Assembly: GCA_951406725.2 (NCBI GenBank)
Contig: OX597818.1
Coordinates: 110,732,001 to 110,796,000 of the forward strand
Source: Octopus vulgaris
Taxonomy: Eukaryota
Length of the DNA stretch: 64,000 bases
Reading direction: 5' to 3'
Positions 1 to 64,000 of the stretch are shown piece by piece. Position 1 is the first letter of the stretch, and each line of letters begins with the position of its first letter. Made by a program: the position numbers and the translations under genes. The notes under the pieces were generated by a model, which was not told the DNA's origin, searched no databases, and was given only the letters and a program-made list of their open reading frames with translations.

Positions 1-703
1 CCAAAGCACCACACAATAGAACTGAACCCAGATCCACGTGGTTGGGAGGCAAGCTTCTTACCACATATAAAAATTATATGACCAATTTACATACAAAATA
101 AAATATTCTGCCAGCCCTGAAAATTATTGATCTTTCACACCCATTGCTTTTCTTCTCTCTGAAGACAATTTCTTTTCGCTGAATGACCGTTTCTCATTCA
201 AGAAGACTGTTTTTATTGTTTAACTTTTACTTCTGTCAGTTGTTGGACTGTGGTCATGCTGGGGCACCACCTCGAAAAATTTAGAAGAACAAATTGCCCC
301 TTGCTCTTACTGTTAAGCCCAGTACATATTCTAGCAGCCTCTTTCTGCCAAACTGCTAAGTTATGTGGACATAAATAAACCAACACCAGTTGTGAAGCAG
401 GTGGTGGGGATACACAAACACACACACACACATATATATATATAAAACCATCAAGTCAGGTGGTATAAGAGGTGAATATATATTTAACCATGGGACTTCC
501 ATAAGATTACAGCTGTTTTGCAATAGAACGTCTTTTATTCTTTTGCTTGTTTCAGGCATTTGACTGTCACCATGCTGGAACACTGCCTTTAGTCAAACAA
601 ATCATTCCATCGGTCTTTTTTGCTGAACCACTAAGCTACAGTGACTTGAACACACCAACATCAGTTATCAAGTGATGGTGGAGAGACAAACACAGACATA
701 CAA

Positions 704-775
<72 letters not shown>

Positions 776-788
776 ATATATATATATA

Positions 789-993
789 TTAGGTTGGTAC
801 ATAATTATTATGGCTTTTTTTTCAATAAATTTTATTCAACATAAAATTTAAACAAAACGCCAAGCAGAAATTGAAGTAGATGGTGAATATGCTCCAGAAT
901 AACCATTTAAATATGTTTTTGCTACATGTTGTTATTGTTTTTGTTGAATAAAATTTATTGAAAAAATGCCACAATAATTATTCACGAACCTAA
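789..993. mobile_element. Mariner-derived MITE
   Basis: Long TIRs (TTAGGTTGGTACATAATTATT... / ...AATAATTATTCACGAACCTAA) with TA on both sides; interior retains a mariner-type C-terminal remnant (EIEVDGEYAPE*). Confidence 0.75.
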
Positions 994-1719
994 TATATAA
1001 TATATATGATATATATATATATATATATACATCAGGGTTTTTTCAGTTTCTGTCTGCCAAATCCATTCACAAGGCTTTGGTCACCCCAAAGCTATAGTAG
1101 AAGACACTTTCCCAAGGTGCCATACAGTGGATCTGAACCTGGAACCATGTGGTTAGAAAGCAAGATTCTTACCACACAGCCATGCCTGAGCCTATAATAC
1201 ATATGTGTGTGTGTGTGTATGTATATGCATGTATATGTATATATATGTATATAAATGTATATACATAGATACGTGCATACATACATACACACATACATAT
1301 GTGTACGATGTGCTTCTTTCAACTTACATCTACCAAATCCACTCACAAGATTTGGTCATTCCAGAGCTATAGTAGAAGACATTTGCCTAAGCTGTCTTGG
1401 AGCAGTATTGAACCTGGAACTATGTGGTTGGAGCCATACCACTTTAAATTTTAAGCAGAAATACACTGTAAACTGTGAGAGTTAACCACTGTCATAATGT
1501 GTAGTGTCTATACAAGGAATTTCTGCTTTCCTATCCGTGTTCATTACATGTAAATAAGGAGCACCGGAACCAGAAAAAGAAACTGGAAAAGAAGGACAGA
1601 GATGCTAGCAGTAAAGAAAAAAAAGAAAAAGTAGAGACTGAGAGAAGAAAATAAAAATGGAAAATTAGATGTGGCAACTCTGGAATCCCAATGTGAAGAA
1701 AAGCAATTTGGAAAAGGAT

Positions 1720-2030
1720 ATGCTGTAATGCTGTTACGAAATTTTAATAAGGTTAATGGACTTTGCAATGGAAGAAAAATTTCAATCACCAATTTCTATG
1801 AATGCATGAGTGAAAACGATATTGTAACTAAAGGGGAACATTCTGGAAAACAAGTCATTGTACCAAGAATTAAACTGGAATCTTCTCTCACCACTCAGCC
1901 ATTCCCCACCCTTATGTGTTTGCAGTTTCCAGTTCAATAAAACTCGGTGCTAGTCATGGAGCAAATTCGCTTCATTCTTCCCAGTTGATCCATTTTCACA
2001 TGGATAATTGTACAGAATTCTGTCAGGAAA
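1720..2030 (+). pseudogene. Helitron PIF1-like helicase fragment
   Basis: ORF 1671-1940 reads VMLLRNFNKVNGLCNG...GEHSGKQVIVPRIKL...QFPV, followed by degenerate FSHG*LY; these are Helitron/PIF1 C-terminal motifs. Confidence 0.75.
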
Positions 2031-2759
2031 TAAAAAGGGTAAAGCAAGTATAGTGACAGTGCAGCGAAAAAAGGAGCCCAACATTGGGTTTCTTATGGAA
2101 AGCTTTTGGTGTTAATATTTTCTTCTTAACTTTTATATTATCCAGATAAATTTGTATGCTTTTGTATTTCTGTTTTACCTTACATGTTTATCATCATTTT
2201 CCATCATCATCATCATCATCATCAATAATGATAACAGCTGCTGCTGCCAAGCAAAGCTAGAATGATTATATTCACATTCATTATATTAAGGTTGTGTGTC
2301 AGGAGAGAAAGGCAAACTTATGTATCTTGGTAAGATGACAATATGGAAATGTGAGTGAATTTATGTTGTAAAAGTTAAATTCTATGACTATTGCTCTGGT
2401 CGATCTATAGCCCAGGAGCAGTAAACAGTTCTCATTCAAAAACAGGCAACAATTTTTGTGGCCTGCTTTTTCTTTCTGTTATAGTCAGGAATCTGTTTTG
2501 TTTGAAGAAGGAAGTGTAGATGTGAAGGCAACCCTATGGTTGCTGCAGATGAGTGTGTTTCCTTTCCATTCTTAGAGAGGTGTAGATGATGAGTCCAGTG
2601 ATTTAGGGGTCACTCTGGTGACACAGGAGCTACTGGATCATGTCTTTTCTCCTCTTCCATTCTGGGCAAGCTCTTCACCAGGACCCCACCCCACCTCACC
2701 AGCCATGCCACCCACAACAAGTCAGATCCATGCTCAATCTATCTACCACCATCCATATT

Positions 2760-3400
2760 TTTGTCCTTCACCTCATCCTTGGAAGATCTCAGGATTTCTG
2801 CAAAGATCACCGCCTCTACATCACCTTCGTTGATCTCATGGCAGCTTTTGACATGGTCAACCATGCATCCCTCTAGAAAATTCTCAAATTCATCAGCGCA
2901 CCTCCCAAGGTCACCCCACCACTCCCATTCCAATGGCTCTGTTGCAGTGCTGAGAGCTGTGTATGCATAGACAGAAAGGACTCTGACTAGTTCCCCATCA
3001 ACAACAGGTTCAGACAGAGCTGTGTGACCATCCACGACCTCTTCAACTGTGTCATCGATTATCTGATGACCAAGGTCTGTGAGTAAGTCTCTGGTGTTAC
3101 CTTTGGGAACTACCGCCTTACTGACCTGGAGTATGTGTACAACACCAATCATTTCAGCAACTTGATTAACATGCTCATGGACACACTGACCATACAGAGA
3201 GAAGAAACAGCAAAGCTTGACTTTCAGATGAGTTGGGTGAAGACTAAGCTGATGCATGTCAGAGATGGGCCAGACCTTTCCCCTCTCCATATTGGTCCCG
3301 ATGTTATGAAGTTCGTCAGCCCCTTCATCTACCTTGACTCCACAGTCACCAACTGCAGATGTGGTCTGGCTACCAGGGTCATGTACTCTCTATACAAGTC
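2760..3400 (+). mobile_element. Degenerate non-LTR (LINE) reverse transcriptase fragment
   Basis: LYITFVDLMAAFDMVNH (FxDxxxAFD), LFNCVID, decayed YADD (DLEYVYN), KTKLM, FIYLDS; many stops and frameshifts. Confidence 0.75.
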
Positions 3401-3549
3401 TCAAGTGTAACAGGCCGAAACTGTAGTGATAATTGGAAAACTTGACTGATGAATAGAAAGCCACGAATGTTCCATCCTGGTTTTCCTGTCCGTCCTTATA
3501 TGTTTTCATTGTTGTCCGTTACGTGCTTGTTTCGTTTTTTATTTATTTG

Positions 3550-6500
3550 TGTAGGGGTGGGCTATGAGCTGTTTTGACTGCTATTTCTAGCAATAACTGG
3601 TGAGCCCGATTATAGAGCAACAGTTCTCGCTATCGAAATAGACATGGCAAGCGATCACAAAACAACACTGAAGCTACGATTCTAGCCTAAGAGGGCTGAA
3701 CTATGATTCACGTAGGCGGAAGTTCAATTTAACATAAGCAAAATAACTGCAGACCTAATTAAATATTCGTATGTTATAGCGGCAGTGGATGAAGATACGG
3801 CAACAAAGATGCTGGACATTTTAACCCAACCCCCAGCAACGTACAAATACACCACATTGAAATACAGACTGGTGAGTACATTCCAGTGCAGCGAAAGAGA
3901 AGCGGCTGCCAAGATACTGGAGGAGGAATTAGGCGATTCTAAGTCTTCGGAGTTGATGGACAAGATGTTGGCATTAGCTCCCCACGGTGAGTCACCTTCC
4001 CTTTTTTTAGGGGAATATTCCTCCGCAAGTTACCATCCTAGGTCCAGGCCCTCATAACTCAGACCCAGATCAAGGACATACTGCAATTAGCGAAAGCAGC
4101 TGACAAGCATTTTTTTATCCAATGGTGTTATGGTCAACACCATAGGGTCGGCTCCGAGACATGGTAGAATTAAACAAGACGACCTGTGCTTCTACTACAC
4201 AAAGTTCAGGAAAATGGCTAGAAAGTGCAAACAACCATGTAGCTTCGGGACTTCTTCACCATTGGCCCAGGGAAATTCCAGGGCCGACCGTCATTGAATG
4301 CCCTGGTGGCCGGCAGACACGATCAACTGCTCCTCTGTGTCCGCAATCGGAGCTCCGGGCGTAGGCTCCTAATCGACACAGGAGCAGAAATCAGCGTGAT
4401 CCCAGCATCGGCAAAGGACTTCCGTTACGGAAAGCGGAGTCAGCCTTTAACAGCCGCCATCGGGTCCACAATCGAGGTATACGGTCGCTGCCTCCTTTCT
4501 CTCAGCATCAATTCACAAAAATACACATGGGCATTCACCATCGCCGATGTCCACCAGCCCATTACCGAGGCAGACGTTATTCGATCACACTTGCTACTGG
4601 TTGATTTGCGGGGCAGACGATTCATCAACAGTAACGCATACGCATCCGTATTTCTGACAATATCTCCACATACCGCCACCCCCGCATAGCAACCGTCTCT
4701 CAGACCGAGAACGAATTCCCGAATCTCCTTGTGAGGTGCCCCAATCTCACTACCCCGACATTTTCCAAACCTACAGCCCACCACGGGGTAACACACCGCA
4801 ACCCTACCATGGCCACCCCCTCCCCCAGTGCATAGCCGCACACGTCATCTATCACCAGACAAATTTGCTATTGCAATAGCTGAGTTTGACAATATGGAGG
4901 TGTTGAGCATAGTTCGCCGATCAAACAGTCCTTGGTCGTCACCTCTGCATGTAACAGCGAAACCCAACGGAGGTTATCGGCCCTGCGGAAATTACCGCCG
5001 TCTCAACGCAGACACGACATCTGACCGCTACCCCCATTTTGCACATACAGGATCTCTCAGCCCAGCTAGCCGGATGCTCGGTTTTCTCGAAGGTCGACCT
5101 CATCCGAGATTACCACTAAATACAAGTACAAGATGGCGATGTACCGAAAGCCGCTGTAATCACTCCTTTGGGTTTGTAAGAATTCCAACGTACACCCTTT
5201 GGCAGCACAATCCTTCAAACGCTTGATGGACACCGTGTGCACGAGTCTTGAGTTCTTCTTTGCATATACTTAGATAATATCCTTATTGCAAGCCAAAATG
5301 CGGAGCTACACAAGAAGCACCCAGTGACACTTTTTGATAGACTGGAACAGTATGGTCTAGTACTCAACCCCGCCAAGTATGTTTTGGGTATTACAGAAAT
5401 CGACTTCTTTGGACATCGAATCACAGGTGACGGCGTTACACTCCTGCCAGAAAAAGTGAAAGCTATCCTATCATTTTCGTGCCCTACCAAAGCAAGGTTC
5501 TACACCAATTTGTGAGCATGGTAAACTTTTACCATCGCTTCATCCCTTCTGCGGCAAGAGTGATGGGACCCCTATACAAGGCACTGTCAAAAGAGGGTTC
5601 AATAAGATAGGTGGTGTGGGATAGAATAATGACTACAGCCTTCGAATTCACAAAACAAGCCCTGGCTAAAGCAACTAGCCTTATATGTCAACTTGGACTG
5701 CACTCACAGTTGATGCCTCCGATAGAGCCATTGGGGTGGGGGTTGGAACAACACATCAACAGTCAGTGGCGACCACTCGCCTTCTTCAGCCGACAACTAC
5801 GATCCCCTGAACAGAAATTCAGTGCTTTTGACAAGGAACTACTGGCTGTCCATCTAGGTGTCCGTCACATTTGCTATTTCCTTGAAGGCCGCACGTTTAC
5901 AGTCTTCACATACCACAAACCACTCACCTTTGCTATGAGCAAGCTCTCGGAGCCTTTGTCTGCACGCCAGCAACGACAGCTATCGGCCATTTCTGAGTAC
6001 ACCACGGACATCCAACACAAAGCCGGCAAGGGCAATCCAGTTTCCGACGCCTTTACCAAGCCCTAATAACGGAAGGCCTGGATTACCAGGCTATGGCTGC
6101 AGCCCAATAGACATATGACAAGATCAGGGCCTACCACACTGCCATCACGTCACTTTCATTGCAGGATGTGCATTTTGGCTCTAACGGCACAACCCCACTG
6201 TGTGATGTATCCACTGGAAAGCCATGACCAATCGTCCCATTACCCTGGCGCAGGATAGTTTCGACGGTATTCACGGGCTGTCCTACCCAGATACTAAAGC
6301 TATACGGTGCCTGCTGTCAAGCAAATTTATCTGGTACGGTATGCCCAAGCAAATTGGAGAGAGGGCCAGGACCTGCATCCCCTGTCAACAAACCAAGGTG
6401 TCCCAAACAGCATCTCATCCGATCGGGGCCCACTATTCACCTCAAATCTGTAGAATGACATGTGCGACCTTTTTAGAATCACAATGAACCGCACAACAGC

Positions 6501-7304
6501 CTACAATCCACAAGCCGTGGATGATACTGGAAATCCGCACCGCTCCAAAAGAAAATTTCAACACTTCCTCCGCAGAAATTGTGTATGGTGCCTCTCTTAC
6601 AGTGCCAAGAGAGTTCCTTTTGAATACGACATCAAACCCGGATGTTGAAAGGTACCTCATTCAACTGAGAGACAGCGTGGGTCAGTTGTGCTCTATATTC
6701 CGATGTCAACACACGGTACACCCAGTTCATCCGCACCGAACGAACTCCGGGTGGCGAACTTTTAGCTTGTTCGACGTGACACTCGAAGAAAACTCGTCCA
6801 GTCACCCTACGATGGTCCGTATGAAGTCATACGTCCAAGAGACAAATCATTTCAACTCCTAATTGGCGGATGACAGGACACAGTTTCCATCGATAGGTTG
6901 AAACCGGCCCATCTCGATATTGACAGTCGCATTCAGGTAGCCCAACCACCAAACAGGGTCCGCCCCAGGCAGATCACACCAACCCTTAGTAAAGAACACT
7001 CACCAAAGAACCGAGTAACCACACGCACGAGCAGGACAATTAAAAGGCCTTCCCGTTTCCAATAACAGTCATTTATAATGGGGGTAAGGAGCTATGTAGG
7101 GCAGGATTTATGACAGACGAACTGTAGACAGGAACTTCGCTGCGGGCTAGCTAGGGAGTTGATCAGCAGCGAAGAAGACTTCCGGTAGAGCGGGTTTTGG
7201 AGAACCAGAAGCAACTGGTGATTGTCGCCCCGATGTACTTAAAGGAAAAGATATTTCATTAACAAATTTTCATCTCCAAGTGTTTATTTGTATGTAGCTT
7301 AACA
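3550..7304 (+). mobile_element. Decayed Ty3/Gypsy LTR retrotransposon (CsRN1-like by gag/PBS pattern)
   Basis: PBS-like TGGTGAGCCCGA at ~3598; gag from ATG 3644 (F*P..AEL*F..AEVQF...IT.D..KY.YV); protease LIDTGAEISVIP; RT SPWSSPLH, YRPCGNYRRLN, YLDN; RNase H WRPLAFFSRQL...FDKELLAV; integrase HHCC remnant (HGLSYP...CIPCQQTK); PPT ~7080; 3' LTR candidate 7095-7304 (TG...CA). Confidence 0.9.
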
Positions 7305-7572
7305 AAGTTATGCCCATCGTATTTATTTATATATATATTTGTGTCCGTGTTTGTCCCCCACCATCACTTGACACCGATGTTGGTGTGTTTACGTCCCTGT
7401 AACTTAGCTATTCGGAAAAAGAGACAGATAGAATAAGGACTAGGCTTACAAAGAATAATTCCTGAGGTCGATTTGTTCGACTGAAGGTGGTGCTCCAGCA
7501 TGGCCGTAGTCAAATGACTGAAAGAAATAAAGTTATATACATATATATACACATACACACACACATATACAA

Positions 7573-8224
7573 GAAGGGCGGCGAGCTGGCAGAATCGTTA
7601 GCACGTTGGGCGAAATGCTTAGTCGTATTTCGTCTGCCGTTACGTTCTGTGTTCAAATTCCGCCGAGGTCGACTTTGCCTTTCATCCTTTCGGGGTCGAT
7701 TAAATAAGTACCAGTTACGCCCTGGGTTCAATATAATCGACTTAATAACTATGTCTGTCCTTTTTTCTCCTCTCTGTGTTTAGCCCCTTGCGGGTAGTAA
7801 AGAACAAGGTATTTCGTCTGCCATTACGTTCTGAGTTCAAATTCCGCCGAGGTCGACTTTGCCTTTCATCCTTTTGGGGTCGATTAAATAAGTACCAGTT
7901 ACGCACTGGAGTCGATATAATCGACTTAATCCATTTGTCTGTCCTTGTTTGTCCTCTCTGTGTTTAGCCCCTTGTGGGTAGTAAAGAAATAGGTATTTAT
8001 AAGGCGGCGAGCTGGCAGAAACGTTAGCGCGCCGGGCGAAATGCTTAGCGGTATTCCGTCTGCCGCTACGTTCTGAGTTCAAATTTCGCCGAGGTCGACT
8101 TTGCCTTTCATCCTTTCGGGGTCGATTAAATAAGTACCGGTTACGCACTGGGGTCGATGTAAACGACTTAATCCCTTTGTCCGTGTTTGTCCCCTCTGTG
8201 TTTAGCCCCCTGTGGGCAATAAAG

Positions 8225-8228
<4 letters not shown>
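7573..8228 (+). mobile_element. Tandem cluster of tRNA-headed SINEs with Meta-like core (~3 copies)
   Basis: Repeated GGCGGCGAGCTGGCAGAA...GTTCAAATTCC...GCCTTTCATCCTTTCGGGGTCGATTAAATAAGTACC. Same family at ~15840-16000, 32746-33175, 34290-34517(-), 41600-42250, 42410-42605. Confidence 0.8.
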
Positions 8229-8265
<37 letters not shown>

Positions 8266-8833
8266 CACGTCTGTGTGTGTGTATTGATGTATACTAATCC
8301 ATTAAAATCCAAACTAAACAAAAGTCGTATGTTAATGGTAAGTGATGATTTGATTTTGAAAGTGAACTGGGGTAAATGAATGATAAAAGTCGGCAAAATA
8401 AAATGAAACAGGTTTACAATGAGGTGGGGTTAAAAGTCAGAAACTTATGGAGAGTGAAAGCGAAAGAGAGAGAGAGAGAGAGAGAAAGGGAGATGTTTAT
8501 CTCTATGTCGACATATGCATCCATATGCAGTTATGTCGATTACATATAATGATATAAAAGTGCTGATGCTAACAGGAAATATTGAGCTCAAAACATGAGT
8601 AAGTGCCAACGCAAGAAACTCTCGGCCCTTGTGTCGCTCTATTAGTTCCGCTAAATATTTATAAAAATATACCTATACTCATGTTTTGAGTTCTACTTTG
8701 GCTGTTTGCACCAACATACCTACATATATATATATATATACATATAGCATAAGGAACTGGCTCAAAGAGTTTAGTGCGTTACCACCAATCAAACTTCAGT
8801 TCGGGCATTGAGTCACTCTGCTGCTTCAGCTAA

Positions 8834-8867
<34 letters not shown>

Positions 8868-9007
8868 CTATATATATATATATATATGATAGATTGTCTT
8901 GTGAACGAGAAATGAGACTTCAGTAAAATAAGGCATTGATCAACGTTCAATGGACAAGAATATATATATATATATATATGTGTGTGTGTAATGTCCATGT
9001 CTGTATG

Positions 9008-9038
<31 letters not shown>

Positions 9039-9119
9039 TTATGCATGCATACACATACGTAGATGCCTGCATACCTATACACACATATACACCAGGCTTT
9101 TATACATCTATTCACACAT

Positions 9120-9273
9120 AGGAACGCCCGTGACGAGGGGGAGAGGGGGAGGAAAGAAGCCAAAGCCGAAGCCGCCGCTGCTGCTGCTGCTACCGCCGCG
9201 ACGCTATATTTCATCCTCCTCCTCCTCCTTCCCCCCGCCTCCCTCCCCCTGTCTGCTTCGTTTTCGAACGCAG
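9120..9273 (+). promoter_or_regulatory. GC/CpG-rich island, candidate promoter and non-coding first exon of the + strand RING gene
   Basis: Non-TE CpG-rich patch with (GCC)n/(CTG)n/(CCT)n, ending in CAG|GTTAAA; another donor-like CTG|GTAAGT at ~9809; lies upstream of acceptor 13055 and ATG 13062. Confidence 0.4.
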
Positions 9274-12200
9274 GTTAAAGAATTGCCTCCTTCTTGTGCG
9301 TATGGCTTTCCATATTATTATTATTAATATCAATATTGATAATCGTTATTATCGTCATTATTATTTATCCTCATTATTGTTGTTGTTGTTGCCAGACACC
9401 TTTAATTTTTTACATTTAACTCCACTTTGTTGCCTCAAATTTCTCGCCGCTCCTTTTTCACTCTAAATTATTCTTGAAAGAAACCTTGCGACTTTTTGTT
9501 TAAATAATTTTAATAATAATTAATCCATTCAAACCCAAAACCTGTTCCATGTCGTCTTCCTCGTTGACCGACACTCGGGAAACATTTCTCATTTTATTCT
9601 TACACCTTGCTCTCTAACACTTATTTTTTTTTTTGTCATATTAAATGGCTTGTTATTTTTAAAGAACAAAAATATAATTTATATTTATAATTCAAAGACG
9701 AAAACCCAAAAAATATTGAATATTTTTTCTTGTCTCCTCAACTTTAAAAGAAACCCGACATAAACTGTTTTGGCCAAAACTCCTCGCTAATATTTTTTCC
9801 TTTTATCTGGTAAGTTTTTCATTATATTATTCTATATTTTTCAAACTTTTTTTTATCTAAATCTTTGTTCTTTCATTCAAAAATATCTTAGAAAAAAAAA
9901 ACATTATTTTCAGTGAAATATTCTCTATTTTACTTGACTTCCATTTGAGCCATTTCACTTGCTCTTCTTAAACCAACTTTTAAGTAAATTCTATTTAGAC
10001 AACCTATTGTTTTATTTATTTAAATGTTACACTAAAAGTAGATGAGAATATTTTTTCCATATATTTCCCATAAACTCTTCAACAAACAATCAAAATCAAT
10101 ATTCTTTCCAAACGGTTTGTATGACATTGTAATTTTTCAAACCATTTTACAGCTTTGTCATTCTTTCATTTTCTCTCCCACATACACACTAATTTTTCTT
10201 TGAATAATTTTCCAGAAACTTCGTTTTTTATTGAATTCCTCTTTCCTGCCAACCACAACAGTTGTCAGTGTTTTTATTGTATAATCCTCCAAAGTGCTCT
10301 GCGTCTTGCAGCCATTGACATCGTCTGCCTCCTTCAATAATGGCCACAACATACAAAAGGCATTGAGACATCGTCTGCCTCGCTCAATAATGGATAGATA
10401 TATATATAATATATATATAATATACATACATATATTTATATATTATGTATATAATGTCTGTTCCAGACAGACGTCGTATGTCGTCGTCGTCGCTTTTACC
10501 TTTTATTTCTCACAAATGGCTATCGTTCACTTTTCACGCCATTTCATACTTTATACATCTCAATTCGTTTCTGCCACATTTCTATCACTTCTATTGAAAT
10601 ATTTTGTATGGAATTATTTTTAAATGCCCCCCGATATCCCCCCCCCCCTTTTTTTGTTTTTCACTGAACAGCTTTATTATTATTATTTTTGCTTTATATA
10701 AATTTCCTTTCCATCTTTGCTACCAATAAAAATATATTTACCTTTCAAATTGGGATAAAATGTTGGTGAAACTCTCAACTTTGTGTAATTACCATTTGAG
10801 CCAAATGGTTCGTATTAGTATGGCGCATTTGTCAGTTCGAATCCCGCCAAGGTAAACTTTTCCATGTTTCATTTTAGTGGTGGGTTTGGGGGAGACGATG
10901 AAATAACAAGATTGTTACCGAATACTTTTGGAATTCACACCGCAAATGTCTTCCCTTGAGACGACCAAGAGGAGCCAATCGTTCAATACGCTAGAAATAG
11001 CTGTTCAGATCTCTCTTGAATCCTATCCTACCGTTGGTAATGAAGGACATTGGATATATATGTGAAAATAGTTTGAATAAAAAGACTATGGTCACGACTG
11101 GAACGTCTTTTGGTGGGTCGACCTGGGGATAAACAACAAACGCCATTTGTTAAAAATGTCCATTTTTCTATCAAGTGTTTCACTTCGAAAATGGAAAACC
11201 TGTTTTAGTCTCGGTTATTTTTGTTTAGCTCCATGGTAGCGCCAATTGAGCGTCACCCATCTTTTTGTATATTTAGGACCCCTTTTTTTTCTTTTTAAGA
11301 TATGTGACTTAAGGGAGATTTGATCCCGGCCACCATATCTCAGCTCTTTCTTTGATCTTTTGGAATTAAAGGTGAGAAGCAGTCGATTCTCTTTGAGGTT
11401 TACCTGTCATAAAATAGTTTATCGACTTGAAATATCAGTGAAGAAGATTTAGTCCAACCTCAACACTTGGCAGTTATTTTATCGAACCGTAGTGGAATCC
11501 TTTTTAGATTTTAGAAAATGTCTTTGACAAGTGACATTGCTTAATTTTTGTATTTGTTCCTGGGTGTTTTTGACCATAAACTTCGCCGTCTACTAAATGG
11601 AAATTGGCCTAGGATAAAAAGCAGATATTTCAGATAAGGGAAGAAGCATTAGAATCCCAAGAAACCAGCGGTTGTCCTTGTGTTTTGGTAACTAGCAGCA
11701 AATCCAAGTTGTTTTGAGTGGAATAAATCTAGTTTGCCATGAGAAAGTCGAGGGGTCATTGTTCTGAGACTTGGAAATAATAATTAAAGATTACCAATTC
11801 TAAATGATAGAACCAGGAGCTGTCTCTGTTTAAATTTTGACAAAGCTTTTTTCTTGATAATTTAATTAGCTTGTGTAATTAATTAGGCGGTCTTTCGTTA
11901 CAAGAACACACGACTGCTAGTTACAAACAGGTGTTCCAGCAACTGGAATAACAACGGAAGTTTATTCATTGAAATTAATGTAAGCGGATTATCTTGTAGG
12001 CAATTGTTTAATCCTCACAATGTGACAAATATGGCCTCTAAGGTTACCTTAGGAGACACTTGCCCAAAACGTCGTGGTGGTGGTGGAATCGAACCCGGGA
12101 CTTCATCATTGCAAAGCTAATAATTGTTGAAAAGGAAAAATGTAAATTCTATTTTCGTGGTCTGTGAGAGGAAAAAAAAAATATTAACTTCTTAAAACAG

Positions 12201-12467
12201 TTTAAATTAGGCCTACACAACTGACTTCAAAGAAAATGCTTGTGCAAATATTCTGGTTTATTGACTGAACTCCAAATCTTCCATTTACAAACCATAACTG
12301 TGTTAGCGGCAGGAGTCAATCTGCCGGGGATAGTAGCCAAATCTTCCTCAATATACCCCATTTTCAATAAAAGACTACACTGAATAGAAGAAAAAGGCCA
12401 AGTTCCTAGACCTGGTGGAATCCAAGACTCAAAAAGTTATAAACTATTGAAAGTCTTTCACTTTAAT

Positions 12468-12706
12468 CAGTAGTTCTCAGCCTTTTTTTTTTTTTCTTTT
12501 CTTCACCTATTCTTTGATTCATACTCTACTGGACCCTTATAGCCATTCAGTGTTTGAAAAGGAACCCTATTTTTAGAATTAAGTATCGTATAAAAAATTT
12601 TAATTTTGTGTAATGTTGAAGTATAACCAATTTATTGTCCATAAACTGAAACAATCTTATGTGGACCCTGAAGAATGGTCGTAGGGACCACGGTTGAAAA
12701 CCCTTG
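12468..12706. mobile_element. hAT (Charlie-like) MITE
   Basis: Ends CAGTAGTTCTCAGCC / GGTTGAAAACCCTTG with imperfect 8-bp AT-rich flanks. Confidence 0.55.
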
Positions 12707-13061
12707 ATTTAAATGACTTTTTTTTTTCACCGAGAATATTTTAGATTTTGAGGCTTTAAATAGAAATTTTTTTCCTATAAATCTTTGAAAAGGAAATTTC
12801 TAAAGAGGTACCTTAAGCCTGCCATCAATGTCTGGTTTATCATTGTTCTGTATTCGTGATTAGTTTCCATTAACTTAATTTACCACCTCTGTTTTATGGA
12901 TAGCGGCTACTTCCAGACTTGTACTCATCATTCCTAGTGACTCATCCTTTCAATTCTGATCTGAACTGAACCCCAAAGTTTTCTTTGAACCTCTTTTTCC
13001 TATGAAAGTGACTTGTTTCGGTTTTGTTTTTTTAAACACTTTGGTTTTCTTTAAGATAAGA

Positions 13062-13318
13062 ATGTATGCATCTCCACTGCGTGACGCCTTGCTGCCATCC
13101 AACCGGAATAATGGAGCGGATTCTAGTTTCCATCCTAGGTTTTCACTGTCACCTAACGAAAGTGCTGCAGAAACTGTGTCCCCTCCTACTTCTAATGTAT
13201 GCCTAAAGCCCCTAATGGGTTATCAACAAGGTGATGAGACGTACTATATTGCCAGTCAATGGCTTGGTCAAACTGATGCAGCAGTTAGCAATCTCCAGCA
13301 TAGTTCTTTAACCAACAG
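13062..13318 (+). CDS. DZIP3/TTC3-like RING-H2 protein, coding exon 1 (MYASPLRD...)
   Basis: Acceptor ttttctttaag ends 13055, ATG 13062, donor AG|GTAAGA; phase 2 matches next exon. Confidence 0.7.
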
Positions 13319-13484
13319 GTAAGAAATTTCTGTTACTACTATAAATGGGATTTTCATTGTAATTAGTTATGGGCAGGTATGGTTTTTGTCATGTATCATA
13401 TTGTTACATAATCAGATTTAGATAAAACTCATTGTGAACTGTCATTCCATTTATTATTAATGCTCTTTTTTTTTTTCCACTTAG

Positions 13485-13609
13485 GAAGTTGATCCATAAC
13501 ATTGACTACAAATTCTCAAGAACTAAAGAATTAAGTTTTGAAAATTCTCGTTATCATAATTACATGGCTGATTCTGATACCAATGCAAATTCTACAGAAA
13601 ATGTTTCGA
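13485..13609 (+). CDS. DZIP3/TTC3-like protein, exon 2
   Basis: Poly-T/ccacttag acceptor, A|GTAAGT donor, phase 2 to 1, open frame (KLIHNIDYK...ENVS). Confidence 0.75.
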
Positions 13610-13690
13610 GTAAGTTATTTTCAGAAATAAATTGTTTCTACCTTTCTTCTAAATACCTGTGTGTAATATAAACTTTCTCTCTCTTTATAG

Positions 13691-14631
13691 GTTTTAAGAA
13701 GTCAACTGATGTGAATAATGTTAGGCAAATTCTTAAAGAAAATGTAAAACAATATACCAAAGTTGTAAACACATTACCAGCAGGAGATAATAAGAATGAT
13801 CTCTCTGGTGCAATGTTTCGACAGATGGCTGCCTCTTGTGGTATACATGTTGAAGACCCAAAATCTTTTTCTGATAGTTTCGATATGCAGCAGCCAGACA
13901 ATGAATTGACTAATGAAATTTTACCTAACAAAATTACCACAGTGACACTTCAAAAAACTAAGAATTCTTATGAGAATAAATTGTTGGATATTGAACCAGA
14001 GATGCAGTCGATGAAGCTGGAATATTCTGCAATTGAAGTTGTTTCGAAAAACTCCATGATGGATGCTTGGAAACCTGAGTGGATGAACAGTGGCCTGTCC
14101 AATAAAGCAAACCCAAGTCCTGATACCCAGTACAACATAATGCCACACCACTCACAAATCAATGGATGTAGCTCAGCATGTCAAAATTCTATAGGTTTTG
14201 AAACTTGCATAGAGAAGGCTAATGCCTTAAAATCAGAAAATGCTGATTGTATAACTGTTGGCCAGTTTGATCTGGTTGGTCAGAACATCTGCTTCCCTGG
14301 AAATAAAGACTATCCCAGGAGAATTACGAATCTACCAGTGGAAATAACTAGTGATGTGACATCCGAACAATTGGAACTAGACTCTTTGTCTTCGAAAATA
14401 AACAGTATGTCTACTCAGACAGAAGTTGTGGAGCCGGTGTACAAAAGTTCAGGACAAACAGTGACTTCCAACAAAGGAAACCAAATAAGTGTTTTGATGA
14501 TGGATGCTGCTGTTAATGTTAATCTCTGTGGATGTGCAGATAAAGGGAAGACTAGCAGTGCCAAAGAAATATCAACACAAACTGAATTGCCCTTCATAAG
14601 CAGTGGACAAGAAAAATCTATAAAGCAGTGG
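13691..14631 (+). CDS. DZIP3/TTC3-like protein, exon 3
   Basis: ctctttatag acceptor, TGG|GTAAGT donor, 941 nt open frame, phase 1 to 0. Confidence 0.85.
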
Positions 14632-14840
14632 GTAAGTAGAAAGTAAATATTTTAAGAGCCAGGTATGGTGGAGAAGAAATTGTTGGAATTTTAAATTATT
14701 GAAATTAAAATACTGAATTTATTGTTGAGCATGTTAATATCTATGTTGAAATTCCACTGTGGTGTTGTGGGGAGGTCATAAAATGTTAAAATATCCCTTG
14801 GTTCTGTTTATTTTCTGACCATTAATGAATTCTATTTCAG

Positions 14841-15765
14841 ATTCCTCCAGCAGACATTGACATAAACAAGCCGTTCATTGCTGATCAGAACTCAAACACT
14901 GGTTTATTTAATGGTTATGGTGACCAATTTTGTGTAAAATCAAATCTTCAGCAGACACCAAAGAGTCAGTTCAGAGATGCTGCAAATTATCCAGAATACA
15001 ATAGCTTTGCAGATGTTCCTATTTTCAATACGCCACCTCAGTCACCTGAAAATATTAATTGCGATGTCTCCTATGCTCGTAACACCTTCTGGAACAACAA
15101 CAACAACCGGCCTACTGAATCTCCTTGCTTCCAGGAACAAAACCTGCAAAATTTGAATGAAGTAAAACTGGATTTTAATCTCTACTGTTTGGTTTTGGAG
15201 AAGTTAAAGCAACAGTATCCAGCTCTAAATAAAGCACCCCAAGAATTACAGCTTCTTGCTAAAACTCAAACTCTCGCTCTTCAGGTTCAGAGATCTCAGA
15301 TGCATTACTCATTTCCTGATGAACCCAGAGCAATCACTAAAACAGTCGGTGCTCCAAAGGAGATGGAAGCCAATAAATTTTTCCATAATCTTTCGACTAC
15401 TGTTTCCTCCGAAAGAGACCTTGATTATGTCACACCTGATGACTCCACAACCAATAATTCAGCCACACGGCGCTATTCTGATACTCCAGACTTTAGGTGT
15501 TTGCTTAACCCACCTTATCGAAAGTTTCAGAATCTGCCATTTTCTCCAAAAGTGGATTATTATTCAAAACCAGTTTTGCCAGAAATTTCTTCTAAGATTT
15601 CTCAGATGGATTGGGGCTCTGTTGGATTCAGTCCCATAAAATATGAAGTAACAGACTCTGAAAAATGCGACGACCTTGATAATCTGAATTCTTCAAATGC
15701 AATTATGAAAAAAGCAGTGGAAAAAAGTACCTGGAATAGCCCTGTAATGTCCCCTTCAGTTATCG
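14841..15765 (+). CDS. DZIP3/TTC3-like protein, exon 4
   Basis: tctatttcag acceptor, G|GTAAGT donor, 925 nt open frame, phase 0 to 1. Confidence 0.85.
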
Positions 15766-16836
15766 GTAAGTTCATTTTTGGGGAACAGTTTATGAATATG
15801 ATTATACTTTGGTCAGAAATTCTTGTTTATTTACTTACAAGCTGGCCGAACCATTGGCACACCAGGGAGAATGCTTGGCATTTTTCCAGCTTTATGAGTT
15901 TAAATTCCACTGAAGTCAACTTTGCCTTTGAATACTGGGGGTCAGTGTAATCAATTTACCCCATTTCCTGAAATTGCTGGCCTTGTGCCAAAATTTGAAA
16001 CCTAGTGATGTACCTTTTTTATTTTTTCTCTGCTAATTTCTATTGCAGAAAGCTCCTTTTTTTTAGCAATCACTGTAAAATGTTATGATAGAGATCTGGT
16101 TGGCCATAGTTGACTGATATCCAGAATTTTCTGAATTACCTTAACTGTTAACCTCTCCAACAGCCTTGCACTGTCATTTACTTGTTTGTCACCGGCCATG
16201 CTGGGGCACTACCCTGAAGTATTTAAGCTGAACTAGTTGACCCTAGCAATTAATTTTTTTTTTAAGCCTGATAATTATTCTATCAGTGTCTCTTGCAGAA
16301 CCACTTAAATTACAGACATAAACACACCAACGCCACTTTTCAAGCAGTGGTGGGAGGCAGACACGAACTGATGAATTGCTTTCAGTTTGTCTACCAAATC
16401 CATTCACAAGGGCTCAAAGATATCGTGTAACACACTTGCCCGCAGTGGGATAGAACCTGAAACAGTGTGGTTGGGAAGCTAACTTCTTGCCACACCTGCA
16501 CCATCACATCATTTCATTTATAAGGATTTGAGGGGTTTAGTTCACTAGTGATCAAAGCGAATAGGTATGCTGATTAAGTGCTATAATTGGTCATCCGTTA
16601 GGTTTCATGATCACAGCCCAGGCTGGAGCTAAGCATCTATATTAGGCTTCAGAGTTGGTAGGTATTTCTCCAATATATTATATATATTGTTTTGTCATTT
16701 GACTGCGGCCATGCTGGAGCACTGCCTTTAGTCGAACAAATCAACCCCAGTACTTATTCTATCGGTCTCTTTTGCCGAACTGCTAAGTTACAAGGATGTT
16801 AACACACCAACATTGGTTGTCAAGCGATGGTGGGGG

Positions 16837-16878
<42 letters not shown>

Positions 16879-17229
16879 CAGGCTTCTTTCAGTTTCCATC
16901 TACTAAATCCACTCACAAGGCTTTGGTTGGCCCAAGGTTATAGGGTTACAGGTACACTTGCCCAAGGTGCCACAGGTGAGACTGATATATATATATATAA
17001 TTCTCTATTTCTAATTATTGATAATTTTAGTCAAAATGTCATCAAAATATTTATTAAATGTATTATCAAAGCCATTTTAATCTTTAGAGCATAGAATTTT
17101 TTCCAAGATTATTATACCTCATTAGTTATTATAACTAATTTAACTGAAAATATTTCATTTATGGTATTTTTTAAAAACTAATCCATGATTCATAAATTAT
17201 TTTAAAAGATTGGAATTTTGTACTTTCAG

Positions 17230-17318
17230 CAAAAGCTAACCTGAGGTATCAAAGCCCAAACTCCAAAGACTGCCTTGCTGTCACCCCCAATGAATTTCAT
17301 GGAAATAATTTCCAGCAG
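17230..17318 (+). CDS. DZIP3/TTC3-like protein, exon 5
   Basis: tactttcag acceptor, CAG|GTACTT donor, phase 1 to 0 (AKANLRYQSP...NFQQ). Confidence 0.75.
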
Positions 17319-17420
17319 GTACTTATCAGGAAGATGTTGTTTTGGATTTAGACACTAACATTGGTTTAGTAAACTACCATTGGGAACTTTGCTTTTTTTT
17401 TTTTTTTTTCCCCCATTCAG

Positions 17421-17563
17421 GCTTTTAAAAGAAAAAAAAGACTTCAGTTTGCAATGGAACAGACCAAACGAAATGTGAATGCTAAAATTGATGCAAATAT
17501 CAGAAAGGGAAATTATGAAAGGCTGGTTCAAGTCATGCAAGAAAGACTGCCAAATACCGATAG
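17421..17563 (+). CDS. DZIP3/TTC3-like protein, exon 6
   Basis: Long polypyrimidine tract + cag; AFKRKKRLQF...NYERLVQVMQERLPNTD; AG|GTAGGA donor, phase 0 to 2. Confidence 0.85.
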
Positions 17564-18038
17564 GTAGGAGTTTCTGACTTGAGTTTTTCTAAAATAAAAT
17601 GCAAACAATTTTCAATCCTATGTTTTATGGCCAGCTGTAGTTTTTCTTCTAGGTCTTGTGGCGTTTGGTGTGTGTGAGATTTTTAAATGAAAATTAAACT
17701 TTAATGGACATTTCATGAAATTGACTGAATTCTTTTTAAAAAGAAAATAACTTTAAAAGATTTCCAATTTTGATGAGGAAAATAATGTAATTTAAAGAAA
17801 CTTTTTGAAACTAGTGTGCATGCCTCAGTTCATTTGAATTCCAGTTCATAAATTTGAAAGATGCTCAAATTTGGGTTTGAAAATAAACAGGAATCTGATT
17901 TGTCACTGGAAATGGTCTTAAGGATCAGAAGTAAAACTAATTCTGACTGATCATTGTTTCATATGTTTCAATGGCAATTGATTTTTTTTTTAGCTTTAAT
18001 TCTATTGTTGATATAATTACAAATGTTTTTCCTTCTAG

Positions 18039-18165
18039 AACAAAAGTAGATGACCTCATTAGAGAAGTAAGGCGTCGTAAAAATGGGCTTGGTGGTTTGA
18101 CTATGAGAGAAATAGTTCTAGAAGCAAAGTCAATACTTCAAGAGAAAAATAAGATATTTGCAAAT
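18039..18165 (+). CDS. DZIP3/TTC3-like protein, exon 7 (helical domain)
   Basis: ttttccttctag acceptor; RTKVDDLIREVRRRKNGLGGLTMREIVLEAKSIL matches the TTC3/DZIP3 pre-RING helical pattern (I..VR....L.GL...EIV); AAT|GTAAGT donor. Confidence 0.85.
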
Positions 18166-21100
18166 GTAAGTACATTTTTGTTTTTTTTTTCTTCTTAATA
18201 TATCAATATTAATCATTTCTATATCAAATTAAAAATAAAGAGCAGGTAATCATACTTCAATTATGAATTAAGACTTTGACTCCCAAATTGCTTACAGATA
18301 ATTGGGGTAAATAATAAAATGGCTTCTATGACCATGTAATTTCAATAATTTGGATCTGTGTAGTTGGTTGGAATCCTGTTTGATTTATTTTTAAAAATAA
18401 CTTTGAAGTAAAATCTTTCTTTCAGTGAATTGATTTGATTAGATCTATTGAACTGCTGCTGGTTGATTGCTTTGTACACTAGAAGCAAAATTAAAACCAC
18501 TTTCTTTCATTATTGACAATTGTTACTTCAATTATCAAAACCATGGCTTTACTCTTAACCCTTGATGTATATTGCCTTCATTTCAGCTAATTTTGAAAAT
18601 ATATTAAAGTACTTTTAAGGGGTTTGGAATTTCAGTATGCTTCCATTTAGATCACTTTAGCATGTCTCAGTCCAACCCATGCTAGCATGGAAAGCGGACG
18701 TTAAACGATGATGATGATGATTGTAGAATTTGGTAGTAATCTTGTGCATTTTGGTGTCAAAATGGCTAATATCAACTGTTCAGTTTTTTTCCATACATAG
18801 TCAATGGCTATTCAAATTTGTCTTGATTCAATGACCTTTTGTTTCCTGTATGAATGTAAATCAATTACTGAATAACTCCCTCTCATTTTCCTGTATTTTG
18901 GCTAGTCAAACAGCAAAATAAAATTTTAACATGCTATAGCCTAGTTGTTTAAGTATTGTATTATATTTGAACGTTAAATCCCTTGCAGGTTGTCTTTTCA
19001 CCCTCCGAAGGCAGGTGTAAACAACTATATCCCTCCCCAAAAATGCAACCTTGCTCCTAAACTAGAAATTATTGAATGTTTGAAACTTGCTATTAGAATA
19101 ATAATTCTATAGGCTGCTAGTAACTTGAGGAGCTGGTGATCAGCTCTTATTGTTTGGGACAGGATTCAAATTGGTGACTAGGATTATTATTACTAGCCTT
19201 AAAATTCTTTAATGATGGTTAATTTTCCCAACAATAAACAATATTTAAGCATTACATCTCTACATTTTTTCCTCATATCCCTTGCTTCAGTTCTATTATC
19301 CTCTATACTTTTTTTTTCATTCAATTAAGCTTTTTCTATTTTTTTTTTCCCTTGGATTTTTTCTGTGAGACTATAATGCTACACTATTTATATTGTATGT
19401 CTGTCGTAGGAAAGATAGTCATAAACCTTCCTCTACATTCAAAATGCAGAAAGCTATTTGATAATTATAGAGCAAATGAAATTTAAATTCTATCTATTTA
19501 GCTAATACACAGTCCTGAAATTAAATTTTATTAATAGATATTTTTAATTTTAAAGACAGCAATGGCCATGACCTTTAGCAGGTCCTTTGAGATTGGTAAC
19601 CTGTTTAGCTTGAGGAAAGTCATTCCATTGTGCACTGTTTCGGAGAAGTAAATATTAAATATAATGCTTAGTGAAAGACCTAGAAGAGATAGTATGCAAC
19701 TTTCTAGTTCAGAGCAGCACAATGTATGGCACTGAATAGTCTAAGTGAATTGATTATTGATTTTCATAATCTTTGTAATTTTCTCTTTATCAAACCAAAT
19801 TTAAAAATATTAAAATCTGTAAGTTCTTTAATTTTTGATAAAAAATTATATTTTCACATATGTAATTTCATTGAATGTTATGTTTACACAATCGTGTAAG
19901 CCTGAGAGAGAAAGAGCCAGTTAATTACATTGACCCTAGTGCTTGGCTGGTATCTATTTCATTGACCCAGAATATAAAGATGAATGAAATGCCACTAAGC
20001 ATTTTGTCTAGCATGGTCATGATTCTACCAGCTTCCTGCCTTATGTTTACACAATGTAAACATTCGTTGCACTGACTTTTATTTCTGTAGAAACCATGAA
20101 GCAATGAACTCTTTTGTGATGTATTTTAACCCCCAATATTAAATTTAACGTCTTTACTGTTATTATTTTAGTTGAACCAGTGAGAAAACTTATGAATGGT
20201 AGTAAAATCTCCCTTAAGTTGTTTAGATTGTGCAAATGATTACAAAAATAGTTATGGCTGGAATACTTAATCATAGATCTCCTCTGACAGCAGGCTGGGG
20301 ACTGGCCAATTCTGGTTAATTTCATTTCTATCTTTAATATATCAATACTAAACATTTAATTCTCACCGAATTATCAATGTTATCCTAATACTGTTCCTGC
20401 TTCTCAGTTAGCAAAATAATGTTGCTGTACTTCGGATATCTCTGAGAAGTATAAATTTTTGTCAATCATCCCACTGATATTTAAATTTCTCTCTCAAATG
20501 ACTTAATAGGCTAAGCTTTTGCTCTCTCTCTCTCTCTTTCTCTCTCTCTCTGGATGCAGTATATCAAAATATCTATTGGTCACTACATAAGATTATCTGC
20601 TTTGTGTTTTTAAACTTTAGATTCTAATTAATGCCCAAAATCCTGTTGCATAAATCCTAGACCTACATTGTATTATGAAATACTTGATAGCCTTTTTCAC
20701 TCCCTGGTGGTGTATAAATACCATTGAAATGGACAATGAGAAACGGTGCCCTTGGGGTAGTTTCCTTCTGAAATATACTTGTGTATGTCATCATGTCATC
20801 ATCCACTTTATAAGTGTGTGCTTAATAGGTCAGTTACACAACCTGATCAGATTGGAGGGTCATTGGAAAATCTGTAAGAAAGTGGATGAAATGCAAATGA
20901 CTGTCCAAAAGAGTTTGAGCACTTGTATGGGTTATTGTTGGGTGGATGTATACATAGTGGTACCAACACTTAGTGACTGATTAGATGAATTAACAAGTGA
21001 AGACAAAACCCTATGAAGGAAGCAGTAACTCAGGCATTGTAGTGTAAGTGGGTACATGCTGATCTGATACATGTGCTTTATGATAGGCAATAAGGGTGGG

Positions 21101-22159
21101 ATGGAGCTGGGTAGATCCAGTGAGATCTAATTAAACTTGGATGCACAGTATGGTGAGTAGGAGACCACTACTGCTGTACTTTGTTGCAGTGGCAGCGTAG
21201 CACTGTGAAAAGAAGATTATCAATTTTTGCATGCCTCTGTGGATGAACACTGATACTGCTGATCAACATGTATTAGTGCAAAGCAGCACTGTTAATTATA
21301 GCCTCTCGCATAAGAAATGCTGTCAACTAGAGCCAATTGAGATAATGCATTTCTTGAGTGCTTACATCCCCCACTACTCTGTATATCTGTTATTTACACT
21401 GGGCACACCTAACGGGATTTCTACCAGCTCCTCTCTTGCATATAAAACAGTTATTTCCCTGGTGTCATCAGGGTCCCATTCCCCTTCATTTTAAGTCCAT
21501 TTTCCATGTTGGCGTGGGTCTGACAGGATCCTAAGGCCAGTGTCTGGCATGGTTTCTATGGCTGGATACCATTCCTAACACCAACCATCTTACATTGTGT
21601 ATTGGATGCTTTTTCTTTTTCACACCACTGGTACTAGTGAGGTCCATTGTGCAGCATTCAAGCCTACAAGACCCAAGGTGGGAGCATCTCTATACTGGGG
21701 GGAGGGGGGTAAGGTATTAGAGAAAGGGTTGGGGGTGGAGCAGATTCTTGTAGAGTTGTACATGACAACTTACATTTAGGACAGTGAGTGAAAATGAACC
21801 TGTGGTGGTGAGGTGTGTATTGGGGACAGACGCTAGGAGGAGGGAGTTGCAAGATAGACAAAGAAAAGGCTGGCAGGCGACATTTTTAAAGATTGGGGAG
21901 GGTTGATGAGTGGGTGGAGAAGTGAGAGATGGTCAGTGGTGCACATGTTGGGGAAGTTAGGATTCTAGCAGCGAGATAGGAATCTTCATCATTTGATGTC
22001 CATTTTCCATGCTGGCATGGGTTGAACAATTTGACAGGAGGACTGCACAAGGACTGTGAAGGGGAAACATCAGTGGAGGAGGAGAGAAGGAATTGGATGA
22101 TCAGGGGGTTTTTTTTCCAGTTTTTTCATGTCCTCTGTATACATGTATTATATACCTTT

Positions 22160-22550
22160 CCTTGCTTGTCATTTGACTGTGGACATGCTGGAGCACTGCC
22201 TTTAGTTGAACAAATTGCCCCCAGAACTTTGTAAGCCTAATACTTAATCTATTGATCTCTTTTGCCAAACTGCTAAGTTACAGATGTAAACACACCAGCA
22301 TCAGTTGTCAAGTGATGGTGGGGGAGACAAATACACACACACACACACACACACACACAGATATATATATATAAACATATATACATACACTGGGCTTCTT
22401 TCAGTTTCCATGTACCAAATCCACTCACTGGCTTTGGTTGGCCCAAGGCTATAGAAGACACTTGCTCAAGGTGCCACGCAATAGAACTGAACTCGGAACC
22501 AAGTGGTTGGGAAGCAAACTTCTTACCACACCACCACTTCTGTGCCTGCA
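22160..22550 (-). mobile_element. tRNA-derived SINE with internal (TA)n(TG)n tract (representative copy)
   Basis: Minus-strand head ...GGTAAGAAGTTTGCTTCCCAACCAC...CACCTTGAGCAAGTGTCTTC, tail GCTCCAGCATG.CCACAGTCAAATGAC. Further copies near 215-440, 535-1190, 7340-7530, 16180-16985, 24850-25225, 26460-26730, 40800-41410, 42805-43100, 47635-47925, 49375-49645, 63375-63665. Confidence 0.8.
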
Positions 22551-22719
22551 TGTGTGTATATATTAAACAAATCTCTTAATTTTAAATAATTTCCTGTTAA
22601 ATGTCTAAATCAGTGTTTCTCAACCTTTTTACCCTTGCGTAACCCTTAAAATAAATTATATGTCTCAAGGAATCTCTGCACCAAAAAAGTTATATACCAT
22701 ATTTTTGTCATTGTAATTC

Positions 22720-24450
22720 ATGTGGTAGGTCTCGGGAATGGCTATGAGAACGAAAATGGGCCCCAACTATGCAAACCTATTCATTGGCTACATATATTTC
22801 AAGTTTCACTGGTCCCACTCTCGAACTACATGGCCATTATATTGACAACTGTATCAGTGCAACCTCACTCTCCCGCGAACATCTACACTCCTTCCTCTCT
22901 TTTGTCAAACCTTTCCATCCTGCCCTCCACTTCTGCACTATCTCTAACACCTGTCTCCTTTCTTGACATTTCAGTCAGCATTCATCACTCCACACTTACC
23001 ACCTCCATCCACTACAAACACACACTCACTCATATCTCAACTTCTCCTCCTCCTCCCACCCTAAACACACCAAGCTTTCCATCCCCTATTCCCAATTCCT
23101 CCATCTACGCAGGCTCTGTAGTGACAACCATGACTATGAAACTCAGTCTCAACTCATGGCTTGCTACATCATCCTACATGGTTATCCCCTCTCTACTATC
23201 CACACCGCCCTTGCCAGAGCACATTCTGTGGACCATGCATCTGCTCTCTCCACCCGCCCCGCCATCTCCCGTATCCCTTCACCTACCACCCTACCTCTCC
23301 AACGCACCATTCTCCAATCCTTCTGACAACTCCAGTCCGACCCTTCCACTTCACACATCTTCCTTAACTGATCCCTCCCCCTCCTTCAAACGAGCCCACA
23401 ACCTACGAGACTTCTTGGTCCACAGCTTCTTCCCTAACCCAACCCAGCTCGTTCCCCTGCTGCTGCACTTGCCCTTACCTCTCCAACACCACCTTCCTCA
23501 CCGGCACCCATCATCGACCCTATCAAATCACTGACTCCTTCACCTGCACTTCTACCAATGTCATCTACTGCATCTCCTGCTCTCTCTGCCCTTCTCTATA
23601 CATCAGGGAAACGGGACGCTGCTTGGCTGACCAGTTCGTGGAAACGTCTGCGCATCTAACTCAGCAATGACACCCCGGTCTCATGCCATTTCTGTACTAC
23701 TGGTGTGTTCAGATTGTTCTTGCACAGGAGCCATCCGGACTCCCATTTGCACCATAAACAGGGATTAATCTCTCTACCCTCCTTTGTGCCACATGGGCCC
23801 AACTCTCCTCACCTCTTCATCTAACCTCTTCCCCTTTCCTCTCTCACACCTACTTCCTCCCACCCACTTCTCTTCACACCTACCCACCTACTCCCCTCTT
23901 TGTCACTCCTCCCTCGTAACCCCATCCCTAGACAAGCCAACCCCACCTTCCCTATCCATCCAATTCCACCCCACTCCCACATACCCCACATCTACCCCCA
24001 CCCTCAGCCTAACCCACCACACCATACACTACCATACCACACAACACCATATCACATCACACCATCATGCACTGACCACTTCCCAGCCCCACATCCACAC
24101 ACCTACACATATGCACACGTCAAGGTCACCAGCCCTCTTCCACATGCACATACATGCTCTCTTATACACACACACACACACACGCGCGCACCTTCATTTT
24201 GGGATCACCACTATATTATCTCCCCTTCTTCCAGCTCTACTGTGTAACCCCTCTGTCCGGCATTCGCCATGATAGATTGCTAGCCACTACACATTTTTTA
24301 TTTTCTCTCCTTGTTCCTTTCTGTGCAAGAGCATAGGCTCGAAACATAAGACTTTCTCACTTCTCGAGCATTAAATTAATACATCTGTTTGTTGTCTATG
24401 CCACCTGTCTGTCTTTTTGTGAATTCTCCCTTTATATATATATATATATA
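22720..24450 (+). mobile_element. 5'-truncated Penelope-like retroelement (RT + GIY-YIG endonuclease + pLTR)
   Basis: Frameshifted GMAMRTKMGPNYANLFIG, HYIDN (RYIDD), VSFLDISV, SIPYSQFLHLRRLCS, then FTCTSTNVIYCISCSLCPSLYIRETGR (GIY-YIG); ends in a pLTR-like tail and (TA)n. Confidence 0.88.
24316..24352 (+). ncRNA. Degenerate minimal hammerhead-like motif in Penelope pLTR
   Basis: CTGTGCAA-GAGC-ATAG-GCTC-GAAA-CATA: stem II and GAAA intact, CUGANGA box degenerate; expected position for PLE hammerheads. Confidence 0.45.
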
Positions 24451-24612
24451 TTTGGTTGCTGCTATTTTTGTTATTTGATAACATAATAGGTTAGACAGGA
24501 TGATGCCTATATTACAATAACTAATAATGTTGTGCATGTATAGTAATATTATGATCGTGAAATTAGCTTTGGCTTATCTCACTTTTTCTCGTGGAACCAC
24601 TGATCTAAATCA

Positions 24613-24650
<38 letters not shown>

Positions 24651-25409
24651 TATATATTGTATCTGTAAAGATTCTTTGGTTTTATTCCATAGTTTATAGC
24701 ATTATAGATTTAGATGGCTACAGAAATGATAATGACTTGCACTAAGATGGCTGCATGGAATTGGCTGGTCTTCTAATTTTTGAGTCCTGTGGATAAACTG
24801 TTCTCCAGTGTCCCCTGCTATTAATCTCTCCACCACCATCACTGAAATCAGTTGGTTGCGTGGTAAGGCGTTTTCTGCCCAACCACGTGGTTCTGGTTTC
24901 AGTCTCACTGCACAGTACATTGGTGTCGGGTGTCTTCTTCTGTGACCCTACCCACTCACCAAGTTGATCAAAGCTTTGTGAGGATTTGGTTGACAGGAAA
25001 CTGAAAGAAGCTTGTATATAAATATGCATGTTTAAGTTTACCCCCACCAACCACTACTTGTTAACCAGTGTTTGTTTACATCCCCATAACTTAGTGGTTC
25101 AGTAAAAGAGGCTGATGTAACAAGTGCCAAACTTTGAAAACAAAAGTACTGAGATCAATTTGTTTGACTATAACCTTTCAAGATTGTGCTCCAGCATGGC
25201 CACAGTTCATTGGCTGAAACAAGAGAAATGAGGGAACATTACAAGAAACTATTACAGTTGTGTGTGTCCTTATACAGTTGTACAATGATTCCTTGTTCCT
25301 CTCTTCTCTCCCACTGTTACCACTTCCATCCACTCATCACCAATATCACTTTGATTTTACTTGCCATTTATTGTGTATAACTCTTCCTCCTCCTTCAGCC
25401 TTTTTTAAT

Positions 25410-26363
25410 GACCAGTTGGTATTTAAAAAAGTTCCCAGACTAATTATGTTTAATAAAAAAAAAATACCTTAGTTACCCAAGTATCAACATCATATTCAAA
25501 ATAGTCCCCTTGCACAGCAGTATACCAGTTCCAGCATTTCTGCCACTTTTGGAATCTGACCTGGAAGTTATTTTCCATAAGCAAATTAAGGACCTTCTGC
25601 AATTTGCTCTGGATCATGACCAGTGTTAGAATGGCAACCTTTGACCTGCGTTTCCATCTTGAGGAAGAAATGGAAGCCTGCAGTTGCTAAATCTGGCAAA
25701 TAGGGCAGGTGTTGAAGTGATATTTTATTTTTGACGAGAAACTCCCAAGTGAGGAGAGCTCAGTGACAGGGTACATTGTCATTGTGAAGGATCCAGTTCT
25801 TCATGCTCCACAGCTCAGGTCCCTTTCACCAGATGTCATCCCTCAAATGCTTCAAAACTCGATTGATGGTCTGCCCCTTGGGGACAAATTCTCAATACAC
25901 AATATCACAAATGTCAGCAAAAACAATGAGCATGTTCTTGATTAAGCTGTGGCTGTTGTGCTTTGTTTGGTGACTTTCCTCCCCATTTCTTGGGCTTGAT
26001 GCTTCTGGCAGGTCTTGCAGGGACAGTCTTCCACTTTTGAAATACCCATGTCACTTGAAATATTGCATACAACCCACTCCCTCTCGCTGCAAGCATGCTC
26101 AATGACTCTGCAGCAAACATCCCAAGTTTAATTTCGTGTTGGCTCTTTGTTCCAGCTTCCTCTCCACAACAAAACTGCACACTATAGCATACATGTGATT
26201 GCAAAAACGAAAATTTCCCAATTTGTAAAGCAAACACAGCAATGTCACTCGGCACATTGCCCCCTGAAGGTCACTACTAGCTCTCACTGCACATACAATC
26301 ATGTGCTGCCGACTGTTGGTGTGCTACAGAACTAATCTGGGAACTCCTTCATATCACCTTGTA
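25410..26363 (-). mobile_element. Internally deleted, decayed mariner
   Basis: Degenerate TIRs (AAAAGTTCCCAGACTAATT / AACTAATCTGGGAACT); minus-strand C-terminus FQKWQKCW...QGDYFE. Confidence 0.7.
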
Positions 26364-27549
26364 TCTCTCTTCCTCTTCTCCCTTAAACTGTTCTGTATTC
26401 ATGTGACAGTTCAACCAAAAGACAATGCATCTTGTTAGATGTGTCCCTGCATACAGGGCTCTCTGGTATGTTCAGTCCCACTGTGTGGCACCTTGGGCAA
26501 GTGTCTTCTACAATCTCAGGCTAGCCGAAGCCTTATGAGTGGATTTGATAAACAGAAACTGAAAAATGCACATTTTGTGTCTGTGTTTGCTCTCTCCCAC
26601 TTGGACAACCAGTGTCCCCTTAACTTAGCAGTTCACCAAAATATGAATAAGTACCAGGTTTTAAAAACAAATTACTGGGGTTGATTTCAGCATGGCCACA
26701 GTCTAATGACTGAAACAAGTAAAAAGAAAAACATGATAAATCTAAGAAGCAACAGGAAGGATATTCAATTGTAAAACATTTCCTTAGTAAAAACTGTCCA
26801 ACCCATGCCAGCATGGGAAAGCAGATGTAGAAACGATATGTTACGTATAGCTTACATTACAACTCGTTATCTGAGGAGACCGGTCCTTACATCTTACATC
26901 TGACCATGTTGTGAGAAGGTCAAGTATGCCTGTCTTGTAACAGAAAAGCTGGTTTGGGGGGTAGCTCAAGAGGAAAATAATAAAGCATTTATTGGTATCC
27001 TGCCATCTGAGAGTATCCGTGTCTAAAGGATATTGTATCACTGTAAAGCAACAGAATAAACAACCATCTTGATTTTTACCATTTGGTGGGAGTATGAAGA
27101 GGTTGTTGCTATTGTTTCCAGCTGACCATGGGGGAAAAGCATTGCTGCAGGAAGCAAAGTCCAGCTATTTTCAGTGATTGTCCTTTGACTCTTGTTAATT
27201 GCAAAACTGGAAGTCTCTTGAATCCAAAGGACATGTCTGCTGGAATTAGTGGAATTTTTTGGAATAAACACATTTTATCCCTTTTCTAATTTTTCTTTTT
27301 TTTGTCCAGTGAGGATTGTTGCTTCCAAAAGATCATCATCGTTTAACATCCGTTTTCCATGATAGCATGGGTTGGATGGTTCGACCGGGGTCTGGGAAGC
27401 CTGGAGGCTGCACCAGGCTCCAGTCTGATTTGGCAGTGTTTCTACAGCTTGATGCCCTTCCTAACGCAAACCACTCCATGAGTGTAGTGGGTGCTTTTTA
27501 CGTGCCACCGGCACAGGTGCCAGGGAAGGCTGGCATCGGCCAGTGAATG

Positions 27550-27680
27550 CATTTGCTTGATAGTCTTGTTCCCTTACACAGCTTTGGAGGATCCAGATTT
27601 CTCAAAAGCATGATTGGTACCCCTTTCTTTGTCAGAAGGCAGTCCAGGAGGATCCAAAGAGTTAAACTGTGTTTGTCCCA
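27550..27680 (-). pseudogene. Helitron helicase fragment
   Basis: KKGVPIMLLRNLDPPKLCKGTRL is the conserved Helitron PIF1 motif. Confidence 0.75.
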
Positions 27681-28242
27681 CCACTGCCTGATATCTGGTG
27701 TTGGTGTGTTTACATTCACATGTCTTGGCTGTTTTGGTAAAAGAGACCAATACAGAAAGTAGCAAGCATAAAAGAAAGAACTGGTGTTGATTTGTTCGAT
27801 TAAAATTCTTCAAGGCAATGCTCCAGTGTGGCCACAGTTTGATACTGAAAAGATAAATGAGCCCCTAAATTGCTTATTAAAACTTTAAGCTAAGGGAGGT
27901 AACTCTTGTTCACCCTCTCAGTAATACTATGGCTGTTGCTTTATTTGCTAGAAATAGCAACCCAAATGAAGAACAGATTTTCAATCCCAGGATTATCCTG
28001 ATTCCAAAAAGGTATAATGCGTCTGTGTAGAGAAAATGTAGACTGAGATTCAGACAAAATTTCGCTTCTATTCATGTAGATTACTATATTCACTTGAGCT
28101 TGGCTGATAATCCAAAGAACTGAAAAATGTATGGAACCTAAAATTTTGTATTTTCTGAAAAAAAAATTTTCTCAAAATGGTGTAATTTACATAATTACTA
28201 AAAAAGAAATAATTTGGCATTTTCTGTTCAATGTTGCTGTAC

Positions 28243-29935
28243 ATCATCATTAACGTCCATTGTCCATGCTAGCATTTGATGAGGGCTGTTGAGCTGGAAG
28301 GCTGCACCAGAGTCCAGTCTGATTTAGCATGGTTTCTATGGCTGGATGCCCTTCCTAATGCCAACCACTCAGAGTGTGTAATGGGTGTTTTTACATTCCA
28401 CCAGCACGGGTGCCATTTATGTGACACCAGTATCTACCACGACTGATTTTTCTCAGCTTGATGAGTCTTCTTCTCAAGCATGACATAATGCCAAAGGTCT
28501 TCGTTATTGCCTCTGTGAGGCCCAACACTCGAAAGGGACTCAGCTGCTTTGCCTCCCTGAGGCCCAACACTCGAAAGGGACTCAGCTGCTTTGCCTCCCT
28601 GAGGCCCAACACTTGAAAGGTACTCTTTACATACCACTGGCATAGGTGCCACTTACGTGACGCCAGCATCAGCCACGACTGATTTCACTTGACTTGATGG
28701 GTCTTCTCAAGCACAGCATATCGCCAAAGGTCTCGGTCACTAGTCGTTGCCTCCGTGAGGCTTAAAGTTCAAAGATCATGCTTTGTCGCATCTTCCTGGG
28801 TCTACCTCTACCACAGCTTCCCTCCACAGAGATCAGCACTTCTTTACACAGCTGTCCTTGTCATCACATGACCATACCAGTGCAGTCGTCTCTTACCACA
28901 TCTGATGCCTCTTAGGCATAACTTTTCTCTCAAGATGCTTACTGTTGAACATGCACACTGACATTGCACATACACCAAAGCTTCATTTCTTTGAAACCTA
29001 CACATATCCTCGGCTGTCACAGCCTATGTTTCACTACCATGTAGCATAGCTGTTAGCACACAGACATCATACAATCTACCTTTCACTCTGAGAGAGGCCC
29101 TTTGTTGCATGTGTCCAAAGCATGTATCTTGGGGAGTTTCTACAGATCAAGAAGGGATTTATGATTTGTCTGCCTTCCTACTTACTCAGACTTTGGTTTT
29201 TGCTAGGTTAACTCTAAGGCCCTTCAATTCTAGACCTTGCTTCCATACCTGAAACTTCTCAAGTTCTGGTAGTGATTCATCAATAAGATCAAGGCCATCA
29301 GTATAAAGGAGCTCCCAGGGGCAGCCTGTCTTGAATTCTTCCACTATTGTCTGAAGGACTCTAATGAACAAGGGGCTGAGCACTGATCCTTTGTGAACCC
29401 CTACCTGTACCCTGAATTCTTTGCTGTGCTCATTGCCAACCCTCACCTAACTGGTAGCATCCCTGTACATGGCTTATGCAGCTCTCACCAACCTCTCATC
29501 TATCCCTGGTTTCCGCATTGACCACCAGATAAGGGATCAGGGAATGGACTCTGTCAAAGCTTTCTCCAAATCAACAAAGGCCAAGTACAGAGGTTTGTCT
29601 TTGGCTATGTATTTCTCCTGCAGCTGCCTTACCAGAAATATAACATCAGTGGTGCTTCTTCCTGGTATAAAACCAAACTGCATCTCATCTAGGCTAGCTC
29701 CCTTATTAGTTGGGCTACAACTCTCTCCGTACCTTTCATCACCTAATCCAACAATTTGATACCTCTGTAATTATTTCTATCTAAAGTATCACCTTTACCT
29801 TTGTAGCAGTTGACTATTATGCTGCTATACCAGTCATTGGGTATGACTCCTTGGTAAACCACCTGATTTACAATACAGGTGACTAGACCATAACCCATAC
29901 TGCCAGATATTTTATGCATCTCAAGAGTGATTCCT
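28243..29935 (-). mobile_element. 5'-truncated RTE-clade LINE with 3' UTR and (GAT)n tail
   Basis: Minus strand: LAFVDLEKA, VQVGVHKGSVLSPL, PWELLYTDGL (YADD), GLRVNLAKTKV; 3' end ...GGACGTTAATGATGATG. Confidence 0.88.
28510..28620. repeat. 42-bp tandem repeat (~2.6 copies) in the RTE 3' UTR
   Basis: GCCTCCCTGAGGCCCAACACTCGAAAGGGACTCAGCTGCTTT repeated. Confidence 0.85.
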
Positions 29936-30337
29936 GCAGAAGAATATCATAAAAGTGGTCCGTCTGTTCATTTGGTAGGCCTGTTTGTGGGGCATAAGAC
30001 AGAAATAATTATCGCTATACTATTCTGCAAGACTAGCCTGAGCTTAAGCACTCTATTGCACACTGACTACTTCTATGACATTATCCACTCATTTTTCAGC
30101 AAGAAGTATGCCCACACCACCTACCCTGTCACTTTTACCTTCCCAGAAGATTTTATACCTATGTGTTTTGCCTGTGAGGAACCTGGCTGAAGCTCCTCTC
30201 TACCTTATAGAATATTAGTTTTTCTAAGTCAGAAATAGTAACATAGCCTATGAGATTCACCTTGAAAAGATGTGCTCCTATGAAAAATCTTAGCAACCTA
30301 GGCAGAAAAAAGACAACTAGAAACTTACATTCTCTTT

Positions 30338-30812
30338 ATAATAATAATAATAATAATAATAATTGTGTACAGTGCTCAGGTGCACTACAACTCATCTAAA
30401 GTGTATATATAATCAGGTGTAGTTTCGGCGGATTTCGGAAAGCATGAGGGCCTTAAAAGATGCAGTGTCATGGCAGTCAACAACTGACGCAGGCAGTTTA
30501 TTCCATGCTTCAGCAACTCTGAGCGTGAAAAAATGTTTCCGAAAGTCATGGGAGCTGTATTGTTTTCTGACTTTGTAGGCATGTCCACGTGTGTTAGACA
30601 CATGGAGATCAAAAAGGTGTTCAGTGTTGTTGTTGGTGAGGTGGTTGATAACTTTGTGGGTGTTTACCAAGTCCGTCGCCAAACGCCGGAGCTTCAGTGA
30701 ATCCATGCCCAGGGAAACAAGGCGCTCAGAATATGGTAGGTGTCTGATGGAGGGTATGCGTTTGGTTGCACGTCTCTGGACAGATTCCAGGAGGTCAATG
30801 TTCTGTGCAAGA
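30338..30812 (-). mobile_element. CR1/L2-type LINE 3' end
   Basis: LLESVQRRATKRIP...YSERL..L..L..RR, TRGHAYKV, FFTLRV...WNKLP, then short UTR and (TTA)n tail. Confidence 0.85.
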
Positions 30813-31590
30813 TAGGGGCTACCCAAAAGAAACCAGAATTTTGCAATATTATTGGATGCACTTAGTTTTTACATATTTACACTTTTATTGCCTTCAAAGT
30901 AGTCTCCATTTGAAGCAATGCATCACTCCAGATGAGGTTTCCATTGTTGGAAGCAGTCTTGGAATTCTTGTGAAACGAGGCCTTTTAACACCTCTGTCGT
31001 TTTTTTTTTTTTTTTTTTTTTGCATCACCAGTGATGACCTTCGAAAAAAGGTCCAGAGCAACTCCTGTTCTTTCAGTTCACAACATGCATTCAGTCATGA
31101 CTTTTTGATCTTCCATGAGCAAAAATGGGCACAAATTTTGCTGCAACTCTTTTCATTCACAAATCCTTGCTCAAAATTCATTGGTAAGAGCTCCAGGACA
31201 TACCAGTCATATCAACCAGTTTGATCCAAGATAATTTCATAAATTTTCTTGATGCTTTCATTCGTTTGAGAGGTCACCAATCACCCTGAATAAGGTTGGT
31301 CCCCCAAATGATCATTCCTAAAGTGTGGAAACCACTCGTAAACTTGTTTTGCTATGGCACTGGCCTGAGCATGACAACTGTTTCATCTGCTGTTTTCCCC
31401 AGCAGAAAATAATTTCATGGAAGCACAGTGTTCCTTCATTTCAGCCATAGTAAAAATCAAGACACACCACCTGTGGCAGTGAGGTCAGTAGACTGATGCC
31501 TGAGGATCGCATCAAGTAGCTCCTAGCAGCGGAACCCTGAACTTCAATGGGTTTGTCCCAAAGAAAACGTTTACAGTACCCCCTTCGTAT
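30813..31590 (-). mobile_element. Internally deleted, decayed mariner
   Basis: Minus-strand C-terminus CIASNGDYFEG; degenerate TIR-like ends (GGGGCTACC / GTACCCCCTTCGTA). Confidence 0.6.
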
Positions 31591-32017
31591 GATATCACAT
31601 TCTTTTATTAATTTAAGATAGTAGGATCTTGAGAAATTTTGCTGCCATTTCTTGCAAGTCAAATGATCCTATAGTAGTTCCTTTGTTGTAAAAACTACCC
31701 CACATATATTGACAGCAGTTGCTAGGCAACTCTCTCCCTCCTCTGGATAATGTAAGTACAAATAAACTAAAACTCGAACCCTTCCTCTCTCTCCATCCAT
31801 TTCACTTCTATAACAACTCCACCTGTAGATGCAGGTCAGCAGACTGATGCTGAAGGGTCCCATCAAGTAACTTCTAGCAGCAGCAGAAGCCTGAACTACA
31901 AGGGGTTTGTTTTTCCATCAGAAAATGTTCTCTCAAGTCTGAATGAAACCTTTGTCACAAACCAGTCTGTCTATTGCCCAATAAGCTGATATGGAAAAAA
32001 TCCTTTCTATTTTAAAG

Positions 32018-32113
32018 GTGGTAAACACTGATAGCCAATGTGCCTTATGTGTTGAAGACTTGAAGTTGAAAGCTCAGAAACAGCTGGACTGTGGCCATAA
32101 TTTCCATGAGGAG
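32018..32113 (+). CDS. DZIP3/TTC3-like protein, exon 8 (RING-H2 first half)
   Basis: ttttaaag acceptor; VVNTDSQCALCVEDLKLKAQKQLDCGHNFHEE; GAG|GTAAGA donor; phase 0 to 0. Confidence 0.9.
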
Positions 32114-34766
32114 GTAAGAATGTTATATTAATTGCAAGTTTAATGATTTAAATGTTAAGGTTGAAGTTTACAGTAATGGTAAAGTTTATTTGCCAATAGA
32201 ATGTGGCAGTCCTACACAGGACAATGTTACTGCTGTTAAGCCCCAGGAAAACCTCTTTTCCAGCTGGCTACCAACACAAAGTTTATCACTCTCATCTCTA
32301 GCCCTTGTGATACTCACAGGCTCGCTATCTTTGATCATTATTCCAACTCTTTAGAATAATTCTTCTTTTAATTGTTTAGGTGCAGGCATGGCAGTGTGGT
32401 TAGGAAGTTTGCTTCCCAGCCACATAGTTCCAGGTTCAGTTCCACTGCATAGCATCTTGGACAAGTGTCTTCTACTATAGCCTTTGCCTATAGTAGAAGA
32501 AATCTGTTTCCATGCTCAGAATTGAAGCCTAGAATAAATGAGCATCAATCATTAGCTGCCAGGACACTACAGCTTTCAAATCTTCCATGCTTCTCAAAAT
32601 TCATCAACCATACAACTCATTCCACACACACCTTTTTGCATTTTCTCTGCATTATTTTATATACATGCACTTTTGGCCAAGTTTTTTCTTTTTTCTTGAT
32701 TAGTTGTAGTTCAACTGAGAACTGTACAATAATTTATTATTATTAAGGTGGCCAGCCGACTGAACCGTTAGCAAGCTGGACAAAATGCTTAGCATTTCAC
32801 CCATCACTACATTCTGAGTTCAAATTCCACTGAGGTCAACTTTGCCTTTCATCCTTTCAGGGTCAATAAAGCAAGTACCAGTTGAACATTGGGGGTCACT
32901 GGAATTGACTCATCCCCTCCCCAAAATGGCTACCCTTGTGGTAAAATTTGAAACCATTATTATTAAGGCAGCAGTGAGCTGGTTGAATTGTTAGCACACT
33001 AGATGAAATGCTTAGTGGTATTTCACCCATTGCTATGGACTATGTTCTGAGTTCAAATTCTGCCAAGATCAACTTTGCCTTTCATCCTTTCGGGGAGCAC
33101 TGGGGTTGATGTAATTGACTTGCCCCTTCCCCCAAAATTTCAGGCCATGTGACCATAGTAGAAAGGGTTATTATTAAGTTAAAGCCAGATTCAACTAAAA
33201 CCAAACTGGAGTCCAAGTGGTTTAATTTTTTCTCTAAAGCCAGGCTTTGCTCAAAATAGCAGTCATTTCAATGGCATAGAGACGTTGCAATTTTGTAAAT
33301 GTTAACCAGTCTCAGTGAGCAGAAAGAATCAACGTTTCAAGACAGTGAAACAGAAAAGGCAATGCTTGCTGCCATTTCTGAATTAGAAATGTTAATGCTA
33401 TGCAAAGCTGCATTTAATTAGGACTTTGTGGATAGCATTTTAATTGAGGTGTTCAAGTGCTTAAGACACAGCTGGAAATTCATAATAATCCTCTTAAAAT
33501 TCCGTCTTGGTTTTTAACTGGTGCCAAGCTTCAGTTAATATCTGGAAGAGATGGTAGCTAAACAATTCCATTTTGACAAATGACCTTTAATGAACCAGTG
33601 GCTATAGAAAAAGTGATCGGAAATGAATGGCTTGTGGTTTGTTCCACAAAGACAATTCTACATTTTACCACACATTTACAAAAAGGTTCTTAAATGTACA
33701 GAATGAATCTCAAAACAACCGTAATTACCAACTTGCTGTATTGTTGTTTCAAATGCAACAATAAATGGAGGTTGTGGCTGATTTACTAAACTCATTCAGT
33801 AATGTGTAGAAAATTTAAAACAAATGACCAAATGCTATAAAATGAGAGGTTTGGTTAGAATAAGATTTCAATGTAACTATACTGTATAGTGAGGGTGTGT
33901 GGCTTTGTGGCTAGGCATGTTGCACTCACAATGCTGAGATCATGGGTTCAATTTCCAGACTGGCTTCAAATTGTGTTTTTGAATGAAATACTTCAAGTTG
34001 CTGCAGTGTTCACTTGGCTGTAAATGGGTGACCCTGCACCACCAGGCTAGCTTTCTGATCAGGGAGGAATGGCATAACAACATCCAATAGTCTGATCAAT
34101 CATGTTATTGTATAAGAAGAAAAATAGTTGTGCACATTTACTGGATTTTCAATAAAAATTTCACAAATGCATGGAAATGAAAAGTATCTTGTGAAAATAA
34201 AATAGCAAATCTTCACTTGCTACGTGTATTTGAATTAGAATATCACTGTTTCATTACAAGTTAATTAAAATGTTACAGTAATATTTTTTATTTCTTTACT
34301 GCCCACAAGGGGCTACACATAGAGGGGACAAACAAGGACAAATGTATTAAGTCGACTATATCGACTCCAGTGCGTAACAGGTACTTAATTTATCGACCCT
34401 GAAAGGATGAAAGACAAAGTTGACCTCGGTGGAATTTGAACTCAGAACGTAACGGCAGATGAAATGCTGCTAAGCATTTCGCCTGGCGTGCTAACATTTC
34501 TGCCAGCTTGCCGCCCTAACAGTAATATTCTTTGATCTCCATTACTAGATACATAAGCACCGCATCTTGCAGAATGCATTCTGGAAAGTTATTCCAATAG
34601 AATCTCTCTTTGATGCTTTTTCTTTTGCTGATATCTGAAGATAGAACTGTTTATAATGTTTGCTTATTAACTGGTTGTCTATAATACTATTAAAACTGTA
34701 CATGTGTAACCAGTCACACAACTGCATGAATGTTCTTGCGCTGTATTTTTTTGTTCTCCTTTCCAG

Positions 34767-34859
34767 TGTATCATGGCTTGGGTGCATCGGCATGAAAGAT
34801 CTTGTCCAACTTGTGGACAGTTGGTATTGTTTCCTGAAGAATTTCCTAAACTTTCTTGA
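34767..34859 (+). CDS. DZIP3/TTC3-like protein, last coding exon (RING-H2 second half)
   Basis: ttctcctttccag acceptor; CIMAWVHRHERSCPTCGQLVLFPEEFPKLS*; CPTC...PEEFP tail is characteristic of DZIP3/TTC3. Confidence 0.92.
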   Translation, partial: CIMAWVHRHERSCPTCGQLVLFPEEFPKLS

Positions 34860-35719
34860 GTTTGTTTTGTAAGCTGTTCTCTGCTTGTGGGCAGACTTTA
34901 CTTTCACATTAATTTAGACGCTTTATCTTGTTCCTACTTTAAAACGGTATTACTCCTGTTGAGTACGATATCTTAACACCAGAACTCGCTTGCTCCCTTT
35001 TGCTATCCCTGTTTCACTATCTTCGACAGTTATTACTCGAGCTGAAACTGTTGCATTATTAGCAACTTAATATAAGACTGATTCTTGGTAGTCTTAATTT
35101 TCGATTTATAATTCCATTTAAGCGTTTTGTTTTTTGGGCTTTTTTTTCTCTCTCTCAGCCGAAAGACGAGAGCCCCACTGCCTGTACTTGTTATTTCTCA
35201 AACGTTTTCTCTTTATCATTGCCATTTTCCAATGATAGTTAAGCTTTCAGCTAAAGGTTGGCTGAATGTAGTTATCGTAAAGTTTTGGTTAGCTACCAAC
35301 TAGATATTAAAATACGTATGGGGTTATCAGTTTGGTTTTCAGAGAAGTTTTACACGACTTCTCTAAAAGTTATAAAAATTCAATGTCTTTCAAAATTCAT
35401 TTGAATTAAGACAACTGATTTTAGAACTAGTCAATAAATCTGGCTAGAGGAGTCTCTCCAAGGTATATACATCCTGTACTCGTCTCGGATTATTTACACC
35501 TGATTACATTTTCATTAAATTTGATGAGCCGTGTTGTTAGTCGCTTTCCAAAAGTGTTAAGAAGCTAGATTTACAGGGAAGGATAGCTTTAGCTGTTCAA
35601 TAATAATAATCTGAACAGTTACTAATTTTGGGAGCATGTGATTTATATTTAATGCTTTGAAGGCAAGTATTGCCCACATTTATAAAAGCAGTTGAATCGA
35701 TACATGTTTCAAAGTATTT

Positions 35720-35725
35720 AATAAA
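35720..35725 (+). terminator. Candidate poly(A) signal of the RING gene
   Basis: AATAAA followed by a T/GT-rich tract ~860 nt after the stop; earlier AATAAA at ~35433 also possible. Confidence 0.45.
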
Positions 35726-36027
35726 GTTTCCTTTTAATTTCTTGTTTTGTTTTTTTTTTTTATATATACTACTTGTAGTGAATAGACCATTAAGAATAAT
35801 TTTCCATAATCATGACATTTTTCAGTTTTTGACTGCGAGATCCTTCATATGCAGACACTACACTATCGGTTTGTGAGTGTTTTTTTTTTATATATATATA
35901 TTTCATATTGTAAACTGCTATGCCATTTTGTAACCACTTTTTTTCTGGTCTTTTCTCTCCAAAAGTGATTTATTTTTCAAAAATTCAAATTTAAAATAAC
36001 ACAAACTAAATTTCTGCAGCACAAATA

Positions 36028-36033
36028 TTTATT
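36028..36033 (-). terminator. Candidate poly(A) signal of SCYL2
   Basis: TTTATT (AATAAA on -) followed on - by TTTAGTTTGTGTTATTTT; ends ~2 kb of repeat-free sequence after the stop. Confidence 0.5.
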
Positions 36034-38074
36034 GATGCCATTAAAGTTAAAGAATTAATATTTACAAACAGGCAAGGAACATTCAGGGCACCCAACTGCA
36101 ATAACTGAAAGACTGGTTTTACAATTTCGATAAAATTTTTAACGGAACAAGAACAGAGCTCTTGTAATTTCTATAAACTGCACATTACTGGAATTGCACC
36201 TGTCAGTTTCCAAGCTAAATATTAATAAATTCACATTTAAAATATAACCAACATTACACAAAATACTAATTTTGTGATGTCCTTTTTGTCTCAAGGTTAT
36301 ATTACTTGTCTGAAATAAAACCTCAGCCGACAATGTGGAAAATAATTTAGTTTATTGGAATAACCCAAGACTGCTATTTTGAAGCTGTCCTTATTAATTT
36401 ATAAACTTTCAATGATTTCATCGTAGCCTTCTTATTGTACGCCAAAGTTTCAAACTTCTGCTCTGGCTTCAAACATTGAGGTTTAAAGGAAACTTTTGAG
36501 GTCGTAGCTGCTTTGTACCTCAAAAGCATCAATGTTTGACTTTAATAATTGTATTGCCTGTGTCAGACTTTTGTTAGTTTTATTGAGCAATCTATTTGCA
36601 CGCAGTCTTCTTTATCCAGTTGACAAAGGGAATAAATTAGTTTGGAATAACTTATTGGTAGGGGCTGCTGCAGTTCACGAGAGTGAAAATTCATTATAGA
36701 GGAAAGGACGCTGAACTGAGTAAATCTGTACAATGAAGATATTTCGACTGAAGATTTTGTAGTGATAAGATGGTGTCTTTAAAATGACAATTTGCACAAG
36801 GGACTGGAAACGAATTATAAATTTTCTCAATTGCATCCTTTATAGAAAAAATATCAGATTGTTTAAGAGAAAATATTTATCACAAATTGGAACTGAGTGG
36901 AAACCTAGAGAGAAAATATGGGCTAAATGACAGGGTGATTAAATCTGATGTTTTCAGGATTAACAGTGACTGTTTTAGTTGGCTTCATTAAAATATTAAG
37001 AATCCCTCAAGTTAATTTTCATTAGTAAAACTTAGTCCACATTAAACCCTTCTAATATCTGAAAATATTTTGAATGTTTCTTTTCATAGACATTTACAGA
37101 AAGTGACAGAAATCCTTTAGATGACGGTCCTTTTATATCTGTTTAGGCCTAACTTGAAAGCATTCCAACTCTGCCTCCCTCCCAGCATTTAGATTTTTTT
37201 TCTTTTTAACTACGTCTAAACCAAAAATTAAAAACCATTAAAGATTTTCAGATATTTAGAATTCTCACTTTGTAAAATGGTCAATGTTTCAAATGCTACA
37301 AATGAAAGCCTAAATTTACAAATCCTTTTGGGATAAATTTATAACTTCCAGTGTGTACAAAAGCAAAACAAGGTACTTGTGTAGATGATGGATTCAGTCT
37401 GAACAAAAAAAAGTATGGAATGTAAGGAAGAACAGTTGATTGTTCATAAAGGAAATGTTTGAACAAAGAATCCTACTGGGGGGACAAGGAATACTATTAT
37501 ATACTGAACCATAAACTGCATATTAAAATAGGAGTCCTGAGGTGGGCAATTAAAGACCTGTTCAGTGGAAGCCCAAACAGTAAATGGGAACTGAATAAAA
37601 ATTTAAACTTTTAAGAATGGAGACAGCTTCAACAAATGCAGGTTTTGCTGTTGTCTTGGCAACTGTTTAAAAGCTGATCCAGTTTGCTTCGAGTCAGTGG
37701 ATCAGTAACAAAGCCATCATATTAATTATTAAACAATTGGCTAAAGAGTGACTTGGGTTTGCATGGAAGGGCCATAAGTACTTTAATGAGAAAACTAATA
37801 ACTTAACACTAAAGAGGTTTAAGTTGCTTTTCTTTTCAATTTTTGTAAATTGAAGTGTATAACAGTGTGAGCTACTTATGAAATGATCATTTCTATGCAC
37901 ACTCAACTTAAAACCAGTTTACAGCCTTTGCTTAAAAGCCAGAAGTCATACACTTGACAATTAGCAATCATCCAGGGGAAGTGGAGCAGGGGGCAACTGC
38001 CTTTGTGCCTTAGATCAGTAGTTGGGCTGAACATCTGGTCCCCTAAAACTCACTTGGGAAATATTAATATATAC

Positions 38075-38851
38075 TCAGCCGAAAAGGTCATCCAGTTCAT
38101 TTCCAGCAGAGTTTGATGATGGGAAACCATTTTGCAGCTGCTGCTGTCCTGAATTGGCATTAGTGAACTGGTTGTGATTGACAGCAGTCATGTTTGTGTT
38201 GCCGAGTGCCATACCTTGAAAGCCAGGTGCCACCATGGGTGCACTGACTCTCATGCCTTGATTCATCATAACCTGTGGATGTGTCATCATGGCTGGTGGT
38301 TGGTTTAGCATTGTGCCAACATTGCCCCTCATTGCAATGCCTGTGCTGGAACCAGTCGGCATAAAGCCCATGGTGCCAGCTTTCATGCCACTTGTGGTTG
38401 AAGTCTTCTGAGCCATCTGATTTAACGAGGGTTTCATTTGGGATGAAGATGGTGACAAAAGATTGTCAAAAGCTGAAAGGTCCACAGATTTGTTAGCAGC
38501 AGGCTTTGACTGGTTCAGGGGTACAATGGGGTTAGTTCTCTGCATAGGCATGCCTCCACCACCACCACCTGACAAGGAAGAAGCACCAAAGGATGAGCAA
38601 GCCATATTTGACTGAGCCATGCTCCAGGAGTTGTTTAATGGACCAGAATGTTGGAGTTGGTTTAGGTTGTTGTTGAGTAGTGTTGAGGTAAGGTCTTTGG
38701 GTTTATGGTAACTTGAGCTTTGACTACCACAATTAGCACTCTTTTCATGATCAGGGTTTGTTTTAGGGACAAGCATACTTTGTTTCTTGTAGATGCTTTG
38801 TTGTTCCTGCTCTCGTGCCAACCTCTGTTTCTCTTCCATGCTTAGACTCAC
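38075..38851 (-). CDS. SCYL2: SCY1-like protein 2 (CVAK104), last coding exon
   Basis: taacag|GTG acceptor; SLSMEEKQRLAREQEQ, KPKDLTSTL, DLSAFDNL, NELDDLFG* match the SCYL2 C-terminal motifs. Confidence 0.93.
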   Translation of the reverse strand: MSLSMEEKQRLAREQEQQSIYKKQSMLVPKTNPDHEKSANCGSQSSSYHKPKDLTSTLLNNNLNQLQHSGPLNNSWSMAQSNMACSSFGASSLSGGGGGGMPMQRTNPIVPLNQSKPAANKSVDLSAFDNLLSPSSSQMKPSLNQMAQKTSTTSGMKAGTMGFMPTGSSTGIAMRGNVGTMLNQPPAMMTHPQVMMNQGMRVSAPMVAPGFQGMALGNTNMTAVNHNQFTNANSGQQQLQNGFPSSNSAGNELDDLFG

Positions 38852-38934
38852 CTGTTAAATATAAAGAAATATATTGTAATTTGCTTCTTTATTTCCTGCG
38901 GCATTATTACAAAATATGCAGAACCTTATCTAAC

Positions 38935-39180
38935 CTGGAGTAAAGATGGTTTGCCAACATAACATGCAGTCCTGGTTTAGGACGAATGTTGCTGTAATTT
39001 AAGCCCCAGGAGACTTTGTCTCCAGCTGGCTATACAACACAATCTGTGTCCTTATATTTTTGAACAAGGGAATCCAGCAACCCCACTCAGCTCAAAACCT
39101 GTTATGTTGGCAAACAATCTTTACTCCAAAGTACTGTGGCTGAGTATCTCTCATTGTGAGATTTACAAATAGTAATTTTC
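38935..39180. mobile_element. Internally deleted copy of the foldback MITE at 44151-44630
   Basis: GGAGTAAAGATGGTTTGCCAACATAAC ... GTTATGTTGGCAAACAATCTTTACTCC plus the same ~50-nt downstream extension. Confidence 0.75.
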
Positions 39181-39296
39181 TTATCTAACTTGTTTTAAAT
39201 TGAAATACAATTTTACTTGATCTCAGTAGATAACTAGACTACAATACCAATTTATATATTTGACAATGTAATTAAAGCCAAGTAAAATAAACCTAC

Positions 39297-39440
39297 CTTT
39301 GTTGGCTGATTAAAGATTCTAGGAGTTGTCTCACTGTTTAATTTTTCTGTCGGATTTTCTAGACAAGGGCTAACAGTTGGGCTTTTAGCAGGTGCTGTCA
39401 ACAAAGAGTTGAGGCCATAACCAGAAATGAATTTATCCAT
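39297..39440 (-). CDS. SCYL2: SCYL2 penultimate exon
   Basis: ttttag|ATG acceptor, AAG|GTAGGT donor, 144 nt, phase 0 to 0 (MDKFISGYGL...QPTK). Confidence 0.85.
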
Positions 39441-40455
39441 CTAAAATAGAAAAATAATTATTCATTTCCAGTATTTGAATTTGTGTTTTTATTTTTTATT
39501 AAACATGTTTTGCATCAGCGTAATTAAAACAAAAATGAGTAACACTTTTTTTTTTTGTCATTATCGTGAAATGCTGTCTCTGTTAACCATGGATTCGAGG
39601 TGGTATGTCATTTATTTTTGCATAAACTTGAAGCATTTTGTGTCCTGTTTAGACCACTCTTTGAGATTAGTTCTGTAAATGAAAATGTAGTTTTTACTAC
39701 ACAATCTTTCACATGAACCTTGGTGCCCTAGAAAGTGAGGAGGTCTAGTCTTCAGATCTTTTGACTCAATGTAGATATCTTCCCAAAGAAAATCTGATAT
39801 ATTTCTTTCTTTCCCTCCCCCATATTTAGACCTCTCACTCATCTACAGCAAAACACCTACCTCTGCCCCCACCTCCCATTTCAGGGATTTTGTCTTGCAA
39901 GACACTTGGTGACCCCTTTCGGTGCTGGTGCCATGTGATAAGCATCCAGTACACTGTAAAGTGGTTCATGTTAAGAATGGCATCCGGCTGTAGAACCCAT
40001 GCCAAAACCGACAATGGAGTGTTTGACAGTTTGACTGGGGATTGGCTAGCCAGGAGGCTGCACCAGGCTCTGACCTGATTTGGCAAGGTTTCTACAGCTG
40101 GATGCCCTTCCTAGCACCAATCACTCAAAGTGCAGTGGGTGCTTTTAATGTGCCACCAGCATAGGTGCCAGTCAGATAACATTGGCATCAACTACACTCA
40201 AATAGTGCATTTTACATACCACCAGCACAGGTGCCTGTCAGGCAGCACAGGCCTCAACCATGCTCAAATGACATTCTATCGGTTAAATTTGATTGTTAGG
40301 ATTCCACTGAAGGAAGAGTTGTTTACCATTTCCAGCAGATTACATCCAAGTAAAAATCAAATGAAGGGCTGAAGCACAAAATTGGCTGCAATTGATTCGA
40401 TGGTTAAGGGCCACCACGTGACAAGTAGAAACTTGAATGGCAAAGAAATAAATAC

Positions 40456-40561
40456 CTTATGTACAACAGTATTAAGGTGACCTGAAACCAATGAATCTGG
40501 TAAGGGGTCTGGTGGCAGCAAAGTGTGTTGCTGAAGACCGTTGGAAGCCTTATTTCCCAAA
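40456..40561 (-). CDS. SCYL2: Candidate alternative SCYL2 exon (mutually exclusive with 52053-52134)
   Basis: ttttcttcttgctag acceptor, AAG|GTATTT donor, 106 nt, phase 2 to 0, open frame LGNKASNGLQQHTLLPPDPLPDSLVSGHLNTVVHK. Confidence 0.45.
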
Positions 40562-41599
40562 CTAGCAAGAAGAAAATTTACTAAATAACAATTATGAATG
40601 TAGAAAATATTGATTTCATTTGATCAAACTCCTGGCTTTACGTTAAAGATCTGGAATGCTATGTAACGTCTCTTCCTTTGTTTCAAAAGGCAACGGAAAT
40701 GAAATAAGTTTAGTTTCCTCCTATTGAAACCCCATAACAGCAACTTCAGCTCACATCCTGCTACATTATCGTCTGTTGCTGCATTAAAGTTTTTTTATTC
40801 ATTTGCTTGTTTCAGGCATTTGAATGCGGCCATGCTTGAGCATTGTGTTTAGTCAAACAAATCGACCCCAGGACTTATTCTTTGTAAGCTGGTGGCATGT
40901 AAAAAGCACCATTCAAGCATGATCGTTGCCAGTGCCACCTGACTGGCACTCATGGTAAAAACCACCCACTACATTCTCAGGAGTGGTCGGCGTTAAGAAA
41001 GGCATCCAGCTGCAGAAACTTTGCCAGATCAGATTGGAGCCTGGTGCAGCCTTCTCACTAGCCAGCCCTCAGTCAAACCGTTCAACCCATGCCAGCATGG
41101 AAAGCAGATGTTAAACGATGATGATGATAAGCTTAGTATTTATTCTATCAGTCTCTTTTGCCAAACCGCTAAGTTATGGGACATAAACCTACCAGCATTG
41201 GTTCTCAAGCGATGTTGGAGGGACAAAGACAGACACACGTAAATAGATATGATGGACTTCTTTCAGTTTCCCTCTACCAAATCCACTCACAAGGCTTTGG
41301 TTGGCCTGAGGCTATAGTGTAAGAAGACACTTGCCCAAAGTGCCACGCAGTGGGACTGAACCTGGAACCATATGGTTGGGAAGCAAGCTACTTACCACAC
41401 AGCCACTCCTGCACTGTTATAAAGAAAGCAATGAAATTCTTCATGAAAAACATGCAGTAAGAAAACCAAACCAGCACCTCTCCACCACGACCACCACCAA
41501 CAGCATTATCAATTACCAAATTAGTGACATACACTTCAAGACCAATAGAAAGTAAAACAAAAATTTCAGGCCTTGTGCCTAGAGTGGAAAAGAATAATT

Positions 41600-42250
41600 A
41601 AGGTGGCAATCTGGCAGAATCGTTAGTACGCTGGGCGAAATGCTTGCAAGTATTTTGTCTGCCAATACATTCTGAGTTCAAATTCCGCCGAGGCGGACTT
41701 TGCCCTACATCCTTTTGAGGTTGATAAATTAAGTACCAGTTCCATACTGGAGTTGATCTAATCCACTGACCCCCTCCCCACAAAAATTTCACGCCTAGAG
41801 TAGAAAAGAATATTTAAGGCGGCAAGCTGGTAGCAATGTTTGCACACCAGGCGAAATACTTAGCGTTATTTTGTCTGTCTTTGTTCTGAGTTCAAATTCT
41901 GCAAAGGTTGACTTTGCCTTTCATCGTTTCAGGGTCAGTTGCATACTGGGGTTGATCTAATCGACTGGCCCCCTCCCCACAAAAATTTTGGGCCTTGTGC
42001 CTAGAGTAGAAAAGTATATTATTGATCTTCAGAATAAGGGGTCGAGCTAGGAGAATCGTTAGCATGCCGGACGAAATGCTTGCAAGTATTTCATCTGCCG
42101 CTAAGTTCTGAGTTCAAATCCCACTGAGGCCGTCTTAATCTTTTATCCTTTCAGGGTTGATTAAATAATTACCAGTTACGCACTGGGATTGATATAATTG
42201 ACTTAATCCCGTTCCCCACAAGCTGCCCTTATGGCAAAAATTTGAAATCA
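41600..42250 (+). mobile_element. Head-to-tail array of Meta-core SINEs (3 full copies plus a partial)
   Basis: Successive AAGG(T/C)GGCAA.CTGG heads with shared GGCCTTGTGCCTAGAGTAGAAAAG tails. Confidence 0.8.
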
Positions 42251-44150
42251 TTAGCCTTCAGAATCTTTGCAAGGACAGATCTACATGCTTCATTGCACAG
42301 ACAAGGAGTTGCACCAGAAGTAATCCTTTCTTTTCAAAACCTAGAGATAAGCCTTTTCTGAATTGTTAAGGGTCAGTGTATTTTATCCTTGATTGGATTT
42401 AGAGACGGACAAAATGCTGACGCGTTTTGTCTGTGTTTATGTTCAGGGGTTCAAGTTCCACTGTGGCCAACTTTATCTTTCACCCTTCCAAGGTCAATAA
42501 AACAAGTACCATTCGAATACTGAGGGGGATCAATGTAATCGACTTGCCCCCACCCCCACCCTCCCCTGAAATTGCTGGCCTTGTCCAAAAATTTGAAACC
42601 AGTATTTGTTGATGAAAATACATCAACCATTGTTATGCAGAATATTTTAATCCCCATAAAATCAAGAAGATTGGGTCCCAACGAGCAGCAGACCACTTCC
42701 ATTCAATTTTGTACAACATAACTTAGTTGCTGTCCACAAAATAAAGATACAACTTATTATTTTCTAATCCGAAGTCAACAAGAATAAGGAAGGGATATAT
42801 AGCATGGCACCTTGGGCAAGTGTCTTCTACTATAGCCTCAGGCTGACCAAAGCCTTGTGAGTGGATTTGGTAGATGAAACTGAAAGAAGCCCATCATATA
42901 TATATGTGTGTGTGTGTATGTTTGTGTGTCTGTGTTTGTCCCCCCACAACATCACTTGATAACCAATGCTGGTGTGTTTACATCCCTGTAACTTAGCGGT
43001 TCAAGGCTTACAAAGAATAAGTCCTGGGGTCGATTTGCTCAACTAAAGCCGGTGCTCCAGCATGGCTGCAGTCAAAAGACTGAAACAAGTAAAAGAATAA
43101 ACAGATATAAATTACTGTTGATATCCTTTGTCTTCTGCAACAGCTCAACCTTAAGTGAGGGAAAGGAATTTGATTATTTACCCAGATCCAAAATTTTTGA
43201 CATTTTTCAATCCTAATGTCAAACCAAACACATATAATAACGATAATGCATCATCATCGATTAACGTCCGTTTTCCATGCTGGCATGGGTTGGACGGTTT
43301 GACTGGGGAATGGCGAACCAGATGGCTGCACCAGGCTCCAATCTGATCTGGCAAGGTTTCTACAGCTGGATGCCCTTCCTAACGCCAACCACTCTGAGAG
43401 TGTAGTGGGTGCATTTTTACATGCCACCAGAGGGGGCTGGCATCGACTTGTTTTGGCAATGAAAATTTTCAAGAGGATATTCAAAGCATTTTCATTGCCC
43501 CTTAAAAATTTTAGAGGTTGCAAGCATACCCCTTGTTTCCAAGCCAACAAACTCAAAACTCCATAAATGTTAGATTCGCTTTATATGTCAAAAACTCTCA
43601 TTCAGAAACATTGTGAATGAGTGAAAAGACTTTTGGCAAGAAAGTCCTGTGGAATGTTAATGAGATCGAGTAGAGGGGTTTGTTTGGTAAATTCAAATAG
43701 ACAACACCCAAGAATCGCTAAGTATGAATGAGAAGATCAACAACTTGTGATATCTTCCATTAAAGAGTCGAAAAATGTTTCACAAATTATGAAATTTTTC
43801 ATGGCTCAACAAACGAATAAGTCATTTCATGAAAACAACTTCAACATGAAGAACAATCAGTTAGGAAAAAGAATATAAAAGGAACAAAGCATTAAGAGAA
43901 TTAAAGAAACATGCAAGAAAATCGACAATTTTATGCTTTTTTATAATAATATGTCTGAGGCAATTCTGCTGTTTGCTAACTCTCTAAGATAATCATTGTA
44001 AACACAAAAGGAGTCACCTTAGTTCTGTTGTATCCAATATTCATGCAGGGATTAACCAAAGACAACAGCAGATAATATACTGATGCAAGTGTGGTGATGG
44101 TCATATTTAACAGAGCTCATGCAAATAACAAGATGGTGGAAACAGATAAA

Positions 44151-44578
44151 ACTTTGGAGTAAAGATTGTTTGCCAACATTACATGGCAGCCTTGGTTTAG
44201 AACGAATGGAGACATTGTCTCCAGCTGGCTATACGACACGATCTGTATCCTTAGATTTTTGAACAAGGGAATCCAGCACCCCTACTCAGCTCAAAACAAT
44301 ATCTGTGTATTGCGATTTCTGGGTTATTTCCCTACATCAGCACAGAATAATTTGGTAGCACCACTTCTAGGCAAACAATTATTCTGTGCTGAGGAAGGGA
44401 AATAACCCAGAAATTGCGATACATAGATCTTGTTTTGAGCTGAGTGGGGGTGCTAGATTACCTTGTTCGAAATTATAAGGACACAGATCGTGTTGTATAG
44501 CCAGCTGGAGACAAAGTCTCCATTCGTTCTAAACCAAGGCTGCCATGTAATGTTGGCAAACAATCTTTACTCTAAAGT
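44151..44578. mobile_element. Foldback (palindromic) MITE with ~200-bp arms
   Basis: ACTTTGGAGTAAAGATTGTTTGCCAACATTAC...CAGCACAGAATAATT / AATTATTCTGTGCTG...GTAATGTTGGCAAACAATCTTTACTCTAAAGT with a ~20-nt loop. Confidence 0.9.
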
Positions 44579-44894
44579 ATTGTTGCTGCATATCTCTCGT
44601 TGTGAGATTTAAAGATAGTAATTTACTAAGAAAACTATCTTTGACTGAAATTAGCAAGACATCAAAACTAACCAACACAGAACTAACTTTGAATGTAGAC
44701 CAACGTTTGCTTCCATCCATTAAATGACTTACATTGTGCCACAGTCCCAATTCACCAATGAATTGCAGACCACAAGAATACACAACAGTTGAGACTTCAT
44801 TTTCTTAAGAGTTTGCAATTTAAGATATTTTGCCTTGTACGTTATTTACATTGTCTACATTTGACGGATATATGTCCTCATCTTGTTTGCTGTT

Positions 44895-44938
44895 AACACG
44901 TTTCAGCTGATATACCCTCCAGATGTCATCAGGTGTCT
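44895..44938 (-). ncRNA. Minimal type I hammerhead-like motif (degenerate)
   Basis: Minus strand GACAC-CTGATGA-catCTGgagggtatatCAGct-GAAA-CGTGTT; catalytic boxes intact, 3 nt missing at the cleavage triplet relative to the right-arm sequence. Confidence 0.6.
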
Positions 44939-45463
44939 TAGGGAAATTTCAAACCTGGGTTCTCACTCCTAAGGTATTTTTCAATGCTATTATTATAATT
45001 ATTATTGAGTGAGAGAGTAGTGCATGCCATCAAAGTGGCACTGGGGTAAAATATACAAAGCCCAATATACCCATCATGACTACCCGTCTGATAAGGGTAC
45101 ACCAGGCACATGCATCACAATGATATGTGCGCGACATGGTGATCTCATATCAAGATAAACAGTACATGACCTTGCAGGTGGGGCCCAGTTAGAATTTTCT
45201 TCTGGTTGAGTAACCCATCCCGCTCAAAAGGTCCCTGAATAAAGGTTGTTTAAGGATGTTGAACAAAACACCCATGTTTCCAGAGGTGAATTATTCAAAC
45301 CCCAAAGAATCCCTCTCAACACACGGCTATGATGCTCCCCCACTACTTCTGCTCGTGATCAGAGATGCACATATCGTCAGCCACTAAGGGACATGCTCAA
45401 CTGGTTAAGGTCAAACAACTGACAAGCAAATCTGTGGTATTGAGCAGAACATTTGCTTCAGGT

Positions 45464-45532
45464 CACTGCCTGGAATCAAACTCGGAATCTTGGGGTTAGT
45501 AGCCCATGCTCTTAACCACTACGCCATATGCC
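45464..45532 (-). other. tRNA-derived head (Pol III A/B boxes), not a functional tRNA
   Basis: A box TGGCGTAGTGG, anticodon-like loop CTACTAA, B box GTTTGATTCC; acceptor stem does not pair. Confidence 0.7.
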
Positions 45533-48500
45533 CGTGGGCATATCAGCTGAAATATTGTGTTAACAACAAACAAGATGAAGACAAATATCCGTCAAGTGTA
45601 AATAATGTACATAATTCCTCGTCTCTTAAATATAGAACTTAATTATATTTTGCCTTGTCTAAAATTTTTTCTTGTTCAACATGAAATCCCATTCTTGTGG
45701 TAAACTCCCAAACTACAAATTGTTTAGCTTCCAAGGACATTTTAGCTGTGACCACCCTACCTTTTTGTTAGCCAAGACTGCATTGTCTAGTATTTTCCTC
45801 TTTTTAAAGACGATATAGGGTGTGGTATGAATGAGATTTAAATGCTACTTTTAGCAAATCAATTAAACAGCATACAGTCTCATCAGATGGAAGTTCAGTG
45901 TTTGGCCCAAAAGACAGGATACAAACTAATTAGTCTTCAGCTGATAATTGTTTCACTCTCAACACAAAATGTGAGCTTTAAGAGACGATATTTTGTGGTT
46001 ACATGAATGAGATGCAAGCACAGATTGCTAAACCAAATCGTAGCTGTTAACAATTTAAGACAGAAGAACAGTTAGCAGACTGGACCAAATGCTTGGCACC
46101 ATTTCATCCGTCTTCACATTCTCGGTTCAAATTCTGCCAAGACCAGCTTTACGTTTTGGGGGTCAGTAAAATAAAAATCATTTGACCCCTTGGGTCAATG
46201 TAATCATTGCAGTCCTTGTGCCAAAAATGTTATGTAGATAACTGGAGGCTGCATAACGTGATGACATTTGAAACAAATTGAACCAGAACGTGTGGGAGTC
46301 CATTTGAGAAGTCATACAAGATTTTGGTGTTGAAGATTATAAGGAGGTCCGGTGCGTGTGTAAGAGTGTACAATCTGTTTGTGTGACCATGTCAATGTGC
46401 AGGGATCGTTTTAACTTGGGAAATGCATTTTTAGCACTTGTCATACGTGAGTTCTGCCGTGTATTATTCCCCCACACGTTTTCACTGTCACACACTCACC
46501 ACTGACGAATACCTTTCAAAACAATCTGTCAGGAAAATAACCAAGAAGGAAACAGAAAGACGACTACAAGAAGCAAACGGAGACATTCTTTCGTTTACAT
46601 CAACAATGGTAACTTGAAAGTGTCGGGGGAGAAGGAGTGATAGCAATAGAACAACATGCAGCCAACATGAACAACAACACCAAAGAAGCAGTCACATGGA
46701 GATAAAAAAAATACTAGAATTACAAATCTCTCACACACACACAATGCACTGAAGGGTTAAATGCTGTGAGGTGTGCAGGCTTACCTTACTGTTATCCCTT
46801 TCGCTCTGGTCAACCCAAGAAAATGAGAAAACAGCATTTGACAAGATACAATTGAGCAGCTACACGTAACATTTAAGAGCTTAATATTTGCATAAAAGAG
46901 AACCGCAAAGAATCAAATAAACATTTAGCTCTGGCCCTTCCCTGCCCTATTAGGGGTAACCAACTATCTCCTCTGTAGTAAAACAACTATCTCTCAGCCA
47001 CTCTGTTATACTCTAACCTCTCACCTGGGTCACAGTTTTGGTTCCACTCCCTCTCTCAGCTGTCTTGCAATCTGCTGGCTGACCCCACTGGTGCCACATA
47101 AAAAGCACCCAGTACACTCTGTAAAGTGGTTGGTGTTAGGAAAGGCATCCAGCCATAGAAACCATACCAAAGCAGGCAGATGGGGCTTGGTGCAGCCCTC
47201 CAGCTCCAGTCAAACTGTCCAACCCATACCAGCACAGAAAACAGATGATAAAGGATGGTGAGGCTTTATACTGGAGACAGGTTGTATTTGTTAATTATCA
47301 ATTCTTTGAAAATGTGAAACTCAATAACGATATACCAACACACAGTTTCAATTGCCATCAACATCATTTAGCTCTGCTTTTCTATAAGGGCATGAGTTGG
47401 AGGAGTCAAGAGAAAGTTGGCCAGTTTTTGTCCAAAGACAGGTCAGCCACCATGACTCACTCTTACACTCACAACATATAACATGTGATGTTTTATGCAG
47501 AGCCATACAGCAAAAACAAAACAAAAAGAAACGTTCTAACATAACTGAATTAAAGGACTCAATACATTTAGATAGAGTGGATAGAAAATTTAATATTATA
47601 AAGAAGACTTTGACTGCAAACAATATGTATATTTTTACTTTGTTTCAGTCATTAGACTGTGGCCATGCTGGGGCACCACTATTTTTTTTTTATTCTGTTG
47701 GTTCCTTTTGCTGAACTGCTAAATTACAGGTATGTAAACACACCAACACTGGTTGTCAAGCGGTGGTGGGTGACAAATAGACACAAAGGCACACATACAC
47801 ACATACACACATGATAGGCTTCTTTCAGTTTCCATCTACTAAGTCCACTCACAAGACCTCGGTTGGCCCAAGGTTATAGTAGAAGACAAGGTGCCATGCA
47901 GTGGAACTGAACCCAGAACCATGTCACAGTTATGTAACCTACACTGCTAGAAAATATATTTGATTGGTTTCTCTTTAATGGAGAATACTAAAAACGAAAT
48001 CCCTGTTCAGAATGAACCAGAAGAATAATGAGAAAAACAAGAATGTTGATTTAAAAGTCATGGATTATTTTCATAATTCTCACTCAACTGCATCAAATTA
48101 ACCCATTTTATCCCAATATCTATGAGTACATATTATTTAGCACAGAACAGGTTATTATCAACTGACAGGTTTAAATTGTGTGAAACACAGAGGGAGAGAG
48201 CTGTTCAATTCAGTTTTGGTAGAAAACCAGATAATTGTAGTCATTTAAGTTTGTTTTTTGGTTGCAAACTTGAAATAATGAAAATCACAAAAACATGTAA
48301 AGTCTTATCCATTTGTTGCCAATCTATTTAATAAACATTTATTTTGCTCTTATGCCATGCAGTAAAAGCAATGGAATTGTTCAGAGTTACAAACATTTTG
48401 TAGTCATTTTCCGATTTTGGGTCCCACATCATCTCAAGGTCTACAAATGTAGACGCTTCAAGAAAATAGGAACCCCTTTCATTCAATGAAGTTGAAATTT

Positions 48501-48873
48501 CACCAATAACTATGTTTGATTAAAACAGATCTGAGTTCATAATTTCGTAGGTTTTGCTACATTTCTTCTATCCCTTTCTTCTATAAAGACACCTGTGCCA
48601 GCACCACATTTGAGAACCGTGTTCCACATAAAAAACCTGTGCTGGTGCCAAAACACCCAGAATATTCTGTGGAGTGGTTGGCATTAAAAAGGGCATCCAG
48701 TAACAAAAACTATGCCAAAACAGACGACTGGAGCCTGGGGCAGTCCTCCACTTTGCCAGCTCTTGTCAAACTCTCCAACCCATGCCAGCATAGAAAACAG
48801 ATGTGAAACAAGAGAAATTTTACACATTTTTGTAAATCTGTATCCACTTTCCTATTAACCATTTAGCTGTTAA

Positions 48874-49095
48874 CCCTTTCATTACAGTATTTATTTTGAG
48901 ATGCTCTGTGTTTCTTTCAATTAATTTTAAATATAACAAAGAATTTAGTAAAATAGCTTAGTTATCATTAAGCTAGTGCTAGGAACATAAATTGTGATTA
49001 AGGTTTGGTGGAAGATTTTAATTCAAATCTTATGAAAACAAAACATTTGTATGACAGAGCCAGAGCTGGTTTCAACCGGGTTGGTAATGAAGGAG
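48874..49095. mobile_element. piggyBac-type MITE nested in an older TTAA-type MITE
   Basis: TTAA|CCCTTTCATTAC ... GTAATGAAGGAG|TTAA; close copy at 59602-59823; host remnant TTAACCATTTAGC ... GAATGCTAAAAGG (~48855-49305). Confidence 0.8.
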
Positions 49096-50699
49096 TTAAG
49101 CCAGCTGTATCCAGCCCAAATATTTCTCATTCTATGCTCAAACAGGCCAGATCTGACTGCTCACACCTGACCTACAATGTCATTCTAAAAATAAATAATT
49201 ATATGATTGAAGACTCAAAGCTATGGGATAATGCCTGATTAATTCTAAACAATGTGAATAAATAAGCAGAACTTTTGGCAGAGGAATCTGAATGCTAAAA
49301 GGCTTGAATAGTAATGTGATAATTTACTAATTATTTATTATCAAATATTTAAAAAATATGTATTTAACTTTTACCTGATTCATTAGACTGTGGCCATGCT
49401 GGGGTACTGCCTTGAAGAAGTTTTTTTGTCAATTGATTCAACCCCAGTAATTTTTTTTTTTTAATCTGGAACTTATTTTATCAATCAGTTTTATACACAC
49501 ACACACACACACACGACAGTTTCCGTCTTTGGTCAACCTGAAACTATGGTAGAAAATGCTTGCCGAAAGTGCCAAGCAGTAGGACTGAACCCAGAACCAT
49601 ATGGTTGGGAAGCGAGCTTCTTACCACAGAGCCACGCCTGTGCTTAGGCTACCAAAAGCACATCGACCTTTTATTATTGTATCGAGAATGAGTATTGGTG
49701 AGAGACAGGCGCACACACACATATGCTGCACTTTGCTTCAAAGAAATAAAAAATATATCAGTGCAGGACACTGAAATAAACAATTCTTATCTTCTAAATA
49801 TCCTCCCCTTTTTTAACTTGGTTCAAAGAGATCTAATAGCCGTAAAACCTCTCCGTGACTTTCCTCTAGTAATTAATTTAAATAACGGCTAATTCCATTT
49901 AAATGGTTTTTATTTTCCAAACATTTCAGTTAGAGTTATCTCCCTTGATTGTTTTCAGATTTTAAAGCCACTTCTGTGGAAGTTTTTCTCTATAAATTGC
50001 ATGGATAATCTCAATTAATTGGAAGTCTTGCAACACGTTTCAGTGAGAATCTTCCCTGTGTGATTTGGCAGGGCGAGTAATCACAGGGAGCCAACTTCGT
50101 TTGTTCATAAGATGAAGGCCCGAGGGTCGCTGACCAAGCAGATCTGGCCAAAAAGGCATTCCTGCCGTGATTATTTTAATTTTTTTGTTTTGGTTACATT
50201 ATGCAATGACTCTTTTAAAACAATGGTATGATTTGAGGGAGATTTGGCTACAATTTCTCACAGGTGAGTGCTTTTATCAAGTTGGAGACATTAGGTTATC
50301 TCCCTTGAACAAAACCTTTCCCATAAGGCCAGACCCCAACAAGCTGGCAGAATCGTCAGCGCATCGGACAAAGTGCCTGACAGCATTTCTTTCAGTTCTG
50401 TAGCCGAGTTTAACTTCGTCTTTCATCTTTTCAGGATCAATGAAATAAGGACCAGTTGAATACAGAGATCAATGCAATTGATTTACCCCTCTCCAGCCCT
50501 GTAAGGCTTTTCATCCAGATGTCCACTCCAATACAAAACCTACAGCTTGCCAGTCACTATGGTTATCTTAGCCCACTGACCCACTGTGGTCAGACCCCCA
50601 AGTCTAAAGAGTGGGGTCAGACTGCACAGACTTACTTTCGCTATAAAACTACTAAACGCAGATAGGAAGCAAAATTCTGCTGCAATGGAGAACAGACAA

Positions 50700-51780
50700 A
50701 AACAACAGGTTCTGGACGGAGCAAGCTAAATGCTATACTTGTCTGGACAAACCAAGGCTGACCCAAGGCAGTCTGGAGTTGGCTTTATGATAAACACCAC
50801 CATTGGCTCTTGGCTTGAGAGCCTGCTCATCGGCCACTCTGACCGTATTGTGTCTCTACAGCTCCCTCACAGGACAACCAGTATACAACTACCATTAGCA
50901 TTTAGGCTCGAACCCTTCAGGCTGATCCAGCTACAAAGGAATTGTTCAATAGTGAACTGAGATCCCTCCTCCAAAAGACCAGCAGTAGGGACAGGATCAT
51001 CATTGAGGGTGATTTCAAAGGTCAGCAAGAACAACACCATATTGCCTGGAGTACTTGGTCAACTTATATTGGCAGCTCCAACAATGGTGAATGACTGCTG
51101 CTTGTGAATTCTGCACTAAGCATGGTCTCATCATCACCAAGGCTCAGTTTCAGCAGGAGAAACAGTTGAAGGGATTCTGGAGAAAACCTTATTCAAAACA
51201 CTGGTACCTGCTGGACAACATCCTGGTGTGGCAGACAGATACAAAGGACGTGCACCAGACCTGAGTGGACATGCCAAGTGCAGACAGCTACAGATGACAG
51301 ATCATCATCATCGTTTAATGTCCATTTTCCGTGCTAGCACAGGCTGGACGGTTCAACCGGGATCTGGGAAGCCAGGAGGCTGCACCAGGCTCCAGTCTGA
51401 TCTGGCAGTGTTTCTACAGAGTGATACCCTTCCTAACGCCAACCACCCCGTGAGTGTAGTGGGTGCTTTTTACGTGCCACCGACACAGGTGCCAGGGGAT
51501 GCTGGCAGTGGCCATGATCGGTTGGTGCTTTTTACATGCCACTGGCACGGTTCATGCAAAAGTCCATCAAGCCTGTTGGGAAGAAGAAAGGTTATCTAAC
51601 GAAGAAACTGCAAATCAACAGACTTCCACGACTGTAGGAAGAGTTTCAGTCAAGCTTGGACAGTAAGCTTTTGAACATCAAAGTAGCTGAAAGAGACCCA
51701 GAGAAGCTCTGGCAAAACTTGAAGACTACAATAAAGGAACCAACAGCCGATGGTGTGGGCTTCTCATTAAGAACACCCTG
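50700..51780 (+). mobile_element. Decayed LINE AP-endonuclease region interrupted by an RTE 3'-end copy (51302-51560)
   Basis: SGVGFMI, IIIEGDF, WRKPYSKHWYLLDNILV (APE motifs) in shifting frames. Confidence 0.7.
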
Positions 51781-52052
51781 ACCTTGTATTCTGTGTTATA
51801 AATGAATGATTACTTGTAGCAAAGAGAACCAAAGAAAGAATACAAAGAGAAGAGACGAGGTCAGGTTCTTATAACAATGTTGTGGTTGACAGACAAAATG
51901 CCCAAAGGATCAGGACACAGAGTCAGTGATATGCTGTGTGACAGGAGGGTCTAATACATCCCATGACAATAGAAAAGGTGTTGGCATTCAAAATACGTAT
52001 ATATTAAGAGAAGTAAATTTTGTCAGGATCTATGGATCAAGGGGTCACTTAC

Positions 52053-52134
52053 CAATGTATTGCTTGAAGGAGAAATCAATTCGGGCAGCAGATTTTTCTC
52101 ATCAGGAACATTCACCTTGCTAATGTCTATTGTC
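52053..52134 (-). CDS. SCYL2: SCYL2 exon
   Basis: ttgttttttag acceptor, TTG|GTAAGT donor, 82 nt, phase 2 to 0; EEQ-KTIDISK aligns with vertebrate QQKSLDI. Confidence 0.85.
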
Positions 52135-52223
52135 CTAAAAAACAAAGTAGGAACCAGTATAAATAGTGATCAGAACAGAAACAGCTCTCTCTCTCACTCT
52201 CTCTTTCTCTCTCACCACATATA

Positions 52224-53514
52224 CGAGGGACGTTCAATAAGTAATGCCTCTGACCCACTTGCAGTTGTTTGATCTAGCTAAAATTTTGCATGTGCAATCA
52301 TTTATATCTCTATAGAGTAAGTGGCAAATTACAGCTCTGAATTAATTGTGGTTTCTGATTTACAGGTGTTTGAACCGAGTCAAGTGTGAAATGGAGCCTG
52401 TTGAGTGTCGAGCAGTGATACGGTTTTTGTATTTGAAAGGACGCACACCAAGGGAGACTTTTGATGAAATGAAAGTAACTTATGGTGATGATGCCCCATC
52501 ATATGACCTTGTAAAACGCTGGCATCGTGAATTCAAACATGGTTGGAACTCTGTGGAAACAGCTCCCAGATCTGGTCACCCCCTTCTGCCATTGATGAGG
52601 CATCTGTCCGTCAAGTTGAGGCTGCCATTTTGGAAGATCGACGCATAATTATTCGCGAAATAGCCCATGAGGTCAAGATTAGTACCGGGTCTGTGGAAAC
52701 TATCATTCATGACCATTTGCATATGCAAAAGGTGTCTGCCAGATGGATTCCCAGGTTGCTCACGCCTTTCCAGAAGCAAGAACGCGTCGAGTGCTCGAGG
52801 GTGAATTTGGAGATGTGCCAAGAAGATGAGTCAAAATTTTTCAAAAGACTGATTACACAGGATGAAACCTGGGTCCATCACGATGATCCAGAGACCAAAG
52901 CCCAGTCAATGCAGTGGAAGCACCGTGACTCACCCCCTCCAAAGAAGGCAAGGGTGCAGCCCTCCGCTGGCAAGGTCATGCTCACAGTCTTCTGGGACCA
53001 GGACGGAGTAGTGATGACAGATTTCCTGGCAAAGGGTACCACAATTGCAGGAGCCTATTATGCTTCACTTTTGAGGAAATTAAGAGAAGTTATCAAAATC
53101 AAGAGGCGGGGCAAGATCAGCAAAGGCATCCTCCTCCTGCAGGACAACGCTCCGGTCCACAACTCGCTTGTCACCAGATCAGAAGCACAGGCGTATGGCT
53201 ATGAACTCCTCCCCATCCCCCCTACTTTCCTGACCTTGCACCCTCTGATTTTCACCTCTTCCCAATCATGAAGTTGTTTTTGAAAGGAAAGCGTTTCCCA
53301 GATGATGCAGCCTTGATTTCTGAAGTCACGTTGAGGTTGGAGGACCAAGCTGGGTTCTTCTACAAAAACGGTGTCCAGAGCCGCATCAAACGATGGGAGA
53401 AATGCATAACTCTGGGTGGTTCCTATGTAGAAAAAGACTAATAACTGTGCCAAGTTTTGTTGCTCTACTTCTATGGGAAGTGGGTCAGAGGCATTACTTA
53501 TTGAACGCCCCTCG
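52224..53514 (+). mobile_element. Full-length mariner (DD34D) transposon
   Basis: ~37-bp TIRs CGAGGGACGTTCAATAAGTAATGCCTCTGACCCACTT / AAGTGGGTCAGAGGCATTACTTATTGAACGCCCCTCG; TA TSD; ~1.29 kb. Confidence 0.96.
52391..53441 (+). pseudogene. Mariner transposase with two frameshifts
   Basis: MEPVECRAVIRFL, WIPRLL, ITQDETW, LLQDNAPVH, PDLAPSDFHLF, GGSYVEKD*; frameshifts near 52580 and 53215. Confidence 0.92.
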
Positions 53515-53622
53515 TATGTGTGTAAATTGTATATATGGGTGTGTATTCATCGTCATTTAACGTCCGCTTTCCATGCTGGCATGGGTTGGACTATATACAC
53601 ATATATGTATGAATATGGGTTG

Positions 53623-53676
<54 letters not shown>

Positions 53677-53689
53677 CAATTTAGCGAGG

Positions 53690-54567
53690 TGTAGACCTCT
53701 GGAGGTATGCTGTGACTGCGAAGACCTGGCAAATAAAGTGAGTCCCCAGCTGTAACTTACACCAGTGTCGCATAACCAGCCCACTCAAAAGTACCTTGGA
53801 TCGTAGGGTGAAATGCCGTGCTTGAGGAGAAAACAGATTAATGTGGAGTCTTTATCAGCAGAAGTGTCCCCTCCAATGAGGAGTGATGGTCTCTTACAAA
53901 GAGGGTCTTCACTAACTTTGTTTCTGCAAAGTCTGTAGAGGTGCATATTTAACAAGAACCCAAAAGGCTCTGCTACAATTACAAAGACAACAGGGCTGGC
54001 TGGTTGCACAATGAAGAGCACAAAGTCAGTGTGTCTTCTGTTCCTGGCAGTCATTTTGTAGCCGTTATAAAACAGTGAGCGAACAACACTTTCAGTGATG
54101 GATAGATTTCAAAATCAAATGGAAATTGCAGTTGTGGCCGATGCCAGTATCACCTGATTGGCTCTTGTGCTAGTGGCACACAATAAGCACCATCCATGCG
54201 TGGGTCATTGCTTGTGTCACCTTACTGGGTCCCTGTACTTGTGACATATAAAAACCATCATCCGAACGTTGATCGATGCCAGCCCTCTCCTCCCGATTGG
54301 TTCCTGTGCCGGTAGCACATAAAAAAGCACCATCCGAACCTGGCCGATGCCAATACCACTTGACTGATTCCTGTACTGGTAGCACATAAAAAGCACCCAC
54401 TACACTATCGGAGTGGTTGGCATTAGGGAGGGCATCCAGCTGTAGAAACATTGCCAGATCAGATTGGAACAGCCTCTTGGCTAGCCAGTCCCCAGTCAAA
54501 CTGTCCAACCCATGCCAGCATGGAAAGCGGACGTTAAGCGATGACGATGATGATGATAATGATGATG
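53690..54567 (+). mobile_element. RTE LINE 3'-UTR copy (representative of a very abundant family)
   Basis: Ends GAGTGGTTGGCATTAGG.AGGGCATCCAGCTGTAGAAAC...CCATGCCAGCATGGAAAGCGGACGTTAA(GAT)n, the same end as the LINE at 28243. Others near 27334, 39925-40270, 40895, 43250, 47090, 48590, 51302, 55060, 60200-60840, 62195-62700, 63810. Confidence 0.8.
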
Positions 54568-55248
54568 GCAGCTTTTGTTGTTTGAAGGAATTGGGTGAAC
54601 ATAGCAAGGATGATAGTATCAGCCACAAGGTCAGCTGTCTCAGGCAGGTCACAGATGAAATACATTCGATGCCAGACAGAACAGAATTGGTGAACATCTA
54701 ATTAAGTGACCAGGGAGTTTGGGGCACGAGGAAGGTTGCAGTGCCATCAGAAGACGTGGAGTGTATTGTGTGTGATTGGGTAAAAATTAATCACAGGACT
54801 CAATTCAGAAACGAGAAAGAGATCAAGAATGCTTGGTGTGGAAGATTAGTAATCTGCTAACGAGGAGATTAATTAATGAATTAGCACCTTGGTAAGGTGC
54901 TAATAAGGAGATTCATTAATGAATTACTGCCTTGGTAATGTACTAATGAGGAGACTGATTAATGAATTACCATCTTGGTAATGCTTGTCTGTGGGTGAGG
55001 GCTCTGCCCTGTCAATCTTCTCCCCCCAACCACATTTCATCCCCTAACACTCATAAAGTACTGGTGCTGATGCCATATAAAAGGCACCTAGTCACACTCT
55101 ATAAAGTGGTTCATGTTAGGGAGGGCATCCAGCTGTAGAAACCATGCCAGGACAGGCAATGGGACCTGGTGCAGCTACCCCACAGTTGGCCAGCTCCTGT
55201 CAAACCAGCCAGCCAATGCCAGCATGAACGAGGGAAGTTAAATAATAA

Positions 55249-56008
55249 AATACATTATTTACATTTGATACATATTTGTCCTCATCTTTGTTGTTAACAC
55301 GTTTCAGCTGATATACTCTCCAGCCTTCTTCAGGTATCTTGGGGAAATTTCGAACCTGGGTTCTCATTCCTAAAGTATTTTCAATGTTATTATTATTATT
55401 ATTATTGAGTGAGAGAGCAGTTCATGCCATCAAGGTGACACTGGGGTAAAATATACGAAGCCCAATATACCCATCATGACTACCCGTCTGATAAAGGTAC
55501 ACCAGGCACATGCATCACAACCATATGTGCGCGACATGGTGATCTCATATCAAGATAAACAGCACATGACCTTGCAGGTGGGGCCCAGTTAGAATTTTCT
55601 TCAGGTTGAGTAGCCCATCCCGCTCAAACGGTCTCTGAATAAGGGTTGTTTAAGGATGTTGAAAGAACCACCCATGTTTCCAGAGGCGAACTATTCAAAC
55701 CCCAAAGAATCCCTCTCAACACATGGCTATGATGCTCCCCCACTACTTCTGCTTGTGATCAGAGATGCACATATCGTCAGCCACTAAGGGACATGCTCAA
55801 CTGGTTAAGGTCAAACAACTGACAAGCAAATCTGTGGTATTGAGCAGAATATTTGCTGTAGCCCATCTTTTATACCAAGACAAAACAATGTACATGATAA
55901 CACTTCCAATCAGTTAAGATCAGAAGCCATGAGAGCCACTGCCTGGTACTGCATCAGGGCATTTATTATTTATTATTATTATTATTATTATTCAGGGGAT
56001 CATATTAT

Positions 56009-56061
<53 letters not shown>

Positions 56062-56214
56062 CATCGGAAAAAACCTTAGGTATGAGAAACCAGGTTCGAA
56101 GACTGGAGGGTATATCAGCCGAAACGTTGTGTTAACAACAAACAAGATGAGGACAAATATCCGTCAAAAGTAAATAATGTAAATAATTCCTCATCTCTTA
56201 ATTATAGAACTGTA
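55249..56214 (-). mobile_element. Non-autonomous composite retroelement, copy 2 (inverted pLTR-like arms, hammerhead motif)
   Basis: 11-bp TSD TTAAATAATAA (55238-48, 56215-25); inserted in the tail of an RTE 3' end; same arms and core as copy 1. Confidence 0.8.
55296..55339 (-). ncRNA. Minimal type I hammerhead-like motif (degenerate)
   Basis: Minus strand GATAC-CTGAAGA-A-GGCTG-gagagtatat-CAGCT-GAAA-CGTGTT; CUGANGA, stem II and GAAA present. Confidence 0.6.
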
Positions 56215-56674
56215 TTAAATAATAATGTTGATGGTGATGATGATGATGAATCAGTCCTCAAGCTCTGTACCAGCTGCATTGGTAAAGAATAACCTCAAGA
56301 ACCAGGAAAAGTTATTGACTTTAAAATGACCGAGAATGATGAGAAGAGAGAGAGAGAGAGAAAGAGAGAGAGGGGGAGAGGTAAAGTGAGAGAGATGTTT
56401 TGAATAGAGGAAAGAGAGAAAGAAAATTTGTTGGACGCCTACTGGCAGCAGATGGAGCAAGGAGAATGGTAAAGATAGCAGAAGAATGTAGAGGAATGAG
56501 GAAGCAATCTTGAAGCGAGAATACTTGCCAAGTGAAGATGGGTGATAATAGACACACAATGAAGTTAGAATATGATCCCAGGCATTGGTGAGGCATCGGG
56601 GAAGGAATTGTGTCTCGGAAAAAAAGAATTAATTAGGACCAATTAACAAAAAGCTATCCGTATTAATTACTTAC

Positions 56675-56775
56675 TTTTGTTCCTCTTGCATTGAATTCAA
56701 CTGCTCCAGCTTTCCCTTCTGTTCGTTTTCCACTTTGCTGATCATCTCCTTCACAATGGTAATATAGGCACTAAA
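56675..56775 (-). CDS. SCYL2: SCYL2 exon (coiled coil)
   Basis: FSAYITIVKEMISKVENEQKGKLEQLNSMQEEQ; ttgcag acceptor, AA|GTAAGT donor, phase 0 to 2. Confidence 0.93.
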
Positions 56776-56933
56776 CTGCAACCAGAGCAAAAATAACAGA
56801 CATCACACGGCTTTTCCTGCCTTTTCTTACTTCTACCAATACTAATATTCCTTACTACTACTACTGTTACTACTACTACTACTACTACTACTGTTACAAC
56901 ACAATCGACCAGATAAGTCATCGTCTATTAATC

Positions 56934-59082
56934 TCTCAACTGTGAAATGATATTAAATGAGTGACTCAACACTAACCACTCAACTGTGAAGTGAGACTAG
57001 ATGAGTGACTCGACACTAACCACTCAACTGTGAAGTGAGACTAGACGAGTGACTCGACACTCGCTACCCAACTCTGAAGTGAGCCTAGATGAGTGACTCG
57101 ATAGTAACCACTCAACTGTGAAGTGAGGCTAGATGAGTGACTCGACAGAAACCACTCACCTGTGAAGTGAGACCAGATGAGTGACTCGACATCAACCACT
57201 CACCTGTGAAGTGAGACTAGATAAGTGACTCAACATCAACCACTCACCTGTGAAGCGAGACTAGATTAGTGACTCGACAGTAACCACTCAAATGTGAAGT
57301 GAGACTAGATGAGTGACTGGACAGTAACCACTCACCTGTGAAGTGAGACTAGATGAGTGACTTGACACTCACAACTCAACTGTGAAGTGATAGTAGATGA
57401 GTGACTCGACACTCACTATTCACCTGTGAAGCGAGACTAGATGAGTGACTCGACAGTAACCACTCAACTGTCAAGTGAGACTAGATGAGTGACTTGACAC
57501 TCAACTGTGAAGTGAGGCTAGATGAGTGACTCGACAGTAACCACTCACCTGTGAAGTGAGACTAGATGAGTGACTCGACATCAACTACTCACCAGTGAAG
57601 CGAGACTAGATGAAATAATCGACATCAACCACTCACCTGTGAAGCGAGACTAGATGAGTGACTCAACACTAACCACTCAACTGTGAAGTGAGACTGGATG
57701 AGTGGCTCGACACTCACCACTCAACTGTGAAGTGAGCCTAGATGAGTGACTCGACAGTAACCACTCAACTGTGAAGTGAGACTAGATGAGTGACTCGACA
57801 GTAACCACTCAACTGTGAAAGTGAGACTAGATGAGTGACTCAACACTCACCACTCAACTGTGAAGTGAGACTAGATGAGTGACTCAACAGTAACCACTCA
57901 ACTGTGAAGTAAGACTAGATGAGTGACTTAATACTAACCACTCAACTGTGAAGTGAGACTAAATGAGTGACTCAACAGTAAACCACTCAACTGTGAAGTG
58001 AGACTAGATGAGCAACTCGACATCAACCACTCACCAGTGAAGTGAGACTAGATGAGTGACTCGACACTCACCACTCAACTGTGAAGTGAGACTAGATGAG
58101 TGACTCAACACTCGCTACTCAACTCTGAAGTGAGCCTAGATGAGTGACTCGACAGTAACCACTCAACTGTGAAAGTGAGACTAGATGAGTGACTCGACAG
58201 TAACTACTCACCTGTGAAGTGAGACTAGATGAGTGACTCAACACTCACCACTCAACTGTGAAGTGAGCCTAGATGAGTGTCTCGATAGTAACCACTCAAC
58301 TGTGAAGTGAGGCTAGATGAGTGACTCGACAGTAACCACTCACCTGTGAAGTGAGACTAGGTGAGTGACTCAACAGTAAACCACTCAACTGTGAAGTGAG
58401 ACTAGATGAGCAACTCGACATCAACCACTCACCAGTGAAGTGAGACTAGACGAGTGACCCGACACTCACCACTCAACTGTGAAGTGAGACTAGACGAGTG
58501 ACTCAACACTCGCTACTCAACTCTGAAGTGAACCTAGATGAGTGACTCGATAGTAACCACTCACCTGTGAAGCGAGACTAGGTGAGTGACTCGACAGAAA
58601 CCACTCAACCTGTGAAGTGAGACTAGATGAGTGACTCGACATCAACCACTCACCTGTGAAGTGAGACTAGATGAGTGACTCGACATCAACCACTCACCTG
58701 TGAAGCGAGATTAGATGAGTGACTCGACAGTAACCACTCAACTGTAAAGTGAGACTACATGAGTGGCTTGACACTCACCACTCAACTGTGAAGTGAGACA
58801 AGACAAGTGACTCGATAGTAACCACTCACCTGTGAAGCGAGACTAGGTGAGTGACTCAACACTAACTACTCAACTGTGAAGTGAGACTAGATGAGTGACT
58901 CGACATCAACCACTCACCTGTGAAGTGAGACTAGACGAGTGACTCGACACTCACCACTCAACTGTGAAGTGAGACTAGATGAGTGACTCGACACTCGCTA
59001 CTCAACTCTGAAGGGAGGCTAGATGAGTGACTCGACAGTAACCACTCAACTGTGAAGTGAGACTAGACGAGTGACTCAACAC
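56934..59082. repeat. 44-bp minisatellite, ~49 copies, in a SCYL2 intron
   Basis: Consensus CCACTCA(A/C)CTGTGAAGTGAGACTAGATGAGTGACTCGACA(GTAA/CTCA/TCAA/CTAA). Confidence 0.97.
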
Positions 59083-59205
59083 AAAATTTGATAAATTGTT
59101 AAGTCTAATAATCTAATAAAAAATGTAATAAATTGTTCAATAAAACGATTGTTAACAGGTGTAAAATGAGTGGGAAAAGAGGTTTCACAAATAAAGTTTA
59201 CTCAC

Positions 59206-59324
59206 CTGGTTCAGATTTAAATTATTTTCAATGCACAAAGGTACTAAGAATGGAATGATTTTTGTGGCCAGAATTTCTTTTGTAAATCCTAATTTTGGAT
59301 GGGAAAATGTCACCTTCAGGATTC
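59206..59324 (-). CDS. SCYL2: SCYL2 exon (HEAT region)
   Basis: GILKVTFSHPKLGFTKEILATKIIPFLVPLCIENNLNLNQ; gtgcag acceptor, CAG|GTGAGT donor, phase 1 to 0. Confidence 0.95.
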
Positions 59325-59601
59325 CTGCACAGAAAAAATATTTGATTAGCCATTAGCTATACAATACAAATAAGAAAACCTTGATAAAAAAAAAAGAAAA
59401 AATTCTTCGATTAGCTTCATCACAATATCCATATGACCACTAACTTTCATGTTATTCCAATTATCTCCGGTTGGGGGAAGTGTTTGTAAATCATTACAGT
59501 CACTGATTCTCTCAGTCAGACTTAAATTCCAAATCAGAAACAAATTAAAAAATAAATCCAATTCCTTGAAAATTTGTTCCACAAAGATGTTTAACCCTTA
59601 A

Positions 59602-59823
59602 CCCTTTTGTTACTGTATTTATTTTGAGATGCTCTGTGTTTCTTTCAATTAATTTTAAATATAACAAAGAATTTAGTAAAATAACTTAGTTATCATTCAG
59701 CTAGTATTAGGAACATAAATTGTGACAAAGGTTTGGTGGAAGATTTCAATTCAAAACTTATGAAAATAAGACTTTTGTAGTACAGAGCCAGGGGTAGTTT
59801 CAACCGGGTTGGTAATGTAAGGG
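59602..59823. mobile_element. piggyBac-type MITE
   Basis: TTAA|CCCTTTTGTTAC ... GTAATGTAAGGG|TTAA; matches 48874-49095. Confidence 0.8.
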
Positions 59824-60861
59824 TTAACTCTTTTCTGTTAAGTGGATGAGAGAGCATTTTCCTCCTGTATAGGATGATAACCTAATACAGATAACTTTTC
59901 CCAGAAATATCGATTTCCCACAACTCAATCAACTGCAACATATACAAGCTAAATTATCTTTACAAAAGACTACACAAAATGTCTGAAATAATAGATGTAA
60001 ATATCACCATCACCATCATCATTTAATGTCCATTTTTCCATACTGGCAAGTCAGAAGACTGCACCAAGTTCCATTGTCTGCTTTCACATGGTCTCTATGG
60101 CCAGATGTCCTTCCTAACACAATAAATTTCATTTGGTAACATTATTTATTACACCTCTTATAGACGCAATCTTTTCTTTTATTTTTCATAACTTGAAGGA
60201 ATCCGGGGTAGAAGTAGAACCAGGAAGACATGGGATGAGGTGGTGAAGCATGACTTTTGAACATTGCGCCTCACACGGGCAATGACAAAAGACCGAGACC
60301 TCTGGAGATATGCTGTGATTGCGAAGACCCGACAAATAAAGTGAGTTCACAGCTGTAACCTACACCAGTGTTGCATAACCAGCCCACTCAAAAGTACCTT
60401 TGGATTGTAGGGCGACATGCTGTGCTTGAGGAGACCTGTTGAGTCAAGTACATCAAAATCAAATGGAAATTGTAGTTGTGATCCCCGTGCTGCTGGCACG
60501 TAAAAAGCACCATCCAAATGTGGCCAATGCCAATGCCGCCTTGACTGGCTTTTGCGCTAGTGACACGTAAAAAGCATCAACTGATTGTGGTCATTGCCAG
60601 CCTCCTCTGGCCCCTGTGCCAGTGATACATAAAAAGCACCCACTACACTCTTGGAGTGGTTGGCATTAGGAAGGGCATCCAGCTGTAGAAATTCTGCCAG
60701 ATCAGACTGGAGCCTGGTGCAGCCATCTGGCTCACCAGTCCTCAGTCAAACCATCCAACCCATTCCAGCATGGAAAACAGATGTAAAACGATGACGACGA
60801 TGACGATGATAATGATGATGATGACGATAATCATGATGATGATATTCAAAGAGAAACCTAC

Positions 60862-60994
60862 CTAAAATACTCATAAGCACTCCAGGTTCTCGAGACGGTA
60901 TTTGAGGCAGCAACGGAATCACTTCATCCAGCACGCACCATTTATCCATGTATTCCAGAAGTTTACCAATACACACAAGGCATCCAACTCGTAC
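60862..60994 (-). CDS. SCYL2: SCYL2 exon (HEAT region)
   Basis: VRVGCLVCIGKLLEYMDKWCVLDEVIPLLPQIPSREPGVLMSILG; ctgcag acceptor, G|GTAGGT donor, phase 0 to 1. Confidence 0.95.
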
Positions 60995-61905
60995 CTGCAG
61001 GGTGAAAACAATGATATGAAATAGAGACACGATGCACAAAGTCAAGGCAGTAAGAGTCACCAGTAGAAGAAATGAAATGCTGCTGTGGTTGTTAATGCCA
61101 TTATTTACAGGCTCAAGTGTAAAGAATGGTTTTTGCCATCTATAAGCATCCCAATATCTTTCAGCAGCACTAGGACTGGTCAGTGTCCAGTGTATGGGCA
61201 CTGTGAATGAGGCTCAGCCCATTTTTCAAAGAATGGTCAGGACCATTTTGTGAATCTTCAATACCAGCATAAGATCCATAGTGTCCCCACATTCCTCAGT
61301 TGGAATCTTTATTGACACCAAGCAACTTGCCTCAGCTTGTCTTTGAATCAAGCCAACAGGTTAGGAACACTTTTAAGAACTTTACTAAACCTAAAATTTT
61401 GCACAGGAATTGCAGACTTGCTTACCATTTTATTTTCAAGCCTCATGGCAATGGGAAGATGGAAGCAGATGCAGACCTAAGATGCTTGATGGGGTTGTCA
61501 CCAACCTGTACATAAGTGTCCTATTTTAATTTGAGATGCTTACTTAGACATGAGCAGACAGCCATCATCTTTAACGTACAGACAAACATGAATATTTCTT
61601 GCAATAGTGAATCTTGGAGAAGATGATAAAGTTATAAATAGTCACATCAAAATATTGGGTTGTAAAAAGCCCAAAGGATAGAAAAAATCCCACTGCTTCA
61701 AAACAGAATTATTTCACATTCTTTCAAAAGTTTAGAAGTTATTATGACATCAACAATTTTTGTGTGTGTTTGTGCATACACACACACACACACACACAAA
61801 CACATTTTAATTTTAATTTCATGCAGAGAAAAGCAGCAAACTAACAAAAAGAGAATTTAAAACAAAACAGATGAGAATTAAAGAGAAGATAAATTAGATA
61901 TTCAC

Positions 61906-62019
61906 CGAAAGGCTTGAGGTGGCTAAACACATTTTCTTGATCCTTGGTATTATGCAATTTTTCAGGGACGTATATTCAATAAGACTAGCAAAAGTAGGTA
62001 TGATATTGAGAACAAGTTC
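61906..62019 (-). CDS. SCYL2: SCYL2 exon (HEAT region); upstream exons lie beyond the window
   Basis: ELVLNIIPTFASLIEYTSLKNCIIPRIKKMCLATSSLS; ccacag acceptor, TCG|GTGAAT donor, phase 0 to 0. Confidence 0.95.
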
Positions 62020-63581
62020 CTGTGGAAACAGAAATATTTTGGGGTTATTAAATTTTTAAAATACTTTTGCTGGAATCTTCTATCTTAGAAAAGATTGTTA
62101 TAAACCACTCATGGGCAACCTGCAGCCAACAAGAATTATATATATAACTAACTTTCCCCGTGCCATCAAAAATGATGGCTAATTGTAGTATTTTCATCAT
62201 CATCATCGTAGTCATCATTTAACGTCCGCTTTCCATGCTGGCATGGGTTGGACAGTTTGATTGAGGACTGGTGAGCCAGAGGCTGCACCAGACTCCAATC
62301 TGATCTGGCAGAGTTTCTACAGCTGGATGCCCTTCCTAATGCCAACCACTCCGAGAGTGTAGTGGGTGCTTTTACATGCCACCGGCACGAGGGCCAGTCA
62401 GGCGGTTCTGGCAACGACCACGCTCAAAAGGTGTTTTTTTCCATGCCACCTGCAAATGAGCCAGTCCGGCAGCACTGGCAACATCCATGCTCAAATGTTG
62501 TTTTTCATGTGCCACCGGCACATGTGCTGGTATGGTTATGCTGACGTTGATCATGCTTGAATGGTGCTTTTCATGTGTCACTGTTATGGGAGCCAATCCA
62601 CAGCCGTGGCAACGATAACGCTCGGATGTGCTTTTAACATTCCACTGGCACAAGTGCCAATCAGGCAGTACTGTCATCGGCCACGTCAGCGATTTTGATA
62701 TAAATCTGGATGGTAAATCAAATAAATACACTCATCAATGTTCACATACAGTCACATACTTCCCTTGTACACATACAGTTAAAACGCTGTTTGATTTTTC
62801 TTTTCAGCATTGAATTTCCATCATCCCACTACCACTTTGCCATCACCCCTTCCTTTCTTATTCATATGTTGTGACAAAGAAAAACACGAGTATTATTATA
62901 GTAGATTTTTGAGAACCCAGACAAATAGAAAGCAAAGTGATTTGAGAGAGATTTGAACTAAAAGCATAAAGGGACATAACTATGTTCCGCAATGTACTTT
63001 TGTGCCCTGCACTAATTAAATCTGCTAATCACCAGCATCTAATAAAACAATTTATCAAAATAAAAAAAAAACATTAACAAAAACAGACAAGCGTTACTCT
63101 TTGGAAGTAACAAGACTATTTAATTATCCATAGAAGCGTTTAATTAATTTAAATGTTTACAATTATTCTTTTCTACTCTAGGCACAAGGCCCGAAATTTT
63201 GGGGTGAGGGGGCCAGTCAGTTAAATCGACCCAGTACGCAACTAGTACTTAATTTCAAATGCTTACCAATATTAGCAGAACAATAATTTACCTGCTGGCA
63301 CCGAAACAACGCAAATGCATTGAACTGGGGGTCGATATTTTAGCCATGAAGTAGAGACTGTAAAAATACCTTTATTCTTTTATGCTTTTACTGGTTTCAG
63401 TCATTTGACTGCGGCCATACTGGAGCACCACCTTTAGTTGAGCAAATCACCCCCAGGACTTATTCTTTGCAAACCTAGTACTTATTATATCAGCCTCTTT
63501 TGCCGAACTGCTAAGTTACAGGAACATAAACATACCAGCATCGGTTGTCAAGAGATGTTGGGGAGACAAACACAGGCACAA

Positions 63582-63623
<42 letters not shown>

Positions 63624-64000
63624 CGGGCTTCTTTCAGTTTCCATCTACCAAATCCACTCACAAGGGAAGGAACTTAGTAAAACTTAAATAATGAAGACAG
63701 TGAAATGTGATTTGAGGGTGATTTAGTTGCAATTTCTAGCAGCAAACAGTATAAAGTAGCATAACATTGCTTCATGTACAATAATTTATATTTGACTGAA
63801 ATTCCTCATCACCATCATCATCATCATTTAACATCCATCGTCCATGCATGCATGGGAAGGGATCCAGCCAGGTAGATGACTACCCCAGGCTATTATGACT
63901 GTTTTGGCAGGGTTTTTACGATTCGATGCCCTTCCTGACACCAACCACTGCATAGAGTGGACTCAGTGCTTTTTATCTGGCACTAGCACAGGCAAGGTTA

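Follow-up and report, generated by a model that had tools for sequence, protein, structure and literature searches.

A tRNA-derived head in the terminal repeat of an octopus Penelope/Poseidon element and its likely role as a promoter

Introduction

tRNA-derived SINEs, such as SMalpha of schistosomes and OR1 and OR2 of octopus, combine a tRNA head bearing A and B boxes with a 3′ end that is common to an autonomous retroelement. For the autonomous Penelope elements themselves, promoters are to our knowledge known in very few cases, and the one inside the terminal repeat (pLTR) of the D. virilis Penelope is reportedly used by RNA polymerase (Pol) II.

As described in PMC11167929, PAc, the Poseidon element of Anolis carolinensis, has a reverse transcriptase (RT) with a C-terminal GIY-YIG-type domain and no linker zinc finger, a pLTR that overlaps the ORF start and places a minimal hammerhead within the first codons, and insertions with a tail on one end, an inverted 5′-truncated partner and AT-rich targets. 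The octopus element described here is alike in these features, for the GIY-YIG-type domain only probably so, and differs in that its pLTR starts with a tRNA-derived head bearing A and B boxes, followed by (TAA)n, and in that 5′ ends pile up at this head. The available portions of the descriptions of PAc, Penelope and Naiad/Chlamys contain no such head, and we found no account of a tRNA-headed pLTR, of a Penelope-mobilised tRNA SINE or of any other SINE with a Penelope partner in the accessible literature outside subscription journals, Repbase Reports and Dfam.

Two further systems invite comparison. Cassandra TRIMs of plants (PMC10853983) likewise have a Pol III internal promoter inside a terminal repeat, although in octopus this promoter is only predicted; Cassandra carries 5S rRNA sequence in true LTRs and is non-coding, whereas in octopus the head derives from a tRNA and belongs to the pLTR of a Penelope that has an ORF. 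Animal non-LTR retrozymes (10.64898/2026.07.22.740005; PMC7761336) resemble the short octopus units in being non-coding, derived from the pLTRs of Penelope-like elements (PLEs) and equipped with a type I hammerhead, but they form head-to-tail tandem repeats that give rise to circular RNA, whereas the octopus units are dispersed inverted pairs with target-site duplications (TSDs), a tRNA head and no sign of cleavage-site processing.

Two inverted pairs of terminal repeats in the window

The stretch analysed here (the window) comprises 64,000 nucleotides of Octopus vulgaris contig OX597818.1, and two copies of the family lie within positions 44825..56225. On balance, we read each as an inverted pair of Penelope/Poseidon pLTRs into whose TAA tract a younger, unrelated element has inserted, the head being likely an internal Pol III promoter.

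Copy 1 is bounded by exact 14-bp TSDs (44825..44838 and 45645..45658). Its tail-less pLTR arm (44842..44986, minus strand, arm positions 3-150) contains a decayed minimal hammerhead (44895-44937, minus) whose cleavage triplet is hit by a 3-nt deletion, and is separated by a short (TAA)n tract (44987..45009, minus) from a nested, independent, TAA-associated non-coding element (45010..45457, minus), which is without about its first 100 nt and diverges by 3.8% from its family majority. There follows the tRNA-derived head (45457..45533, minus), the best match of which is tRNA-Arg(ACG), with an A box at 45516-45526 and a B box with one change at 45473-45481 (both minus). A palindrome at the 5′ end of the head (45526..45543), formed from a native 5-bp hairpin at -7..+5 lengthened by fold-back, makes the junction to an inverted, 5′-truncated arm (45536..45639, plus strand, positions 72-175), which bears a Penelope tail of ~25-30 nt (about 45616-45639, plus).

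Copy 2, between exact 11-bp TSDs (55238..55248 and 56215..56225), has a tail-less arm (55251..55388, minus, positions 1-145) with a decayed hammerhead that carries the same 3-nt deletion (55296-55338, minus), a full-length young TAA-associated element (55410..55962, minus, 0.9% from the family majority) and two opposed (TAA)n tracts (55963..56058), between which only a few bases of the lost head are left. Its inverted arm retains the tail (56060..56212, plus, positions 1-176), and a 23-nt deletion in it takes out the 5′ strand of stem I together with CUGAUGA. This layout bears out what a preliminary description of the window had claimed about the TSDs of both copies, the inverted terminal arms (all four align as inverted pairs), the A and B boxes of copy 1 and the absence of a meaningful ORF, neither copy holding a long one.

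The shared core noted in the same description is real, at about 94% identity between the two copies, but it belongs to the nested element. Since the arm is present at only 3 of 29 other core loci, the core is a separate, younger element outside the Penelope unit. It is ~550 nt long and non-coding, sits in the TAA tract of the pLTR, and in the window diverges by 0.9% and 3.8% from its family majority, against 5-9% for the surrounding arms. Because the two tail-less arms share the 3-nt deletion, descent of the copies from a common core-bearing ancestor keeps a small probability, though the deletion recurs in 7 of 81 arms. Nested elements that target TAA tracts create false composite families in annotation.

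An autonomous element shares head and arm

The proposed use of Penelope machinery is supported by an autonomous PLE in this genome that shares the arm. An RT-motif pattern matches 129 places in the genome (control, 0), and 21 of 30 such loci have the head and/or the arm downstream on the same strand, 16 of them with the head. The head follows the ORF stop in 28/30 ORF-end loci; there the pLTR begins about 25 nt past the stop and consists of the head, (TAA)n and a 176-nt arm. At the other end, the arm immediately precedes the N terminus in 15 of 20 loci and is itself the in-frame beginning of the ORF, with the hammerhead motif within the first codons, and the in-frame arm peptide matches the N terminus of an 847-aa homolog (E = 3e-20), residues encoded by the hammerhead core included. 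The same sequence before and after the ORF, the criterion of a pLTR, was found at L176, at L195/L264 and in these 15 N-terminal loci. Head, (TAA)n and arm together are the terminal repeat of a Penelope/Poseidon element.

The RT is of PLE type (RVT_1, E = 4e-9; DKG, GLPK, MGSP and YVDD motifs in order), and 47 homologs of 560-885 aa were retrieved at E ≤ 1e-30. A decayed C-terminal piece gives no Pfam GIY-YIG match; it aligns with the Pfam-positive domain of another PLE, with Y, C, C, Y, R and H conserved. All copies observed are decayed, with a median identity of 91% to the majority. Clade placement follows motif criteria and homologs: in PMC8557442, the Penelope/Poseidon clade is marked by the lack of a CX2-5CxxC zinc finger between RT and EN. 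Homologs P0001/P0005 and the L201 frame have no such finger, which is present in an unrelated 781-aa Penelope-like family. We rejected that young family, retrieved by a Pfam GIY-YIG search followed by tblastn, as the partner, because nothing beyond stray flank matches links the arm to its 45 loci or to 8 longer stretches of it.

The head as a candidate promoter

The linkage of tRNA head and arm, claimed from the window alone, extends to 29/30 head-query loci and 24/30 genome-order loci. Compared with 25 tRNA genes covering 9 anticodon types, the head is closest to tRNA-Arg(ACG), at ~60% identity and with a modest margin over tRNA-Thr. The tRNA cloverleaf has been lost (ARAGORN reports no tRNA in 12 head loci), while the A and B boxes of the head family still match the consensus. 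Counts of exact patterns drop from 6054 for the arm to 1790 for the head and 448 for the ORF end.

As the best-hit head search favoured fold-back copies, 5′ ends were re-measured on genome-order pattern matches. On these, 26 of 30 head copies start at -7..+8 of the tRNA (24 of 28 without two duplicate pairs), where truncations like those of the ORF region would place about 7% of starts, and none starts between -8 and -33, leaving an abrupt limit at -7 on the upstream side. In two ORF-bearing copies the 5′ pLTR extends as far as the head (L195/L264 and L310, the only two full 5′ ends observed), and both start there as well. The start site is blurred, since the fold-back hairpin itself recreates positions -7..-3.

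The 705-codon majority frame, built from 56 pieces with a depth of 3-8 at its 5′ end, contains no run of four or more Ts, against 2.6 or 4.1 expected (P = 0.043 and 0.010), an absence that is not significant under Markov models (P = 0.10-0.22; four models tested in all); an unrelated Penelope-like ORF has 9 such runs. Together with the pile of starts at the head, the missing T runs suggest that Pol III initiates transcription of the full element and of the short copies alike. In three unstranded RNA-seq runs from one study, aligned to a reference that carried a deletion at the hammerhead motif, no starts pile up at the head and its depth does not exceed that of the adjacent ORF. Judged from sequence, the head likely acts as the promoter of the element; a promoter there would account for the short, SINE-like copies that this genome holds in their thousands.

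The hammerhead motif

The hammerhead that the preliminary description had merged from the four window arms proves to be the family majority: a 5-bp stem I, CUGAUGA, one unpaired base, a 5-bp stem II, GAAA, a palindromic ACGU where stem III would be, and a GUU triplet. It fits a minimal-hammerhead descriptor built according to PMC4209133, which none of 20,000 dinucleotide shuffles fits. As had been stated, no window arm is fully intact, and this applies to all four; 15 exact intact copies occur among the loci examined. In Rfam, nothing reaches the gathering score in the window, and neither four loci at E ≤ 10 nor one head at E ≤ 5 match a hammerhead, tRNA, HDV or twister model. Stem covariation does not rise above shuffles in 49 copies, a test of little power because these share ~93% identity and most of their differences stem from CpG decay. 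The conservation of the core relative to other non-CpG sites (2.3% vs 3.6%) was set aside as evidence because changes after insertion are neutral and the sample is query-biased. A G66A variant was rejected as a subfamily, its enrichment having come from the query used.

Alternative readings

Short head-arm units could form a SINE lineage of their own, whose solo copies are made by Pol III and moved in trans, with the ORF-bearing element transcribed by Pol II from its own promoter or by host read-through. The ORF is indeed absent from 26 of 30 head copies, the A and B boxes are intact, solo units retain everything needed for transcription and priming, and the solo copies are the slightly younger group, at 5.7% against 6.5% divergence. 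We nevertheless consider this unlikely: variants and age are shared, 36 solo and 51 ORF-linked units cannot be told apart by any diagnostic substitution, the sole hint being arm position 61 (A in 5/29 vs 1/37), and the avoidance of T runs extends through the ORF. Because the head lies within the pLTR of the ORF-bearing Penelope itself and the short copies have no diagnostic differences, the earlier idea of a separate SINE borrowing a Penelope end is not upheld; in contrast to tRNA-derived SINEs, the short octopus units have a PLE as partner, are contained in it whole, head included, and show no separate lineage. It is also quite unlikely that the head is a passenger, that is, a tRNA-derived SINE head with a TAA tail that once inserted into the pLTR, with the pile of 5′ ends due to RT stopping or folding back at the hairpin or to a coincident Pol II start. 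Head and (TAA)n do resemble a simple SINE, a fold-back signature marks the 5′ end of at least 7 of the 26 solo copies, RNA-seq gives no head-specific signal, and an internal promoter is described for the D. virilis Penelope pLTR (PMC8557442). However, the hairpin is weak (-4.6 kcal/mol), many of the ends at -7..+8 are direct joins without fold-back, and both the sharp edge at -7 and the consensus boxes that outlasted the cloverleaf speak against a passenger.

The suggestion that the element is ribozyme-processed fares worst. A retrozyme-like element whose body is the core, and whose RNA undergoes dimeric hammerhead cleavage and becomes circular before reverse transcription, would draw on the full catalytic core of the motif, on an ACGU palindrome that could form stem III in trans, and on the origin of animal retrozymes from PLE pLTRs (10.64898/2026.07.22.740005). 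We hold it to be highly improbable: the core is independent of the arm and younger than it, just 1 of 198 arm 5′ ends falls at the cleavage site, the hammerhead dimer reaches -22.7 kcal/mol against -31.2 for the best cofold, and the architectures listed comprise solo or inverted copies and no head-to-tail arrays; covariation, in the low-power test above, adds no support. Hammerhead mutants of the anole element left insertion unaffected (PMC11167929), and cleavage is likely not needed for making these copies.

A proposed route of insertion

Returning to the inverted pLTR pair with a candidate Pol III head, we put forward a fuller and more tentative reading, in which a Penelope with a captured tRNA-Arg promoter is transcribed end to end by Pol III, its ORF is purged of T-run terminators, and SINE-like units arise by internal priming at the 5′ repeat. 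As such priming would draw on the same RNA, the element and the 'SINE' would be one transcription unit. On the main reading, transcription would begin 6-7 nt upstream of the tRNA-like sequence; the Penelope protein would bind the arm and nick both strands of an AT-rich target, and reverse transcription primed at two internal sites 25-30 nt apart would yield one arm with the tail and one without, oppositely oriented. Since the arm also stands at the 5′ end of the element RNA, priming there could produce a ~290-nt head-arm copy resembling a SINE, which would keep the promoter and may be recopied in trans. The inverted copy is likely begun by the cDNA folding back on itself, with the help of a small hairpin at the 5′ end of the RNA. 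With internal priming, any Pol III transcript ending at a downstream T-run would serve as template.

The family offers a short, testable case of a candidate Pol III promoter inside a pLTR, and a route by which SINE-like units could arise directly from an autonomous element, internal priming making a defined RNA 3′ end needless; in annotation, such head-arm units will be classed as SINEs. If Pol III RNA is the template for translating the ORF, that RNA would be uncapped, a point against this reading that raises the question of cap-independent translation and gives the enigmatic pLTR hammerhead a role to test.

For a Poseidon element, a tail and two sites of RT initiation have been shown (PMC11167929). 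Among 59 inverted pairs of the octopus family, 55 carry the Penelope tail on exactly one side, and TSDs of at least 9 nt flank 32, compared with 2/59 in a shifted control. The tail is about 25-35 nt long, and two end classes also appear in RNA reads.

Terminal repeat of a Penelope element

The two window insertions with inverted arms (44825-45658 and 55238-56225) are each bounded by their own exact target-site duplication (TSD), of 14 bp (44825 / 45645) and 11 bp (55238 / 56215), as the preliminary description had it, and all four arms can be aligned with one another. The repeats of this stretch presumably resemble octopus SINEs. The hammerhead pieced together from the four arms, every one of them damaged as reported, is recovered in the majority of 101 arm pieces: stem I has four Watson-Crick pairs and one G-U, accompanied by CUGAUGA, one unpaired A, a 5-bp stem II, GAAA, ACGU and a GUU triplet, which fits the minimal hammerhead in the portion of PMC4209133 consulted. 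None of 20,000 shuffles matches the motif descriptor, and no Rfam model matches the motif in the window or selected loci. The motif is spanned by 81 arms; the catalytic core survives in 43 of these and the complete motif in 15. The suggested check for stem covariation found none in 49 copies, which differ mostly by CpG decay.

In this genome (2.8 Gb, 227 contigs), a (TAA)n tract joins the tRNA-derived head to the arm at 29 of 30 loci from the head query and at 24 of 30 taken in genome order, in agreement with the proposed linkage. A Penelope/Poseidon RT-motif pattern matched 129 places (control, 0); in 30 such loci, a same-strand head lies downstream in 16 and an arm piece in five more, and two are chance matches. 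The head stands about 25 nt past the ORF stop in 28 of 30 ORF-end loci, and at the other end the ORF N-terminus is immediately preceded by the arm in 15 of 20 loci (the first 20 of 75 places, locus L195 skipped), which supplies the autonomous partner that had been anticipated. At one locus (L176) the arm is in frame with the N-terminus; the arm-encoded peptide aligns with the N-terminus of a protein homologue, P0005 (E 3e-20), and the aligned residues take in those that the two hammerhead-core halves encode, TPD(D/E)G and PKRCV. This extension occurs in only 1 of 47 homologues. Because the head follows the ORF stop and the arm is in frame at the ORF start, head, (TAA)n and arm together constitute the Penelope terminal repeat (pLTR).

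The RT of the arm-linked Penelope is Pfam-positive and its protein is without a linker zinc finger, a mark of Penelope/Poseidon in the part of PMC8557442 seen; its RT, linker, pLTR, tail and hammerhead place the element in Penelope/Poseidon. Repbase/Dfam may already hold an entry for this family. A tRNA-headed pLTR was not found in the literature searched, which included passages of PMC13282606 and its supplement, of PMC7761336 and of 10.64898/2026.07.22.740005. The ORF end is also amplified as a ~150-nt tandem repeat (genome contig G000:C2:16238358-16239140).

The first Penelope-like family found, young and with an intact 781-aa ORF, was rejected as parent, being unrelated to the arm. Its ~5.3-kb, (TA)n-flanked copies (loci L121, L136-L140, L144-L173), many with intact ORFs, carry a Neptune-like linker zinc finger, an overlapping upstream ORF and a pLTR of ~460-510 nt containing, by eye, a U3-A8 hammerhead variant.

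Insertion and the nested core

In 59 inverted arm pairs, the Penelope tail is on exactly one arm in 55, on both in two and on neither in two; 32 have TSDs of at least 9 nt, against two in a shifted control, and the TSDs are ~76% A+T. RNA reads show loose-end piles at both tailed and tail-less arm ends. For anole Poseidon, the sections of PMC11167929 seen describe cutting and extension of both target strands, two internal reverse-transcription start sites bounding the tail, and a hammerhead that overlaps the ORF start and whose mutants insert normally. Here the cleavage site is the 5' end of only 1 of 198 arms; cleaved RNA is therefore not the main template, as with anole Poseidon, and the suggested ribozyme processing finds no support. 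Priming on the 5' arm copy within the element's transcript would yield ~290-nt head-arm units, with cDNA fold-back at the 5' hairpin, and solo units might be re-copied in trans.

The sequence shared by both copies had been taken as part of the element. As a query it yielded 1198 candidates, and identity was 98-100% in the best 40. With the window's own loci excluded, the arm is present at 3 of 29 and TAA tracts flank both sides in 26 of 29; the core is frequently in tandem or adjoining LINE-like 3' ends. Divergence from the core majority is 0.9% and 3.8% for the window cores, and the surrounding arms carry 5-9% substitutions. Given the rarity of arms, the TAA flanks and the lower divergence, it is most likely that each pLTR was already in place when a core inserted into its TAA tract. 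A counterpoint is the 3-nt deletion at the cleavage triplet common to both tail-less window arms (44895-44902 and 55296-55303), but the same deletion is present in 7 of 81 arms and probably arises by short-repeat slippage. The original observation holds and its interpretation in part, the Penelope machinery being retained and the core removed. The core is itself a young non-coding element of ~550 nt (minus strand at 55410-55962; loci L062-L090; median divergence 1.7%). Its 5' end is fixed, it is flanked by TAA tracts on either side and often adjoins TAA-associated LINE 3' ends, and it contains neither an ORF nor a match to the A/B boxes.

The tRNA head as a putative promoter

The A and B boxes of the head are both at consensus; its tRNA fold is lost. 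Against 25 tRNA genes of nine anticodon types from this genome, with Arg(ACG) genes deliberately included, its best match is tRNA-Arg(ACG), at ~60% identity and with a modest margin over tRNA-Thr; an older head copy retains the Arg anticodon loop. Exact patterns, of differing degeneracy, match the arm 6054 times, the head 1790 times and the ORF end, ~45 nt upstream, 448 times. In the 30 genome-order head loci, which include two duplicate pairs, 26 begin at -7 to +8 of the tRNA start and four run into the ORF. ORF-region truncations range over 65-1558 nt (median 356), so that ~7% would be expected in an interval of that size. Head 5' ends comprise fold-back junctions at the native 5-bp hairpin and direct joins. 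The upstream pLTR extends as far as the head in two ORF-bearing copies, and both start there.

We infer that the element's RNA begins at the head, where Pol III would initiate; less firmly, sequence composition suggests that Pol III could transcribe through the ORF. No run of four or more T occurs in the majority ORF (705 codons), where synonymous shuffling predicts 2.6 (P 0.043) and a third-position model 4.1 (P 0.010). Under Markov models P is 0.10-0.22. The unrelated 781-aa ORF has nine such runs. RNA-seq from one unstranded study speaks neither for nor against this reading: there are no start piles at the head, and its depth is about that of the adjacent ORF. That a single Pol III transcription unit gives rise to both the coding Penelope and its SINE-like units is the boldest proposal and rather less likely than not. 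Within terminal repeats, the nearest analogy for such a promoter is Cassandra (PMC10853983, seen in part).

In the way they work, the short head-arm units resemble tRNA SINEs, but they do not pass the test of independence: variants and age are common to the solo and the ORF-linked units, and the separate SINE family put forward earlier is not sustained. Nor are they retrozymes. SMalpha and octopus OR1/OR2 are tRNA-derived SINEs. About half or more of sampled head-arm words are present in sequencing runs labelled as five organisms. Four head copies are without a downstream arm (L214, L215, L207, L233); these may be either remnants or tRNA-head retrocopies that moved freely. A cluster of 23 tRNA-Arg(ACG)-motif matches on one strand, many ~206 nt apart, lies at G000:C2:211887729-211907120; two were confirmed as tRNA genes.

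Other window features

Long open frames of host-exon-like appearance at 13672-14646 (+), 14829-15950 (+) and 38075-38854 (-) had no Pfam match. Broken protease/RT/RNase H-like frames at 4243-6862 (+) presumably resemble an LTR retrotransposon, and a mariner-type transposase remnant (Transposase_1, E 7e-24) lies at 52531-53271 (+). Just upstream of copy 1 is a near-perfect, MITE-like palindrome (44148-44581; 205-nt arms, 92%, 24-nt spacer), with a related piece at 39009-39098, and 56808-59000 holds an array of ~44-nt units with microsatellite content.
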